Notes under the pieces: model-generated | What the model was told of the DNA's origin: nothing | Databases searched by the model: none | What the model saw: only the letters and a program-made list of their open reading frames with translations | Part shown: positions 1-64,000 of the stretch, piece after piece | Numbering within the stretch: the first letter of the stretch is position 1 | How the letters are laid out: each line of letters opens with the position of its first letter | Translations under genes and position numbers: made by a program | DNA from: Mizuhopecten yessoensis | Lineage: Eukaryota | Assembly: GCF_002113885.1 (NCBI RefSeq) | Contig: NW_018406089.1 | Location: 586,447-650,446 of the forward strand | Direction: 5' to 3' | Length of the DNA: 64,000 nucleotides

Positions 1-461
1 AAGTGACTCTATAAAGTTTAAGTAAACATCATCTAGTCCATGATTACATCATCAAATTCTTAGAAATAGTAGATTCTCGGTAAAAGTTCCTCAGGTCTTA
101 CGATGACTCAGTATTTATTGATGTTTTACTGTGCTCTTATATATAACAGATTTAAAAGAATTTATTTCCAAAATATGTCTCAACTAGCTGAGCCATGGCA
201 ACTCCACAAGTACATTGACTTGACAGGTTTATCTTCAACAAAACCAATAAAAAGATCATGTAATAATGACAATTTGCTTAGAAAGGACATGACATTTTTC
301 ATTCTTTTATCCAGTGTTTATCATTGATTTTCATTGCATGTCTGTAAAATAGGGAACTGTTAAAAGATCCTCAGTGTTACAAACTTGTTGTATTGTTTGT
401 TCCTGACTTGATCCCTACATGATTACTGCAGCTAGAGGGCCAGTAAAAACACTTTCTCAAG

Positions 462-1120
462 TTTTAGCCTACCTTGCCCAAAGGGCCGCTAATTAAGTGA
501 GCTTGTGTCGTAGTTCAGCATCCGCCGCCTGTCCACCGTGCATCAACATTTATTCTTTAAATGACTTCTTCTTGATAACCGAAAGGATTGTGATGATATT
601 TGGCCAGTATTATGCTGGACTGAAAGGCTATAAAGTTTGTTCTAATGAATGAACTTAACACATTTTCAAGGTCACAGAGGGTCAAATGTCTTAAAACCAT
701 GCATCAACATTTTCCTTTAAATGATTCTTCTGAATAACCAAAATGGCAAGGGTGATGATATTTTGCAAGAATATGCTGGATAAAGGGTGATTCAAGTTTG
801 TATTAATGAATTACCTTTACTAAATTACCTTCAAGGTCGCTGGTCAAATGTGTGTAAACCTTTAACTGAATATATATAATATATATGATTTTTGAATATC
901 GAATTAATCTAGGGTGACGATAGTTGGCCAGTTACATACAGGAATGAAGGGTTACAAAAGTTCAAATGAATGACAATTGTCCCAATTCCATAGCATCTTC
1001 TAAACAACCAAGAAGCCTAGGGTGATATATTTGGTCTCTAGTTTGTTCAAATGAATAACCTTGACCCAATTTTAAGGTCATATGTTTCAATTTATAAAGA
1101 CGTTTTATTGACTTCTGAAT
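462..1120 (+). mobile_element. Degenerate non-autonomous Helentron/HINE-like element with ~130-160 bp internal tandem repeats
   Basis: Starts TTTTAGCCTACCTTG...GTGAGCTT, then a (CGTC/TGTCC)-like tract, then about four diverged units sharing GGGTGATGATATTT...AAGTTTGTTC.AATGAAT..C.TT.AC...TTCAAGGTCAC. This layout resembles bivalve HINE/pearl elements. Boundaries approximate. Confidence 0.5.
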
Positions 1121-1456
1121 AATAGAAGTGGCAAGGCAAAGTTTGTGATATTTTGCGATGTAGGCTATTGGTGTTAATTAATATGATGTGTTAGAAGCGA
1201 ATAAAGGGCTTTAATTTTCAAACCATCTTATAGTTCTCCATAAGATTATTGAAATATGTTCATATCTTTCAACAAAAGATTCACAAATACACATAGAGTA
1301 TAAAATAAGATTTCGAAACACCGCACAAATGTATAGCTTGTTTTAACAGCTAAATGAGATTCTTATACTATTTTTTATAAATGGAAAATTTAACAAACAT
1401 CAAGGTGTCCAAGCTATTAAGACTTTTGGTAAAAATGTATTACTTTTGTTCTTAAG

Positions 1457-1632
1457 TGGCGGGACCAGCTATGAGGAAGCAAAGAAGTTGGCAGATGACA
1501 TTATGGCCAGGATCAAGTGTCGACCAGTGGTCGGCATCATCTGTGGCTCGGGGCTTGGAGAACTCGCAAATATGGTGACGGATACCGAGATTATGGGGTA
1601 CGAGGAAATACCTGGGTTTCCTGTCAGTACAG
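1457..1632 (+). CDS. PNP: Purine nucleoside phosphorylase, coding exon 2; gene = join(1457-1632,4144-4247,6081-6256,6554-6747,9570-9784), first exon not located
   Basis: Acceptor ttcttaAG and donor G|GTAAGA. Encodes GGTSYEEAKKLADDIMARIKCRPVVGIICGSGLGELANMV...EIPGFPVST, including the CGSGLG phosphate-binding motif. Phases 2/1 match vertebrate PNP exon 2. Confidence 0.95.
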
Positions 1633-2184
1633 GTAAGAATGAAAACTCTGAACCCCAACCACCACCACCACCTCCACCTCCACCAAAAAAACTAAATATG
1701 ATAATTAATTAATTTGCGGTTCTTACATTTATATACCGCTTGATCATAAATTAGTTCGTAGGGCGTTTCAAAGCAGTTCACAAATTATTATCCGTGGTTA
1801 TAGGGCCTCTGCAACCAGCCAACCCCTTTCTCAACTCCCTAGCTGTGTGCTGCCATTTCGGCGCTCACAGCTAGCATTCAACACTTCTAAAACTGAAAAA
1901 TAAGAATAAATATCAACTACTGAGTACTGCAATTTTGACAGTAAGACATATTGTATACCTGCAGGGTATATTACTTGTAGTATATGATCCTATAACTTAG
2001 GTGGCCTGCACATACTGCAGTTACTCACTGTCACACCATTTGAAAGGATAATCATTCATGAAGATATAAACATGTTAAATCGGTTTTTGTGGATTAGATA
2101 CACTTGTGACATGCGTCAGATATAGTACATGTTTATACACATATACACACATGCTTCATGTATAAACTTTCTTTAATACAAAAA

Positions 2185-2310
2185 TTATGAAACAAGTTAT
2201 TACAACTAATATTAGTCACTCTGGTTGGCCCGGATGTTAGCGTGCAGGTCTTGATGTGCAGGAAACCATAGTCCCCGGAGAAAACATGATTTACTTGGTA
2301 GGAATCCTTT
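2185..2310 (-). mobile_element. SINE fragment with Meta-like central domain
   Basis: Minus strand reads GTTTTCTCCGGGGACTATGGTTTCCTGCAC...CTAACATCCGGGCCAACCAGAGTGACTAATATTAGTTGTAATAACTTGTTTC, resembling the conserved GTTTTCTCCGGGTACTCCGGTTTCCTCCCAC core of metazoan SINEs. Confidence 0.45.
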
Positions 2311-3914
2311 TTTTTCATAAGAAAACTTAATCTAAATGAAGATATTAGTTGTATCCACTTTATAATGTAAATGGGATTTTATAGATATGTACTGTGGATT
2401 ACCTTTATATGTACTTTGCCTATGGGACTATAGTGGAATAAACGACAGCACTTAAAGCTTTCAGGAACCATCATGTACAATATATATATATTAAAATTCA
2501 ACATTGTGATCAACATGACGTCGGTCATAATATACATATTTCAATATCTAAGGTTAAGATTTTATAACCTTAAGGAAAAGTAAAGTAGCAAAAGGTAACA
2601 TTGACTCAACCGAGGTGATTTGATAGGTATATACACCAGGTAGAACAAGGCTGATTGCCACTGTACCGACAGCTGGCAGCTATAATTATTACTAGATTAC
2701 ACTGTATCCACTGTTGATGGTTATAATTACTGACACCACCATATCAACACATGCATCGCACTATTGATTTAGTTTGCCTTTATGTAGCTATCCTCTGCTA
2801 CTCTACATTTAACTTGTGTAGAAGATAATCACGGTTATTAATATATTGGCTATTTTCTGTATTCTTGATAACCTAGGAATAGGAAGCTACATGTATAATG
2901 GCTATCGTCTGTTACCTTGACAATGGCTGCTGGGTCACTTGGCAACAGATACCAGTATACCTGAAGTACATGAAGCTCAAGCGTATCAGAGATATGATGA
3001 ACATAACTGATGCACTGGCTATTTTCTGAAACCTCAGTATCCGTAGATGGTTACCTGGGAACATGCAGGCTTTAAAATATTCATATTCTAAGACAAAGGC
3101 TTCGGTTGAAGTTGAATTATATCTGCGTTGGCGTTGGCCAGAAGCAAATTATTTCGAAAACTCTGATGTATGAACTGGGTTTTTTTGACATAGAAAAAAA
3201 TCTAGTAATGCTACCTATAAACACTTAATATTTATTGAAATATATTAAAAAAAAACCCGACATATTTAATGGTAATCATAAGTAGTTCAGGATCCACCAC
3301 AGAGCTTATAGATTTCAAATTTAACGGGAGAGCATGATGCCACCACCATAACCTGCTTTGGTGCTCACACTAGTTACTTCACTCAAAGAGTCTCAGTCTG
3401 TGCCAAAGAAGTTGCCATGCTGATCAGGACACCCAGTATTTTAGGAACGGGCCGGGGCTGCAAATAGAGGTTGTATCATTGTCTGGAAAGAGATATATGT
3501 ACATAATATAAAACAAGACATACACAAAAATGAACGCTAGCTAGGCCTTTCTGCCTTCTAGGGCTTCTTCAGGTGGACTGATATTTACACAAGACTGACT
3601 GACTGCTAGCTACATGTAAAATGGCTGTTGTCTATACACTAACATTGGTTCTAACTTGAATTGGCATCATGATCATGATGCAGATACAATGTACAAGTTT
3701 ATACAACATAGATGAAATATCTGGTGATGTTCACTGGTATGCTGTGCTGTCAACTGCACAAACACTACTTGTATGTAATCATGTATTGACAATGTGTTTT
3801 AAGAAATACTGCAGAAATTGGGTTTTTTTCTTCCAAATGTTCTGCTGCACGACATTGCAACACTTGGTTTCCTATCTTTTCTGTCTTGTTTCTTTTCTAT
3901 CTACTTCCTGTTTC

Positions 3915-3995
3915 AGGCGGTGTCTTTCCTAGGCACCCGTCCTCATATGACCCTGGCTGTTGCGAGGACTTTAAACGTCAAACAAATAAACAAAA
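3915..3995 (+). mobile_element. SINE/LINE 3' tail fragment
   Basis: CTAGGCACCCGTCCTCATATGACCCTGGCTGTTGCGAGGACTTTAAAC followed by (AAAC)n. Related tails recur at ~13010-13065, 26340-26471 (-) and 27720-27785. Confidence 0.55.
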
Positions 3996-4143
3996 TCCTC
4001 CCTGTGCTAGTAGAACACATGGAGATTCTGAGAAATGGCACTCCATAAGATTACATCAGATTATTGATTTTAGAAATAACTTAATGTAGGTACAGTGTGT
4101 GCTTGGTTCAATTCAATTGTTTTCTATTCAATTTTATTTGCAG

Positions 4144-4247
4144 TGCCAGGGCATGCAGGAAAATTGGTATTTGGACAGCTTGGAGGCAAGCCTGTGGTTC
4201 TCATGAAGGGACGTGTACATTTTTATGAAGGGTTCACAATGCAAAAG
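4144..4247 (+). CDS. PNP: PNP coding exon 3
   Basis: ttgcAG acceptor and GTATAA donor; 104 nt encoding [35 protein letters not shown] (GRxHxYEG motif). Confidence 0.95.
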
Positions 4248-4794
4248 GTATAAATGGGTAACAGAACAGATTATTTTATTACAAACAAAGTTTTGCCTCC
4301 CAGAACTTAGTCCTGGGATGGATAGGTATACCCTCAATATTTTACAAAATTTGGCCTTGTAAGCACTATTTGAGCTTTTGTGATACAAATACAATGAAAA
4401 AATTTAATAGTGCCAGATCTAAGAATTCTGTCAAACTGGACACCCATCACTTATGATGGTATTGATTTATATTAATCAGTTATTTCATAAGAATTCAGCA
4501 GAATTTTATAGAACATGTTACTTACCGGGTAAGTTATAGCTTCTGAAGGCTACATGTATATGTAACCTGTAAAGTAAGAGTCGGGGAGACCCCCTAGGGG
4601 TCTCTAGCAGAGAGCAGCATGCCTACAAAAACATACTGTTAAATGGATATTATTGATTTTACTTTATACATATATATAGATCCCATTGTCGGCGGCTATC
4701 TATGGTACCTGTGATCCTATATGCTATACCTTTCAGTGGAAGGCAGGGTTAATCATGCTCATTGATATTGATGATTGATTTTACCTTGATGGTT

Positions 4795-5720
4795 CATTTT
4801 GAAGGGCTATGTGAGCTTATACTGTGGTGCAGAATCTGTCGTCTGTCCACCCATCTGTCAACTTTTCATTTAAAGCACCACGAGTCATGAATGGCTCAGT
4901 GGATTTTTACTTAATTTGGGCCTGAATCATAATTGGGCCAAGGGGACTCAATTTGTATAAATGGAGAGTGTGACACCCAAGGGGCAGAGAGGCAGGGCCT
5001 AATAGGGGAATTTAAGGTAACTCTTTAAAACACTTTTTCCCTACGAATGGAGGCATTTTAACCTGATTCATCTGGAACATCTTTGGTCCAAGGGAAATCA
5101 ATGTTGTATAAATGGAAGTTGTGCCCCCTTGGGGCAGATGGATGCTATTAAATGGGAAAATATTGGTTAAGATTTAAAACACTTCTTGAGTATGGGCAAA
5201 GGGATTTTCACTTTTGTCTGGAGTTTCCTTGTGCCAACGGAACTACATGTACATATAAAGAAGAAAGGTGGGGTCTGACTGGGGTTTGAACCTGGGACCC
5301 TCTGAACTCTAGACAAACACTCTTCTACCAATTGAGCTACTTGGTCCACGACGATCAATCCAGTCCAGTTCCGCTGCGGTGGTAGCCCACCCAGACCCAG
5401 GACAAGGTAGCAGAGGTTGGGACCCAATGGAAGAAATACAAGTTTTGGTTAAGAGCACTTGAGGGGTGGAGCCTTTAATCTGTATTCTTCTTAAAGGGTT
5501 GTATGGTATGTCACCATATTTTGTTTGAAATTTCAATAGGACAAGATGATTATACATTGTGCTAATAAAGCTGGTTTGACCCCTGGGACTAGAGGGGGGG
5601 GGGGGGGGGGGGGGANCTCTAGAGATATTTGGGGTGTACTGCTGTACAACAATGTATTATAAATGAGCCGGATCCCCACTATACAATTACATTCATAATT
5701 AGCATTAAGATCATTCATCC
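4795..5720 (+). mobile_element. Degenerate Helentron/HINE-like element(s) with satellite-like internal repeats, interrupted by a tRNA-derived SINE head
   Basis: GTGAGCTT...GTCGTCTGTCCACCCATCTGTCAACTTTTCATTTAAA, then two diverged units sharing TTGG.CCAAGGG.A.TCAAT.TTGTATAAATGGA..TGTG.C.CCC..GGGGCAGA. Boundaries approximate. Confidence 0.4.
5270..5348 (-). mobile_element. tRNA-derived SINE head / tRNA pseudogene
   Basis: Minus strand GGACCAAGTAGCTCAATTGGTAGAAGAGTGTTTGTCTAGAGTTCAGAGGGTCCCAGGTTCAAACCCCAGTCAGACC carries Pol III A box (TAGCTCAATTGG) and B box (GGTTCAAACCC). Acceptor and anticodon stems are imperfect. Confidence 0.65.
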
Positions 5721-6080
5721 ATGCTACTAAGACTAGCTATGGATTCCAGGTATAATCTTGAATATGGCTGAGATCCCCGTTCTAGACACTACAGATATTT
5801 TGCTGGGCACTAACAGATACATTATAAATACAACCATGCTACTAGGATTAGCCTTAAGCTTGCACGCTGGTCTTGTTGAACATTTAGAATGGAATTACAA
5901 CTAACATTTTGGTGAGTTCTGGCCTGGAAACCATGGATATGCTTGCCTATAGAAGCCTGATCTGATTTCTACAATAAATACACTCTAACACAGGGGGGAA
6001 TGTTTCGGTGTTTAAAGCTGATTTCAGGCTTTGGTGTTTATACCAAATAAGCATTATATTTCCCACTTGAATTTTGACAG

Positions 6081-6256
6081 ACTGCTCTGCCTATTAGGAT
6101 CATGAAGCTGTTGGGAGTGCAAATTCTAATTGTTACCAACGCAGCTGGAGGGATTAACCAGGAGTATGAGATAGGTGATCTAATGATCATAAAGGACCAT
6201 ATCAACATGCCTGGATTTGCTGGAATGAACCCACTACATGGGCAAAACGATGAGAG
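6081..6256 (+). CDS. PNP: PNP coding exon 4
   Basis: gacAG acceptor and GTGAGA donor; 176 nt encoding [59 protein letters not shown]. Confidence 0.95.
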
Positions 6257-6553
6257 GTGAGAGGACATAGTCATAAAAATCCATGACTTTAGAACAAATA
6301 CATGACATGGTCATAGAAAAGGATTGCAAAATGTTTTGTGTATGGCTTGGACCATACCCTGATTCCATCCATTATCTAATGAATTTAATAAGGGTTTTGG
6401 AACAATCCCTGTCTTTGATAGATCAACATATATATAACAAGTAGGTCAGCCACATGAATGCTTATGTCGATGTTTTGAATACTTTCTTTTTAATCAAAAC
6501 CATTTTTCCTATCTCAAAACTTATACATAATCCCAACATGTTTCCATTTCAAG

Positions 6554-6747
6554 GTTTGGTCCCCGTTTTCCTGCCATCTCCAAAGCGTACACCAAGCGCC
6601 TCCGCGACCATGCTAAGACTACAGCCAAGTCTCTAGGATTTGAAGGTTTCCGTATACATGAGGGCGTGTATTGTATGCTGGCTGGTCCTTCCTTTGAGAC
6701 TGTCACAGAATGCAAGTTCCTCAATATGATTGGGGTTGATGTGACCG
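6554..6747 (+). CDS. PNP: PNP coding exon 5
   Basis: tttcaAG acceptor and GTAAGT donor; encodes FGPRFPAISKAYTKRLR...EGVYCMLAGPSFETVTECKFLNMIGVDVTG (GPSFET, the Glu201 equivalent). Confidence 0.95.
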
Positions 6748-7160
6748 GTAAGTACAGTACTGACAGCTACAGTAGGACATCTGTTATATAGAGGTTCTTC
6801 AATGACGGTTGGTTAGCATATCTATCTAGCTCGAGTTAGTTCATTTTCAAATTGTGTAAAAACAAAAGGTTTACTTGGTGTCTTTAACAATTTGAAAATT
6901 ACTTAATGAGAGTAATATTAACATGATAACCAGAAATCACAAGTTGAGGGATTGTTTTTCTCTCCCATAACATTCCTTTTATATCTAGAAAACCATTGGA
7001 ATCATTTTCATTGGAAATAATTTATTTTTATTTCTAATCAGGCAATCATATACCATGAATCATGACGTCACAATGAAAGATGTCAGCGCAAAGCATTGTT
7101 TTGTGATGTCATAATAACAACAGTGGGTGGGTAACCAAAACTTAAACCTTAAGTGGTTGT

Positions 7161-9328
7161 GGGAGAGTTTGTTCACTTCTAGGAGAGTGTATGTACACTT
7201 CTGGGAGAGTATGTACACTTCTGGGAGAGTGTATGTACACCTCTGGGAGAGTGTATGTACACTTCTGGGAGAGTGTATGTACACTTCTGGGAGATTGTAT
7301 GTACACTTTTTGGAGAGTGTATGTACACTTCTGAGAGTGTATGTACACTTCGGGGAGAGAGTGTACACTTCGGGGAGAGTTTGTTCACTTCTAGGAGAGT
7401 GTATGTACACTTCTGGGAGAGTGTATGTCCACTTCTGGGAGATTGTATGTACACTTCTGGGAGAGTGTATGTACACGTGTGGGAGAGTATGTACACTTCT
7501 GGGAGAGTTATAGACACCTCTGGGAGGGTGTATGTACATTTCTGGGAGAGTGCATGTACACTTCTGGGAGAGTGTATGTACACTTCTGGGAGAGTATGTA
7601 CACTTCTGGGAGAGTGTATGTACACTTCTGGGAGATTGTATGTACACTTCTGGGAGAGTGTATGTACACTTCTGAGAGTGTATGTACACTTCGGGGAGAG
7701 CGTGTACACTTCGGGGAGAGTTTGTTCACTTCTAGGAGAGTGTATGTACACTTCTGGGAGAGTGTATGTACACCTTTGGGAGAGTATGTACACTTCTGGG
7801 AGTACACTTCTGGGAGAGTGTGTACACTTCTGGGAGAGTGTGTACACTTCTGGGAGTGTATGTACACTTCGGGGAGAGTGTATGTACACTTCGGGGAGAG
7901 TGTATGTACACTTCTGGGAGAGTATGTACACTTCTGGGAGAGTGTATATACACTTCTGGGAGAGTTTGTACACTTCTGGGAGAATATGTACACTTCTGGA
8001 AGAGTATGTACACTTCTGGGAGAGTGTATGTACACTTCTTGGAGAGTTTGTACACTTCTGGGTGAGTGTGTACACTTCTGGGAGAGTATGTATACTTTGG
8101 GGAGAGTATGTACACTTCGGGGAGAGTATGTTCACTTCGGGGAGAGTTTGTTCACTTCTGGGAGTGTATGTACACTTTGGGGAGAGTATGTATACTTCTG
8201 GGAGAGTGTATGTACACTTCTGGGAGAGTGTATGTACACTTCTGGGAGGGTGTATGTACACTTCTGGGAGAGTGCATCTACACTTCTGGGAGAATTTGTA
8301 CACTTCTGGGTGAGTGTGTACACTTCTGGGAGAGGAGTATGTATACTTTGGGGAGAGTATGTACACTTCGGGGAGAGTATGTTCACTTCGGGGAGAGTCT
8401 GTTCACTTCTGGGAGTGTATGTACACTTTGGGGAGAGTATGTATACTTCTGTGAGAGTGTATGTACACTTCTGGGAGGGTGTATGTACACTTCTGGGAGA
8501 GTGCATCTACACTTCTGGGAGAATTTGTACACTTGTGGGTGAGTGTGTACACTTCTGGGAGAGTATGTACCCTTCTGGGAGAGAGTATGTACACTTCTTG
8601 GAGAGTGTATGTACACTTCTGGGAGAGCGTATGTACACTTCTGGGAGAGAGCATGTACACTTCTGGGAGAGAGTATGTACACTTCTGGGAGAATGTATGT
8701 ACACCTTTGGGAGAGTATTTACACTTCTGGGAGAGTTATATACACTGGGAGAGTGTATGTACACTTCTGCGAGAGTGTATGTACACTTCTGGGAGGGTGT
8801 ATGTACACTTCTGGGAGAGTGTATGTACATTTCTGGGAGAGTGTATGTACACCTTTGAGAGAGTATGTACACTTCTGGGAGAGTTATATACACTGGGAGA
8901 GCGTATGTACACTTCTGGGAGAGAGCATGTACACTTCTGGGAGAGAGTATGTACACTTCTGGGAGAATGTATGTACACCTTTGGGAGAGTATTTACACTT
9001 CTGGGAGAGTTATATACACTGGGAGAGTGGATGTACACTTCTGGGAGAGTGCATGTACACTTCTGGGAGAGTGTATGTACACTTCTGGAAGAGTATGTAC
9101 ACTTCTGGGAGAGTGCATGTACACTTCTGGGAGAATTTGTACACTTCTGGGTGAGTGTGTACACTTCTGGGAGAGTATGTATACTTCGGGAAAGTATGTG
9201 CACTTCGGGGAGAGTTTGTTCACTTCTCGGAGAGTTTGTTCACTTCTGGGAGTGTATGTACACTTCGGGGAGAGTATGTACACTTCTGGGAGAGTGTATG
9301 TACACTTCTGGGAGAGTGTATGTACACT
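7161..9328. repeat. Minisatellite, 20/22-bp unit GGGAGAGT(GT)ATGTACACTTCT, about 100 copies, in PNP intron 5
   Basis: Directly visible tandem array; it explains all overlapping low-complexity ORFs at 7060-9358. Confidence 0.98.
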
Positions 9329-9569
9329 ATTTTAAAAGAGATCAGTTTAGTTAGATAATGAAATATCTTATTCCATGAATTGATTAATGTGATCATTAAT
9401 TGTCCCCATGAAAATTGAAAAAGACAACTTTTAAAACTTCAGGGACATGTGATGCAACACATGTACAGGTCACATGGAGTTATTCATCAAATAAAATGTG
9501 TGATAAAATAGGTTTGTTTAGTAGTTACACATACACAAATAATTATTTTTACTTGTAATTCTTGATCAG

Positions 9570-9784
9570 GTATGAGTACATGTCCGGAGGTGGTTGTGGC
9601 TGCCCACTGTGGAATGGAGGTGTTTGGTATGTCGCTGGTCACCAACAAAGTGGTGATGCAGTACGACTCTGAGCAGGTGGCCAACCATGAGGAGGTTTTA
9701 GAAACAGGAGCTTTACGAAGCAAAGACCTACAAAAGCTTGTTGCTGCCATGCTGACCACTCTGGAGATAAAATCTCAACCATAA
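9570..9784 (+). CDS. PNP: PNP last coding exon
   Basis: gatcAG acceptor; encodes GMSTCPEVVVAAHCGMEVFGMSLVTNKVVMQYDSEQVANHEEVLETG...SQP* with Asn243 and His257 equivalents intact. AATAAA at ~9945. Confidence 0.95.
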
Positions 9785-11019
9785 TGCACAGTTAACTCCG
9801 CAAGTGTTCAGCACCTTTTCTCAAGGAATTGTTAAAGTCAGAATGAGGGAAGCGATAATTGCTAAATTGTACTTACTTATTAGATGGTTACTTATTAGAT
9901 GTTATTTTTACTATTTCATCTTTGACATTATGTGATAAAGATTTAATAAAAATACAAAAGCATCATTAATACTGAAGCTATTTATAGCAGCTAGCTATAT
10001 AGGAAATGTAATCAGGATTGTGGTAATGGATAGAGAGTTATTCATTGAAAAGTACAATTATTTTCTATGGTAGATATTTATATTGTTATCTCAGTTTATA
10101 GTGAATCCTTTTTACCATAATACCATAATGGGTAATACGGTCCAGCAATAAAAAAAATCATGTGTTTTTAAAGTGTATGCATAAGTAATGATTGAGGATA
10201 GCTTTACTTGGCCAATAGAAGTAGCCTTGTTTATCTACTTGTATAGACATCAGGTCCTTAAAGGCATTGTGTGATGATGAACAAAATAATGTTACGATGT
10301 CATTTATAATATTAATTAATTAAATACTTAAATTGAGAAGTGAGGTGTAAATTATCTTGATACGTCCTCATACTGCAAGTGACTTGTATTTTATGTTTTG
10401 ATGTTTTGATAGATATAGTATTACTTTTACAGCCACAAAGTTTTTGTTTTTTAATCTTTACTCAAAAAATCTTGAGATAGATGGGGTTTTTTATTTCCTG
10501 TATTAATTTATTTTCTAATATCCATGTACTGTTTACTTATTATACTTGCATAGTGATTATCAAAATGCTAAGCCAGGGAATGTAATTATTTTATAGTTAT
10601 TTTATGTAAATTACAAAATAAGAGTTAAGATCTATAATGTTATTATAAACATTGATACAGTTTTCTATGAACTTGGTTATTTATTTATAATCTATTAACC
10701 AATGCTCCCAGTGTTTCATTCAAAGTCCATCTATACAAAAGGGAAAGAAGTTTTCCTCTTTTTATAGATCAATGTATTTGGTATAAAAATCCTGATACTC
10801 ATATTTTTCTGATCATCCTATGAAACATCATTTATCTCATGTTTCTGGTTTAACCTGTAGCTAGCCACTTGCCATACTGGCACTACAATAGTGTTTGTAT
10901 AAAAGCCTCAGTTGTAAGAAAATCCTGGTACATTGTGTAGTACAGGTATGTCATATGTACTAGCAGTGATGTTAGTATGTCCTGTGTTAAGATATGGGAA
11001 TACTTGTACGTCATCTAAT

Positions 11020-11316
11020 GATTACCTGTAGTACATTGCTTACCTGTATGATCTGTAGGAGATTGCTTACCTGTATGTTCTGTAGTGCATTGCTTACCTG
11101 TATGATCTGTAGTACAGATTGCTTACCTGTATGATCTGTAGTACATTGTTTATCTGTATGATCTGTAGGAGATTGCCTACCTGTATGATCTGTAGTACAG
11201 ATTGCTTACCTGTATGAGCTGTAGTACGGATTGCTTACCTGTATGTTCTGTAGTACGGATTGCTTACCGGTATGTTCTGTAGTACGGATTGCTTACCTGT
11301 AAGTCATCTACAGTAC
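11020..11316. repeat. Minisatellite, 27-29-bp unit TTGCTTACCTGTATGATCTGTAGTAC(AG)A, about 10 copies
   Basis: Directly visible tandem array downstream of PNP. Confidence 0.95.
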
Positions 11317-14300
11317 AATTTTGGTGATTTCCTGTATCAGTTATGAAGCAGAATTGCCACCGGTAACTGACATGTCACAAGAAGTGATTACAGTAATCTG
11401 TATGAATTACATTCCCCTGTCAAATACCCTCTACTTTCATCGGTATTTAGTTTATGAAGCAGTAATCCTTATTAGATTAGATGCTGAATTTTACGGAAAA
11501 CTGCAGAATATACAAAATGTGTGTTATTGAACGGGTACTTACAGCTATGTTATGTATACATTGAGCTTGAGATTACAAAAGGTTTGCCTCTAACACAGCT
11601 TTATCATGTGGAATTTGACTTCAATATCGATCTAATATAAGCATCAGAGTAAAGGGGCGAAAAAGTTTAACTTTATTTTCCAGCCTGACATAACCTTTGA
11701 GTATTGTTTGACTATGGAAAATGTGTAACCAAACAGTTTTGATAACAAATGTCACACCAGTTAAACATATTTATCAATTTGGTAATTAAATGCCAAATTT
11801 TGGTTCTTTTTGGCCTCAATAATACAGTGCAGTCCTCCCATCTAGTAATTAAGAATATTTATTTTTTATTCAATTTGGGGGAAACTGTTGTTGTTAGCTT
11901 AATTCCGACTGTAAGCTATAAGCAACTTAAGGTTATTTTTAAACTCAGGCAGACCTATATACTGGTACCTTTCTACCTGAAAAATATTAAAATGTCGAAT
12001 ACATCACCCTCAACATAATTACTGATTATGTTGACATTAAATTTGGATTTGATTGAACTTTTTAACTTTTTACATACTGATATGTTCTCAGTATTTTCCT
12101 CAGTGTTGCATATGTACTTTAAATATGAGTTTGGAAACTTTCTAAGAAATTTGTTCAGAATTATTATGTTTCTCTTTGTACCCTGGTTGTGTACTATCAA
12201 GCATAATAATAGTTGTAAAACTGTGTAGTAGCATGCATGTTTGTTCAGTTTTGTATAGATAATTAGCCACAATTTTTTGTTATGTAAACGAGTGTGAAAC
12301 ATAGATATCCTGCGCACAGACTTGGCCAAAACACAGTTGTCTACCTTTTTGTCACTGGTTTATGCATTCCATATTTATAATCATTTAGTAATGTGCTGCA
12401 CAATAAATATATTATTATATGGGTAAATTGTATTCTTATTGCAGACTTCAGCTTTTTATTGCTGGTACAAATATTTATCAATAGTGCGACGGAAAGAAAA
12501 AAAGAAAAATAGAATATTTGTTATACGTAAAGGTATTTTTTTGTAACACAGAGTACGATAACCTGTTAATGTTCATTATTTACCTAGACTATATATACAG
12601 AATGTTAAGTAATCTCATTCCCTCTTACTCGTATATAACCCGGTATTATCTTTACTTACAACATGTAGTTGTATGTCTTTTCAACATATCATTCAGTTTT
12701 AGGGGTAGTGTTACTTGCTGGCATGGCTTACCCCACGCCCTTTACAAAGGCATTTCCATAAAAATCCCTCATGTGTACTTATTTTTTAAATATTTGCAAT
12801 TTTATACTCATTTTTTGGTATTTGTTGGTAGATATAAGAGTCCTCATATATGTGCTTTGTGAAGTAATAAACAGAAAATATTAACTTGATTTGTAACCAA
12901 AGAAAGAGAAAAGTGTTAGACCTGTGTAAAGTAAAGCACTATTGTGTACAATAAACAAACTGATCAACTTTTCATTAAACTTATTTGAACATTTTCATCT
13001 TCAATGCTGTCCTTAAACTACCTTAGCTGTTGATAAGATGTTAAACAATACTAAACGAAACCACTCATTTTCAATGTAAGACTACACTTTTCTTTATATT
13101 TATGTAATTCATGCATGGATCCTATACAATATCAATTCAATAGTCAGCTCTGTATTGCTGGTATCAGGTTACTTGAAGGAGATCTCAAAGCAATATATCT
13201 GAGGGGATGATAAGGTGTGATACCGAGGGAGTATTTTTCTGGGAATGTTGAGCTCGTTTTGTACTAGTGTTTTAATTAAGAATAATGATGGGTGATTGTG
13301 GTGTGCTGACGTGTGGTGTATTGCTGTCCCTGCGTGCTGTACTACCCAGTCTTGTTAGTGTTGGTTCCTACATCATTGTACAGACTTGTTACGTCATCAT
13401 GTGAATGAGATTATATTAAAGCAGACTGTTGTTAAAGTTGAGTGTGCAGAGTTCTTTTTTAACTTTGACATTACAGGTATGGTTTGGTCCAAGGGAGACA
13501 ACCCATTAATCGCACGACCATCAGACGTTCATATGTTCATATATATATTGCAGCTCAACTCTAACTAGAAATATAAAAAAAAGTTTCCCATAGTGTCCGT
13601 ATTTCTATGAGCGGATACATTACTATTTTGATATACAAGCACAGTCGTTTTAGCTCACCTGGTCTCTCTTGCGACAAATTCGTAAAAGTAACAATAATAA
13701 TATGATAATTATTTATTTCGTCAATTAAGTGTGCCCACCTACCCACACATATACAAATATGTGTACGCATTCACACATTCTCATACAATCAATACAGATT
13801 GAACATACATACGAAAGTGATATATTCAACAACATTTTGCACATACCTGTATCTACTTTATTATACCCCCTCCTCCAGTACACATATACAGTGTGTTTTA
13901 AGTCTGTACGTTAACAGTCGAAATCTAAGTTGAACATTTTCCATAATCATCTTTGATAACACAGCAGTTCCTTCAAATATGATCGTTACAGAGTGAATAT
14001 ACTTGAAAGTCTAAATGGTAACAATAGCCATCCCTGTGAGACTGGTAGTTGTCCCACACATTGCACGACAGCTCATTTTACCACAGGAGAAAGATCAAGG
14101 ATGTTAAGGTAGGTAGTAACTCCTATCAGTTTAATTTAAATGGTCATATTGCTCATTTTGGATAAAAAGAAAAGCAAGGGTTGACTGCACATGCCTTGAA
14201 GTAAGTTGACCGCTGTGTACAGCTAACCAACGACATCAAAATACAGTACCGTGGTGTAGCAACTCGCTTTCTCACTCCGCTTCTAATCTAAATATAAAAC

Positions 14301-16789
14301 CCGAGACTGGCGTTTTTGTTGCCACTTGAGCAGGTCTAATGTGAGTTGACCATGGTCAAGAAGTCGGGAAATATATATGATATTATCTAGAGATTGTTAG
14401 CCACTTTAACCAGTCCCCCCAAAAGATCATCTTAATGTTCCCTCTAAATATTACTCCGTCCACTTAGACTGGCCCCGTCTCTAGAATATTGAATGATAAG
14501 CTAGTAGTAAAAACTACCGTCCACTCTTCTTTATATGTCGGCACTGTATACGCGTGTGCTACGTCTACTCCAGTATGCCAGGACGTGGATACCGTCTTCC
14601 ACTTCCCAGCTGGTTTGTGCGTGCCAAACTATTGTATTTGCTGATTACCGTCAAAATTCAATTAATCATTCACTGTAGCTCATATAAAAAAGGTAACTAC
14701 TGGTGCACGTATCATTTAATATTTTAGAACTAGTCATCAGTCCAACAAATCGCCACGCTCCTTTTTCTTATTAAGTCATCGAGTTTAGTGAAAATCATAC
14801 TTACAGCGATAAGAAAAAACAACAAACGATGAGTCAGAAATACTTTTAATATTTAAAGGATACGTGTATAACTGTATACAGAACTTGGAACATTTCACAA
14901 CCAATCGGCCGAAGTTCATTACAAATATGTTTTAAGAACAATCATCCGCTTTTGATTTATTTGTGAGCAAATATATTTTAAAAACATGATTTAAAACAGT
15001 CATTATCTCAATATTTCGAAATGCTTCTTAAAAATTACCTCTCTTATTTTAAAGTTAAAACAAAACGGATGTATTCGAACGGGACTTTAACCTTTTAGCG
15101 TATCTTTCGATTCTTGTTTTAAAAAAAATCATTATCTAAGTTCAAGTCAAGGTCAGGAATATTTTTTTAAAAAAAACGTCCATTTTTATGACACTGATAA
15201 TTTTCTAGCTTCATCGATAAATGAATTTTATGTTGTTTCATACAGCTTTGAACTAAAAAGATGAGAAACTGTATTTACATACATTATACTCTACAGATGT
15301 CGGCCTACGTTTAACACTATATATAATCAGGGGAATTAGGAGGCAATTTAATCTGTTCTACGTTTTGTTGTGACAGCTTGTAGCATATTTCACACAATCT
15401 GGTATTTTATGTGTATTCATTATATCACGTTTTATGAAGTATATCACACAAAATGTAAAATTTTACGAGTTTACAGTTTCGATGATAGAAACAATGTATG
15501 TATTGAATTAATGATCAAACGGAACACAACATTTGTGATAACAATCTGGGTATAAAAAAACATGTAAGCTGTATGTCCATCTATCTATGTACCGGTCTAT
15601 TCTTTAATCCATCCATCATACATCCATCTTTCCACTATTCGTCCACCCATCTACTAAATGTCTTGTTTTTAATTGCACTACATTGTCAGTCAAAAATGAT
15701 AAATTAAAACATATCTGAATATTTTTAGAGAGAACTTAAAAGAAAATTAGTAGTGGAAATCATTGTCACATTTCTAATTATAATGTCATGGACATTTTGA
15801 ATAATTCATGTCCCTGTTGTTTAAATTTGGTTTGTATATATATATATATATATATAGTATATATATTTTGGTAAGTTGATTTCAAAGTCTTTACCAAAAC
15901 ATTTTTTTTGTATATACAATATTCTTTAGACCGGTAAACATTAAGTAGCTTAAGGAAGAAGGATTGCTTCAAAATTCAAACATGTTATTTTTGTTAAATT
16001 TCTAGTAGTGCAAGAAGAATCCTAGCTTATACCACAAACCTTAGTCCGAATTATTCTGACGTTTTATCGACTTTTTTCATATCGGTCTGTCGTCGATTAA
16101 CTAGGTGCACTTGGTTTGGTAAGAAAAAAAGAAAGTAAAACAAAATCATATAACTATTCTGTATACAAATATCAATCACTGTATAATCTTCTTTGCAATA
16201 ACCTCAAAATATCAGTACAATGTCTGACTGGTGTGGCATGGCGGGTGTGCGGGACGCACGCACGATCGAGTCCGGCTCAGGGTTACGATGTTCAATAATA
16301 AGGTGTTTATGTAGTCGACGAAACAAATTTGTAGACGAGGACGGGACCAATTATGTGGACTTTAAGTGAAACCGGATAAATGGCAACGAAAAAGGAAGAA
16401 AAAAGCAAGAAAAAAAGAGCAAGACAACATTAGCAAAGGACACAAAGGTCAGTCACATACACGTGTACATGTAGAGAGCACAAGTGCGCAAGGCAGGGCA
16501 GGCGCTAACACGCGGTATAGTAATATGAACAATAGGAACAGCAATAGTCAGAGTTACTCGGGCTACCCCAACATTGTCTCCCCAACGCTGCCGGGTATAC
16601 AACAACAACCTATGATTGTGTACCCCCTCCTGGGACCCCAGACTGTCCCTGTCCACAACTTCTGAGTCAATTCCAGGCTGGGAACAGGCCCATATAGAGA
16701 AAGTAGAAGGCATGAACATAGAAAGCACATTACTTGAAGTAAAAAAAAAAAAATAGATGTTAGAAGCCTCGGCGATAGGGTTAGTGAAA

Positions 16790-18105
16790 TTCTGTTTGAC
16801 ACAGTTTTATGGATAAAATTGGATAAGGCATTATTAGGTCATGTAAAAGAGTTAAATGTTGCAGGTGTATAATTCCATCAAACCAGGTATAAGAGGGAAA
16901 CTACTTACAACTATCAAATCAATGTATAAACAATTAAAATCATGTTTTATGATTAATGGAAGATGTTCAGATTTTTTCGCCAACAACATAGGCCTCGCCC
17001 AAGGGGAAATTATGTCACAGATAATGTTTTCTTTATATGTTAACGACTTTGAAAACTATTTTATTTTGAATGGAGTGAAGGATTTTGAATTTGGAGAATT
17101 GAGTTTATTCCTGACGATGTATGCCGATGAAGCGACTTACAAAACATGTTGGATAGTTTATATACGTATGCTATAAATGTGGAAAAACGAAAATAATTGT
17201 TTTTCGGAAAAATGGAAGAATACATAAAGATGACGTATGGTTCTATTATGGTCAGAAATTGGAAGTAGTAGACCAATTCACATATTTGGGAGCTGTTTTT
17301 AGATATAATAATAAGTTTAATGCACTACAAAAGCAGTTATCCGAACAAGGCCGAAAGGCAGTGTTTGCTCTGTATTCTAAATGCAGGTCTATGCAGTTGA
17401 ATTGTACCATCTTTTTTAATTTATTTGACACATATGTCAACAGTATTGTATGCTATGCAGCGGAAGTCTGGGGTGCCAGTAAAGGGTTAGACATTGAAAA
17501 AGTACATCTCGAGTTCTGTCAAAGGATACTTCATGCTAAAAAGTCAACATGCAATGAAATGGTCTATTTTGAACTTGGAAGATTTCGTATGAAAATATCG
17601 TATGATAAAACATCGGTTAAAAATTCCAAACTCCAATAACTGTATTTTGAAAACTGCATATGAGGTTTTGATGAAACTACCCAAACGAAATTATGTTTTT
17701 AATTGGGTTGACTATGTTAAAAATACGCTGTACAACCTTGGTTTTGGAGCTGTATGGTTAAATCAGAATAGTCAGCATTGAAAAATAGAACTGTACTTAC
17801 AAAAATAAGATTATCAGCTCAAAGTCTATATATTGAGACAGGTCAATATGAAGATAAGGATAGAGCTGAAAGGCTATGTAAAATCTGTCAATCTCAACAC
17901 AATATTGAAGCTGAGAACAATTCTATTTTTGTATGTCCTATTTATCAAGAAATTAAAAGGAGATTTATAAAAATGTATCATTGGAAAAAAAAACGCCAGT
18001 ATTAAAACTAGCACAGCTTTTAAGTACAACAAATACTAAAGAATTAATTATGTTAAGCAAATATATATACAACGCTACCAATTTGAGGAAATCATTAATG
18101 TAAAG
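16790..18105 (+). mobile_element. Decayed, 5'-truncated non-LTR retrotransposon (RT plus C-terminal CCHC region; RTE-X-like)
   Basis: Frameshifted ORFs give GIRGKLLTTIKSMY...IGLAQGEIMSQIMFSLYVND...MYADE (RT motifs QG/YADD), EVVDQFTYLG, IEKVHLEFCQRIL..VYFELGR, and LTKIRLSAQSLYIETGQY..RLCKIC..E.ENNSIFVCPIY. Clade assignment is inferred. Confidence 0.85.
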
Positions 18106-18939
18106 TGTACTGATGTCCAGTCTCCACAGCACTATGTCCCACACGTAATGTTATTATTTTGCAATATTTGTATGTGTATGTTTTACAGAAAAAGTTCAAT
18201 GTAGTAAAAGAATTTGAAATTTGACTGATATATCTATACAAGCAATTTTTGTTATAAAGTGAAGGGGCAAGCTATGAGGAGGCAAAATATCGGCTGATTA
18301 CGTCATGACGAGGACCAGATATAGGGGTGCTCTGTGGTACAGGGCTGGGAGAACTCGCCAGCATGTTGAAGGATACCGAGAGCATGGGGTACAAGGACAT
18401 ACATGGGTTTCCTGTCAGTACAGGTGAAACTTATACCTAATAAAAAATTTAGTTCCAAATATAAACTCGCCTGTACAGGTACCACAACCACTAAAAGTTA
18501 AGACATATCTTTAATTTCTTTTTACTTACGGCTTAAGAGAAAGAAGGTATACAGTATTCAAAATGATTGTATCTCAATCCATATTTATGAATAAAGAAGC
18601 CACAAACTTTAATTAGAATTTTAGAATTTGTCGTGAAAACACTTTAGGTTGCCAAAGTCATGCCATCTTCGATAATCCAGGGGTTACGCTAACTTTCGTT
18701 CTTTGCACCCTTGGAATATGTCATAGCAAAATTGAAGGCACGGGGCTAGCTTTTTGAATGGTCTCAAGTAAAAAAACAAAACCTTACCATTCGCTAGGAT
18801 GATACTTGTCCGTAAAAGATTAAAGAGGAGCGACACCCGACTTCAAAGCAAGTCAATTTTACCGTTACGCGACCGACAGATTCTTATGATGTACTTCAAA
18901 GGATAAAACTGGTTTACTTGTCTCATACACAAGGTGGCG

Positions 18940-20910
18940 AATACTATGTTGACGCTATGGTTAATTGTATATACTATGTTGACGCTATGGTATATTCAAA
19001 TTATTGTATATACTATGTTGACGCTGTGGTATGTTGTATGCTATGTTGACGTTGTGGTATATTGTATTTACAATGTTGACGCTGTGGTATATTGTGCACT
19101 ATGCTGACGCTATGGTATATTGTATATACTATGTTGACGCTGTGTGGTATTTTGTATACTATGTTGACGCTGTAGTATATTGTATTTACTATGTTGACGC
19201 TGTGTGGTATATTGTATATACTATGTTGATGCCGTAGTATATTGTATACTATGTTGACGCTATGGTATATTGTATATACTATGTTGAGGCTGTAGTATAT
19301 TGTATATACTATGTTGACGCTGTAGTATATTGTATTTACTATGTTGGCGCTGTGGTATATTAATAGAATCTTTCAACCCCTTGGGGTGAGATAGGAGAAT
19401 CTCAACCCGAGGGGGAGGATTCTTAGGTTGCCAAACACGAGGCTTTGCCGAGTGTTTGGCAACTAAAGAATATTTCCCCGAGGGTTGAGATTCCACTATC
19501 TCACCCACAAGGGGGTGAATGATTCTTTTTCTCTTACCCTGTTCTTTCATTGTGTATCATATGCACAATGTAATGATAACGTTACATGCTAAATTCAGGG
19601 TTGACGTGACGTTGATGGATTGTTGACGTGACGTCATGCCATTGTTAGGAATAGGGGAATCCCCCCGTCTCAACCCTAGGGTGAGACAAGGAAATCTTAC
19701 ACCGGTAAAAATGCGGATACACCTGTCCAGGGTAAGAGAATGTATATACCTTAATGACGCTATCGTATATTGTATATACTATGTTGACACTGTGGTATAT
19801 TGTATACTATGTTGACGCTGTGATACATATTATAGTATATTGATACTGTTTTGACGCGGTGGTATATTGTATTTACTATATTGACGCTGTGGGATATTGT
19901 ATATACTATGTTGACGCTGTGGTATATTGTATATACTATGTTGATGGCATGGTATATTGATATTATATGTTGACATTTTGGTATATTGCATATACTATTT
20001 TGACGCTGTGGTATATTGTATACTATGTTGACGCTATGGTATATTGTATTTACTATGTTGACGATGTGGTATATTTTGTACTATTTTGACGCTGTGGTAT
20101 ATTGTACACTTTGTTGACGCTGTGGTATATTATATACTATGTTGACGCTATGGTATATTGTATTTACTATGTTGACGATGTGGTATATTTTGTACTATTT
20201 TGACGCTGTGATATATTGTACACTTTGTTGACGCTGTGGTATATTATATACTATGTTGACGCTATGATATATTGTATTTACTATGTTGACGCTGTGGTAT
20301 ATTGTGCACTATGTTGACGCTATGGTATATTGTATTTACTATGTTGACGCTGTGGTATACTGTGCACTATGTTGACGCTATAGTATATTGTATATACTAT
20401 GTTGATGCTGTAGTATATTGTATACTATGTTGACGCTATGGTATATTGTATACTATGTTGACGCTATGGTATATTGTATATGCTATGTTGACGCTATGGT
20501 ATATTGTATATACTATGTTGACGCTGTAGTATATTGTATATACTATGTTGAGGCTGTAGTATATTGTATATACTATGTTGATGCTGTAGTATATTGTATA
20601 TACTATGTTGACGCTATGGTATATTGTATATACTACGTGATGCTGTAGTATATTGTATACTATGTTGACGCTATGGTATATTGTATACTATGTTGACGCT
20701 ATGGTATATTGTATATGCTATGTTGACGCTATGGTATATTGTATATACTATGTTGACGCTATGGTATATTGTATATACTACGTGATGCTGTAGTATATTG
20801 TATACTATGTTGACGCTATGGTATATTGTATATACTATGTTGACGCTATGGTATATTGTATATACTATGTTGACGCTATGGTATATTGTATATACTATGT
20901 GAACGCTAAT
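18940..20910. repeat. Minisatellite, 28/30-bp unit CTATGTTGACGCT(G/A)TGGTATATTGTATA(TA), split by a 380-bp insertion
   Basis: Directly visible tandem array in pseudo-PNP intron 2. Confidence 0.97.
19361..19740. mobile_element. Non-autonomous fold-back DNA element (Crypton-like) inserted in the minisatellite
   Basis: ~160-bp hairpin at 19365-19526 centred on GGC-TTT-GCC; second inverted repeat TTCTCTTACCCTG (19529-19541) / CAGGGTAAGAGAA (19728-19740). Removing the insert restores the repeat sequence GTATAT|TGTATA with no TSD. Confidence 0.75.
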
Positions 20911-21329
20911 ATGTATTCCATATCCGCACTTGAGAACCTTAACGATTTTGTCTTTGGTTATCAGGTACTATCCACATTCATTTTTCTAGCACCAGGTCAT
21001 GCAGGGAAACTGGTATTTGGACAGCTTGGATCCAAGTTCGTGTTACTTATGCAGTGACGTCTACATTTCTATGAAGGATTCACCATGCAAAATGTTAGAA
21101 AAAAGCAGAGCTATTATCCATAATCTTACCCTCAGACTTCTACTTACTGCGGAAGTCCTCATTCCTTTTTATAAAAATATTAATATTGCCACAGATAATA
21201 TATCGGAGTAATTTTGGTTTGCATCTTTTATTTGATCAAAGATAAACAATCCTTTGGAAAAAAAGGAATATACCCATTCAGGGGAGCGACATCCTGGATA
21301 TCCAGCGTTTACGCTCACTTCCGCTCTCT

Positions 21330-21804
21330 GTAAGTGAAACCTGGACTCGCCCTTGAACAGAATACCCGCCCAGTCTCGGCAATTAAAGCGCAAATGTCTT
21401 CTACACCAAACCAAACGTGCTACACGATGGCATCTTAGCAGAACTGGACGGACAGCCGGACGTCGCGGTAGGATACGCTGTTCACGTGATCGATTCCCTA
21501 CAGATCTGAGGCTGATGGCACACAAACCAGGAATGGTCCGCACTGTCAGACTTGCCGTTTGGAAGCGAACCCGGAGGTGCACCAGTCGGATATGATTGTC
21601 CAGTTGTCGTGACGTCGCGCGTGGACGACCTGCACGTGGTCGGTCTCTGACGTTACCAAATTGTTGAAATCTCCACAAACTTGAATAGTGTTTATATGGA
21701 CACCAAATTGTGTAGCAACAGCGCGATCAAGCATACTAGCTGGGCATTGCTCTACGACCACTTTCAATAGAAAGCGACCCTTCTCCAGGAAGCGAAAACG
21801 GCAT
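21330..21804 (-). mobile_element. Tc1/mariner transposase relic (N-terminal HTH region to first catalytic motif)
   Basis: VATQFGVHINTI...RFQQFGNVRDRPRAGRPRATS...RRPAVRPVL...ARLVWCRRH...WAGILFKGESRFHL shows the GRPR motif and a degenerate F.DESRF motif (D>G). Frameshifted and truncated. Confidence 0.85.
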
Positions 21805-22821
21805 GTGTAAATACGGCTTTAACTCACCATTAGTGCGGTTAACTGTACAAACCATCAGGCTAACAAATTGATCGGAGTTCATTGTATCCATATATAGTTA
21901 AATAATTTATTTTTCTTAAAAACCATTTATTAACACAGATAAATTCACAAAAAAATATTAAATGACCTGGAAAGATGGATCAATTTGTTGTATTTTTATT
22001 GGTATAATTATGGCCTTTTCAATTGATTTGCTTTTTAATATGAAACCAAACTATGCATAATTTAAAAAGTATAAATGATTGGACATTCGATGAAACCTTA
22101 GACATAAAATATAAACATACAAACCTTTTTTGTTATCGACAGTTTGTATTTTGTGTCATTATGCTAACAAATAACGGACATGTAATTGTTTCCAAAGGAA
22201 TATTAATTTACTATTGACAGTTTTTGGCAGAATTTCGCTGAAAACGTATTCTGTCACTTGGGTGAATATACATGAATGTGCTTGTAATATTAAACAGAAA
22301 ATAATTAATTTTTCTAATTCTTGCACATTTCATTAAAAACATATTTCATTCTGTACTAAAAGAAAGTTTCAAAATGCGCAACATCTCCTGGGCTGTAATC
22401 TCATGACAATTTTCTTTTGTCAGCACTTACGAGAGTATACATTGTTTGTTCGCTATGACAAAGATAAAATAATGTTCCCCTCGCAACTTTTCAGCATTAT
22501 GGTTTAATTCGTTACCAGTTCGGCTTGACTTCAACTCATTCCCTAATATTGTCAATAGTTAAAGATAAAAAAAGAAAGAAATACACTCATATCTACACAC
22601 AAAACCCACTGGACAAGGAACAAAAGGAACTTAGGAGACAAAAAACAAACATTTCATGACTTAATACTTCCAAAAAGGTTTTTTTCAAACTCAGGTGCTG
22701 CGAAACATATTAGATGACCAGTCTAGAGCCCTCAATGTACAAATCTATTACTAATTTTTCGACTTTAGTTCAACGTAGATAAAAGCTACTCATTAAGAAA
22801 GAAAATTCACACGTCAGATGT

Positions 22822-25290
22822 AGATCAAGTATCAGTTAATCCATCCAGTGGATACTTTTACGTGTTAACTAATCCACCAAGCGTCACATGTAATTCAAGT
22901 ATCAGTGAATCCACCCAGTGGATACGTTTACGTGTTAGCTAATCCACCAAGCGTCACATGTAATTCAAGTATCAGTGAATCCTCCAAGTGGATACTTTTA
23001 CTTGTTAGCTAATCCACCAAGCGTCACATGTAATTAAAGTATCAGTGAATCCACCCAGTCGATACATTTACGTGTTAGCTAATCCATCAAGCGTCACATG
23101 TAATTAAAGTATCAGTGAATCCTCCCAGTGGATACGTTTACGAGTTAGCTAATCCCCCAAGCGTCACATATAATTCAAATATCAGTGAATCAACCCAGTG
23201 GATACGTTTACGAGATAATTTACACTGTAGATAAATAAAATCTACAATGTAGATAAATATAGTCCACAATGTAGATAAATATAATCCACACTGTCGATAA
23301 AGATAATTCACAATGTAGATAAATGTAATCCACAATGTAGATAAAGATAATTGACACTGTTGATAAATATAATACAAATATCAGTGATGCCACCAAGTGG
23401 ATACGTTTACGTGTAAGCTACGTGTTAGCTAATCCACTAAGCGTCACATGTAGTTCATGTATCAGTGTCCCCACCCAGTTGATACTTTTACGTGTTAGCT
23501 AATCCATCAAGCGTCACATGTAATTAAAGTATCAGTGAATACTCCAAGTGGATACTTTTACGTGTTAACTAATCCACCAAGCGGCACATGTAATTCAAGT
23601 ATCCGTGAATCCTCCAAGTGGATCCTTTTACTTGTTAGCTAATCCGGGGGGCGTCACATGTAATTAAAGAATCAGTGAATCCACCCAGTGTATACATTTA
23701 CGTGTTAGCTAATCCCCCAAGCGTCACATATAATTCAAATATCAGTGAATCAACCCAGTGGATACGTTTACGAGATAATTTACACTGTAGATAAATAAAA
23801 TCTACAATGTAGATAAATATAGTCCACAATGTAGATAAATATAAGTTAGCTAATCCACCAAGCGCCACATGTAGTTCAAGTATCCGTGAATCCACCCAGT
23901 GGATCCGTTTACGTGTTAGCTAATCCCCCAAGCGTCACATATAATTCAAATATCAGTGAATCAACCCAGTGGATACGTTTACGAGATAATTTACACTGTA
24001 GATAAATAAAATCTACAATGTAGATAAATATAGTCCACAATGTAGATAAATATAATCCACAATGTAGATAAATATAAGTTAGCTAATCCACCAAGCGCCA
24101 CATGTAGTTCAAGTATCATTTAATCCACCCAGTGGATACGTTACCGTGTTAGTTAAGCCACCAAGCGTCACATGTAGTTAAAGAATCAGTGAATCCACCC
24201 AGTGTATACATTTACGTGTTAGCTAATCCACCAAGCGTCACATGTAGTTCAAGTATCAGTTAATCCACCCAGTGGATACGTTAACGTGTTAGCTAATCCA
24301 CCAAGCGTCACATGTAATTCAAATATCAGTGAATCCATCCAGTGGATACGTTTACGTGTAAGCTAATCCACCAAGCGTCACATGTAGTTAAAGTATCAGT
24401 GAATCCACCCAGTGGATACATATACGTGTTAGCTAATCCACCAAGCGTCACATGTAGTTCAAGTATCCGTGAATCCACCCAGTGGATACGTTTACGTGTT
24501 AGCTAATCCACCCAGCGTCACATTTAGTTAAAGTATCAGTGAATCCACCCAGTGGATACGTTTACGAGATAATTTACACTGTAGATAAATAAAATCTACA
24601 ATGTAGATAAATATAGTCCACAATGTAGATAAATATAATCCACACTGTAGATAAAGAAAATTAACACTGTTGATAAAACTAATCCACAATGTAGATAAAG
24701 ATAATTGACTCTGTTGATAAATATAATCCACAATGTAGATAAAGATAATCCACAATGTAGATAAATATAATCTACACTGTAGATAATGAAAATTTACACT
24801 GTTGATAAAACTAATCCACAATGTAGATAAAGATAATTGACACTGTTGATAAATATAATCCACAATGTAGATAAAGATAATCCACAATGTAGATAAATAT
24901 AATCCACAATGTAGATAAATATAATCCACACTGTCGATAAAGATAATCCACAATGTAGATAAATATAATCCACACCGTCGATTAAGATAATTCACAATGT
25001 AGATAAATGTAATCCACAATGTAGATAAAGATAATTGACACTGTTGATAAATATAATCCACAATGTAGATAAAGATAATCCACAATGTAGATAAATATAA
25101 TCCACAATGTAGATAAACATAATCCACAATGTAGATAAATATAATCCACACTGTCGATAAAGATAATCCACAATGTAGATAAATATAATCCGCACTGTCG
25201 ATAAAGATAATTCACAATGTAGATAAAGATAATCCACAATGTCGATAAATATAATCCACACTGTCGACAAAGATAATTCACATTGTATAT
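22822..25290. repeat. Compound satellite of interleaved 70-bp units and 22-bp units (AATCCACAATGTAGATAAATAT)
   Basis: 70-bp period visible (CGTGTT at 22861 and 22931). 22-bp blocks at ~23213-23373, 23775-23843, 23985-24077 and 24568-25290. Confidence 0.95.
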
Positions 25291-26337
25291 AAATGTTTAA
25301 CCATGCATGCGAACCGTATCATATAATGCTTAAACAAATTACAATCTAATTAAAAAACAGATATGAATTTATCACGTATGCCATTAGCTTCAGACGTAGT
25401 GCATGATGAAGATCTGTATTTTAATCAGATTGGAACAGGTTATATAGGCATGTCATCCAATCCTATTTTGTTTATCTTTACAATTTGTTGAAAGGAAAAT
25501 AGAACTTCCTTACGATAAAGGAACTATGAGAAGAATTTAATGGAAATGCTGGAAAATTCGTAGGAAACGAAACTACACGCAATCAGGATCATGAAGCTGA
25601 TGGGCGTGAAAGTTCTATTTATCACCAATACAGCTGGTGGTATAAATCAGGAATATGACAAAGGGGACATCATGATCATCAAGATCAGATTTTCCTCCCT
25701 GGATTTGCTGGACAAAGTCCTCTCTATGGACAAAATGACGATAGTTGAGAAGAAATGAAACCAAAACGCTTTTTAGGGCGGTAACAAAATGAAATTAAAA
25801 CGCTTGTCAGGGCATTGACAAATATATATACCAAATTATTAAATTAAAGCATATGATAGTGTTTTGCTATAATGCAGAACGATGCACATCACATAAAACT
25901 TTCAAAATATCTTAACTTTGATTTTTATTGATTGATGGATAAAATCTATATTCGACTTTTTGTATATATATATATTTATATGAGGCCACATAGTCTGCAG
26001 ATTATTTTACGGGAATTTAACCATAGTAATCTTTTTTTTTTCTTTTTTTTTCTCCCCTCTTATTATGAAAATCGATTTGAAATCAAATAATCAGTTTTGT
26101 CTTTAACTTTGGTAAGAATCGCATTTGAAATGTGCAACAATGTCCTAGCACTGCACTCATTTCTCCTCGTTGTTCTCCACGAAAGACCATCTAACTCACA
26201 AGATTACCTCTTTCACAGCCAAAAACTTGCAGCCACTGTAAACGAGGTTTAAATTCACATACCTGCACACAATCAAACAATATTACATTTTGAAATTCCT
26301 TTACTTTTAAGCATCCGATTGTCGGTGAAACAGTTTT

Positions 26338-26471
26338 GATTTGTTTTGGGTTTGACTTTCTCGCAACAGCCAGGGTCATGTGTAGACGGGTGCCTAGGGA
26401 GACACAACAGCCAGGGTCGTGTGTAGACGGGTGCCTAAGGAGACACAACAGCCAGGGTCATATGTAGACGG
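26338..26471 (-). mobile_element. SINE 3' tail with a triplicated 41-bp segment
   Basis: CAACAGCCAGGGTC.TGTGTAGACGG at 26364, 26405 and 26446; the reverse complement matches the tail at 3915-3995. Confidence 0.7.
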
Positions 26472-27567
26472 AGCATGCTGTAGGTACTGCACATCTACTT
26501 TATAAATCTGTGTTTGAAATTATCTTTCACTTATTCCCTTCTAAGACATTTATGTTGTTTCATTTTCTAGATTTTCCTTGTATGTCTAAAGCGTACAGTA
26601 AGCGACTGCGGGATCATGCTCAGATCACGGCGAAGTCTATAGGACTGCAAGGGTTCACTCTCCGTGAGGGTGTCTATTTTATGTATACTGGTCCTTGCAT
26701 CGAGACCGTTTCGGAGGGCAGGTTCATTCATATGCTCGGCGCTGATGTCGTAGGTAAGATAACAGTGTATTGTTCTATAACATAATATAATACTGTACAG
26801 AACGTATGGATTATGGTTCCCACTTTGTTATATGATAAACTGGATGCGTAATGCGTTTTTGAACTGATGCTAGTTCTAAGGTGAATCTGAAGAGGTTTCA
26901 GTGAGCGTGATACCCTTTGTCGCTCAACCGATGACATCGGAAGAATGATCCTTCTAGCAGACGCATGTTTCTTTTCTTTCTTCTTTTGAATTGGATTGAT
27001 AAACATAGATATATACCAATCACCAAAGCAAAGCTTTATTCTACTGAGCGAAACCATCTAGAATTCGTGACTATAATGTCATCTTCGCGCAGATAGTATG
27101 TTGATCTCTGGCTGACAATCAGTTTATATCGATATAATAAACAGTTGTTCCAGTTATCGATTTATATGATATCCACCCTAGAGACATTGCATCACTCATA
27201 CTACGCTCTCAGGCGGACATATCTTCGTGTCAACCTGTGACTGGGATAATAGTATTAGAAACACAAATGGAAAAATGGCTCTCATTTACGTTAGGTATTG
27301 TCAAAAAAGGAAAGAAAATCAATGTCAAAGAAACGAAACGAAACGGGAAACAGTGACACTCACTTCATTTCGTCTTTAGGTATATAAAGGATGACTATCC
27401 ACGAAAGGGGAGGGGTACAAGCTCGTGCAGGACTGTTATTTGACCTTCCTGGTATAAATGAGTTTGATGGGGTTGTTCTAACTTTGATTTCAGGAACTTC
27501 TTGCATGGTGTCACTTTCGGTTTTTTATTTGGGGGGAGGGGGAGGGGNNNNNNNNNNNNNNNNNNNN

Positions 27568-27785
27568 GCGTCGGCCAAGTGGTTACGGCGTCTGACATTC
27601 TGCTACCACTAGCTCTTCCCCACTGGGTCGCAGGTTCGAGAACTACATGGGACAGTCGCCTGGTACTGTCCGTATGTGAGTAGTTTTTCTCCCGGAACCA
27701 CAACACAAAACCCACAAAAACCTGGCACGTCCTTCAATGACCATAGCTGTTAATAGGACGTAAATCACAAACCGATCAAAAACCT
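27568..27785 (+). mobile_element. Near full-length tRNA-derived SINE
   Basis: A box (GGCCAAGTGGTT), B box (GGTTCGAGA), central GTTTTTCTCCCGG, tail GGCACGTCCTTCAATGACCATAGCTGTTAATAGGACGTAAA and an A/C-rich end. The 5' end abuts an N gap. Confidence 0.7.
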
Positions 27786-28529
27786 AAATTTTACTTTGGA
27801 TTTTTTAAGGGTTCGTGATATATTTTTCTTCTTTTTCAATATTTTAGCATTGCTGTTGTTTCTTTTAATGCCCTAACATATATGTACTTTCTTTGCAGGT
27901 ATGAGTACATGTCCTGAGGTGACTGTGACTGTCCACTGTGGAATGGAGGTATTTGGGATTTCAATAGTCACCAACAAGTCTGCTCTAAAATCAGATTCTG
28001 ATGAGGTGGTCTGTACGATTGAAGAGGTGCTAGACACTGCAGCTGTACGGAGCAAAGATTTACAGAAGTTGATTACAGCTATGGTAGAGACACTAGATTT
28101 ACATCCAACACCAAAAAACAAGTCGGGATTAGTCCAATACTAACTGATGAATGTGATACAAACTGCAATGGTTATATGAATGACTTTACTGTACCCTTAT
28201 ACCATCGGGTTTAGATATAAACGGTTTTTATGTTAAGATCTAAATTAGTTAATATTCAGACACACTCTGTCTTAATGTCTAGAGCCAATCAAATAGTTTC
28301 TACTAGTAATAGTACACATTGTTTTATACACAGAGGTACATTGATCATTATACATCGTTGTATATCACTTGGATAGAACCACTATGACATTAAAATCGTT
28401 GGTAACTAACGGGAAAATAAAGATAAATACGACGTTGCTTAGGTGAAGATTACGTATTAAATACTAGATAGCTAGTTAAAGGTAGACATTCAATGAATTG
28501 TCGCCACCTAAGGGGAAACATTTTATACC

Positions 28530-30595
28530 GTGACGCCAGTTAAAGAGAGCTATTCAGTACATTGTCGCCAGTTAAAGAGAAACATTCCAAAAAGGGTCCA
28601 AGTTAAAGAGAAACACTCAATAGTTTGTCGCCAGTTGAAGAAAATTATTCAGTACACTGTCGCCAGTTAAAGAGAAACACTCCAAAAAGGGTCCAAACTA
28701 AAGAGAAATACTCAATAGTTTGTCGCCAGTTGAAGAGAAACATATTAAACCTTGTCGCCAATTGAAAAGAACTATTAAATGCATTGTCGCCGATTAAAGA
28801 GAAACATTTAATACGTTATCACCAATTAAAGAGAAATATTCAAAACACTGTCGCCAGTTAAAGAGAAACACTAATTACCGGGTTGCCATTTCGGGATAGC
28901 TTTTCAATACGTTGTTGCCAGTAAGAGAGAAACATTCAATACGTTGTCGCCAGTTAGAGAGAAACATTCAATACGTTGTCGCCAGTTAGAGAGAAACATT
29001 CAATACGTTGTCGCCAGTTATAGAGAAACATTCGAAAGTTGTCGCCAGTTAGAGAGAAAAGAGAAACTTTCAATACATGGTCGCCATTTCGAGAGAAACA
29101 TTCAATACATGGTCGCTATTTAGAGAGAAACATTCACTACATGGTCGCCATTTAGAGAGAAGCATTCACTACATGGTCGCTATTTAGAGAGAATAATTCA
29201 CTACATGGTCGCCATTTTGAGAGAAACATTCACTACATGGTCGCGAGTTAGAGAGAAACATTCAATACGTTGTCGCCAGTTAGAGAGAAACATTCAATAC
29301 GTTGTCGCCAGTTAGAGAGAAACATTCAATACGTTGTCGCCAGTTATAGAGAAACATTCGAAAGTTGTCGCCAGTTAGAGAGAAAAGAGAAACTTTCAAT
29401 ACATGGTCGCCATTTCGAGAGAAACATTCAATACATGGTCGCCATTTAGAGAGAAACATTCAATACATGGTCGCCATTTCGAGAGAAACATTCAATACAT
29501 GGTCGCCATTTAGAGAGAAACATTCAATACATGGTCGCTATTTAGAGAGAAACATTCACTACATGGTCGCCATTTTGAGAGAAACATTCACTACATGGTC
29601 GCTATTTAGAGAGAATCATTCACTACATGGTCGCCATTTTGAGAGAAACATTCAATACATGGTCGCCATTTAGAGAGAAACATTCACTACATGGTCGCTA
29701 TTTAGAGAGAAACATTCACTACATGGTCGCCATTTAGAGAGAAGCATTCACTACATGGTCGCTATTTAGAGAGAATAATTCACTACATGGTCGCCATTTT
29801 GAGAGAAACATTCACTACATGGTCGCGAGTTAGAGAGAAACATTCAATACGTTGTCGCCAGTTAGAGAGAAACATTCAATACGTTGTCGCCAGTTAGAGA
29901 GAAACATTCAATACGTTGTCGCCAGTTATAGAGAAACATTCGAAAGTTGTCGCCAGTTAGAGAGAAAAGAGAAACTTTCAATACATGGTCGCCATTTCGA
30001 GAGAAACATTCAATACATGGTCGCCATTTAGAGAGAAACATTCAATACATGGTCGCCATTTCGAGAGAAACATTCAATACATGGTCGCTATTTAGAGAGA
30101 AACATTCACTACATGGTCGCCATTTTGAGAGAAACATTCACTACATGGTCGCTATTTAGAGAGAAACATTCAAAAGTTGTCGCCAGTTAGAGAGAAAAGA
30201 GAAACTTTCAATACATGGTCGCCATTTCGAGAGAAACATTCAATACATGGTCGCCATTTCGAGAGAAACATTCACTACATGGTCGCTATTTAGAGAGAAA
30301 CATTCACTACATGGTCGCCATTTAGAGAGAAGCATTCACTACATGGTCGCTATTTAGAGAGAATAATTCACTACATGGTCGCCATTTTGAGAGAAACATT
30401 CACTACATGGTCGCGAGTTAGAGAGAAACATTCACTTCAGGGTCGCCAGTTAGAGAGAAACATTCAATACATGGTCGCCATTTAGAGAGAAACAGTTAAT
30501 ACATGGTCGCCAGTTAAACTCAAACATCTAATACTGAAACCTCCAATACAGGGTTGTCAGTTAAAGAGAACTTTTTATACATTGTTGCCAGTTGA
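28530..30595. repeat. Minisatellite, 32-bp unit AGAGAGAAACATTCA(A/C)TACATGGTCGCCATTT, about 60 copies, with higher-order blocks
   Basis: Directly visible. Homogeneous centre, diverged flanks; a marker variant (AAAGTTGTCGCCAGTTAGAGAGAAAAGAGAAACTTTC) recurs near 29035, 29361, 29943 and 30173. Confidence 0.97.
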
Positions 30596-33500
30596 AATGT
30601 GTAAGAATTTGCAAGATTTTGAGGAACAGAAATACAGAAATACACGTTTATTTTCGTTAAATTGTTAAACTGTAAATTAGTTTGATTTATGTACAATTAC
30701 GCTGTTGACTTGATATCGACATGTTTGTGATAATTGCAAGACAGGATACTTGTGATGTATATCATGATTTAATGTATTAACGGTTTGTTCTGATTAAGCA
30801 GGATTATGTCGGGTAGCACATGTTGTGTATAAAACGCTTATCCTTCCTAATTACTTCATGTCGCTTCAGTCTTTCACTATGTCTGTGCTTTTATTTTGAT
30901 GTATCCGTAAATCTAGTTTTTGGTTTTTCGTCCATCGATTGTATGTCCCACTTTTCTCATTACGTGTCTTCATGTAACACTTATTGCGTTCTCACTGATA
31001 TTTGGCAATAATTCACGTTTGAAAAAAAACATAATAGAGTGTTGTGTTATTGTTTAAGCATCAGAGGAGTTCATAGTCCCACAAATGCCACAAAAGAAAG
31101 CGAATTGTCAGGTTTATATCTTTTAAAAAATCAGTTTTGCACTTCAGCTAGGTCTGCACTTAGTAGCTAGCACTTAATGCTTTTCCATATCACACTAATA
31201 ATACAGATTATTAGCGTATCAAAAATATATGACGTTCACCGCTGTATCATATTGATCGACTGTTTTATCATATTGTTTATCATACAAACGTTTAATACCT
31301 CACAGGCAAAGCCTTATGGTAATGCTAAAAATATACCTTATATAAGTGATAACCATCCTTTAGTACGATGCCCAATTATTTTATATATATTTTTGAAACA
31401 TTTGCAGGTAACAAGAAAAGTTCTATTTTGAACATATACCATTTTTCTCCAATCAAAACTTTCACGACTTTACCTTGAAAGAAAAACAAAATTAAACAAA
31501 TTAAACGAATATAAATACTTTAATTTATCTTATTCCTAAATACTTAAAACTGAAAACATAAAGCATGCAAAATTGGAATTTAAATTTAAAACTTTCCTCG
31601 TGAATCAAATGATACAAGAATATTCTTTTATATTTTTGTCTTGTTTTATGGAAAGTTTAACGTGAACTGTGTATGTACAGGGGAAACTCTTTCAGCCATG
31701 CTGTGTTAAGAACAATTTGTTTTCACTTCGTGCCACTGATGTGTACCCCCAATTTGAATTAAATTTAAAATAAAAAATATCATCATGAATCGCATATTAC
31801 AAAAATATTAAAATATGTAAGTGCAGGGGAAACAACCCTTGCGACCATGCTGTGATTGGAACATTTTGTTTTCTCATCTTTCCATATTTACTTAACTAGT
31901 AACACCAAAGATTTAGAATACGAAGCATGAACGGTAAAGTTTCCATTATTGTCCATGGGAATGTAATTTAGAATACGGAATGACATGGGAAACTGTAAAG
32001 GTATTAAATTGATTTCATTTAATAGATGTTCTTTTCAGGTTTATAATGAGATTTGGTCCAGAAAAGCGTTGATTCACACACCTTCTATATCAGTTTATTT
32101 AACGTTACAAATTCAAGATAATTCAAAATAAAATGGAGGAGCACACATCCGTGTCTACAAGCATTCGAGGAGACGTCCAAATAAAAAGCAAGACAGCAAG
32201 CCTCTGAAGAAACACCAAAACAAAACGAAGGCCTCATTCCTTCAGCAAAATAATCAGAACTAAATTTAGGTGCTTCGGAAGGATAAGCGTTTCATACTTT
32301 ATCACGTTTGACTCCCTTCACGATGTAAATCATGTATGTCTGTTACGTGTACTCGTCATACATGACACTGTGTCACGTAACGATGATGACGCGAGTGTAC
32401 AGTGTGGTTTTAATATTTCCACAATTAATATATATGAATCAGTATAGGACCTCATTTATATTGTAAAATGTTAACGGATATCTTAAGCATGTGTGATGAG
32501 GACCAATCGCTGCGCCCAAAGGAGGACAATGTTCGTGTTAAGCCAGTAACAACGAAAGGTTAATCAATAAAGCTGAGATTGCGTTCTCGAAATTTAATGT
32601 TACTCGTGTGTGAATTACAAAACGTAAACGTAAAATAGTATGCCCCTCTCCAATGCATTTCATGACCGTAAATAACTAAATATGCATTACATCACTTCAG
32701 TGTTTTTACACAAGATTATTGAAAAGGTAAAGTAAAAAGATAGACAGAAGCACGTTGTACTTACTAAAACGTTATGTGATGAAACGTGCATAATGCTGCA
32801 AGAGTTCATACCATTCAAATATCTATGCAATAGGCATTCTTCAAAGCACCTACAACGCCACGACTATTTAAGTAACTGTTGAGAGGTAACCCTGTTTTAT
32901 AAACATCACCTTAACCGACTAGTTGATTTCCAAATAAAAACAGTTTGTATAAATTAATGTATAAAGTTATGAGGAATATATTACTTCCTTCAACTTTTTA
33001 ATTTTTGCAACCTTAATATATTATGTTTAATACCTTAAACATATTTTCTTTTTAGATTATAATACTGCATGCAATCATTATCCGGATTAGGACACCTTTA
33101 TAATGTTATCAACGGTAGTGTGTAACATAAGACCAGGGTATTAGTGGTACTACCTGTGTGTTACATAGCAAAGAAATGTTAAATAAGACTACTAAATATT
33201 TATAAAGATGTACGTGAACAAACGTATCAAATGTGTGCCATTTAATTGAGTATTTGCACACTCATGTTGATGAATGTGGCAATTAAATATCTGCATGTTA
33301 GAGCACGTGAAAATTGAGTTAAAATTCTCCGGCAACCTTGTACGGGTGCTTTAACAAAGACGAGTTAAATTTGACTGTTGGAATGATTTTATTCAATACA
33401 CACCGAAGTGTAACATTTTGCTGAGTAATCCAAGACTGTATACAGTGTGCTGACAAAACGTAGTAATAATTATACACTTAACAATAATAATACTGATCAC

Positions 33501-35784
33501 GGGCAAATCAAAGTCATTCACACGCAAACACAACATGAACACACGCTGAAGACAGCCCGTCACAGTAACTGTGGTATTATTAACATGTTAACAACTCCAT
33601 TTCCGATCATTCGACATCAGCCGGTAAAGTTTACTGTATGATATACATGTAATATCACAGTTAAATCGCACCATAGAAAATTCTATCAAATATAATTTCG
33701 TTGTCAAAATATTAATTTATACCCAAATAAAGAGCATGTTATCTATTTTTTGATCGATTCTCCGACCGCAAACAATTATTCAGAGGAAACAAAATACATT
33801 GATGGGGTGCTTTGTTCTAAATTTGTACGTGTGTCTAATTATATGAAAGACAACCATTTATCATTCTCAAAAATCACAGCCTTATTTCTATCTAACGTCA
33901 ATGATATCACCACATGTCTGTGTCTCAAAAGAGACTCAATGTATAGACTTAAATAATACTCTAACTAAAACAAGCAAAAAGAAAACAAAAAAATAAAAGT
34001 GAGTAATACAAACAGGTCAAAGTTAAAAAGGAATTTCTGAATATAACGCTAATAATGCAAGGTTCCTTTACACCAGATATAACCAAAGAATGTAGCCTAT
34101 CCTAGCTTACTGCATGTCGATTGATTGAGCAAAACAAAAGAAAAATAATACAATAAATTAAAATACAGAAATTCTAAGATATCTATGTTAACAACAGATA
34201 ATCTCAAAATAATCTTAATATAGAAATGTTTACAAACACGATGACCAGACCTGAGTGTCACAGGTAATCATGGTAATTAAGTCTATGTACAAAGCACCAA
34301 AATGAACAAAACAATGTTACTGTGCCTTTCAAAACATTTAAGATCCTCGAATACAGTTTTAAGCTCGAGTAAATGTGAAAATCGTCACAAAGGCTTCTGT
34401 GTAAACTAACTACGAGAAAACAAAAACGTGCACAGTAAAGCTCAATACTAGAAATCATGGACAATGTGTGATAAAATTACTTTTACCTGGTAAATACATT
34501 TCGTGTTCCAATAAATAGGGACCTGAAATGTAACATCTGTATACCAATATATCGCACTCTGTTGAAATTGGCCACTACACATGCTATTACGGTTGCCAAT
34601 GTTTTGTGCCCGATGGCCAATAATAAGAAACTAAATCAGGAATTAATTTGACAAACTGTAATAAAGCCCAATATCTCTATACAAGTGGGTAATACTGTAA
34701 GTACTGATAGGCTACCCAAGGTAACTCTATTGACAAGGAGATGGTAGACCTAACAATATCATAAGCGGTTGTGGTACCAGATACAGGTCCACAGTATAAC
34801 GGCAGTGCTCACAAATTCATCAAATCTATCTGTATGTTATTCGTGTTAGTAGTGTTGTTAGGACGATTACAGTCTGTGCTGAACTGTCAGTGTAGGAATT
34901 GTTTTGACATAAATATGGTAAAAGGTATCAGTGTTTAGTTTTAATGTAGTTAATGTTAATTTACAAGATTTTTAACGATGGCAAGATTGCTACTAGTACT
35001 GTATGGTGCTTGTATTTCACGGAAGATCTACTCTCGTTATAGTCGTGATCTGAAAAAAACTCGAATTTAAACCCAAAGATTTCGTTACCATTGGGCAGCG
35101 AGAGTTTAAATTAATGACTTTCTATGATATTGCCCCGTTATTCAAACGAATCGCTTTCATGAAAAATCCCGAAAGTTTCACACCGCGAAATATAGCGCTA
35201 AACAGGATAACGTTAACAGCATTCTATCCAATAACAATTCGCTATGCTCAGCTGTAATTAAGTTTAGACACTTTGATTAATCTTTACTTATTAGTGCTTT
35301 ATTTCATACTAACGAGCACATGTGAATTATATGATATTTAATGTAGTATATTTGGAATTACCCTTGAAAACTTTACAATGAATTTTCAGTAATATCTTAG
35401 TCATAATACTGTGAGTTGTGTTACTGTTACTGATACAGACTATCATATGAATTCAATTAATTCTGTTATTTACATTATTCATGAAATAATTAAAAAAAAA
35501 AAAAAAACAGTTTCTTGTGACAATGTTCTTTGTATCTTGCAGAGTATAGGATTACCTATCAGTTATAAACGATGTATACTATATTTAACTCTCGCACATT
35601 TCTTTAGACTATGTTCCGAATATACAGGTTTGGGGGTATATAAAGAAAAATACCCCCCTCCGAAATCAGTCTCTAGATCGGCTACCATTACGGAGCTGAT
35701 TGACGAGAAATACCGTATACCTCCATGATGTTCTCGCTAATATTATTCCACTGTTTCGTCCTACACCTGAAGTTGTCTCCCACA

Positions 35785-36039
35785 CTAGTTGATGGCCTCC
35801 GTTGGCCAGTTGAGTTGCCTGATAAGTCCCCCTTTCGGCTTGGCGTACTTGCCATATTTCTCCAGTTTGTTTGTGGGATTTGTAGACCTCCAGCCAATGT
35901 CACGCGCGGTAGTTTTGGGGAAAGGTTTAGGGGACGGTTCCACTTTTATGTACTCCTCAATAGGGGTCACTGGTTTCATCTGGAATAGTGGTTGGGTCTT
36001 CTTGTCTTTGTCCCATTCAGGGAAATCGTCTTTCACCAA
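35785..36039 (-). CDS. CIMIP1: CIMIP1/C20orf85 (LLC1)-like ciliary microtubule inner protein, exon 3; gene = complement(join(35785-36039,39978-40059,46875-46936)), 132 aa
   Basis: Acceptor aatcgcAG, phase 0. Encodes LVKDDFPEWD...FQMKPVTPIEEYIKVEPSPKPFPKTTARDIGWRS...GGLIRQLNWPTEAIN*, recognisably like human C20orf85 (RPVTPVEKYIKVFPSPPVPQTTQGFIGWRS...WP). Confidence 0.88.
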   Translation of the reverse strand: MVKDDFPEWDKDKKTQPLFQMKPVTPIEEYIKVEPSPKPFPKTTARDIGWRSTNPTNKLEKYGKYAKPKGGLIRQLNWPTEAIN

Positions 36040-36812
36040 CTGCGATTGGAAAAGGATACAAATAAGGATGGATGCAAGTCTGTGTCTGCCCTTGTGTCAC
36101 ACAGAGACAATAATTCAAAGGAGACAATGTTTAAAGCAAAACAGATGATTGGTATTCTAACAAAACTGTACGGCTTCAATATAACGCTTACGTTATCCGA
36201 ACTTAGCAAGGAAAGGGGTTTCCATGTCGTTCACGTGCAGCGATATAAGATCACCTTAAATATTCTGTGAAAGAATAAAATGCACAGGTGACTGGTAGAA
36301 TTGTCTTCCAGACAACTAGGAGCAATCCTCATCCTTACCGTCCAAAGTCATAAATAAATCCAATTAGAACAAATTTACCAAAAAAAAATGGTTTTCATTA
36401 GAACAAATACACTAGTTTGCTCAAATCGTAATATGAATATGTAGTATTTAAAGTTTGACAAAGTTATCACTGTCTCTTTTGTAATATGATCTAAACATGA
36501 TGACGTGCCTTTAGTTACAATAATTTCCAAATTATAATATGTTAACTCCCCGCATACCAGAATGTCATAAGTACTGTTCTTCAAACCGTTATGCACACAT
36601 TTCCATTGTCTACTATATCGATAATCTAGTTCTCTTTCCATCACAACATTGTGCAGTCTCAAAACATCACCTACCACCGATAAAGCTACAGAAGTGCCAA
36701 AACGATGTATTTCCCTCTAAAGCATCGTTTGTCACACATTATGTGTGACGTATTAAAACACGCATCGTATCCCGTCCCACGTAACACACCAACCGTTGTT
36801 GTCAAACCTAAG

Positions 36813-36937
36813 TAGATTCAAAACTCACCGAACCATATCAAGAAATGTTAATTTTCTGTTAAATAAAGATAAACACAAAACTGCCAGGTATTTAAATTCT
36901 TATGTAAGTTTGTAAAGGTTGGTGAGTTTTGAACCTA
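36813..36937. mobile_element. Small MITE-like element
   Basis: Inverted termini TAGATTCAAAACTCACCGAACC ... GGTTGGTGAGTTTTGAACCTA, with TA at both ends. Confidence 0.45.
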
Positions 36938-37383
36938 GTAATTTAAACTATAAATAAGTTTCTTAATTAAACTTTTGATATAAAATGAGTATATGAGATG
37001 ACAAAAGCATGACATGAGGTAGGTAAGAAACACATTCTGTTATCTCCCACGGTAAGGTAGTCAATAGTGGCTTCACCTGGCCTTTATTCATGAAACCATT
37101 CTCTTTCTCAAACACAAATTATCTGCTCAAACATACTTGCTGATTTTTAGTAACGGGGTCAAATGGTAAATAAATAAAACGGGAATTTTACTCAGCTGTA
37201 GGTTTAGGATTAATATCTACAACATAACTGATATGAAGTTTGATAAGGGACCCTCTGACTGGAATAAGGAGTTGAGTCTGAGTAGAGAATCTGTGTGTGG
37301 GCGTGAGTATAGGCGGGATCTGGTTAGGAGAGAATTACAACAACCAACAGACGAAGTTATAACGTATACAATGCTATTAAAGA

Positions 37384-37465
37384 CAGTTTGGGTCTGATTC
37401 ACATGTTTCATAGTTTGGCTCTGATTCACATGTTTCACAGTTTGGCTCTGATTCACATGTTTCAA
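37384..37465. repeat. 27-bp tandem repeat, 3 copies (AGTTTGGCTCTGATTCACATGTTTCA.)
   Basis: Directly visible. Confidence 0.9.
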
Positions 37466-38399
37466 TGAATCGCGTGTGTTGATATTTGAGACTTCTGACT
37501 AAAATAATTTTGATATTATTTACAGATATATCATTCATTATCGTGATATAAGGCTAAGTTTGTTTATACCAGTACTAATGAAGAAACAGTTTAAAGTCAC
37601 ATGGTTGTGATAAAGGTTTAAACACACTATACACACTATAGACACTATCTTGACATTCCGTAGGTGTTTTTGTAAATGCCAAATTTACTACTGATTTACT
37701 AGTAATTATGCAAAGTTTTCCCCTGTTATATCCGATCGAAATATATAATGGCGTTTGTTTGTTAACAGTTAGTATCATATTGTTGCTCGTGATTTCTTAC
37801 GAACCAACAACACTACAAACACTGCTATTCATAATAATACAATAAGATACGTTACAAATGTGTAATTACATACAATCATATTCAAAATGAACATCATAGT
37901 GGGACACTAAATATACAATGGACTTTGATTCCACAGAATGTGTTTCTTTACAAACAATTGTTAGTATAATGATTAATGTTTAGCTATTAGTATTGGTTAT
38001 TCCCTACCAGAGACAATATTTCATTTTACGGAAGTTAATTAGCCTTTTATAATGTACTGTAAAGCTCCTTAGAGTTATTTCTTAAATAATATAGGACGTT
38101 ATATAAATGGTGTATATCATTATTGTCTGTACTGTCCTGTCATACCTTAATACATATTAATTGAAGTATTGATTTTCAAAACTTTCAATGTCTTTGGTAA
38201 TACTCATATACGGTGGCGGTTATCCCTATATAACTGACCTTGTTAAAGTTTACCATATTTTACTTGAAGGACAATTCTCTCTGTTGGGTGTTGGCCTAAC
38301 CATGGGTATCGCACCTAGAGAAACGACCTACTCAAGGCATCTCAGAGTGTAACGTGAAGAGATATCCGAACCGATTTATGAGACACTTTACTTTAACAA

Positions 38400-38570
38400 A
38401 TTTCATTGATAACATAAGTCTTTGAACAAATTTCACATAATATATGTCACTGACGACGCTCCGATAGTCTTCAAATAATTTTCATTGATAACATAAGTCT
38501 TTGACCACGTTCGAACACATTTCACATAATATATGTCACTGACGACGCTCCGATAGTCTTCAAATAATTT
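38400..38570. repeat. Tandem duplication of ~80 bp
   Basis: TTTCATTGATAACATAAGTCTTTGA...GTCACTGACGACGCTCCGATAGTCTTCAAATAATT occurs twice; the second copy has a short insertion. Confidence 0.9.
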
Positions 38571-39977
38571 GTCAATATCCTCAATGCCGAAACAAGCATC
38601 TCCCGGATCCTTATATGAATATAATTATATATGTTGGCAATAGAAAAATGCAAACAGTAATTTGTACAGATTTTATCAGAGACTATGACGCTTTACAGAT
38701 AACATATTTACTCTGCATATTTTGTTTGCATCAATAGAGAATGATTATCTAACGAAAATATGCTATTTTACACTGAAGTTAAAATTAAACCTGATATGTA
38801 TTGGTGTTCGGTTAAGATGAATGCAACGACAAAAGAGGAGGATGAAATCTTTTTATAAAGAGGAAATCGAACCTTAAGGATAAGAACAAAAGACGATGAG
38901 ATGGGATTCGTTCCAAGCAATGATGGCAATGATACACTATGACAGGCATTGACGTAATGGAGTTACGATGATACATGTATTTACCAAGTAATTTTATATG
39001 CAGTACACTAGTGTCCAGTGTATGTATACCACTTAACACAAACATTGCTAGTATCATACTCTGCATCCCGCCACCTTATTTTAAAGTAACCTTCATAAAT
39101 AGAAGTAGGATAAGCGTATATACGTTAACATACTTAACAATTCGTGGGTATCGTGTTGGTCACCAATTCTCACAACCCGTACAAATACATATAAGAATCT
39201 GTTTCCATCGCTTTGTAGTTTTAATTTATTTTGGAACATCAAACTTTGTTTTAATTCAAAACGAATGAGATATGTTTTCCAAATCTCGATTCCTTTTCAG
39301 ACAGAGTATTTTGGTTTTGATGTTAAGAAAGAAAATGTCTCCTGTTTGATATACCTTTGCAGTTGTTACCTGTTTATTACAATTATATGTAAAAAAACAT
39401 AATTATCTAATCAGTGTACACTCACTCATTCATTCTGAGCTCATTTCGTGTACCGACATATTGTCTATTGTCAGATTTCTGACTAGTACAGTTCTGGAGA
39501 ATTATATTCTACGTTGGTATGGTGTCCACATTGTGAATGAAAAAATGCATATTGAAGACAATATTTCAGAGTCGAAAACGGTGGAAAAATTGACAATATG
39601 CCTAATGTAGACGAATTAAGCTGAGAATGAGGTATTATCACAGGTTCGACCAGACAATAGACATGTATACACAGGCCAGCCCCATACTTGCCTGCCAGTA
39701 AATGTCTCCTTCCTGCTGTGGTAGGTAGCAAAAATCATTATACACAAATCCTCAACTATTACACATTCAGATATCGATAAATATTTAAAATAATCGATTT
39801 CTGTCAGATTGTTTCTGTTTCGTTTTATCTTGTCTGCTTTGTTTTTTATTATCGATCAGACACGTAGGAAGTATCCTATAGTAAATAAAGATAGCGTAGG
39901 CTTATGATTATGTGCAGACAATAAAAAAAGATATGTGAATATTTTAGTAGGATTACTGAGATCCACACATCACTCAC

Positions 39978-40059
39978 GTCCTCGTATTTCGTGGTAAGGA
40001 AACCCCAGCTCCCCGGCCACGTCTTAGTCGCAGTCTGCTCGTGGTGCACGTGGTCCTTC
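39978..40059 (-). CDS. CIMIP1: CIMIP1-like exon 2
   Basis: ttacAG acceptor and GTGAGT donor; (W)KDHVHHEQTATKTWPGSWGFLTTKYED matches the family motif WPxNWGFLTT. Phases fit both neighbouring exons. Confidence 0.88.
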
Positions 40060-40915
40060 CTGTAAACATATCGATGTAAATCTAAGATGAAAAATGATGG
40101 CAAACAAAGTAATAAAGAAAAATTCGCATAGGTGTTATGGTAGTGCATGTTTTACGAACGGTTAAACCGCAAACACAAACTTACAACATCTGTTTATAGG
40201 TTGGAGTGGTATCGTTCATACTTACTAGTAACAGAAAGCAAATTATGATTTAAGTCAACTCTGCTCTCATAGAAGAAAACGATAGCAAGAAAAACAGCTC
40301 TTTTCCATTACAGTAAGATGGGAGTATCCCTATTAAACTTGAAATTGTATAAGACAACACACATACACTCAATGGTAGAATTGCATTTTCATTGAACATT
40401 GGCACAAGAGACAACCTCCGTAGAAGTGTACTGCATAACGCTATTCAAATTATGTCCCCTGTAGATGTAGATGATATTTCTGTCTCCTCTGCTGAGGGGA
40501 CACTAAAGGGATCAAAGCCGCTGAATTGAGACCTAGTATCTTTCTGTTTGCCCGCTGGCATCTTAATATCTTGCCATGGCTTCATACCCTTAACCAAACC
40601 AACAATGTCACAGTGCAGCACAAAAATTATTTCCTTAAACCTTTTAGCTTGCATCAGATGTATCCGGCACATCCCGCTGTTCGAGGACAGATGTTCATTA
40701 CAGTTTAAATAAATATATTTGAATACAATCTGATTTTTGTGTGTGCGAACAACAGTGAAGTACCATCAGCATCAGGAAATATTTCATCTAAAACCGGAGA
40801 GATGGGAAAATATATCAGTATGTCAGGAAAGGAGAGGCAATGCGAAGTATATTTGGATAAGACAGGAGAGAATTATCATCAATAAGATTTATCAGTCTGG
40901 AAATATGTGATATCA

Positions 40916-41061
40916 AAGTTTTACTTTCTACACAAACAATGTACGTATTAAACGTGTCGTAACGATTCAAGGCCGTCTGGTTATGACAAAGGAACCAGTC
41001 GATCCTGAAAGGTTGCGAGACACGTTTAATACGTACATTGTTTGTTTAGAAAGTAAAATTT
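40916..41061. repeat. 145-bp fold-back inverted repeat
   Basis: TTTTACTTTCTACACAAACAATGTACGTATTAAACGTGTC pairs with GACACGTTTAATACGTACATTGTTTGTTTAGAAAGTAAAA (one mismatch). Imperfect pairing continues inward to a ~10-nt loop. Confidence 0.9.
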
Positions 41062-41762
41062 CAGGAGATAATTCATTGTGAAGTTCGTGGAAATTCAACA
41101 GAAACTAAGGTGGACAAAACAAAAGACAGCAGGAAAAATCGGTCTTATATACCAAACAGCTATCGGTCATAAAAGATTACAAACGACTTAAACAGGCTTG
41201 TGAGGTGTGAACCAGCAGGTAATGGACGAACAGTAAGTAGTAGATCCGAAAGATCTATTGGCTTTATCTGGTTTAAAGGCAGATAAACAACACAGTTAAA
41301 CTAAAACGTTGCCGACGATTCTTGATAGATAGGGTTCGAACGACTAGACCTACGTCATGAATTACCAGTACCTCTTTGGAGTAAGAACAAGGCAGCATTA
41401 CGGATGTATGGTATTTCAATCAGATAACACTATTAACGAAAGTTCGTTATGTTGCGAAAACAGTTAAATCGATCTAAAATACCCTGGTCGTTTTGATGAG
41501 AGCGTGTCAGTACTATCCAAAGTTCTATAGCAATATGTATTTTATTAGCAATACAATGCATGCAATAAGACCTGGGCTCCTTGGTGACACGTGTAAGAAA
41601 TTAAAATAGGTTTTTATGGTGGCATATAACTTGTTTAAAAAATCATAATAAAATTACTGATACAAATTATTCCCGACATCCCCGAAATCCCCACAAGTAC
41701 TGTAAATCACTCCTACGTAGGTACCCTTCAGCCCGGCGTGTGCTTGTTTGATTTCCCTATTG

Positions 41763-43137
41763 AATATACCTGACCCACTGTAGGTAAACCTTACCCCACG
41801 TACCATTATAACCTTCTAATACATTTCTAGGGTACTATATACCTGTCCCATTGTAGGTAAACCGTACCCCACGAACCACTATAATCTCCTAATACACCCC
41901 TAGGGTACGTTATACCTGATCCACGGTAGGTAAGCCGTACCCCAGGTACCACTATAATCTCCTAATACACCCCTAGGGTACGTTATACCTGATCCACGGT
42001 AGGTAAGCCGTACCCCAGGTACCACTATAATCTCCTAATACACCCCTAGGGTACGTTATACCTGATCCACGGTAGGTAAGCCGTACCCCAGGTACCACTA
42101 TAATCTCCTAATACATCACTAGGGTACTATATACATGACCCACTTTAGGTAAACCTTACCCCACGTACCACTATAATCTCCTGATACATCCCTAGGGTAC
42201 GTTATACCTGATCCACTGTAGGTCAACCGTACCCCACGTAGCACTATAACCTCCTAATACATCGCTAGGGTACTATATACCTGACCAACTGTAGGTAAAC
42301 CGTACCCCACGAACCACTATAATCTCCTAATACACCCCTAGGGTACGTTATACCTGATCCACGGTAGGTAAGCCGTACCCCAGGTACCACTATAATCTCC
42401 TAATACACCCCTAGGGTACGTTATACCTGATCCACGGTAGGTAAGCCGTACCCCAGGTACCACTATAATCTCCTAATACACCCCTAGGGTACGTTATACC
42501 TGATCCACTGTAGGTCAACCGTACCCCACGTAGCACTATAACCTCCTAATACACCCCTAGGGTACGTTATACCTGATCCACTGTAGGTAAACCCTACCCC
42601 AGGTACCACTATAATCTCCTAATACATCACTAGGGTACTATATACATGACCCACTATAGGTAAACCTTACCCCACGTACCATTATATCCTTCTAATACAT
42701 CCCTAGGGTAAGGTATACCTGATCCACTGTAGGTAAACCCTACCCCAGGTACCACTATAATCTCCTAATACATCCCTAGGGAACGTTATACCTGATCCAC
42801 TGTAGGTCAACCGTACCCCACGTAGCACTATAACCTCCTAATACACCCCTAGGGTACGTTATACCTGATCCACGGTAGGTAAGCCGTACCCCAGGTACCA
42901 CTATAATCTCCTAATACATCCCTAGTGTACGTTATACCTGATCCACTGTAGGTAAACCGGACCCCACGTACCACTATAATCTCCTAATACATCCCTAGTG
43001 TACGTTATACCTGATCCACGGTAGGTAAGCCGTACCCCAGGTACCACTATAATCTCCTAATACATCCCTAGGGTACTATATACCTGACCCACTGTAGGTA
43101 AACCATGCCCCCCGTACCACTATAACCACCTAATACA
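41763..43137. repeat. Minisatellite, 73-bp unit, about 19 copies, in CIMIP1-like intron 1
   Basis: Unit TATACCTGATCCAC(G/T)GTAGGTAAGCCGTACCCCAGGTACCACTATAATCTCCTAATACACCCCTAGGGTACGT; period 73 (ATAATC at 41881 and 41954). Confidence 0.97.
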
Positions 43138-43576
43138 GCCAATCCATTTACAACACATTACGTGCTCGTCACGTTTGTTTACTATGATATTAAAGTATTT
43201 ACACTAAGGATCGACCCCATGGAGATTAGGTTTGAAATTAATACAAATCATGATGCTCGATAATAACAACAGGCGCTTAATAAATTGATTGATACAGTAA
43301 TACGGGGCTGTTTTATAAAAATGGTTTAAATATATGACACACGTTTTATGTATCCTTTCAGTTAAAACAGCACATGCCCTATATTTAAGTAGGTGTACTC
43401 GACTTTAAAAAGTAAACGAACTAGTATTCATATTTTTCACAATGTTGACTCCACACCTTATGACTTCCTCGTCATATTTTGAGAGCGTGTTCCAATTACA
43501 CTTTGCTTAGTTGGTCGATACCTTGCGATGTGTTACACCTTGGTTTGGTGGTCGCTGGTGTGTATTATACAATTAT

Positions 43577-43684
43577 TGTCCTTGTTGTTGGAAAGCACGA
43601 TTCTTTGTTTCCCCGAGATAAATCGTGTTTCACAATGATTAATCGAAAGGAAACAAAGAATCATGTTTCCCTAACAAAAGGACA
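43577..43684. repeat. ~110-bp fold-back inverted repeat
   Basis: TGTCCTTGTTGTTGGAAAGCACGATTCTTTGTTTCC pairs imperfectly with GGAAACAAAGAATCATGTTTCCCTAACAAAAGGACA. Confidence 0.8.
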
Positions 43685-44742
43685 GTGCAATATTTTGTTA
43701 TAAGCGAAATAAAACAATATCACAACTGTAACGATGGTAATTGTTGTCGTCTGTTTCAGTCGCTATGACCTCAGGTGGTGTGGCTTTTGCAAATGTGTTT
43801 AGGGGCTCCCGAATAAGTAAAATATGAACGGGGAAACTCGAGCGCGTGAGGCCAACACGATGTTTAATCAGTTATCCCGACAGTGGTGTTTATTGACATT
43901 TTATTGGCAGTACAGATCGCAGGTGTATCAGAGTAATAATAACTTACCCTATGTACACTGGTCATCATAGCACTACTTATAAACACAAAACCACACTATC
44001 CGTGTGTGTCTACTGTCTGGATTAAGTCAACACTGGACATCACGGCCGAGAGATAAGGCACCAACCTCGGGGCCTGGACGGATTGATCTGCGTGCAGGTC
44101 TCATAGTCATAGAAAAGGATTGGCAATCGCAATGAACAAGCTCAGTAGTTAAATAGTTAATTTGTGTTCCAACCCCCCACAAAAAGTACAATTTCATCAT
44201 CATTGGATTAAATTACAAAGAGGCTTCTCTATACAAAGCTACGAGAGATCTTAATGCTATAAAGGCTACGTAATGTCCGAGAATTAGAATCAACATGTAT
44301 ATACTTTGTACATATAATATACATGTTTTGTCATGAACCTTGTAACCTTCTTATAACGAACAGTGCATTGTTATTCACAATGACCTGGAGTTGTTTGATT
44401 GTCTATACGACTATAGCATGTATCACGTACAATGGAGACAAACGACTTAATTAAGAATTCGCGATAAGGCTAGACCGACAACTGCTTTATGGAACCTCTT
44501 ATGTGATGTCTATTCATGAAGAACATTTCGAAATTTTCGAACTCCTGGTGAAGAGGTTATGTCATTTAGCGCGTTTCGAAAGTTTGCAAGATGTTTTGCA
44601 TTTAAACAGTGTTTCCGCTAAAAGAGTTTTTCCTCCGACAGTCATATGATGTAAAAGTCTAAATACCTTAATTCAGTGCTCCAATTATCACGACAGTGTA
44701 CTTTTCCTCTTTGACACAATGATCATTGTTCAGTTAAGTTTA

Positions 44743-44868
44743 AGGGGTAGAGAGAAGGCAAGGTTGTGTCTAGAGGGGTAGAGAGAAGGCAAGGTTGTGT
44801 CTAGAGGGGTAGAGAGAAGGCAAGGTTGTGTCTAGAGGGGTAGAGAGAAGGCAAGGTTGTGTATAGAT
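44743..44868. repeat. 31-bp tandem repeat, 4 copies (AGGGGTAGAGAGAAGGCAAGGTTGTGTCTAG)
   Basis: Directly visible, near perfect. Confidence 0.95.
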
Positions 44869-44913
44869 GGGGTTATTTTTATCTTTTCAATTATTTTGGA
44901 ATTGATCATGACA

Positions 44914-45210
44914 CCAGGGCCCTAATTCATGAAAGCGATCTCATGCTAAAGCATGGATTTTATGCTCAAACCTAATTTCTTGTTTTAGTTATAAATTAAT
45001 AAACAACTCTTATTTTGACAATGATTTAGAAAAAAATTGAAAAGACTCAAAGCCAAATACTGTTTTAAGACTCAAAGCCAAATACTGTTTTCAATTTTCA
45101 CATTTGACTTTTTGATCGTTTGAGATTATTTAAGCGAGTTACAAGAAAGTAGGTTTGAGCACAGAATCCATGCTTGAGCATGGGAACAGTTTCACGAATA
45201 CGGGCCCTGG
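44914..45210. mobile_element. MITE with ~70-bp imperfect TIRs (PIF/Harbinger-like)
   Basis: CCAGGGCCCTAATTCATGAAAG...CATGCT.AAGCATGGATT.T.TGCTCAAACCTA.TTTCTTGT is mirrored by ACAAGAAAGTAGGTTTGAGCACAGAATCCATGCTTGAGCATG...TTTCACGAATACGGGCCCTGG. CWG flanks suggest Harbinger (inference). Confidence 0.75.
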
Positions 45211-46874
45211 AAACAGCCTTGAATTCCTATTTTTTCACTTGGACAAAACTGAGGGTAGATGAAAACCTTTAGGATACATCTTGTAGCCTTGTTGATGTCC
45301 GGTTTGTTATAGGTGGACGAATCAATTCAAGTACCAATGGGTAAACGCTGAATATCGTTATTGTAATAACTTTAACCGAGTGACCATCTTTTAGCGTTTA
45401 ATAAGCCGCAAAGGCTAAGTCAATGTAAAGGGGTTTATATGTGTGGATATGCAGGACATGTCTACTTTACAATGCGGGAAATAGGGGTTAATTTAGCCTC
45501 GAAGTGTACAATGAATAAGCATGTCAATAAATGCATGCTAAATTATAGTTACTAGAAACTGCAAAACATATGATAGTTGCTTAACTGAAATAATTTACTT
45601 CATGGCGGATCACGAACAATTGCAAACATGATTCGGGTACATTAGTTTATGGAAAGTTATAATCACTTCTATTACACTGGCAAAATTATCATGCGTTTTT
45701 CCAATTTAATAATAGTAAAATACTTCCGAACGGTATAGGCGGGAACCCTTTTCAATGAGAAACTACGTATACGCCATGGCTAGTTGGTATACTTAATTAT
45801 ATATTGGTTGGTTGTCGTATAATGTATTGTAGTACAATACCTATGTCTGTTCATAGTTAATACCGTGATTGTGTATATATACCAGTAGAAGTATGAGGTT
45901 AGGCAGACTGTGAAATTAATTTAAATTCAGTAACGGCACGTATTGAGAAACCCACAATGAAATACCTATAGAACTATGGCCGCTAGTATACGCCTTATTG
46001 CATCTCCTTAATTATCGTCAACCAATGTTAATTTAATTTGACAGCTTTTTTAAGGAACATTCATATGTAAGAATTATAATTCTCGAGACACTTATTCTAC
46101 CTCCTAATCTTACAACGTGATGCGTACGTGTATAAATCTTTGGAAGTCAATTTTAAATAACCCAGTATAAGCCGATTTAAGAATATTCCCCGTTCAATAT
46201 ATTATTTCTTTCTTTTAAGGTTATGTCTCTGTCCGGGTGGGACCCTAGTTTTATGGTTTATTAAGTGTGACATATTGATAACGTAATCCTCAGCTTATTC
46301 AGCGATGTGTTTGTATTGTGCACTTGATGTGGAATCACTATGGTGTAAGATAGGTGTAGACAGTGCGACATCTTGGAATGTATTTACACTCCTAGTAAAA
46401 TGTACGACAAAAATTCTCATTCGAGTTGTCAATATTGAACTCAAGATAGCCTGTCAAGTCATATAGCCGACGTTTAATTGTAAAAAAAAGTGTGCCTACT
46501 CATAGTCAATGTATGTTTAAAAGAAATCTGTTAATTACGATGTAGCATTGACTGACACATTTAAAGGTAAACTGTAACGTATTTGATCCCTTGTGAGTTA
46601 ACGTTAGATACGTTTGCTATCTTCGTTATTTAAATAATGTACATTATGCATGTTCACGGAACCTGTAAATGGTAACGATAAGATTAAACGCTTAGTCTTA
46701 TATTAGCAAATGTGGTTTGAGTTGAGATAGGTAGATTAGTGTGTATAGGTAAACACACCTATAAGTAGAGGTGTGTATATAAGTACACCAATACTGTGTA
46801 TATGCCTTGTCACCGTATGCAAGAACACGATAATTATATGTATTTCTTCTCACTATCAATGTCCGAGTACATAC

Positions 46875-46936
46875 CAGATCTGGTCCTGGGCCACGAAGTT
46901 ACATCCAGCCGCTGCTTTCCCAATCTTGTCAGCCAT
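46875..46936 (-). CDS. CIMIP1: CIMIP1-like exon 1
   Basis: ATG at 46936; MADKIGKAAAGCNFVAQDQI(W) followed by GTATGT donor in phase 2, completing TGG with exon 2. Matches family NxVxQDxIW. Absent from the ORF track. Confidence 0.88.
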
Positions 46937-47058
46937 ATTGGTATCTTTGACGTCCACGAACGATCACTGTATCTGCCCGAACTCCCGAGATGTTTTTAGA
47001 AATACAAATCTGGTGTGGTTACTTCCGTTCGTACTTAAGATTCACGGTTGGCTGGCTC

Positions 47059-47071
47059 GTTCCTTGGTTAC
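47059..47071. promoter_or_regulatory. RFX X-box candidate (GTTCCTTGGTTAC / GTAACCAAGGAAC)
   Basis: Fits the RFX imperfect palindrome and lies ~120 bp upstream of the ATG of a ciliary gene. Confidence 0.6.
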
Positions 47072-48906
47072 CGGACGCTATCTTACTAACATGGACTCTG
47101 CCGTATTGTGTTTCCAATAAACCATGCATTTATTATAAGGGTATGCCATTCACTCTCTCCCGTTAGCGCTCTTTATTTGCTTAGGCAAATGACACTTTGT
47201 ATGTAGTGAGTGTTATAAATAAAGGTAATTTACATACTACGAGCGTTCCAATCTAAATCGATTTCCTGAACATATAACTAGATAATACACCTGGAAGTAC
47301 AGGTAGTGAGCTTGTCTGGCAGGCTGTACATTACCCGTAGCTTACGTATATACTTCACTGACAAACAGTAGCACGTTCAAATAATTAAATAATTAGAAGG
47401 AACGACCAACTAACCTTAAATCTATGTCGGATATATGAGAGAGCGAAAAAAGTTAAATAAAAGAATAGCGTCTAGGTTCTTGTGTAACAGCAACTGAAAA
47501 CCTGTGTAATGATTAGGAAAACAGTAATGGTTGGAGCAAAGGTAAGTTTCTTTTTGAAAAGTATGTAGTTCTGAAGAAAATACTTATAAAATTAATTCCA
47601 TGTTTTTTCCCATACTCATTTTTATTTTTAATTAATTTTATATATTTATTATTATTTTACTAGCTATTTTTACATCGATGTTATACATGAAAGAGTGTTT
47701 GTTGTAATGATATATGACGTCATATTTATCACTAATCATGACAGCATGCACGCGCTATGAGAGGACAAAACGTCTGCCATCTGTGTATTGTTTGTTTTTC
47801 GAAGCGAGTGAAGATGAATTGCAATCGATGTCATACATGTTAAACACATGAAGTATAGGGAGATAACTCGTGTAGTTATTACAATTTATTCAAGTCAAAT
47901 ATGTTTTACCCTTGCATATCTGGTTTTAAGTATGATAGAAAAGAATATTACGACTTCAAAATGTATGGAAAAACGTTTAAATTATGAGAGAAACTCCAAG
48001 GCAATGTCCGGGGAAAGAACACACCTGATGTATCCTAATGCGTGTCATAAAAGGCAACTAAAATGAGGCCCAATGCAGAATCGGTTTTTTTCTAAGGGAA
48101 CAATGGAGAAACCACAATTGAGCTGCTTCTACCATTACAACATTTGGGATCTTGATATGTTTTCTCTTTACTTCCTGAAAACCTTTTGGTTTCCTTATGC
48201 CTTGCTTGGCAATACCCCACGTTTGGCCTTAATGTCAAGCGTTCACCAAAGTTAAACTCGACATAGGCACTGAGGTCATGTTGATGGCATAGCCTCCTAT
48301 TACACACTAATGGGTGTGGCAAGTTGAAGAATAAAACCTCGAAAACTTTTGCAAATAATTTATATCAATCAAATTTAAGAGTGCGATAGAAAAAAATCCG
48401 CTAAAAGCCGCAAATGACCGTAGCTTTCCGACTTAACATCACTGATGTAGCTTAATCATATATTGGTTTCTTTCTGCGCTCCACTCAACAGAACCAAAAT
48501 AACAACGCATAGATTTTTTAATAATTTATTAAAAACAATATGAAGCAACAACAACAAATACATTAAACTCAATAAAATATAACAATTCTCCACACACACA
48601 AAATCAACATACATGTGGCTTCACTACGTACTACATGTCAAGTTACCAGCCATGATGTTCCATCAGTGTAAATAAACTAATATGGTTAAATAAAACAGTA
48701 AATATAATAATTTATAAAAAATACGTTTGCGCAACATTAAGGCGCCACTAATCTATATACAAGATGATATTAAATAGCAAATGTTTTGCTAAATTGCATC
48801 ATACTATTAAACTTAACAATACGAATACTGTCACTTTTACCAAAGAATTAGCTATCTAAGTCCGTGCTTTTACAAATGAGTTTTAAAACACTAGCATATC
48901 GATCTC

Positions 48907-50850
48907 TCAGTACACTTCCTCAACTGTTGGACCTGTACCTGGCCCTCCCCGTGTCTCCTGACCACAGTTCCCGTAGGAGGCCCCACTAGTATTACCCTGT
49001 GGGGAACCCCCGTGGAGTTTGGTCATTATAGGTGAACACAGTTTCTGGAATTCCTGTAGTTTATATTCGTATTCCTCCACATCAGCCGTGGTGTTACTGT
49101 CCAGCCACTTCAGGTTGTCCTCACATTCCTGACACACAGTTGATTTGTCCTCCGACGAGAGTTTGTCACCAGAATTTTCTATCGCCTGTTTGACACTGAA
49201 AATGTAGTTTTCAAGCTGGTTCCTGGCAGAAACTCTTTTTCTCTGTTTCTCATCCTCGTCTTTGTATTTTTCCGCGTCGGACACCATTTTATCAATGTCC
49301 TCTTTACTCAGACGTCCCTTATCGTTTGTAATTGTGATTTTGTTGGATTTCCCTGTACTCTTGTCCTCCGCCGAAACGTTGAGAATTCCATTAGCATCAA
49401 TGTCAAATTGCACTTCGATCTGCGGAACACCCCGAGGTGCAGGAGGGATGCCGTTGAGTTCGAAGCGTCCCAGTTGGTTGTTGTCCTTTGTCATAACTCG
49501 TTCTCCCTCGAATACTTGGATACCGACACCAGGCTGGTTATCAGAATACGTAGTAAATGTCTGTGATGTTTTTGTGGGGATTCTAGTATTCCTTTCGATC
49601 AGTTTGGTCATCACACCTCCGGCCGTTTCTATTCCGAGAGATAAGGGAGCCACGTCCACGAGAAGAACATCCTTGATGACGTTACTACTGTCCCCTGTAA
49701 GCACGGCGGCCTGAACTGCGGCACCGTACGCTACAGCTTCATCAGGGTTGATGGACTTGTTCAGCGGTTTTCCGTTCATGAAATCTTCGAGCATCTTTTG
49801 TACCTTTGGTATACGTGTAGATCCGCCAACCAGCACGATTTCGTGGATTTTCGATTTGTCCATCTTTGCATCACGAAGTGCCTTTTCCACGGGCTCTAAT
49901 GTAGAACGGAATAGGTCGGCACACAAGTCCTCAAATCTGGCTCTCGTGAGCTTACTGTAAAAGTCAATGCCCTCAAACAGGGAATCAATTTCAAGGCTTG
50001 CTTCACTGCTGCTCGAAAGGGCTCGTTTTGCACGTTCACATTCGGTGCGAAGTCTTCTCAAAGCCCTGCTGTTCTTACTCAAGTCTTTACCATATTTCCG
50101 TTTAAACTCCTGTACAAAATGATTGACTATTCTGTTGTCGAAATCCTCCCCACCTAAGTGTGTGTCACCAGCTGTAGCTCTCACCTCGAATATTGAACCC
50201 TCGTCGATAGTCAGAATGGACACATCAAATGTTCCTCCACCAAGATCAAAGATTAGAACGTTTTTCTCTCCTTTCAAGTTCTTTTCCAGTCCATAAGCCA
50301 GCGCAGCAGCCGTCGGTTCATTGACGATTCTGAGGACGTTAAGTCCGGCGATCATCCCAGCATCCTTTGTTGCCTGTCTTTGGGAGTCATTGAAATAGGC
50401 TGGCACTGTGATCACAGCATCCTTGACCTTTTGACCCAAGAAAGCCTCAGCCGTCTCCTTCATTTTAGTAAGAACCATGGAACTGATCTCCTCTGGTGTG
50501 AACTGTTTTGTGGTTCCATTGTAGTCTACCTGAATATTTGGTTTACCCGCGTTGTTGACGACCCTAAATGGCCAATGCTTCACGTCCGACTGGACATGAG
50601 GGTCATCGTATTTCCGTCCGATCAACCGTTTTGCATCGAAAATGGTATTCTGTGGGTTCATGGCCACTTGACCCTTGGCAGCGTCCCCGATTAATCTCTC
50701 TGAGTCTGTGAAGGCCACATAACTAGGCGTGGTCCTGTTTCCCTGGTCGTTGGCAATAATCTCCACCTTCCCATGTTGGAATACTCCGACACAGGAATAC
50801 GTCGTACCAAGGTCTATACCAATAGCTGGAGCTTTACGTGAGCTTGACAT
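48907..50850 (-). CDS. HSP70: Inducible cytosolic heat shock protein 70 (intronless), copy A, 647 aa
   Basis: Full ORF with [22 protein letters not shown] and [14 protein letters not shown] signatures; ends GPTVEEVY. Confidence 0.98.
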
Positions 50851-51030
50851 GTCTTATGATTGTGAAACTGTCAAAGCGAAAGTAGATATAGCACTAGTTC
50901 GTTTATACTAGTCCGCCCGCTTTGTGCTGGATATATGTACACAGGTGTATACAGATACGTCCCTTCTGTTACTTCCACGTAGGTGTCTGACAACTTTTCG
51001 GATTCTGACCACAACTTGTGTGCGCCATGG

Positions 51031-51117
51031 TTATATACAACTTTTCGATCATTTCCTGAATTATCTAGAAAATCTAGAACTTTCTGGTGATTGGATCAAT
51101 CTAGAAACATCCCGAAT
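51031..51117 (-). promoter_or_regulatory. HSP70 copy A promoter: TATA box (51031-51037) and heat shock elements
   Basis: TATATAA on the minus strand ~180 bp upstream of ATG, followed by nGAAn/nTTCn arrays (TTCCTGAATTATCTAGAAAATCTAGAACTTTCT; ATCTAGAAACATCCCGAA). Confidence 0.85.
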
Positions 51118-52936
51118 GAATATAGGTCAGCGGTCATCTGGGGCTCATCAAGGGGACATGCTATGGCAAATTCTGATATTGTGATATAAAGCATTTGACT
51201 ACAAAAATCTACATTTATGTTTACGCACATGTTTTACCAGGCGCGTTATTGTGAGAAAATATAAGTGCCATAACGGCATTACTGCTGACATGATGAATGT
51301 CATAGTTCTGATGAATTAAAAAAAAATAAGGTGTTATTAAAATGTTGTTAATATAATTATAATATTTTCCCTGTTTGTTTTTTTATAGTTATTAAGATGA
51401 AAGTTTTGTTGTTCATAAAATAACAATACAAAAATGTTATATTAATATTTGTTTTAGTTTGTACTAATTAATTGTTAAGTTTTATCGTCATCGGTATACA
51501 AAATATATTGGGTTTTTTATTATTAAGACAATTATAAAACATCATTCAAACATCATTTTGATTGGGATTTAATATATATTAAAACTCATGTGATAAGTTA
51601 ACTACAGTAGATAATATAAGTGTCTTCATCAAGCACTCGGGTCCGGTGTTCACGTACATGAAGTTTGATATTATAAAGATGATTTGTATACTGATCTTAT
51701 TATTGAAACACCAACATTACTGTTTCATTTAACGTAACTTATAAGTCAATAAAATCTAGTAACTAACTTGTAAGCAATCAACTAACTTATAAGTAAGTAA
51801 ATAAATACTGACTACAGCAAAACTAAAACCATGTATCGTGTAATGTCTTGTCTACAATTTATGTTGTTTTACAGTATTTTCCCGTCATATATTATAGTTT
51901 GGAGATTCTTTTGTCATTTCCTGACCGTTGGTTTCTTATCTATACTTTTTTATGTTAATACAGTGTATGATTATACCCTGATAGTACTTATTAGTTCTAA
52001 TAACACTGTAACAGTAGTATGAATCTTTATCTTTAATTACTACACAGAAAACACTACTATTGTGTAATATAACATATTATCAAGTTAAAAAAGCGTCATT
52101 GTAACATTTGTAAGTAAATTGTTAGTTAATGTAGAGTATCAGATGTAGTAGATATAAAACCAGAGGTCAAGACATTACAAATAAATGTTTAAAATATAAC
52201 AACAGTGCGATACCTAAACCTACGGTATATGTATAAGCAGGGGATTAGATTGCTATCTTAGTCCGTGATATAAGTAAACAAATGATACATCGTATTAATT
52301 TTAGTCAAGCTGGATTAATATATACTATTGCAGTATAACAAATGACGTACTAATCTGTTTCTTAGGATTAATAAATAACCATAATTATAATATGTCATGT
52401 TGAATTGGGAATTGAAAATATACCGACAATGCTAAATAGTTGGGCATCTTTATTGCAAAAAAATGAAAAACCGGAGTCGAGTGTTAAACTACATGTATTT
52501 GATATGGTATCTTATCAACTGGAATTTTAAAGTCCCATTTCAAAATGATGTTAAAATGTTAAAAATAGTAGATATACCGATGACGATATTACCTGTGAAT
52601 TAACAAGTACTAACGTGACAATTACATCAACATCACTATAGTTACATAGTTATTACATGTGTAGCCGATACATATGTTTTGATATTATATGATGTGATAA
52701 CATGAAATCACACATTTTTATCGGATTGATTTTGCTAATTAATTCATCGGAACTATATTATACATCATGTAAACAGTAACGAAGTTAACACTGTGATTTT
52801 CTCACAGTAACCCTGGAATAACTTATACATAGACATAAATGTAGATTTTAGTAGTCAAATGATTTATATCACTTTATCAGAATTTTCCATAGCATGTCCC
52901 CTTGATGAGCCCCATATTAGCGCTGACCTAAATTCA

Positions 52937-53022
52937 TTCGGGATGTTTCTAGATTGATCCAATCACCAGAAAGTTCTAGATTTTCTAGATAATTCAGGAA
53001 ATTATCGAAAAGTTGTATATAA
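52937..53022 (+). promoter_or_regulatory. HSP70 copy B promoter: heat shock elements and TATA box (53016-53022)
   Basis: TTCGGGATGTTTCTAGA and AGAAAGTTCTAGATTTTCTAGATAATTCAGGAA, then TATATAA; mirror image of the copy A promoter. Confidence 0.85.
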
Positions 53023-53204
53023 CCATGGCGCACACAAGTTGTGGTCAGAATCCGAAAAGTTGTCAGACAATCCTACGTGGAAGTAACAGAAGGGACGTAT
53101 CTGTATACACCTGTGTACATATATCCAGCACAAAGCGGGCGGACTAGTATAAACGAACTAGTGCTATATCTACTTTCGCTTTGACAGTTTCACAATCATA
53201 AGAC

Positions 53205-55145
53205 ATGTCAAGCTCACGTAAAGCTCCAGCTATTGGTATAGACCTTGGTACGACGTATTCCTGTGTCGGAGTTTTCCAACATGGGAAGGTGGAGATTATT
53301 GCCAACGACCAGGGAAACAGGACCACGCCTAGTTATGTGGCCTTCACAGACTCAGAGAGATTAATCGGGGACGCTGCCAAGGGTCAAGTGGCAATGAACC
53401 CACAGAATACCATTTTCGATGCAAAACGGTTGATCGGACGGAAATACGATGACCCTCATGTCCAGTCGGACGTGAAGCATTGGCCGTTTAGGGTCGTCAA
53501 CAACACAGGTAAACCAAAGATTCAGGTAGACTGTAATGGAACCACAAAACAGTTCACACCAGAGGAAATCAGTTCCATGGTTCTTACTAAAATGAAGGAG
53601 ACGGCTGAGGCTTTCTTGGGTCAAAAGGTCAAGGATGCTGTGATCACAGTGCCAGCCTATTTCAATGACTCCCAAAGACAGGCAACAAAGGATGCTGGGA
53701 TGATCGCCGGACTTAACGTCCTCAGAATCGTCAATGAACCGACGGCTGCTGCGCTGGCTTATGGACTGGAAAAGAACTTGAAAGGAGAGAAAAACGTTCT
53801 AATCTTTGATCTTGGTGGAGGAACATTTGATGTGTCCATTCTGACTATCGACGAGGGTTCAATATTCGAGGTGAGAGCTACAGCTGGTGATACACACTTA
53901 GGTGGGGAAGATTTCGACAACAGAATAGTCAATCATTTTGTACAGGAGTTCAAACGGAAATATGGTAAAGACTTGAGTAAGAACAGCAGGGCTTTGAGAA
54001 GACTTCGCACCGCATGTGAACGTGCAAAACGAACCCTTTCGAGCAGCAGTGAAGCAAGCCTTGAAATTGATTCCCTGTTTGAGGGCATTGACTTTTACAG
54101 TAAGCTCACGAGAGCCAGATTTGAGGACTTGTGTGCCGACCTATTCCGTTCAACATTAGAGCCCGTGGAAAAGGCACTTCGTGATGCAAAGATGGACAAA
54201 TCGAAAATCCACGAAATCGTGCTGGTTGGCGGATCTACACGTATACCAAAGGTACAAAAGATGCTCGAAGATTTCATGAACGGAAGACCGCTGAACAAGT
54301 CCATCAACCCTGATGAAGCTGTAGCGTACGGTGCCGCAGTTCAGGCCGCCGTGCTTACAGGCGACAGTAGTGACGTCATCAAGGATGTTCTTCTCGTGGA
54401 CGTGGCTCCCTTATCTCTCGGAATAGAAACGGCCGGAGGTGTGATGACCAAACTGATCGAAAGGAATACTAGAATCCCCACAAAAACATCACAGACATTT
54501 ACTACGTATTCTGATAACCAGCCTGGTGTCGGTATCCAAGTATTCGAGGGAGAACGAGTTATGACAAAGGACAACAACCAACTGGGACGCTTCGAACTCA
54601 ACGGCATCCCTCCTGCACCTCGGGGTGTTCCACAGATCGAAGTGCAATTTGACATTGATGCTAATGGAATTCTCAACGTTTCGGCGGAGGACAAGAGTAC
54701 GGGGAAATCCAACAAAATCACAATTACAAACGATAAGGGACGTCTGAGTAAAGAGGACATTGATAAAATGGTGTCCGACGCGGAAAAATACAAAGACGAG
54801 GATGAGAAACAAAGAAAAAGAGTTTCTGCCAGGAACCAGCTTGAAAACTACATTTTCAGTGTCAAACAGGCGATAGAAAATTCTGGTGACAAACTCTCGA
54901 CGGAGGACAAATCAACTGTGTGTCAGGGATGTGAGGACAACCTGAAGTGGCTGGACAGTAACACCACGGCCGATGTGGAGGAATACGAATATAAACTACA
55001 GGAATTCCAAAAACTGTGTTCACCTATAATGACCAAACTCCACGGGGGTTCCCCACAGGGTAATACTAGTGGGGCCTCCAACGGGAACTGTGGCCAGGAG
55101 ACACAAGGAGGGTCAGGTACAGGTCCAACAGTTGAGGAAGTGTAG
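53205..55145 (+). CDS. HSP70: Inducible cytosolic heat shock protein 70 (intronless), copy B, 646 aa
   Basis: Full ORF nearly identical to copy A; ends GPTVEEV followed by TAG TGA. Confidence 0.98.
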
Positions 55146-56249
55146 TGAGAGATCGATAGTTGCTAGTGTTTTAAAACGTATTTGTAAAAGTGACAGTATT
55201 CGTATTGTTAAGTTTAACAGCATTATGCAATTTAGCAAAGCATTTGCTACTTAATATCATCTTGTATATATAGATTAGTGTCGCCTTAATGTTGCGCACA
55301 CGTATTTTTTTTATAAATTATTATATTTACTGTTTTATTTAACCATATTAGTTTATTTACACTGATGAAACATCATGGCTGGTAACTTGACATGTAGTAC
55401 GTAGTGAAGCCACATGTATGTTGATTTTGTGTGTGTGGAGAATTGTTATATTTTATTGAGTTTAATGTATTCGTTGTTGTTGCTTCATATTGTTAAATTA
55501 TTAAAAAATCAATGCGTTGTTATTTTGGCCTGTTGTGTGAAACGCAGAAAGAAACCAATATATGATTAAGCTACATCAGTGATGTAAAGTCGGAAAGCTA
55601 CGGTCATTTGCGACTTTGTTACTTCAAAGAACAGACCTTAGCACTATAATTAACTTATTTTCAGTGTAATTAAGTGATATCACCAATCCGTTAAAATAAT
55701 ATAGTTTAAAATGGAATTTAAAGTCAAGCGGCGTCCCATACACCCTGTTATCTTGCCTAGGATGGTAGATGGTAATTTCCAATATAAATATAACTTCATT
55801 TTTTGATTCATTACATTATATCATGAGTCATTGGAGCATAGGCAACAAGGCATAGACTGATCGGTTTATCGTCTACACTCACTGACGAAGTCGGTGTCCG
55901 GTCGACGTGAGGGGGTAAGTTGTCGCTTACCAGGCCCTCGGAGATTCGAAATGTCCTAGGTCCATCCAGGTCTCGCTCCAAGGTCGGACAGCTCCTGAGA
56001 TGCGGACAGTGTGTCGCAGCGGCAGCGTTCCACGGAACGACGTCCTTCGTGTAGTCCGCGCTGCCCTCACATGAGAGGACTAACCCCCATCCCTGAGGAC
56101 TAACCCCCATCCCTATATGCTTATATAGTGTCATTATGGTCCGTTGTCCTTTCCCACCATTACTATCTTATTCTATGTTTACTTTCAGCCAATCTCAACC
56201 GCAAATCTCAGTCAGAGACGTATTATATGTAATATTAGTATGTAATATT

Positions 56250-58135
56250 AGTTTAAGTTTAAACATGTTTTATTGCAACACAATTACAAAAGGATTAGGC
56301 ACAAGTTATTGCAACTTATAAACGCCCTTCCATAATATTTTACAAACTATAAATATAATGCAATTTCTAATAATTCTTAAATTAATTTTCACAAAAAGCA
56401 TATTTGAGAGAGAGAGTTTTAAAACTAAATTAAGTTAACAAACTTGTAACAATGTTATATAACAAACTTATAACACAAACCCAGTTGGCCTATAAACACA
56501 TTCATTACTCACTACAAATTGTTCATCTCAATCTTTAAACACTTTCCTCTTTCGCAACCACGCAGATCCTCTTCTTTTTCGTAGTCTTTCGTCTTAGTAA
56601 TACCAGCTGGGCCAACAATGTTATCTTGGCGGTTGAATAAGTAATTTCATTCATATATAGCACACTATTACAGGTACATCGGATAATGAAATTGAAACAT
56701 TTGAATTAATAGCATCGAGCAATTTTTTTTTTAAATCTGTTGCTAGATTTCATGAAATTTTGAACATATAAACAAACTTCCGAATTTGTGTCGAGCCACT
56801 AGTCTTCGTTACCAAATAAAAGCAAATCTAAATCGCATGGTGCCTCTAAATTTAAATCGTTTGCTCTTAATTCAAATCGTTTACCTGCTGAAAAAGTGTG
56901 TTTCTTTCATTACTATAACGGCGACATTGACAGAAAAAGAGATTAAACATTTTCACAAATATGTCCACAAGTACAGCTAGGGGTTCCCACAAGGTTCACT
57001 AGGAATAAGTCATGACTTAGAGAACTGTACCTGTGTCTAAGTTTCGTGTGAATACTTTTTAATCTAAGGTCCCCATAACCAAAGTAAGAAGGAGGAAAAA
57101 ATTGATCGTCGGGTTTCAGTGATTTTTTTAAAAGATATTCAATGAAGCTGATGACCTTATCGAGGGTATTTCAACAGCGAAGCGTTGTCGGTAAAGAAGT
57201 TTTTTTTCATTTCAAATCAATTGTATTGCATTTAAGATACAATTGGATTAGGCACAGGCATTGCCTATTAAAGCCCTTTACAAAAGAAAATACACACATT
57301 TCGTACATCCTTATATATATAGAGAGAGAGTATGTTCAAATTAATAGGAGAATATTAGAACCATTTAATACATGTTCACAGAAAATAATAATTCATATAA
57401 TTATTAATAATAGAATATCATAGATTTAACCTTTCAAAAGAATTTTGTTGTTGATAATCAGAAATACTGGATTATATAATCATTTCTGTTTTTCAAAGGA
57501 TAGTGAACTATAGATATTGTACAGTGGAGGAAAGCAGGGAAGAAAAATAGTCTGGTGTTTGATTAGTATGCATTTTAAACAAGAGTTGAAAGTTTCTTCT
57601 TTTTCTTCTAGCAGACAATGTTACTAAATCTGTTTCATAATTTAAAGAACATACACTAGCATATGATGGGAGACTTGCTATATTCGAGCGGCTTCACGTT
57701 GGGCTTTTTCTGAATCGAAACTAGAGCATTTTAAAATAGGTAAAATAAAGGCTCGGTAAATTCTTATATGGCATCTCGTTTAAATAGAAATTTTAATTTT
57801 CTTCAGATATTTTTTTCTCTCCATAACTGAGGAATACATTGCTTCGTCATGATCCCTCCCATTTGACACTCGGGCTGAAAGTAACACCTAAATGCTTATG
57901 TCTATCTGTAAAGTCTAAAACGTTTCCGTCAAATTCCAATTCTAAAAATTCATCTATGTCATTTCTATTGGAGATAAAAAGTACGTCAGTTTTGTCCGGA
58001 TTAAACATTACCAGCTAAGTTTTAACCCACGAGTTTAAAGATTCAAGGTCCTTATTTACATGTAGGATAATTTGAATTTCAAGACCGGAAGAAGTGAAGT
58101 GTCATCTGCGTAAAGACGAGATGCCGAGTCAAAGA
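56250..58135 (-). mobile_element. Decayed, 5'-truncated CR1-group LINE
   Basis: Manual minus-strand translation gives SRLYADDTSL (~58095-58120), NKDLESLNSWVKT*LVMFNPDKT, HKHLGVTFS, EKAQREAARI, LNYETDLVTLSARRKRR and IHTKLRHRYSSLSHDLFLVNLVGTPSCTCG. A 3' tail with AATAAAACATGTTTAAACTTAAAC lies at ~56250-56275. Not visible in the ORF track. Confidence 0.8.
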
Positions 58136-59524
58136 GATATATATACGTCTCTAGCTCAGCAAACATTAAAAACACACTAGAAATCGTATCTCTTGTAATG
58201 GACATTCAAACGTGTATGTGTACCACGGACTTATCTAATTCCGTATGTGTACACAGCATTAGCATCCATAGGTGTGAAATGTATTGTAAAATTTAAAACC
58301 GCTACATGCACAGCAGATGGGTTTATCTTAGGCTAGCTTTCCTTATGGGTAATTTAAATCATACATGAAACCAACAGTTATACTTCTGGTACACATTCAT
58401 ATAAATAACACAAATGATAATAAAAATAAATTGGATGTATACGTTTTATTTGTAATTGAAACTGGTAGGCTTCAGTCTGTCCGTTGCTACTCACGAGTAT
58501 TTAACAAGGGAGACTACTCGTGTGGACTTACGTTTCCGTCCAGTGAAAAAAAATATAATTGTAGGTAACCACGTCAAGAATTTTATGAGGATATATAATA
58601 CAATTTACCAAAACAAGTTGAAAGTTCTGCAATGAATGTTTTTTTTTTACTCATTTTATTTAAATACCAACATTACAAGTCTCGTGTTCTACGCTTTGTA
58701 GATCCACGGAAATCTAAGTCCGTGGTAGATCTTCGAGATTCAAATAATGTATTTTTAAGTTTCAAAATTCTCGTCATTTTGAAGGCTTCATTTCCTCATT
58801 TGGGAATGAACGTTTTCGTCAATGATATCACAGAATCTAATTCTGTGCTGATATGCTTTCTAAACCACTTTTAATATCAACTTAAAAAATACCACTTTCC
58901 ATGTCAAAATACTCGGAGCACGTGTCAACAATTAAATATTCAATTACCAAGCACGCGCTACTCCCCCGCGCTACTAATTAGTTTTCGTTTACTTAGAATA
59001 GGCTTTAAAAACGAATATTACGTAGATCTCCGACATCAACCATTGTTGTGGTATAGAAGTATTTTACAATGTTGTTATGGTACTAAAGCTGGATAGCTGC
59101 AAATACTATCAACATTCCGAATAACGTGCTTTTCGTAATTTGTTTTCATGCCTATGTTAATCATCACTCGAACTTCCGGCTAATAGCGCACCTTGAATAA
59201 AAATAGTTCTGCATGTTTTTACTTACAGCGTCGTTTTCTTTGAAGTAAGTGTATAGTTCATTCCCGTTTGATAATGTTAAAGTATTCTTTTCAATTCGGT
59301 ATTTTTTAATATAACATATAATATCTTCTAACTCTGATGTTTAATGATAAAATTATCCTGAATGTACTACTTTCTCGTGTGTATTAGCGTAAAAATAAAT
59401 ACGCTAAAACCGCCATTGTACCGTGAGAGAACCTGTGTTATGGTTGGGAGATAGTGTTATTGAGTTCTTTTGTGATTCGATTGGATCTACATGAAAGTAT
59501 ACCAATGTATGGATTTATGGTGAA

Positions 59525-61046
59525 ATGGAGAACTTTTCTCATCAGCTTGAAAATGGTGTTACCGTGTCAAACGAGGAATTAACGTACTTGAGAGGGGTGA
59601 TCTCGAACCGGGCTTCGTCTGCCGTCGCTGACGATCTCAAAACTAAACAAAGTGTTTGTATGGATCGCAGGCAGGTTATAAACAACCAGGGCCAGTTTCA
59701 GTTGTCGGAAAACAAGACTGTCATTCGATCTGGATTTCAGAGTCAGGGCTTTCAGGGATTAGAAAATACACAAAAATTACCTAAGCCGTTCGAAATTCCA
59801 TTTGGAGGGTCAATACATAACGGCGGAATGAAAGTGAATCCTCAAAGTCAGTTACCCACTACCGTTATAGGAAACGGGGTTGTGGAAACCGAGCGGAGTA
59901 TTGTGATCGGGGGTACGTCATACCCTGCACCTTCCAAGGAACAGCTTCTCCAAAACGCAATGCAACATTTTTCTGGATCTAGCCACTATATATTGAGACA
60001 GCAGGGATCTAATTATTCCAGTCCTAGGTCAAGTATGGGTAGTGGTGGTGATTCAAAAAATTCAAGTCCAAGAACTAGTCTTATCAATCCCCCGCCCCCT
60101 CCCCCCTATGATCAACGGTTCATGGGGGGCAGTCCACGGTCAAGTCTAGCCAGTCCAAGGTCAAGTTTAAGTACAACTTCATACGAGTCCAAACCTTCAA
60201 GTCCTCGTACTAGCCTTGCAGGAATGTCTGGAGTGCTGTATGATAAATTTCCAAGTCCGAGGACTAGTTTAGCAATATCACAAGAGAGTCTACAAAATCT
60301 ACAGATGGGAATGCATCCAATGTCAATGCCGCGAAGTAATATCCAGCTTCTGAATGACAGTCGGTTTAATGAAGGGGCTCCCCCTGCTTTTATCTATACT
60401 GATCTTCGCCCGAGATCGTTGCCTTCACATAACAATAGTAGTATTAACATTTCACACTCTCAAACAAACAATGTCAACAGCAATAACAATGTGACTAATA
60501 CTAATCTACTTAATAATCAAATGAATCGGGTTGTGAGCTCTGATAAAAGCTCACCGTCACACTCAGTCCCTCCAGCTTTACCTGCCAGAAAGCCTATTAA
60601 CCAACAGACACAACCCAAACATATAGACTTTGAGAAAACTTTAACAGCTCTCACTCAACAGTTAGAAGAAAATATACGTGTGTCGGCCTCCAGAAAAAAC
60701 TCTTTGGATTCTCAGTCTTCAATTCCGAAGGAGCCTCCCCCGCCCTATCATGGTCCCCACAATACTGAACTGCCTGTGCTACCCCCAAGAAATCCCCGTT
60801 ATGCTAGTCCCAAACCCTCGCCCCAGCCTCAAGTTTTTAGTCAACCATCAAACCTGGGGTCCCTACCCACATCCCCGGCCCACATGGTGCGGACGCCACC
60901 CTCTGCTGCCATCAAGCCGCAGGCCCAGCTGCAGTACCAAGTACCCCAGTCACAACGGGGACTGACCGAGGCAGAGAAAAAGGTTGCAGCACTGACACAG
61001 CAGTTAGAAGATGAGATGGAGAAATCCCCGCAAGGGGAATACTTTG
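59525..61046 (+). CDS. Ajuba/WTIP/LIMD1-family LIM protein, first coding exon (pre-LIM region); gene continues beyond the window
   Basis: Long Pro/Ser-rich ORF with repeated SPR(S/T)S motifs, an NES-like AEKKVAALTQQLEDEME and EYFG immediately before a G|GTAAGT donor, where LIM1 begins in WTIP/LIMD1/Jub. The ORF-track tail KCIKNG is intronic. Confidence 0.82.
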
Positions 61047-63003
61047 GTAAGTGTATAAAAAATGGCTGATAATTTTCACCATTATACATAGTGTTCAAAC
61101 TATAAACACCTCCCTCCCATCTCATCAACTGTATCTTGTTATTAAAGCAAGGGGAAAATGTTGGCTGTTTCTATTCAAATTTTAGAAATGTACAAGACCA
61201 AATAAATTTATTGTTTTACTTATTCATTTACCTAGCTAAATAAAAATCCTCCATGCCTGAAACCTTTTATAGCAATACGTTTAAAAGTTGTGTTGACCAT
61301 TGATGTTCTATTTGGCTAAATACATTGAAGTTAAACTTTCACACTTGTCATGTGTACCATAACAAAGCCTGATTGTCTGCTGATTGATTTTCACCTCTTA
61401 TATTATTTGTTAACACCTGATCATGAGTGTAGAAAATTTGACATGTTAATTTGATTTGTGATCCGGTTCATTTTTATCACCTTAATAAATACATGATGTT
61501 TTACTGTTCATTTTTGTGATGATCAAGTTCACCAAGTACTTGAGGGATTCATCAAAATGTTGTGCATAAATGTTTCACTGATGATGACTTTTTATGTTTG
61601 CTATATATATGTACCTGTATACTATTTCTTACTAATTAATATTAACATGGTTTTATAAGGTTTTATTAAATTGTATAATTTGTGCGTTTTACAATTTTGT
61701 TCAGTCACTTTGCATGCGGGTGAAGTACAAGAAAAGGATAAGCTATGGAAGATTTTATTTTGTTTATAGTGAATTATATCAGCCCTGATAGGACTGTTGA
61801 AAATGAAAGCTTAAGGATTAGTATAACATCAGTGTTGCAAGAATGTACGGCTGGCTTTGCTATTTCATAGTTTCATCTTTTTGCCCTGAATAGAAGAGAT
61901 TTAATACTTTTTATTTTTTTTTGTTTTGACTTTCTAGGACAAAAAGATAAAAGGATGAAAATTATGGTTTGTTTATTCTTATCTTTTTGCTCTGAAAAGA
62001 CGAAGCGACAAAATGACACAAATCTGCATACTGTAGGAATGAATTGTAACAGATGCTGCCAGAATGTAAACTGTTCCAGTTGGATATGTACATGTCTGTT
62101 AAAGGTTAACCTATGCATGAAGCTATCTGTCCTAATTTTAACTGCCAACCCAAGATATTTTATTCCCAGTTAAATTCAGAAATATTGCTCTACATGTAGC
62201 TGGCACTTGGTAAAAAATTATTGAAAAAGTGAAAATACATATCTATACACAGATGCAGCTTTAAACAGATATTTTGATGGGCCTAAGATCAAAAAAATAT
62301 TGAGATTGTTTTAAACAGCAACATGTTTTCTGTTCATGAAATTATGTTTTTGTGTAAATATTGTCTTAAAAAATGTTTGAGGACAGTGACAAATAGTTTT
62401 TTGAAGGCTGTTAGTGTTTTTTTGATGTTAGTGATTGATGGTGAGAGTAATGACAGGATATGTACATGTATATATATGATCATTGCTTTAAAGTCTGATA
62501 AGAGTAACACAAAATTGTATTTGATTTTAGACTAGCATAATGTTAAATTTCACTTACCATTATACTTGTACAGATAACACCTCTAGAAGGCATTTGTCAC
62601 CTATAGATTGTAATCACCTGTTGTTTACTGTACCCGATGACCTCATATACATGTATATGTTGTACTAGAACAGTGTGGTGACCTTTTAGGGTGCTATGGT
62701 TCCTGTGCTGGCCCTTTGTGTGTCACTGAAATGACATGAGGATATATTGTAGTAAATCTGTACAACACAATCACTGAACTTGTATACCCTCAGGTCATTT
62801 ATTCGAGGTAACATGTTAAAAAATAATTACTTTGTGTCACATACTTTTAGGATTCTGTGGAATTTGGATTATGTTTGTCAGGTGAACAAATTTTCACCTT
62901 CCAATTAAAGTTTCGGGTCAATCTCTCATGCTCAAGTTGTGATATTGTTGCACATACAAGTAGCAATGAAATTTAAAGGTAAATTTATTGATGATATATA
63001 TAT

Positions 63004-63118
63004 ATTCATACATTTGATACTTAAATCTAGATTCATTCTATGAAACTTGATACCATGTCAAATCTGATTCATACATTTGATACTTAAATAGAATCATTCT
63101 ATGAAACTTACTACCTTG
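63004..63118. repeat. ~63-bp tandem duplication
   Basis: ATTCATACATTTGATACTTAAAT...TCATTCTATGAAACTT occurs twice. Confidence 0.85.
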
Positions 63119-64000
63119 TTTAATGTGAAATGAAGGTGTACATGTGTATAGATGATAGGTTTGCAGCACTGGAAAAAGGATTCTCTTTCAAAAGGACAAC
63201 TAATTTAATCTTTTCCTCATTTAATAAAAAAAAATTGTAATGTAGACCTAGCTATATAGAATATAGATAAAAAAAACTACTTAATTGCCAGGATGTGTCT
63301 ATTGTGCCAGTACTTAAAGTCTAAGCACAAAATTTATGTGATATACATTAATGATTGCATGTGAATTAAAAGTTATTTACAATGTTGCCAACAACTGTTG
63401 TGTAAAAAATGCTTGTAACATATGAGGGGAGAAATTCACACTCATATATAGTATGTGTAAACGATATATTTACTATTCAAGCAGTATTTGTAAATACAGA
63501 ACCCTTGAGCATTGTGTCAGTAGCACAGGTTTACTTTGACATTCCTGGCACATGCTGTTCTGGTACATTTGTATGCCAGGAATGTGAGGGATGTGGAATC
63601 TCTCGACAGCTTGCTATTGATTTTTGGGTATAGTGATACCAGTTATACTACAGATGGGCCCTGCCTTTGACAATTCTGCTTCATTGTACTATAGGGAAAC
63701 ATTGGAATAGTTGCATGGCCTGTAATATAAGTGTGACATCACATAAAAAAATTGAATGATATCATATTCAATAATAATATCTTGGTATATTGGTACCAGA
63801 GTGAATCACTTCCTCCTACTGTATCTTCTTCAAATTACTATTAAAACCTGTTCAGTTAACAATGACACAAGTGATATTTACCTGTAGCTAGGGTACATTT
63901 GTCAAGATATTTATCATTTAAATACTAGTTGGCACACCAATAGAAATTTATAAGAAAAATACAAAATAAAAATAGGGAAATAAAAAAAGTTTGTAAGGCA

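Follow-up and report, generated by a model that had tools for sequence, protein, structure and literature searches.

Scallop inducible-type Hsp70s that end in tyrosine: a recurrent change at the EEVD terminus predicted to part two classes of co-chaperone

EEVD is taught as the invariant C-terminal mark of cytosolic Hsp70. Two neighbouring Hsp70 genes of the scallop Mizuhopecten yessoensis, located in a 64,000-nucleotide stretch of DNA (the window), depart from it: copy A ends GAG GAA GTG TAC TGA (EEVY-stop) and copy B ends GAG GAA GTG TAG TGA (EEV-stop). They belong to a scallop-wide, likely heat-inducible Hsp70 clade in which the last residue has changed from Asp to Tyr. We give about an even chance to a selected swap, in which the partners with tetratricopeptide repeat (TPR) clamps were dropped and J-protein-driven refolding was kept. 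For the stop of copy B the best reading is damage that is tolerated because the copy is redundant.

Copies A and B form the two arms of an inverted duplication with divergent orientation; the arms match at 97.0% along 2457 bp and at 93.7% along 445 bp. The features of the locus, in window positions, are listed below (X followed by a number denotes a public sequencing run).

48404..51319, minus strand: left arm of the inverted duplication (gene, promoter and 3' UTR)
48841..48873, minus strand: 33-bp 3' UTR segment found in copy A and not in copy B, which tags the TAC-linked 3' form in reads
48907..48912, minus strand: last codon TAC (Tyr647) and stop TGA of copy A; all seven covering runs have C at the corresponding base
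48907..50850, minus strand: copy A, an intronless lineage-A cytosolic Hsp70 of 647 aa ending GPTVEEVY (ORF, profile match, transcribed 3' form in X1, X12 and X13)
51031..51037, minus strand: TATA box of copy A
51052..51117, minus strand: heat-shock element cluster of copy A, with a four-unit element at 51052-51071
51320..52738: unique AT-rich spacer separating the divergent promoters (1419 bp, 26.6% GC)
52739..55617, plus strand: right arm of the inverted duplication
52936..53001, plus strand: heat-shock element cluster of copy B, with a four-unit element at 52982-53001 and more elements at 52968 and 52936
53016..53022, plus strand: TATA box of copy B
53047, plus strand: transcription start, 31 bases from the TATA start; an X1 contig in which the two copies are collapsed has its first base here, preceded by a loose end of 25 letters
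53205..55145, plus strand: copy B, an intronless Hsp70 of 646 aa ending GPTVEEV, with its stop TAG at 55143-55145 (zero-difference contigs over the stop in X1, X3, X5 and X12)
55146..55148, plus strand: ancestral TGA stop of copy B, now the second of a double stop

The 25-letter loose end at 53047 is presumably a template-switch cDNA adapter. Both ORFs are whole and intronless, with Pfam HSP70 scores of 872 bits (copy A) and 870 bits (copy B) against a cut-off of 20.6. The three Hsp70 family signatures and the interdomain linker are intact in both copies (residues 12, 200, 338 and 394). In the alignment to the human protein, residues 6-646 are collinear with HSPA1A 3-640, with a one-residue insertion at residue 219 that corresponds to the extra serine of lineage A in the ATPase domain. 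The EEVD end of cytosolic Hsp70s is absent from both; the tree places the window proteins within EEVD-type Hsp70s, and they are tail variants that are noncanonical on this one feature. Copy A also carries four substitutions at otherwise conserved sites (N105, E270, A277 and N390), two of which are absent from the contigs listed there.

Each copy has a TATA box and a four-unit heat-shock element with one mismatch (at 51052 and 52982), and only three such four-unit elements occur within the 64 kb window. When the 200 bp upstream of copy B were shuffled 1000 times, no shuffle reached the heat-shock element count seen there. The elements lie upstream of the TATA box and start site, which is the layout of a heat-inducible gene, and judging from these promoters both copies are likely heat-inducible. 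The two copies have diverged with a dN/dS of 0.195 (Fisher p 1.3e-5). A first reading made from the sequence alone had described otherwise intact ORFs with heat-shock promoters, which these results bear out, and had asked for the dN/dS given here. It had also spoken of "both inducible HSP70s"; the promoter elements are there, but a further inducible-type Hsp70 paralogue is visible as loose ends in three runs, so copies A and B are not the sole inducible-type Hsp70s of the species.

Eight public runs were examined and the last codon was covered by seven of them (X15, from organism B, is without tail coverage and so has no weight either way). The TAC form is present in all seven covering runs and the TAG stop in five: a contig identical to copy B spans TAG TGA in X1, X3, X5 and X12, and the stop is implied in X4, where C is carried by 20.2 of 34.9 depth at this position. 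X9 and X13 display TAC only, which is no proof that the TAG form is absent, as contigs drop variants, and X9 does have the copy-B-type 3' UTR further on. Reversion to an Asp codon at 55143 was found neither in the full tables of three runs nor among the rows listed for the other four. Both codons are seen across runs of several studies, and both 3' forms occur in the cDNA run X1; both forms are thus transcribed. Judging from contig depths, which do not equal copy number, there may be three types of 3' UTR whose ratios vary.

All nine named scallop proteins of the clade (P0004-P0009 and P0121-P0123, four genera) end in EEVY. When the last 45 residues are removed, these nine and both window proteins still form one clade (FastTree 0.95, SH-aLRT 95), and its sister group consists of scallop paralogues with a final Asp (EELD, DEMD). 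The EEVY end is common to Ylistrum, Pecten, Argopecten and Mizuhopecten and is thus older than the split of these genera, which moves the Tyr codon back from this duplication, around which it had been placed earlier. The proposed order, in which Tyr first replaced Asp and a stop later replaced Tyr in copy B, is correct, EEVY being ancestral for the clade.

Outside scallops, EEVY or EEVF ends were found in cockroaches, termites, a mayfly, one further clade and one butterfly gene; this recurrence in insects lay beyond the view of the sequence-only reading. Among 262 fetched proteins, whose raw counts are enriched because an EEVF protein served as seed of the second search, the last residue is Asp in 199, Tyr in 32, Phe in 19, and Val, His, Leu and Asn in one each, with the motif missing in eight. 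The last residue contributes between 0 and 3.6 bits to the search, a bias that would cost the lists no protein but P0113 (EEVH). None of the 262 ends in Gly, Ala or Glu, though each is one base from Asp. In a metagenome control of 120 loci chosen regardless of their last codon, probably mostly non-animal and mostly other than this inducible lineage, Asp is last at all 107 confirmed Hsp70 ends; 12 unconfirmed loci (7 Asp, 2 Ser, 1 Thr, 1 His and 1 Glu) and one without a stop were set aside.

The tree requires seven changes between Asp and non-Asp ends. Grouping the scallop proteins with those of cockroaches and termites as one clade is rejected by the AU test (p 1.5e-76), as is grouping them with P0082 (p 1.1e-6); a separate origin in the mayfly is borderline (p 0.046). 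Judged from these sequences, the aromatic end arose in cockroaches and termites separately from scallops. Four of six apparent origins outside scallops are aromatic (rough binomial p 0.001-0.017), or three of five (p 0.009-0.058) if the butterfly gene is left out. In the cockroach and termite clade (11 tails), none of 29 linker columns is invariant, yet Tyr or Phe is last in nine. In scallop tails, 5 of 26 linker columns are invariant too, and the retention of Tyr there is therefore weak evidence alone. All 54 substituted tails keep Pro, Val/Ile-5, both Glu and the free carboxylate; since 188 of the 199 Asp-ended tails likewise have the Glu pair and the Pro, conservation of these residues does not set the substituted tails apart. 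Altered or tail-less ends occur within aromatic clades (copy B, P0136/P0262, P0127 and P0151, with EEVL in P0139), and a Zootermopsis EEVD is nested among aromatic-ended proteins.

The choice of folding or degradation is attributed to competition at EEVD, with CHIP/HOP on one side and class B J-proteins on the other, and HOP needs the last Asp. Human peptide scans identify the last Asp as one of the three key positions for CHIP and as a strict requirement of PP5 (PMC8913300). The class B J-protein DnaJB4 requires only the free carboxylate, Pro-7, Val/Ile-5, Glu-4 and Glu-3; the Asp side chain is solvent-exposed and dispensable for it, in contrast to the sequence-only reading, which had taken the last Asp as a contact of class B J-proteins. 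Ala is the only last-position substitution described for DnaJB4; the peptide library kept Asp constant, and neither Tyr nor Phe ends any of the peptides described (PMC8913300). The same study reports that CHIP tolerates Val for Ile at position 5, that Thr-6 phosphorylation near the tail tunes CHIP binding, and that in vitro both CHIP and HOP inhibit refolding by Hsp72 with DnaJB4.

Compared with the IEEVD of human Hsp72/HSPA1A, a tail that both CHIP and DnaJB4 use (Johnson et al. 2022, PMC8913300), copy A keeps Pro-7, a branched residue at 5, Glu-4, Glu-3, Val-2 and the carboxylate, whereas the replaced residue is the one position needed by CHIP and not by DnaJB4. Copy A and the 54 substituted tails hold all known determinants for the class B J-protein domain CTD-I, and copy A retains the Val-2 and Ile/Leu/Val-5 read by TPR domains; the Asp that the carboxylate clamp requires is replaced by Tyr in copy A and by Val in copy B. 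By analogy with the human proteins, EEVY is predicted to keep class B J-protein docking and to block CHIP, PP5 and probably HOP; the loss of CHIP-type TPR binding, which had been proposed from the sequence, is plausible in the light of the peptide scans, and we infer an uncoupling from the HSP90 hand-off via HOP. Such a protein would specialise in refolding and escape both the competition from CHIP and the turnover that CHIP drives, a benefit extrapolated from human proteins. What human cells tune by concentration and Thr-6 phosphorylation (PMC8913300) would in the scallop be fixed in the gene. The refolding-specialist model by itself gives no reason for an aromatic residue.

Copy B represents a recent second step. 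Its TAG places the free carboxylate on Val, with Glu at position 2, Thr at 5 and Gly at 7; the set of J-protein determinants is no longer complete, and with this shift of register the protein likely binds neither partner class. The two ends, earlier treated as like losses, thus differ, since EEVY holds the register and EEV-stop shifts it. Stop read-through, which would restore Tyr in copy B, is rare.

In favour of the selected swap stand, among others, the nine of nine scallop EEVY ends, the separate insect origins, the Tyr or Phe ends kept in cockroach and termite tails with a fully variable linker, the aromatic share of the origins outside scallops, the suppression of refolding by CHIP and HOP, the Asp-only metagenome control and the dN/dS; the altered tails inside aromatic clades and the nested Zootermopsis EEVD were counted against it, as relaxed constraint would produce them too. 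Under relaxed constraint, which we consider unlikely, the TPR partners are no longer needed because the constitutive Hsc70 and other paralogues cover for them, and the aromatic residue has no job: a single base change lets Asp drift to Tyr, after which the tail decays (EEV-stop, frameshifted tails). The transcribed copy B stop in at least five of seven runs, the tail-less forms of the cockroach and termite clade, and an empirical probability near 5 in 26 that Tyr would be retained in scallops all fit this reading, as do the weaker purifying selection described for Lineage A (PMC8423806), the 6 of 11 blood clam B2-type genes reported without EEVD (PMC10939072) and the retention of EEVD by scallop HSPA8 (PMC11750468). 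The absence of Gly, Ala and Glu ends, the exchange of Tyr and Phe while the linker is saturated, and the otherwise intact tail in all substituted proteins argue against it. The gain of a new partner is clearly less probable still. An acidic tail with a free aromatic end resembles the EEY/F of the CAP-Gly ligands alpha-tubulin, EB1 and CLIP-170, and the swap might thereby link inducible Hsp70 with microtubule-end or dynactin proteins or with another reader of aromatic ends. CAP-Gly grooves read the last Tyr or Phe with its carboxylate, upstream acidic residues raise affinity and the preceding residues may vary, as in SLAIN2 (PMC3115796), and the interchange of Tyr and Phe is the same here. However, Val stands between the Glu pair and the terminal Tyr, which makes the tail no exact EEY/F, the protein is unrelated to these ligands, and the likeness is one of four letters. 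The combination of both ideas, a TPR-blind, J-protein-only refoldase with a tubulin-like handle that recruits it to CAP-Gly proteins at microtubule ends or on dynactin, would be an unrecognised functional class of Hsp70 evolved several times in invertebrates, and we regard it as just as improbable.

TPR binding might also persist, if the CHIP and HOP clamps of scallops and cockroaches tolerate the aromatic end or have co-adapted to it, in which case the change would be near-silent. Copy A does retain the carboxylate, Val-2 and a Val-5 of the kind that CHIP accepts, but the importance of the last Asp for CHIP and PP5 makes this very doubtful, and the same clamps still must read the EEVD of scallop HSPA8 and HSP90. 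Phosphorylation of the Tyr after Glu-Glu-Val could conditionally restore the second negative charge for the clamp, and acidic residues ahead of Tyr suit some tyrosine kinases. The known tuning of CHIP by Thr-6 phosphorylation offers a parallel; the Phe ends of 19 fetched proteins, which cannot be phosphorylated, and the far larger size of phospho-Tyr relative to Asp leave such a switch with only a slim chance. An assembly or sequencing artefact, or dead pseudogenes, we consider next to impossible. Two of the four odd substitutions of copy A are unseen in the listed contigs, but nothing at the tail favours an artefact: with both codons in runs of several studies and EEVY orthologues in four genera, it is refuted there, as the sequence-only reading had argued from the letters. 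We found no broken frame, neutral divergence or silence of the kind expected of pseudogenes, but whole ORFs, a dN/dS of 0.195 and both 3' forms in the cDNA run. The proteasome-gating HbYX motif, which has Tyr second last, was rejected as a match, Tyr being last here.

The locus otherwise resembles the metazoan cytosolic Lineage A (bivalve "HSP70 B2 / HSP68-like"; Yu et al. 2021, PMC8423806) in the extra ATPase-domain serine, the intronless ORF, the heat-shock elements and TATA box, the local duplication and the usual Hsp70 signatures. It differs in the Tyr end of copy A and the lost last residue of copy B; EEVD is given there as the cytosolic marker, and an aromatic end goes unmentioned in the accessible sections of that paper. 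The bivalve variants EEMD, DEMD and EELD also depart from EEVD but keep the last Asp. The B2 genes of Tegillarca granosa that lack EEVD are likewise inducible-type; the accessible text of that report (PMC10939072) leaves the replacement unstated and describes no conserved aromatic end. Nor did we find an aromatic Hsp70 end described in the non-subscription literature on scallop, non-EEVD inducible, metazoan-lineage or cockroach/termite Hsp70s. As far as these sources go, departure from EEVD in bivalve inducible-type Hsp70s is already on record, and the conserved aromatic end is what appears new.

A natural, repeatedly evolved change at the position that separates two partner classes is a ready-made separation-of-function variant, and it makes testable what Hsp70 does if only J-proteins dock. 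Annotation based on EEVD misses or mislabels working cytosolic Hsp70s of this kind. There is a possible bearing on the heat tolerance of farmed scallops, in which the copy B stop may be a scorable allele.

Two intronless Hsp70 genes, divergently oriented, form the arms of an inverted duplication (~2.9 kb each), and neither ends in EEVD:

48907-50850, minus strand: copy A, intronless Hsp70, 647 aa, ends GAG GAA GTG TAC TGA (EEVY-stop)
51037: TATA box, copy A side, mirror of the one at 53016
53016: TATA box, copy B side
53205-55148, plus strand: copy B, intronless Hsp70, 646 aa, ends GAG GAA GTG TAG TGA (EEV-stop)

The arms are 97.0% identical over 2457 bp and 93.7% over another 445 bp, are separated by an AT-rich spacer of 1419 bp, and hold the only Hsp70 sequence found in the window. 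Each has a heat-shock element of four units with a single mismatch; the whole 64 kb contains only three such elements, and none of 1000 shuffles of the 200 bp preceding copy B reached the element count found there. The copies differ at 28 codons, with 12 non-synonymous and 18 synonymous changes (dN/dS = 0.195, Fisher p 1.3e-5). K105N, A270E, T277A and D390N are found in copy A and not in copy B, at sites near-invariant in 13 relatives. Those at residues 270 and 277 could be assembly errors or alleles of low frequency, because the listed contigs of four public sequencing runs (X1, X4, X9 and X13) agree with copy B there. Elsewhere in the window, a Pro/Ser/Gln-rich open frame of 514 codons (59525-61069) has no Pfam match or useful Atlas match, and may be one large exon of a longer gene, as a sequence resembling a splice donor lies close to its end. 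A minisatellite with a 22/42-bp unit (7160-9328) produces spurious long open frames in several phases; other tandem arrays lie at 18941-20908, 22812-25294, 28534-30516 and 41765-43137.

Eight of 20 listed public runs were compared with the window; seven, from seven studies, span the last codon (one may be the window's own source), and X15 gave no contig there. The TAC form is present in all seven, contigs identical to copy B across TAG TGA are listed in X1, X3, X5 and X12, and X4 implies the TAG form (C carried by 20.2 of 34.9 depth), so that both codons read from the sequence are confirmed. X9 and X13 show TAC alone at the copy B stop base, and the TAG form may be polymorphic; the contigs show which forms are present, not expression level, copy number or TAG fixation. 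No Asp codon is restored at the last position in the complete tables of three runs or among the rows listed for the other four. In X1, a contig starts 31 bases from the TATA box (53047); the loose end there looks like an adapter added by template switching, which makes X1 a probable cDNA run and implies transcription of both 3' forms (TAC and TAG). Loose ends in X3, X5 and X12 (window 54977 and 55060-55064) reveal another lineage-A paralogue in the same species, which resembles the Mizuhopecten protein P0007 and has 9 differences over 88 aligned bases. At 55188-55336, three 3' UTR types occur in varying proportions across runs, two of them unlike copy B, which implies a third copy or else alleles that segregate.

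Both window proteins exceed the Pfam HSP70 threshold, align along human HSPA1A and have the additional serine that PMC8423806 gives as a mark of metazoan cytosolic Lineage A. Their closest named proteins are scallop Hsp70s, which points to a scallop as the source of the window, and all nine named scallop proteins of the clade end in EEVY (Ylistrum balloti, 4; Pecten maximus, 1; Argopecten irradians, 3; Mizuhopecten yessoensis, 1). These nine and both window proteins form one clade in a FastTree phylogeny of 235 proteins (support 0.95) and in a 49-protein IQ-TREE phylogeny (SH-aLRT 95), both built without the last 45 residues; the sister group consists of scallop paralogues with a final Asp (EELD, DEMD). 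Because the EEVY clade spans four genera and its sister keeps Asp, we infer that Asp changed to Tyr once, in the ancestor of Ylistrum, Pecten, Argopecten and Mizuhopecten, and that Tyr to stop was a recent event in copy B. The order of changes first proposed is thus upheld, whereas the tie between Tyr and the duplication is not, as four genera share EEVY.

Aromatic ends also occur outside scallops: EEVF and EEIF in Periplaneta americana, EEVF in Cryptotermes secundus and the mayfly Ephemera danica, and EEVY in other proteins of the cockroach/termite clade, in one gene of Euphydryas editha and in the protein pair P0082/P0098. Protein searches and cluster look-ups gathered 262 proteins, 254 with a tail motif, whose last residue is Asp in 199, Tyr in 32 and Phe in 19. 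Single proteins end in His, Leu, Asn and Val, the last being copy B, and Gly, Ala and Glu are absent as end residues among the 262. The counts are enriched, since the searches started from Tyr- or Phe-ended proteins and the clusters contain near-identical sequences. EEVH (P0113) and EEVN (P0200), each a single Hsp70 taken as fetched, are the remaining first-base neighbours of the Asp codon. The fetched Blattella and Zootermopsis proteins end in EEVD, Zootermopsis being nested inside the aromatic clade, and the 49-protein tree requires seven changes between Asp and non-Asp. AU tests on groups picked after the first tree was seen reject scallop and cockroach/termite as one clade (p 1.5e-76) and scallop and P0082 as one clade (p 1.1e-6), and are borderline for cockroach/termite and mayfly (p 0.046). 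Without its last residue, the query's scores change by no more than 3.6 bits, and only P0113 would drop from the lists. As a control, metagenome contigs were scanned for a pattern that ignores the last codon, which yielded 120 loci; with 13 unconfirmed or stop-less loci left out, all 107 confirmed Hsp70 ends have a final Asp, in a set that is probably mostly non-animal. An artefact as the source of the tail change was excluded. Four proteins of the cockroach/termite clade (P0136, P0262, P0127 and P0151) have lost the whole tail motif, a loss that looks real in P0136 and P0262 because their identical altered end occurs in two separate collections.

Partner requirements along the human Hsp72 tail come from the scan by Johnson et al. 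2022 (PMC8913300), with position 1 as the last residue. As reported there, the TPR-clamp partner CHIP depends on positions 1, 2 and 5 and on the carboxylate; the class B J-protein DnaJB4 requires both Glu, Pro-7, the carboxylate and position 5, where Val is slightly preferred to Ile, and leaves the position 1 side chain solvent-exposed; both disfavour a polar residue at position 5. In PMC11259706, whose peptide library kept the last Asp constant, this residue is needed by PP5 and dispensable for DnaJB4; both reports speak against the earlier suggestion that it contacts class B J-proteins. GPTVEEVY retains all DnaJB4 determinants, and the residue replaced is the TPR-clamp-specific one. HOP probably depends on the last Asp as well. 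The DnaJB4 determinants are intact in 54 of 54 substituted tails and 188 of 199 Asp-ended tails. The copy B register is Val-1, Glu-2, Glu-3, Val-4, Thr-5, Pro-6, Gly-7, and CHIP-type and DnaJB4-type contacts are both likely lost because a polar Thr at position 5 is disfavoured by both partners. We give about an even chance to the whole reading, that the Tyr swap drops TPR partners and keeps the class B J-protein, to the benefit of refolding and persistence under stress, while copy B loses both; the function of the aromatic tail we infer from human proteins alone.

In six scallop tails the last 8 columns are invariant, but this argues only weakly for selection on the aromatic end, because 5 of 26 linker columns are invariant too. 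The 11 cockroach/termite-clade tails have no invariant column among 29 in the linker; nine of them end in Tyr or Phe, one in Leu and one in Asp. Four of six apparent origins outside scallops are aromatic (p 0.001-0.017 with the prior chance of arriving at Tyr/Phe set roughly at 0.1-0.2; p 0.009-0.058 once the single butterfly gene is excluded). Relaxed constraint on the tail leaves this bias unexplained and we consider it unlikely, although it accounts for decayed tails and fits the tail-less forms within aromatic clades (copy B; P0136/P0262, P0127, P0151), the weaker purifying selection on Lineage A reported in PMC8423806 and the absence of EEVD in 6 of 11 blood-clam B2 genes (PMC10939072). 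The bias would follow from a gained partner of CAP-Gly type, since these domains recognise a free terminal Tyr/Phe after acidic residues and tolerate upstream variation (PMC3115796), but EEVY/F matches that motif in a short and inexact way and such a gain seems rather improbable. TPR clamps tolerant of, or co-adapted to, the aromatic end are slightly more doubtful still, and a phospho-Tyr switch, which breaks down on the Phe-ended proteins, is very improbable.

That inducible-type invertebrate Hsp70s can lack EEVD is already on record in general (e.g. PMC10939072). Our literature searches, which covered openly accessible papers, turned up no account of a conserved or convergent aromatic Hsp70 end; two papers on scallop Hsp70 families (Cheng 2016, Hu 2019) and supplementary alignments may show the motif. 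Such an end would surprise chaperone specialists, and testing is cheap. Tail binding relieves class B J-domain autoinhibition (PMC9346034), refolding by Hsp72 with DnaJB4 depends on tail contact and is suppressed by CHIP and by HOP (PMC8913300), and, after stress, Hsp70 is among the proteins that CHIP degrades (Qian et al. 2006, via PMC8299108); scallops also have an EEVD-bearing Hsc70 (PMC11750468). If Tyr drops the TPR partners and spares the class B J-protein, an inducible EEVY Hsp70 would be drivable by class B J-proteins yet beyond capture by CHIP and likely HOP, and copy B would be left to tail-independent class A J-proteins. The EEVY end would then favour refolding and persistence in stress, with the EEVD-bearing Hsc70 retaining hand-off and triage.
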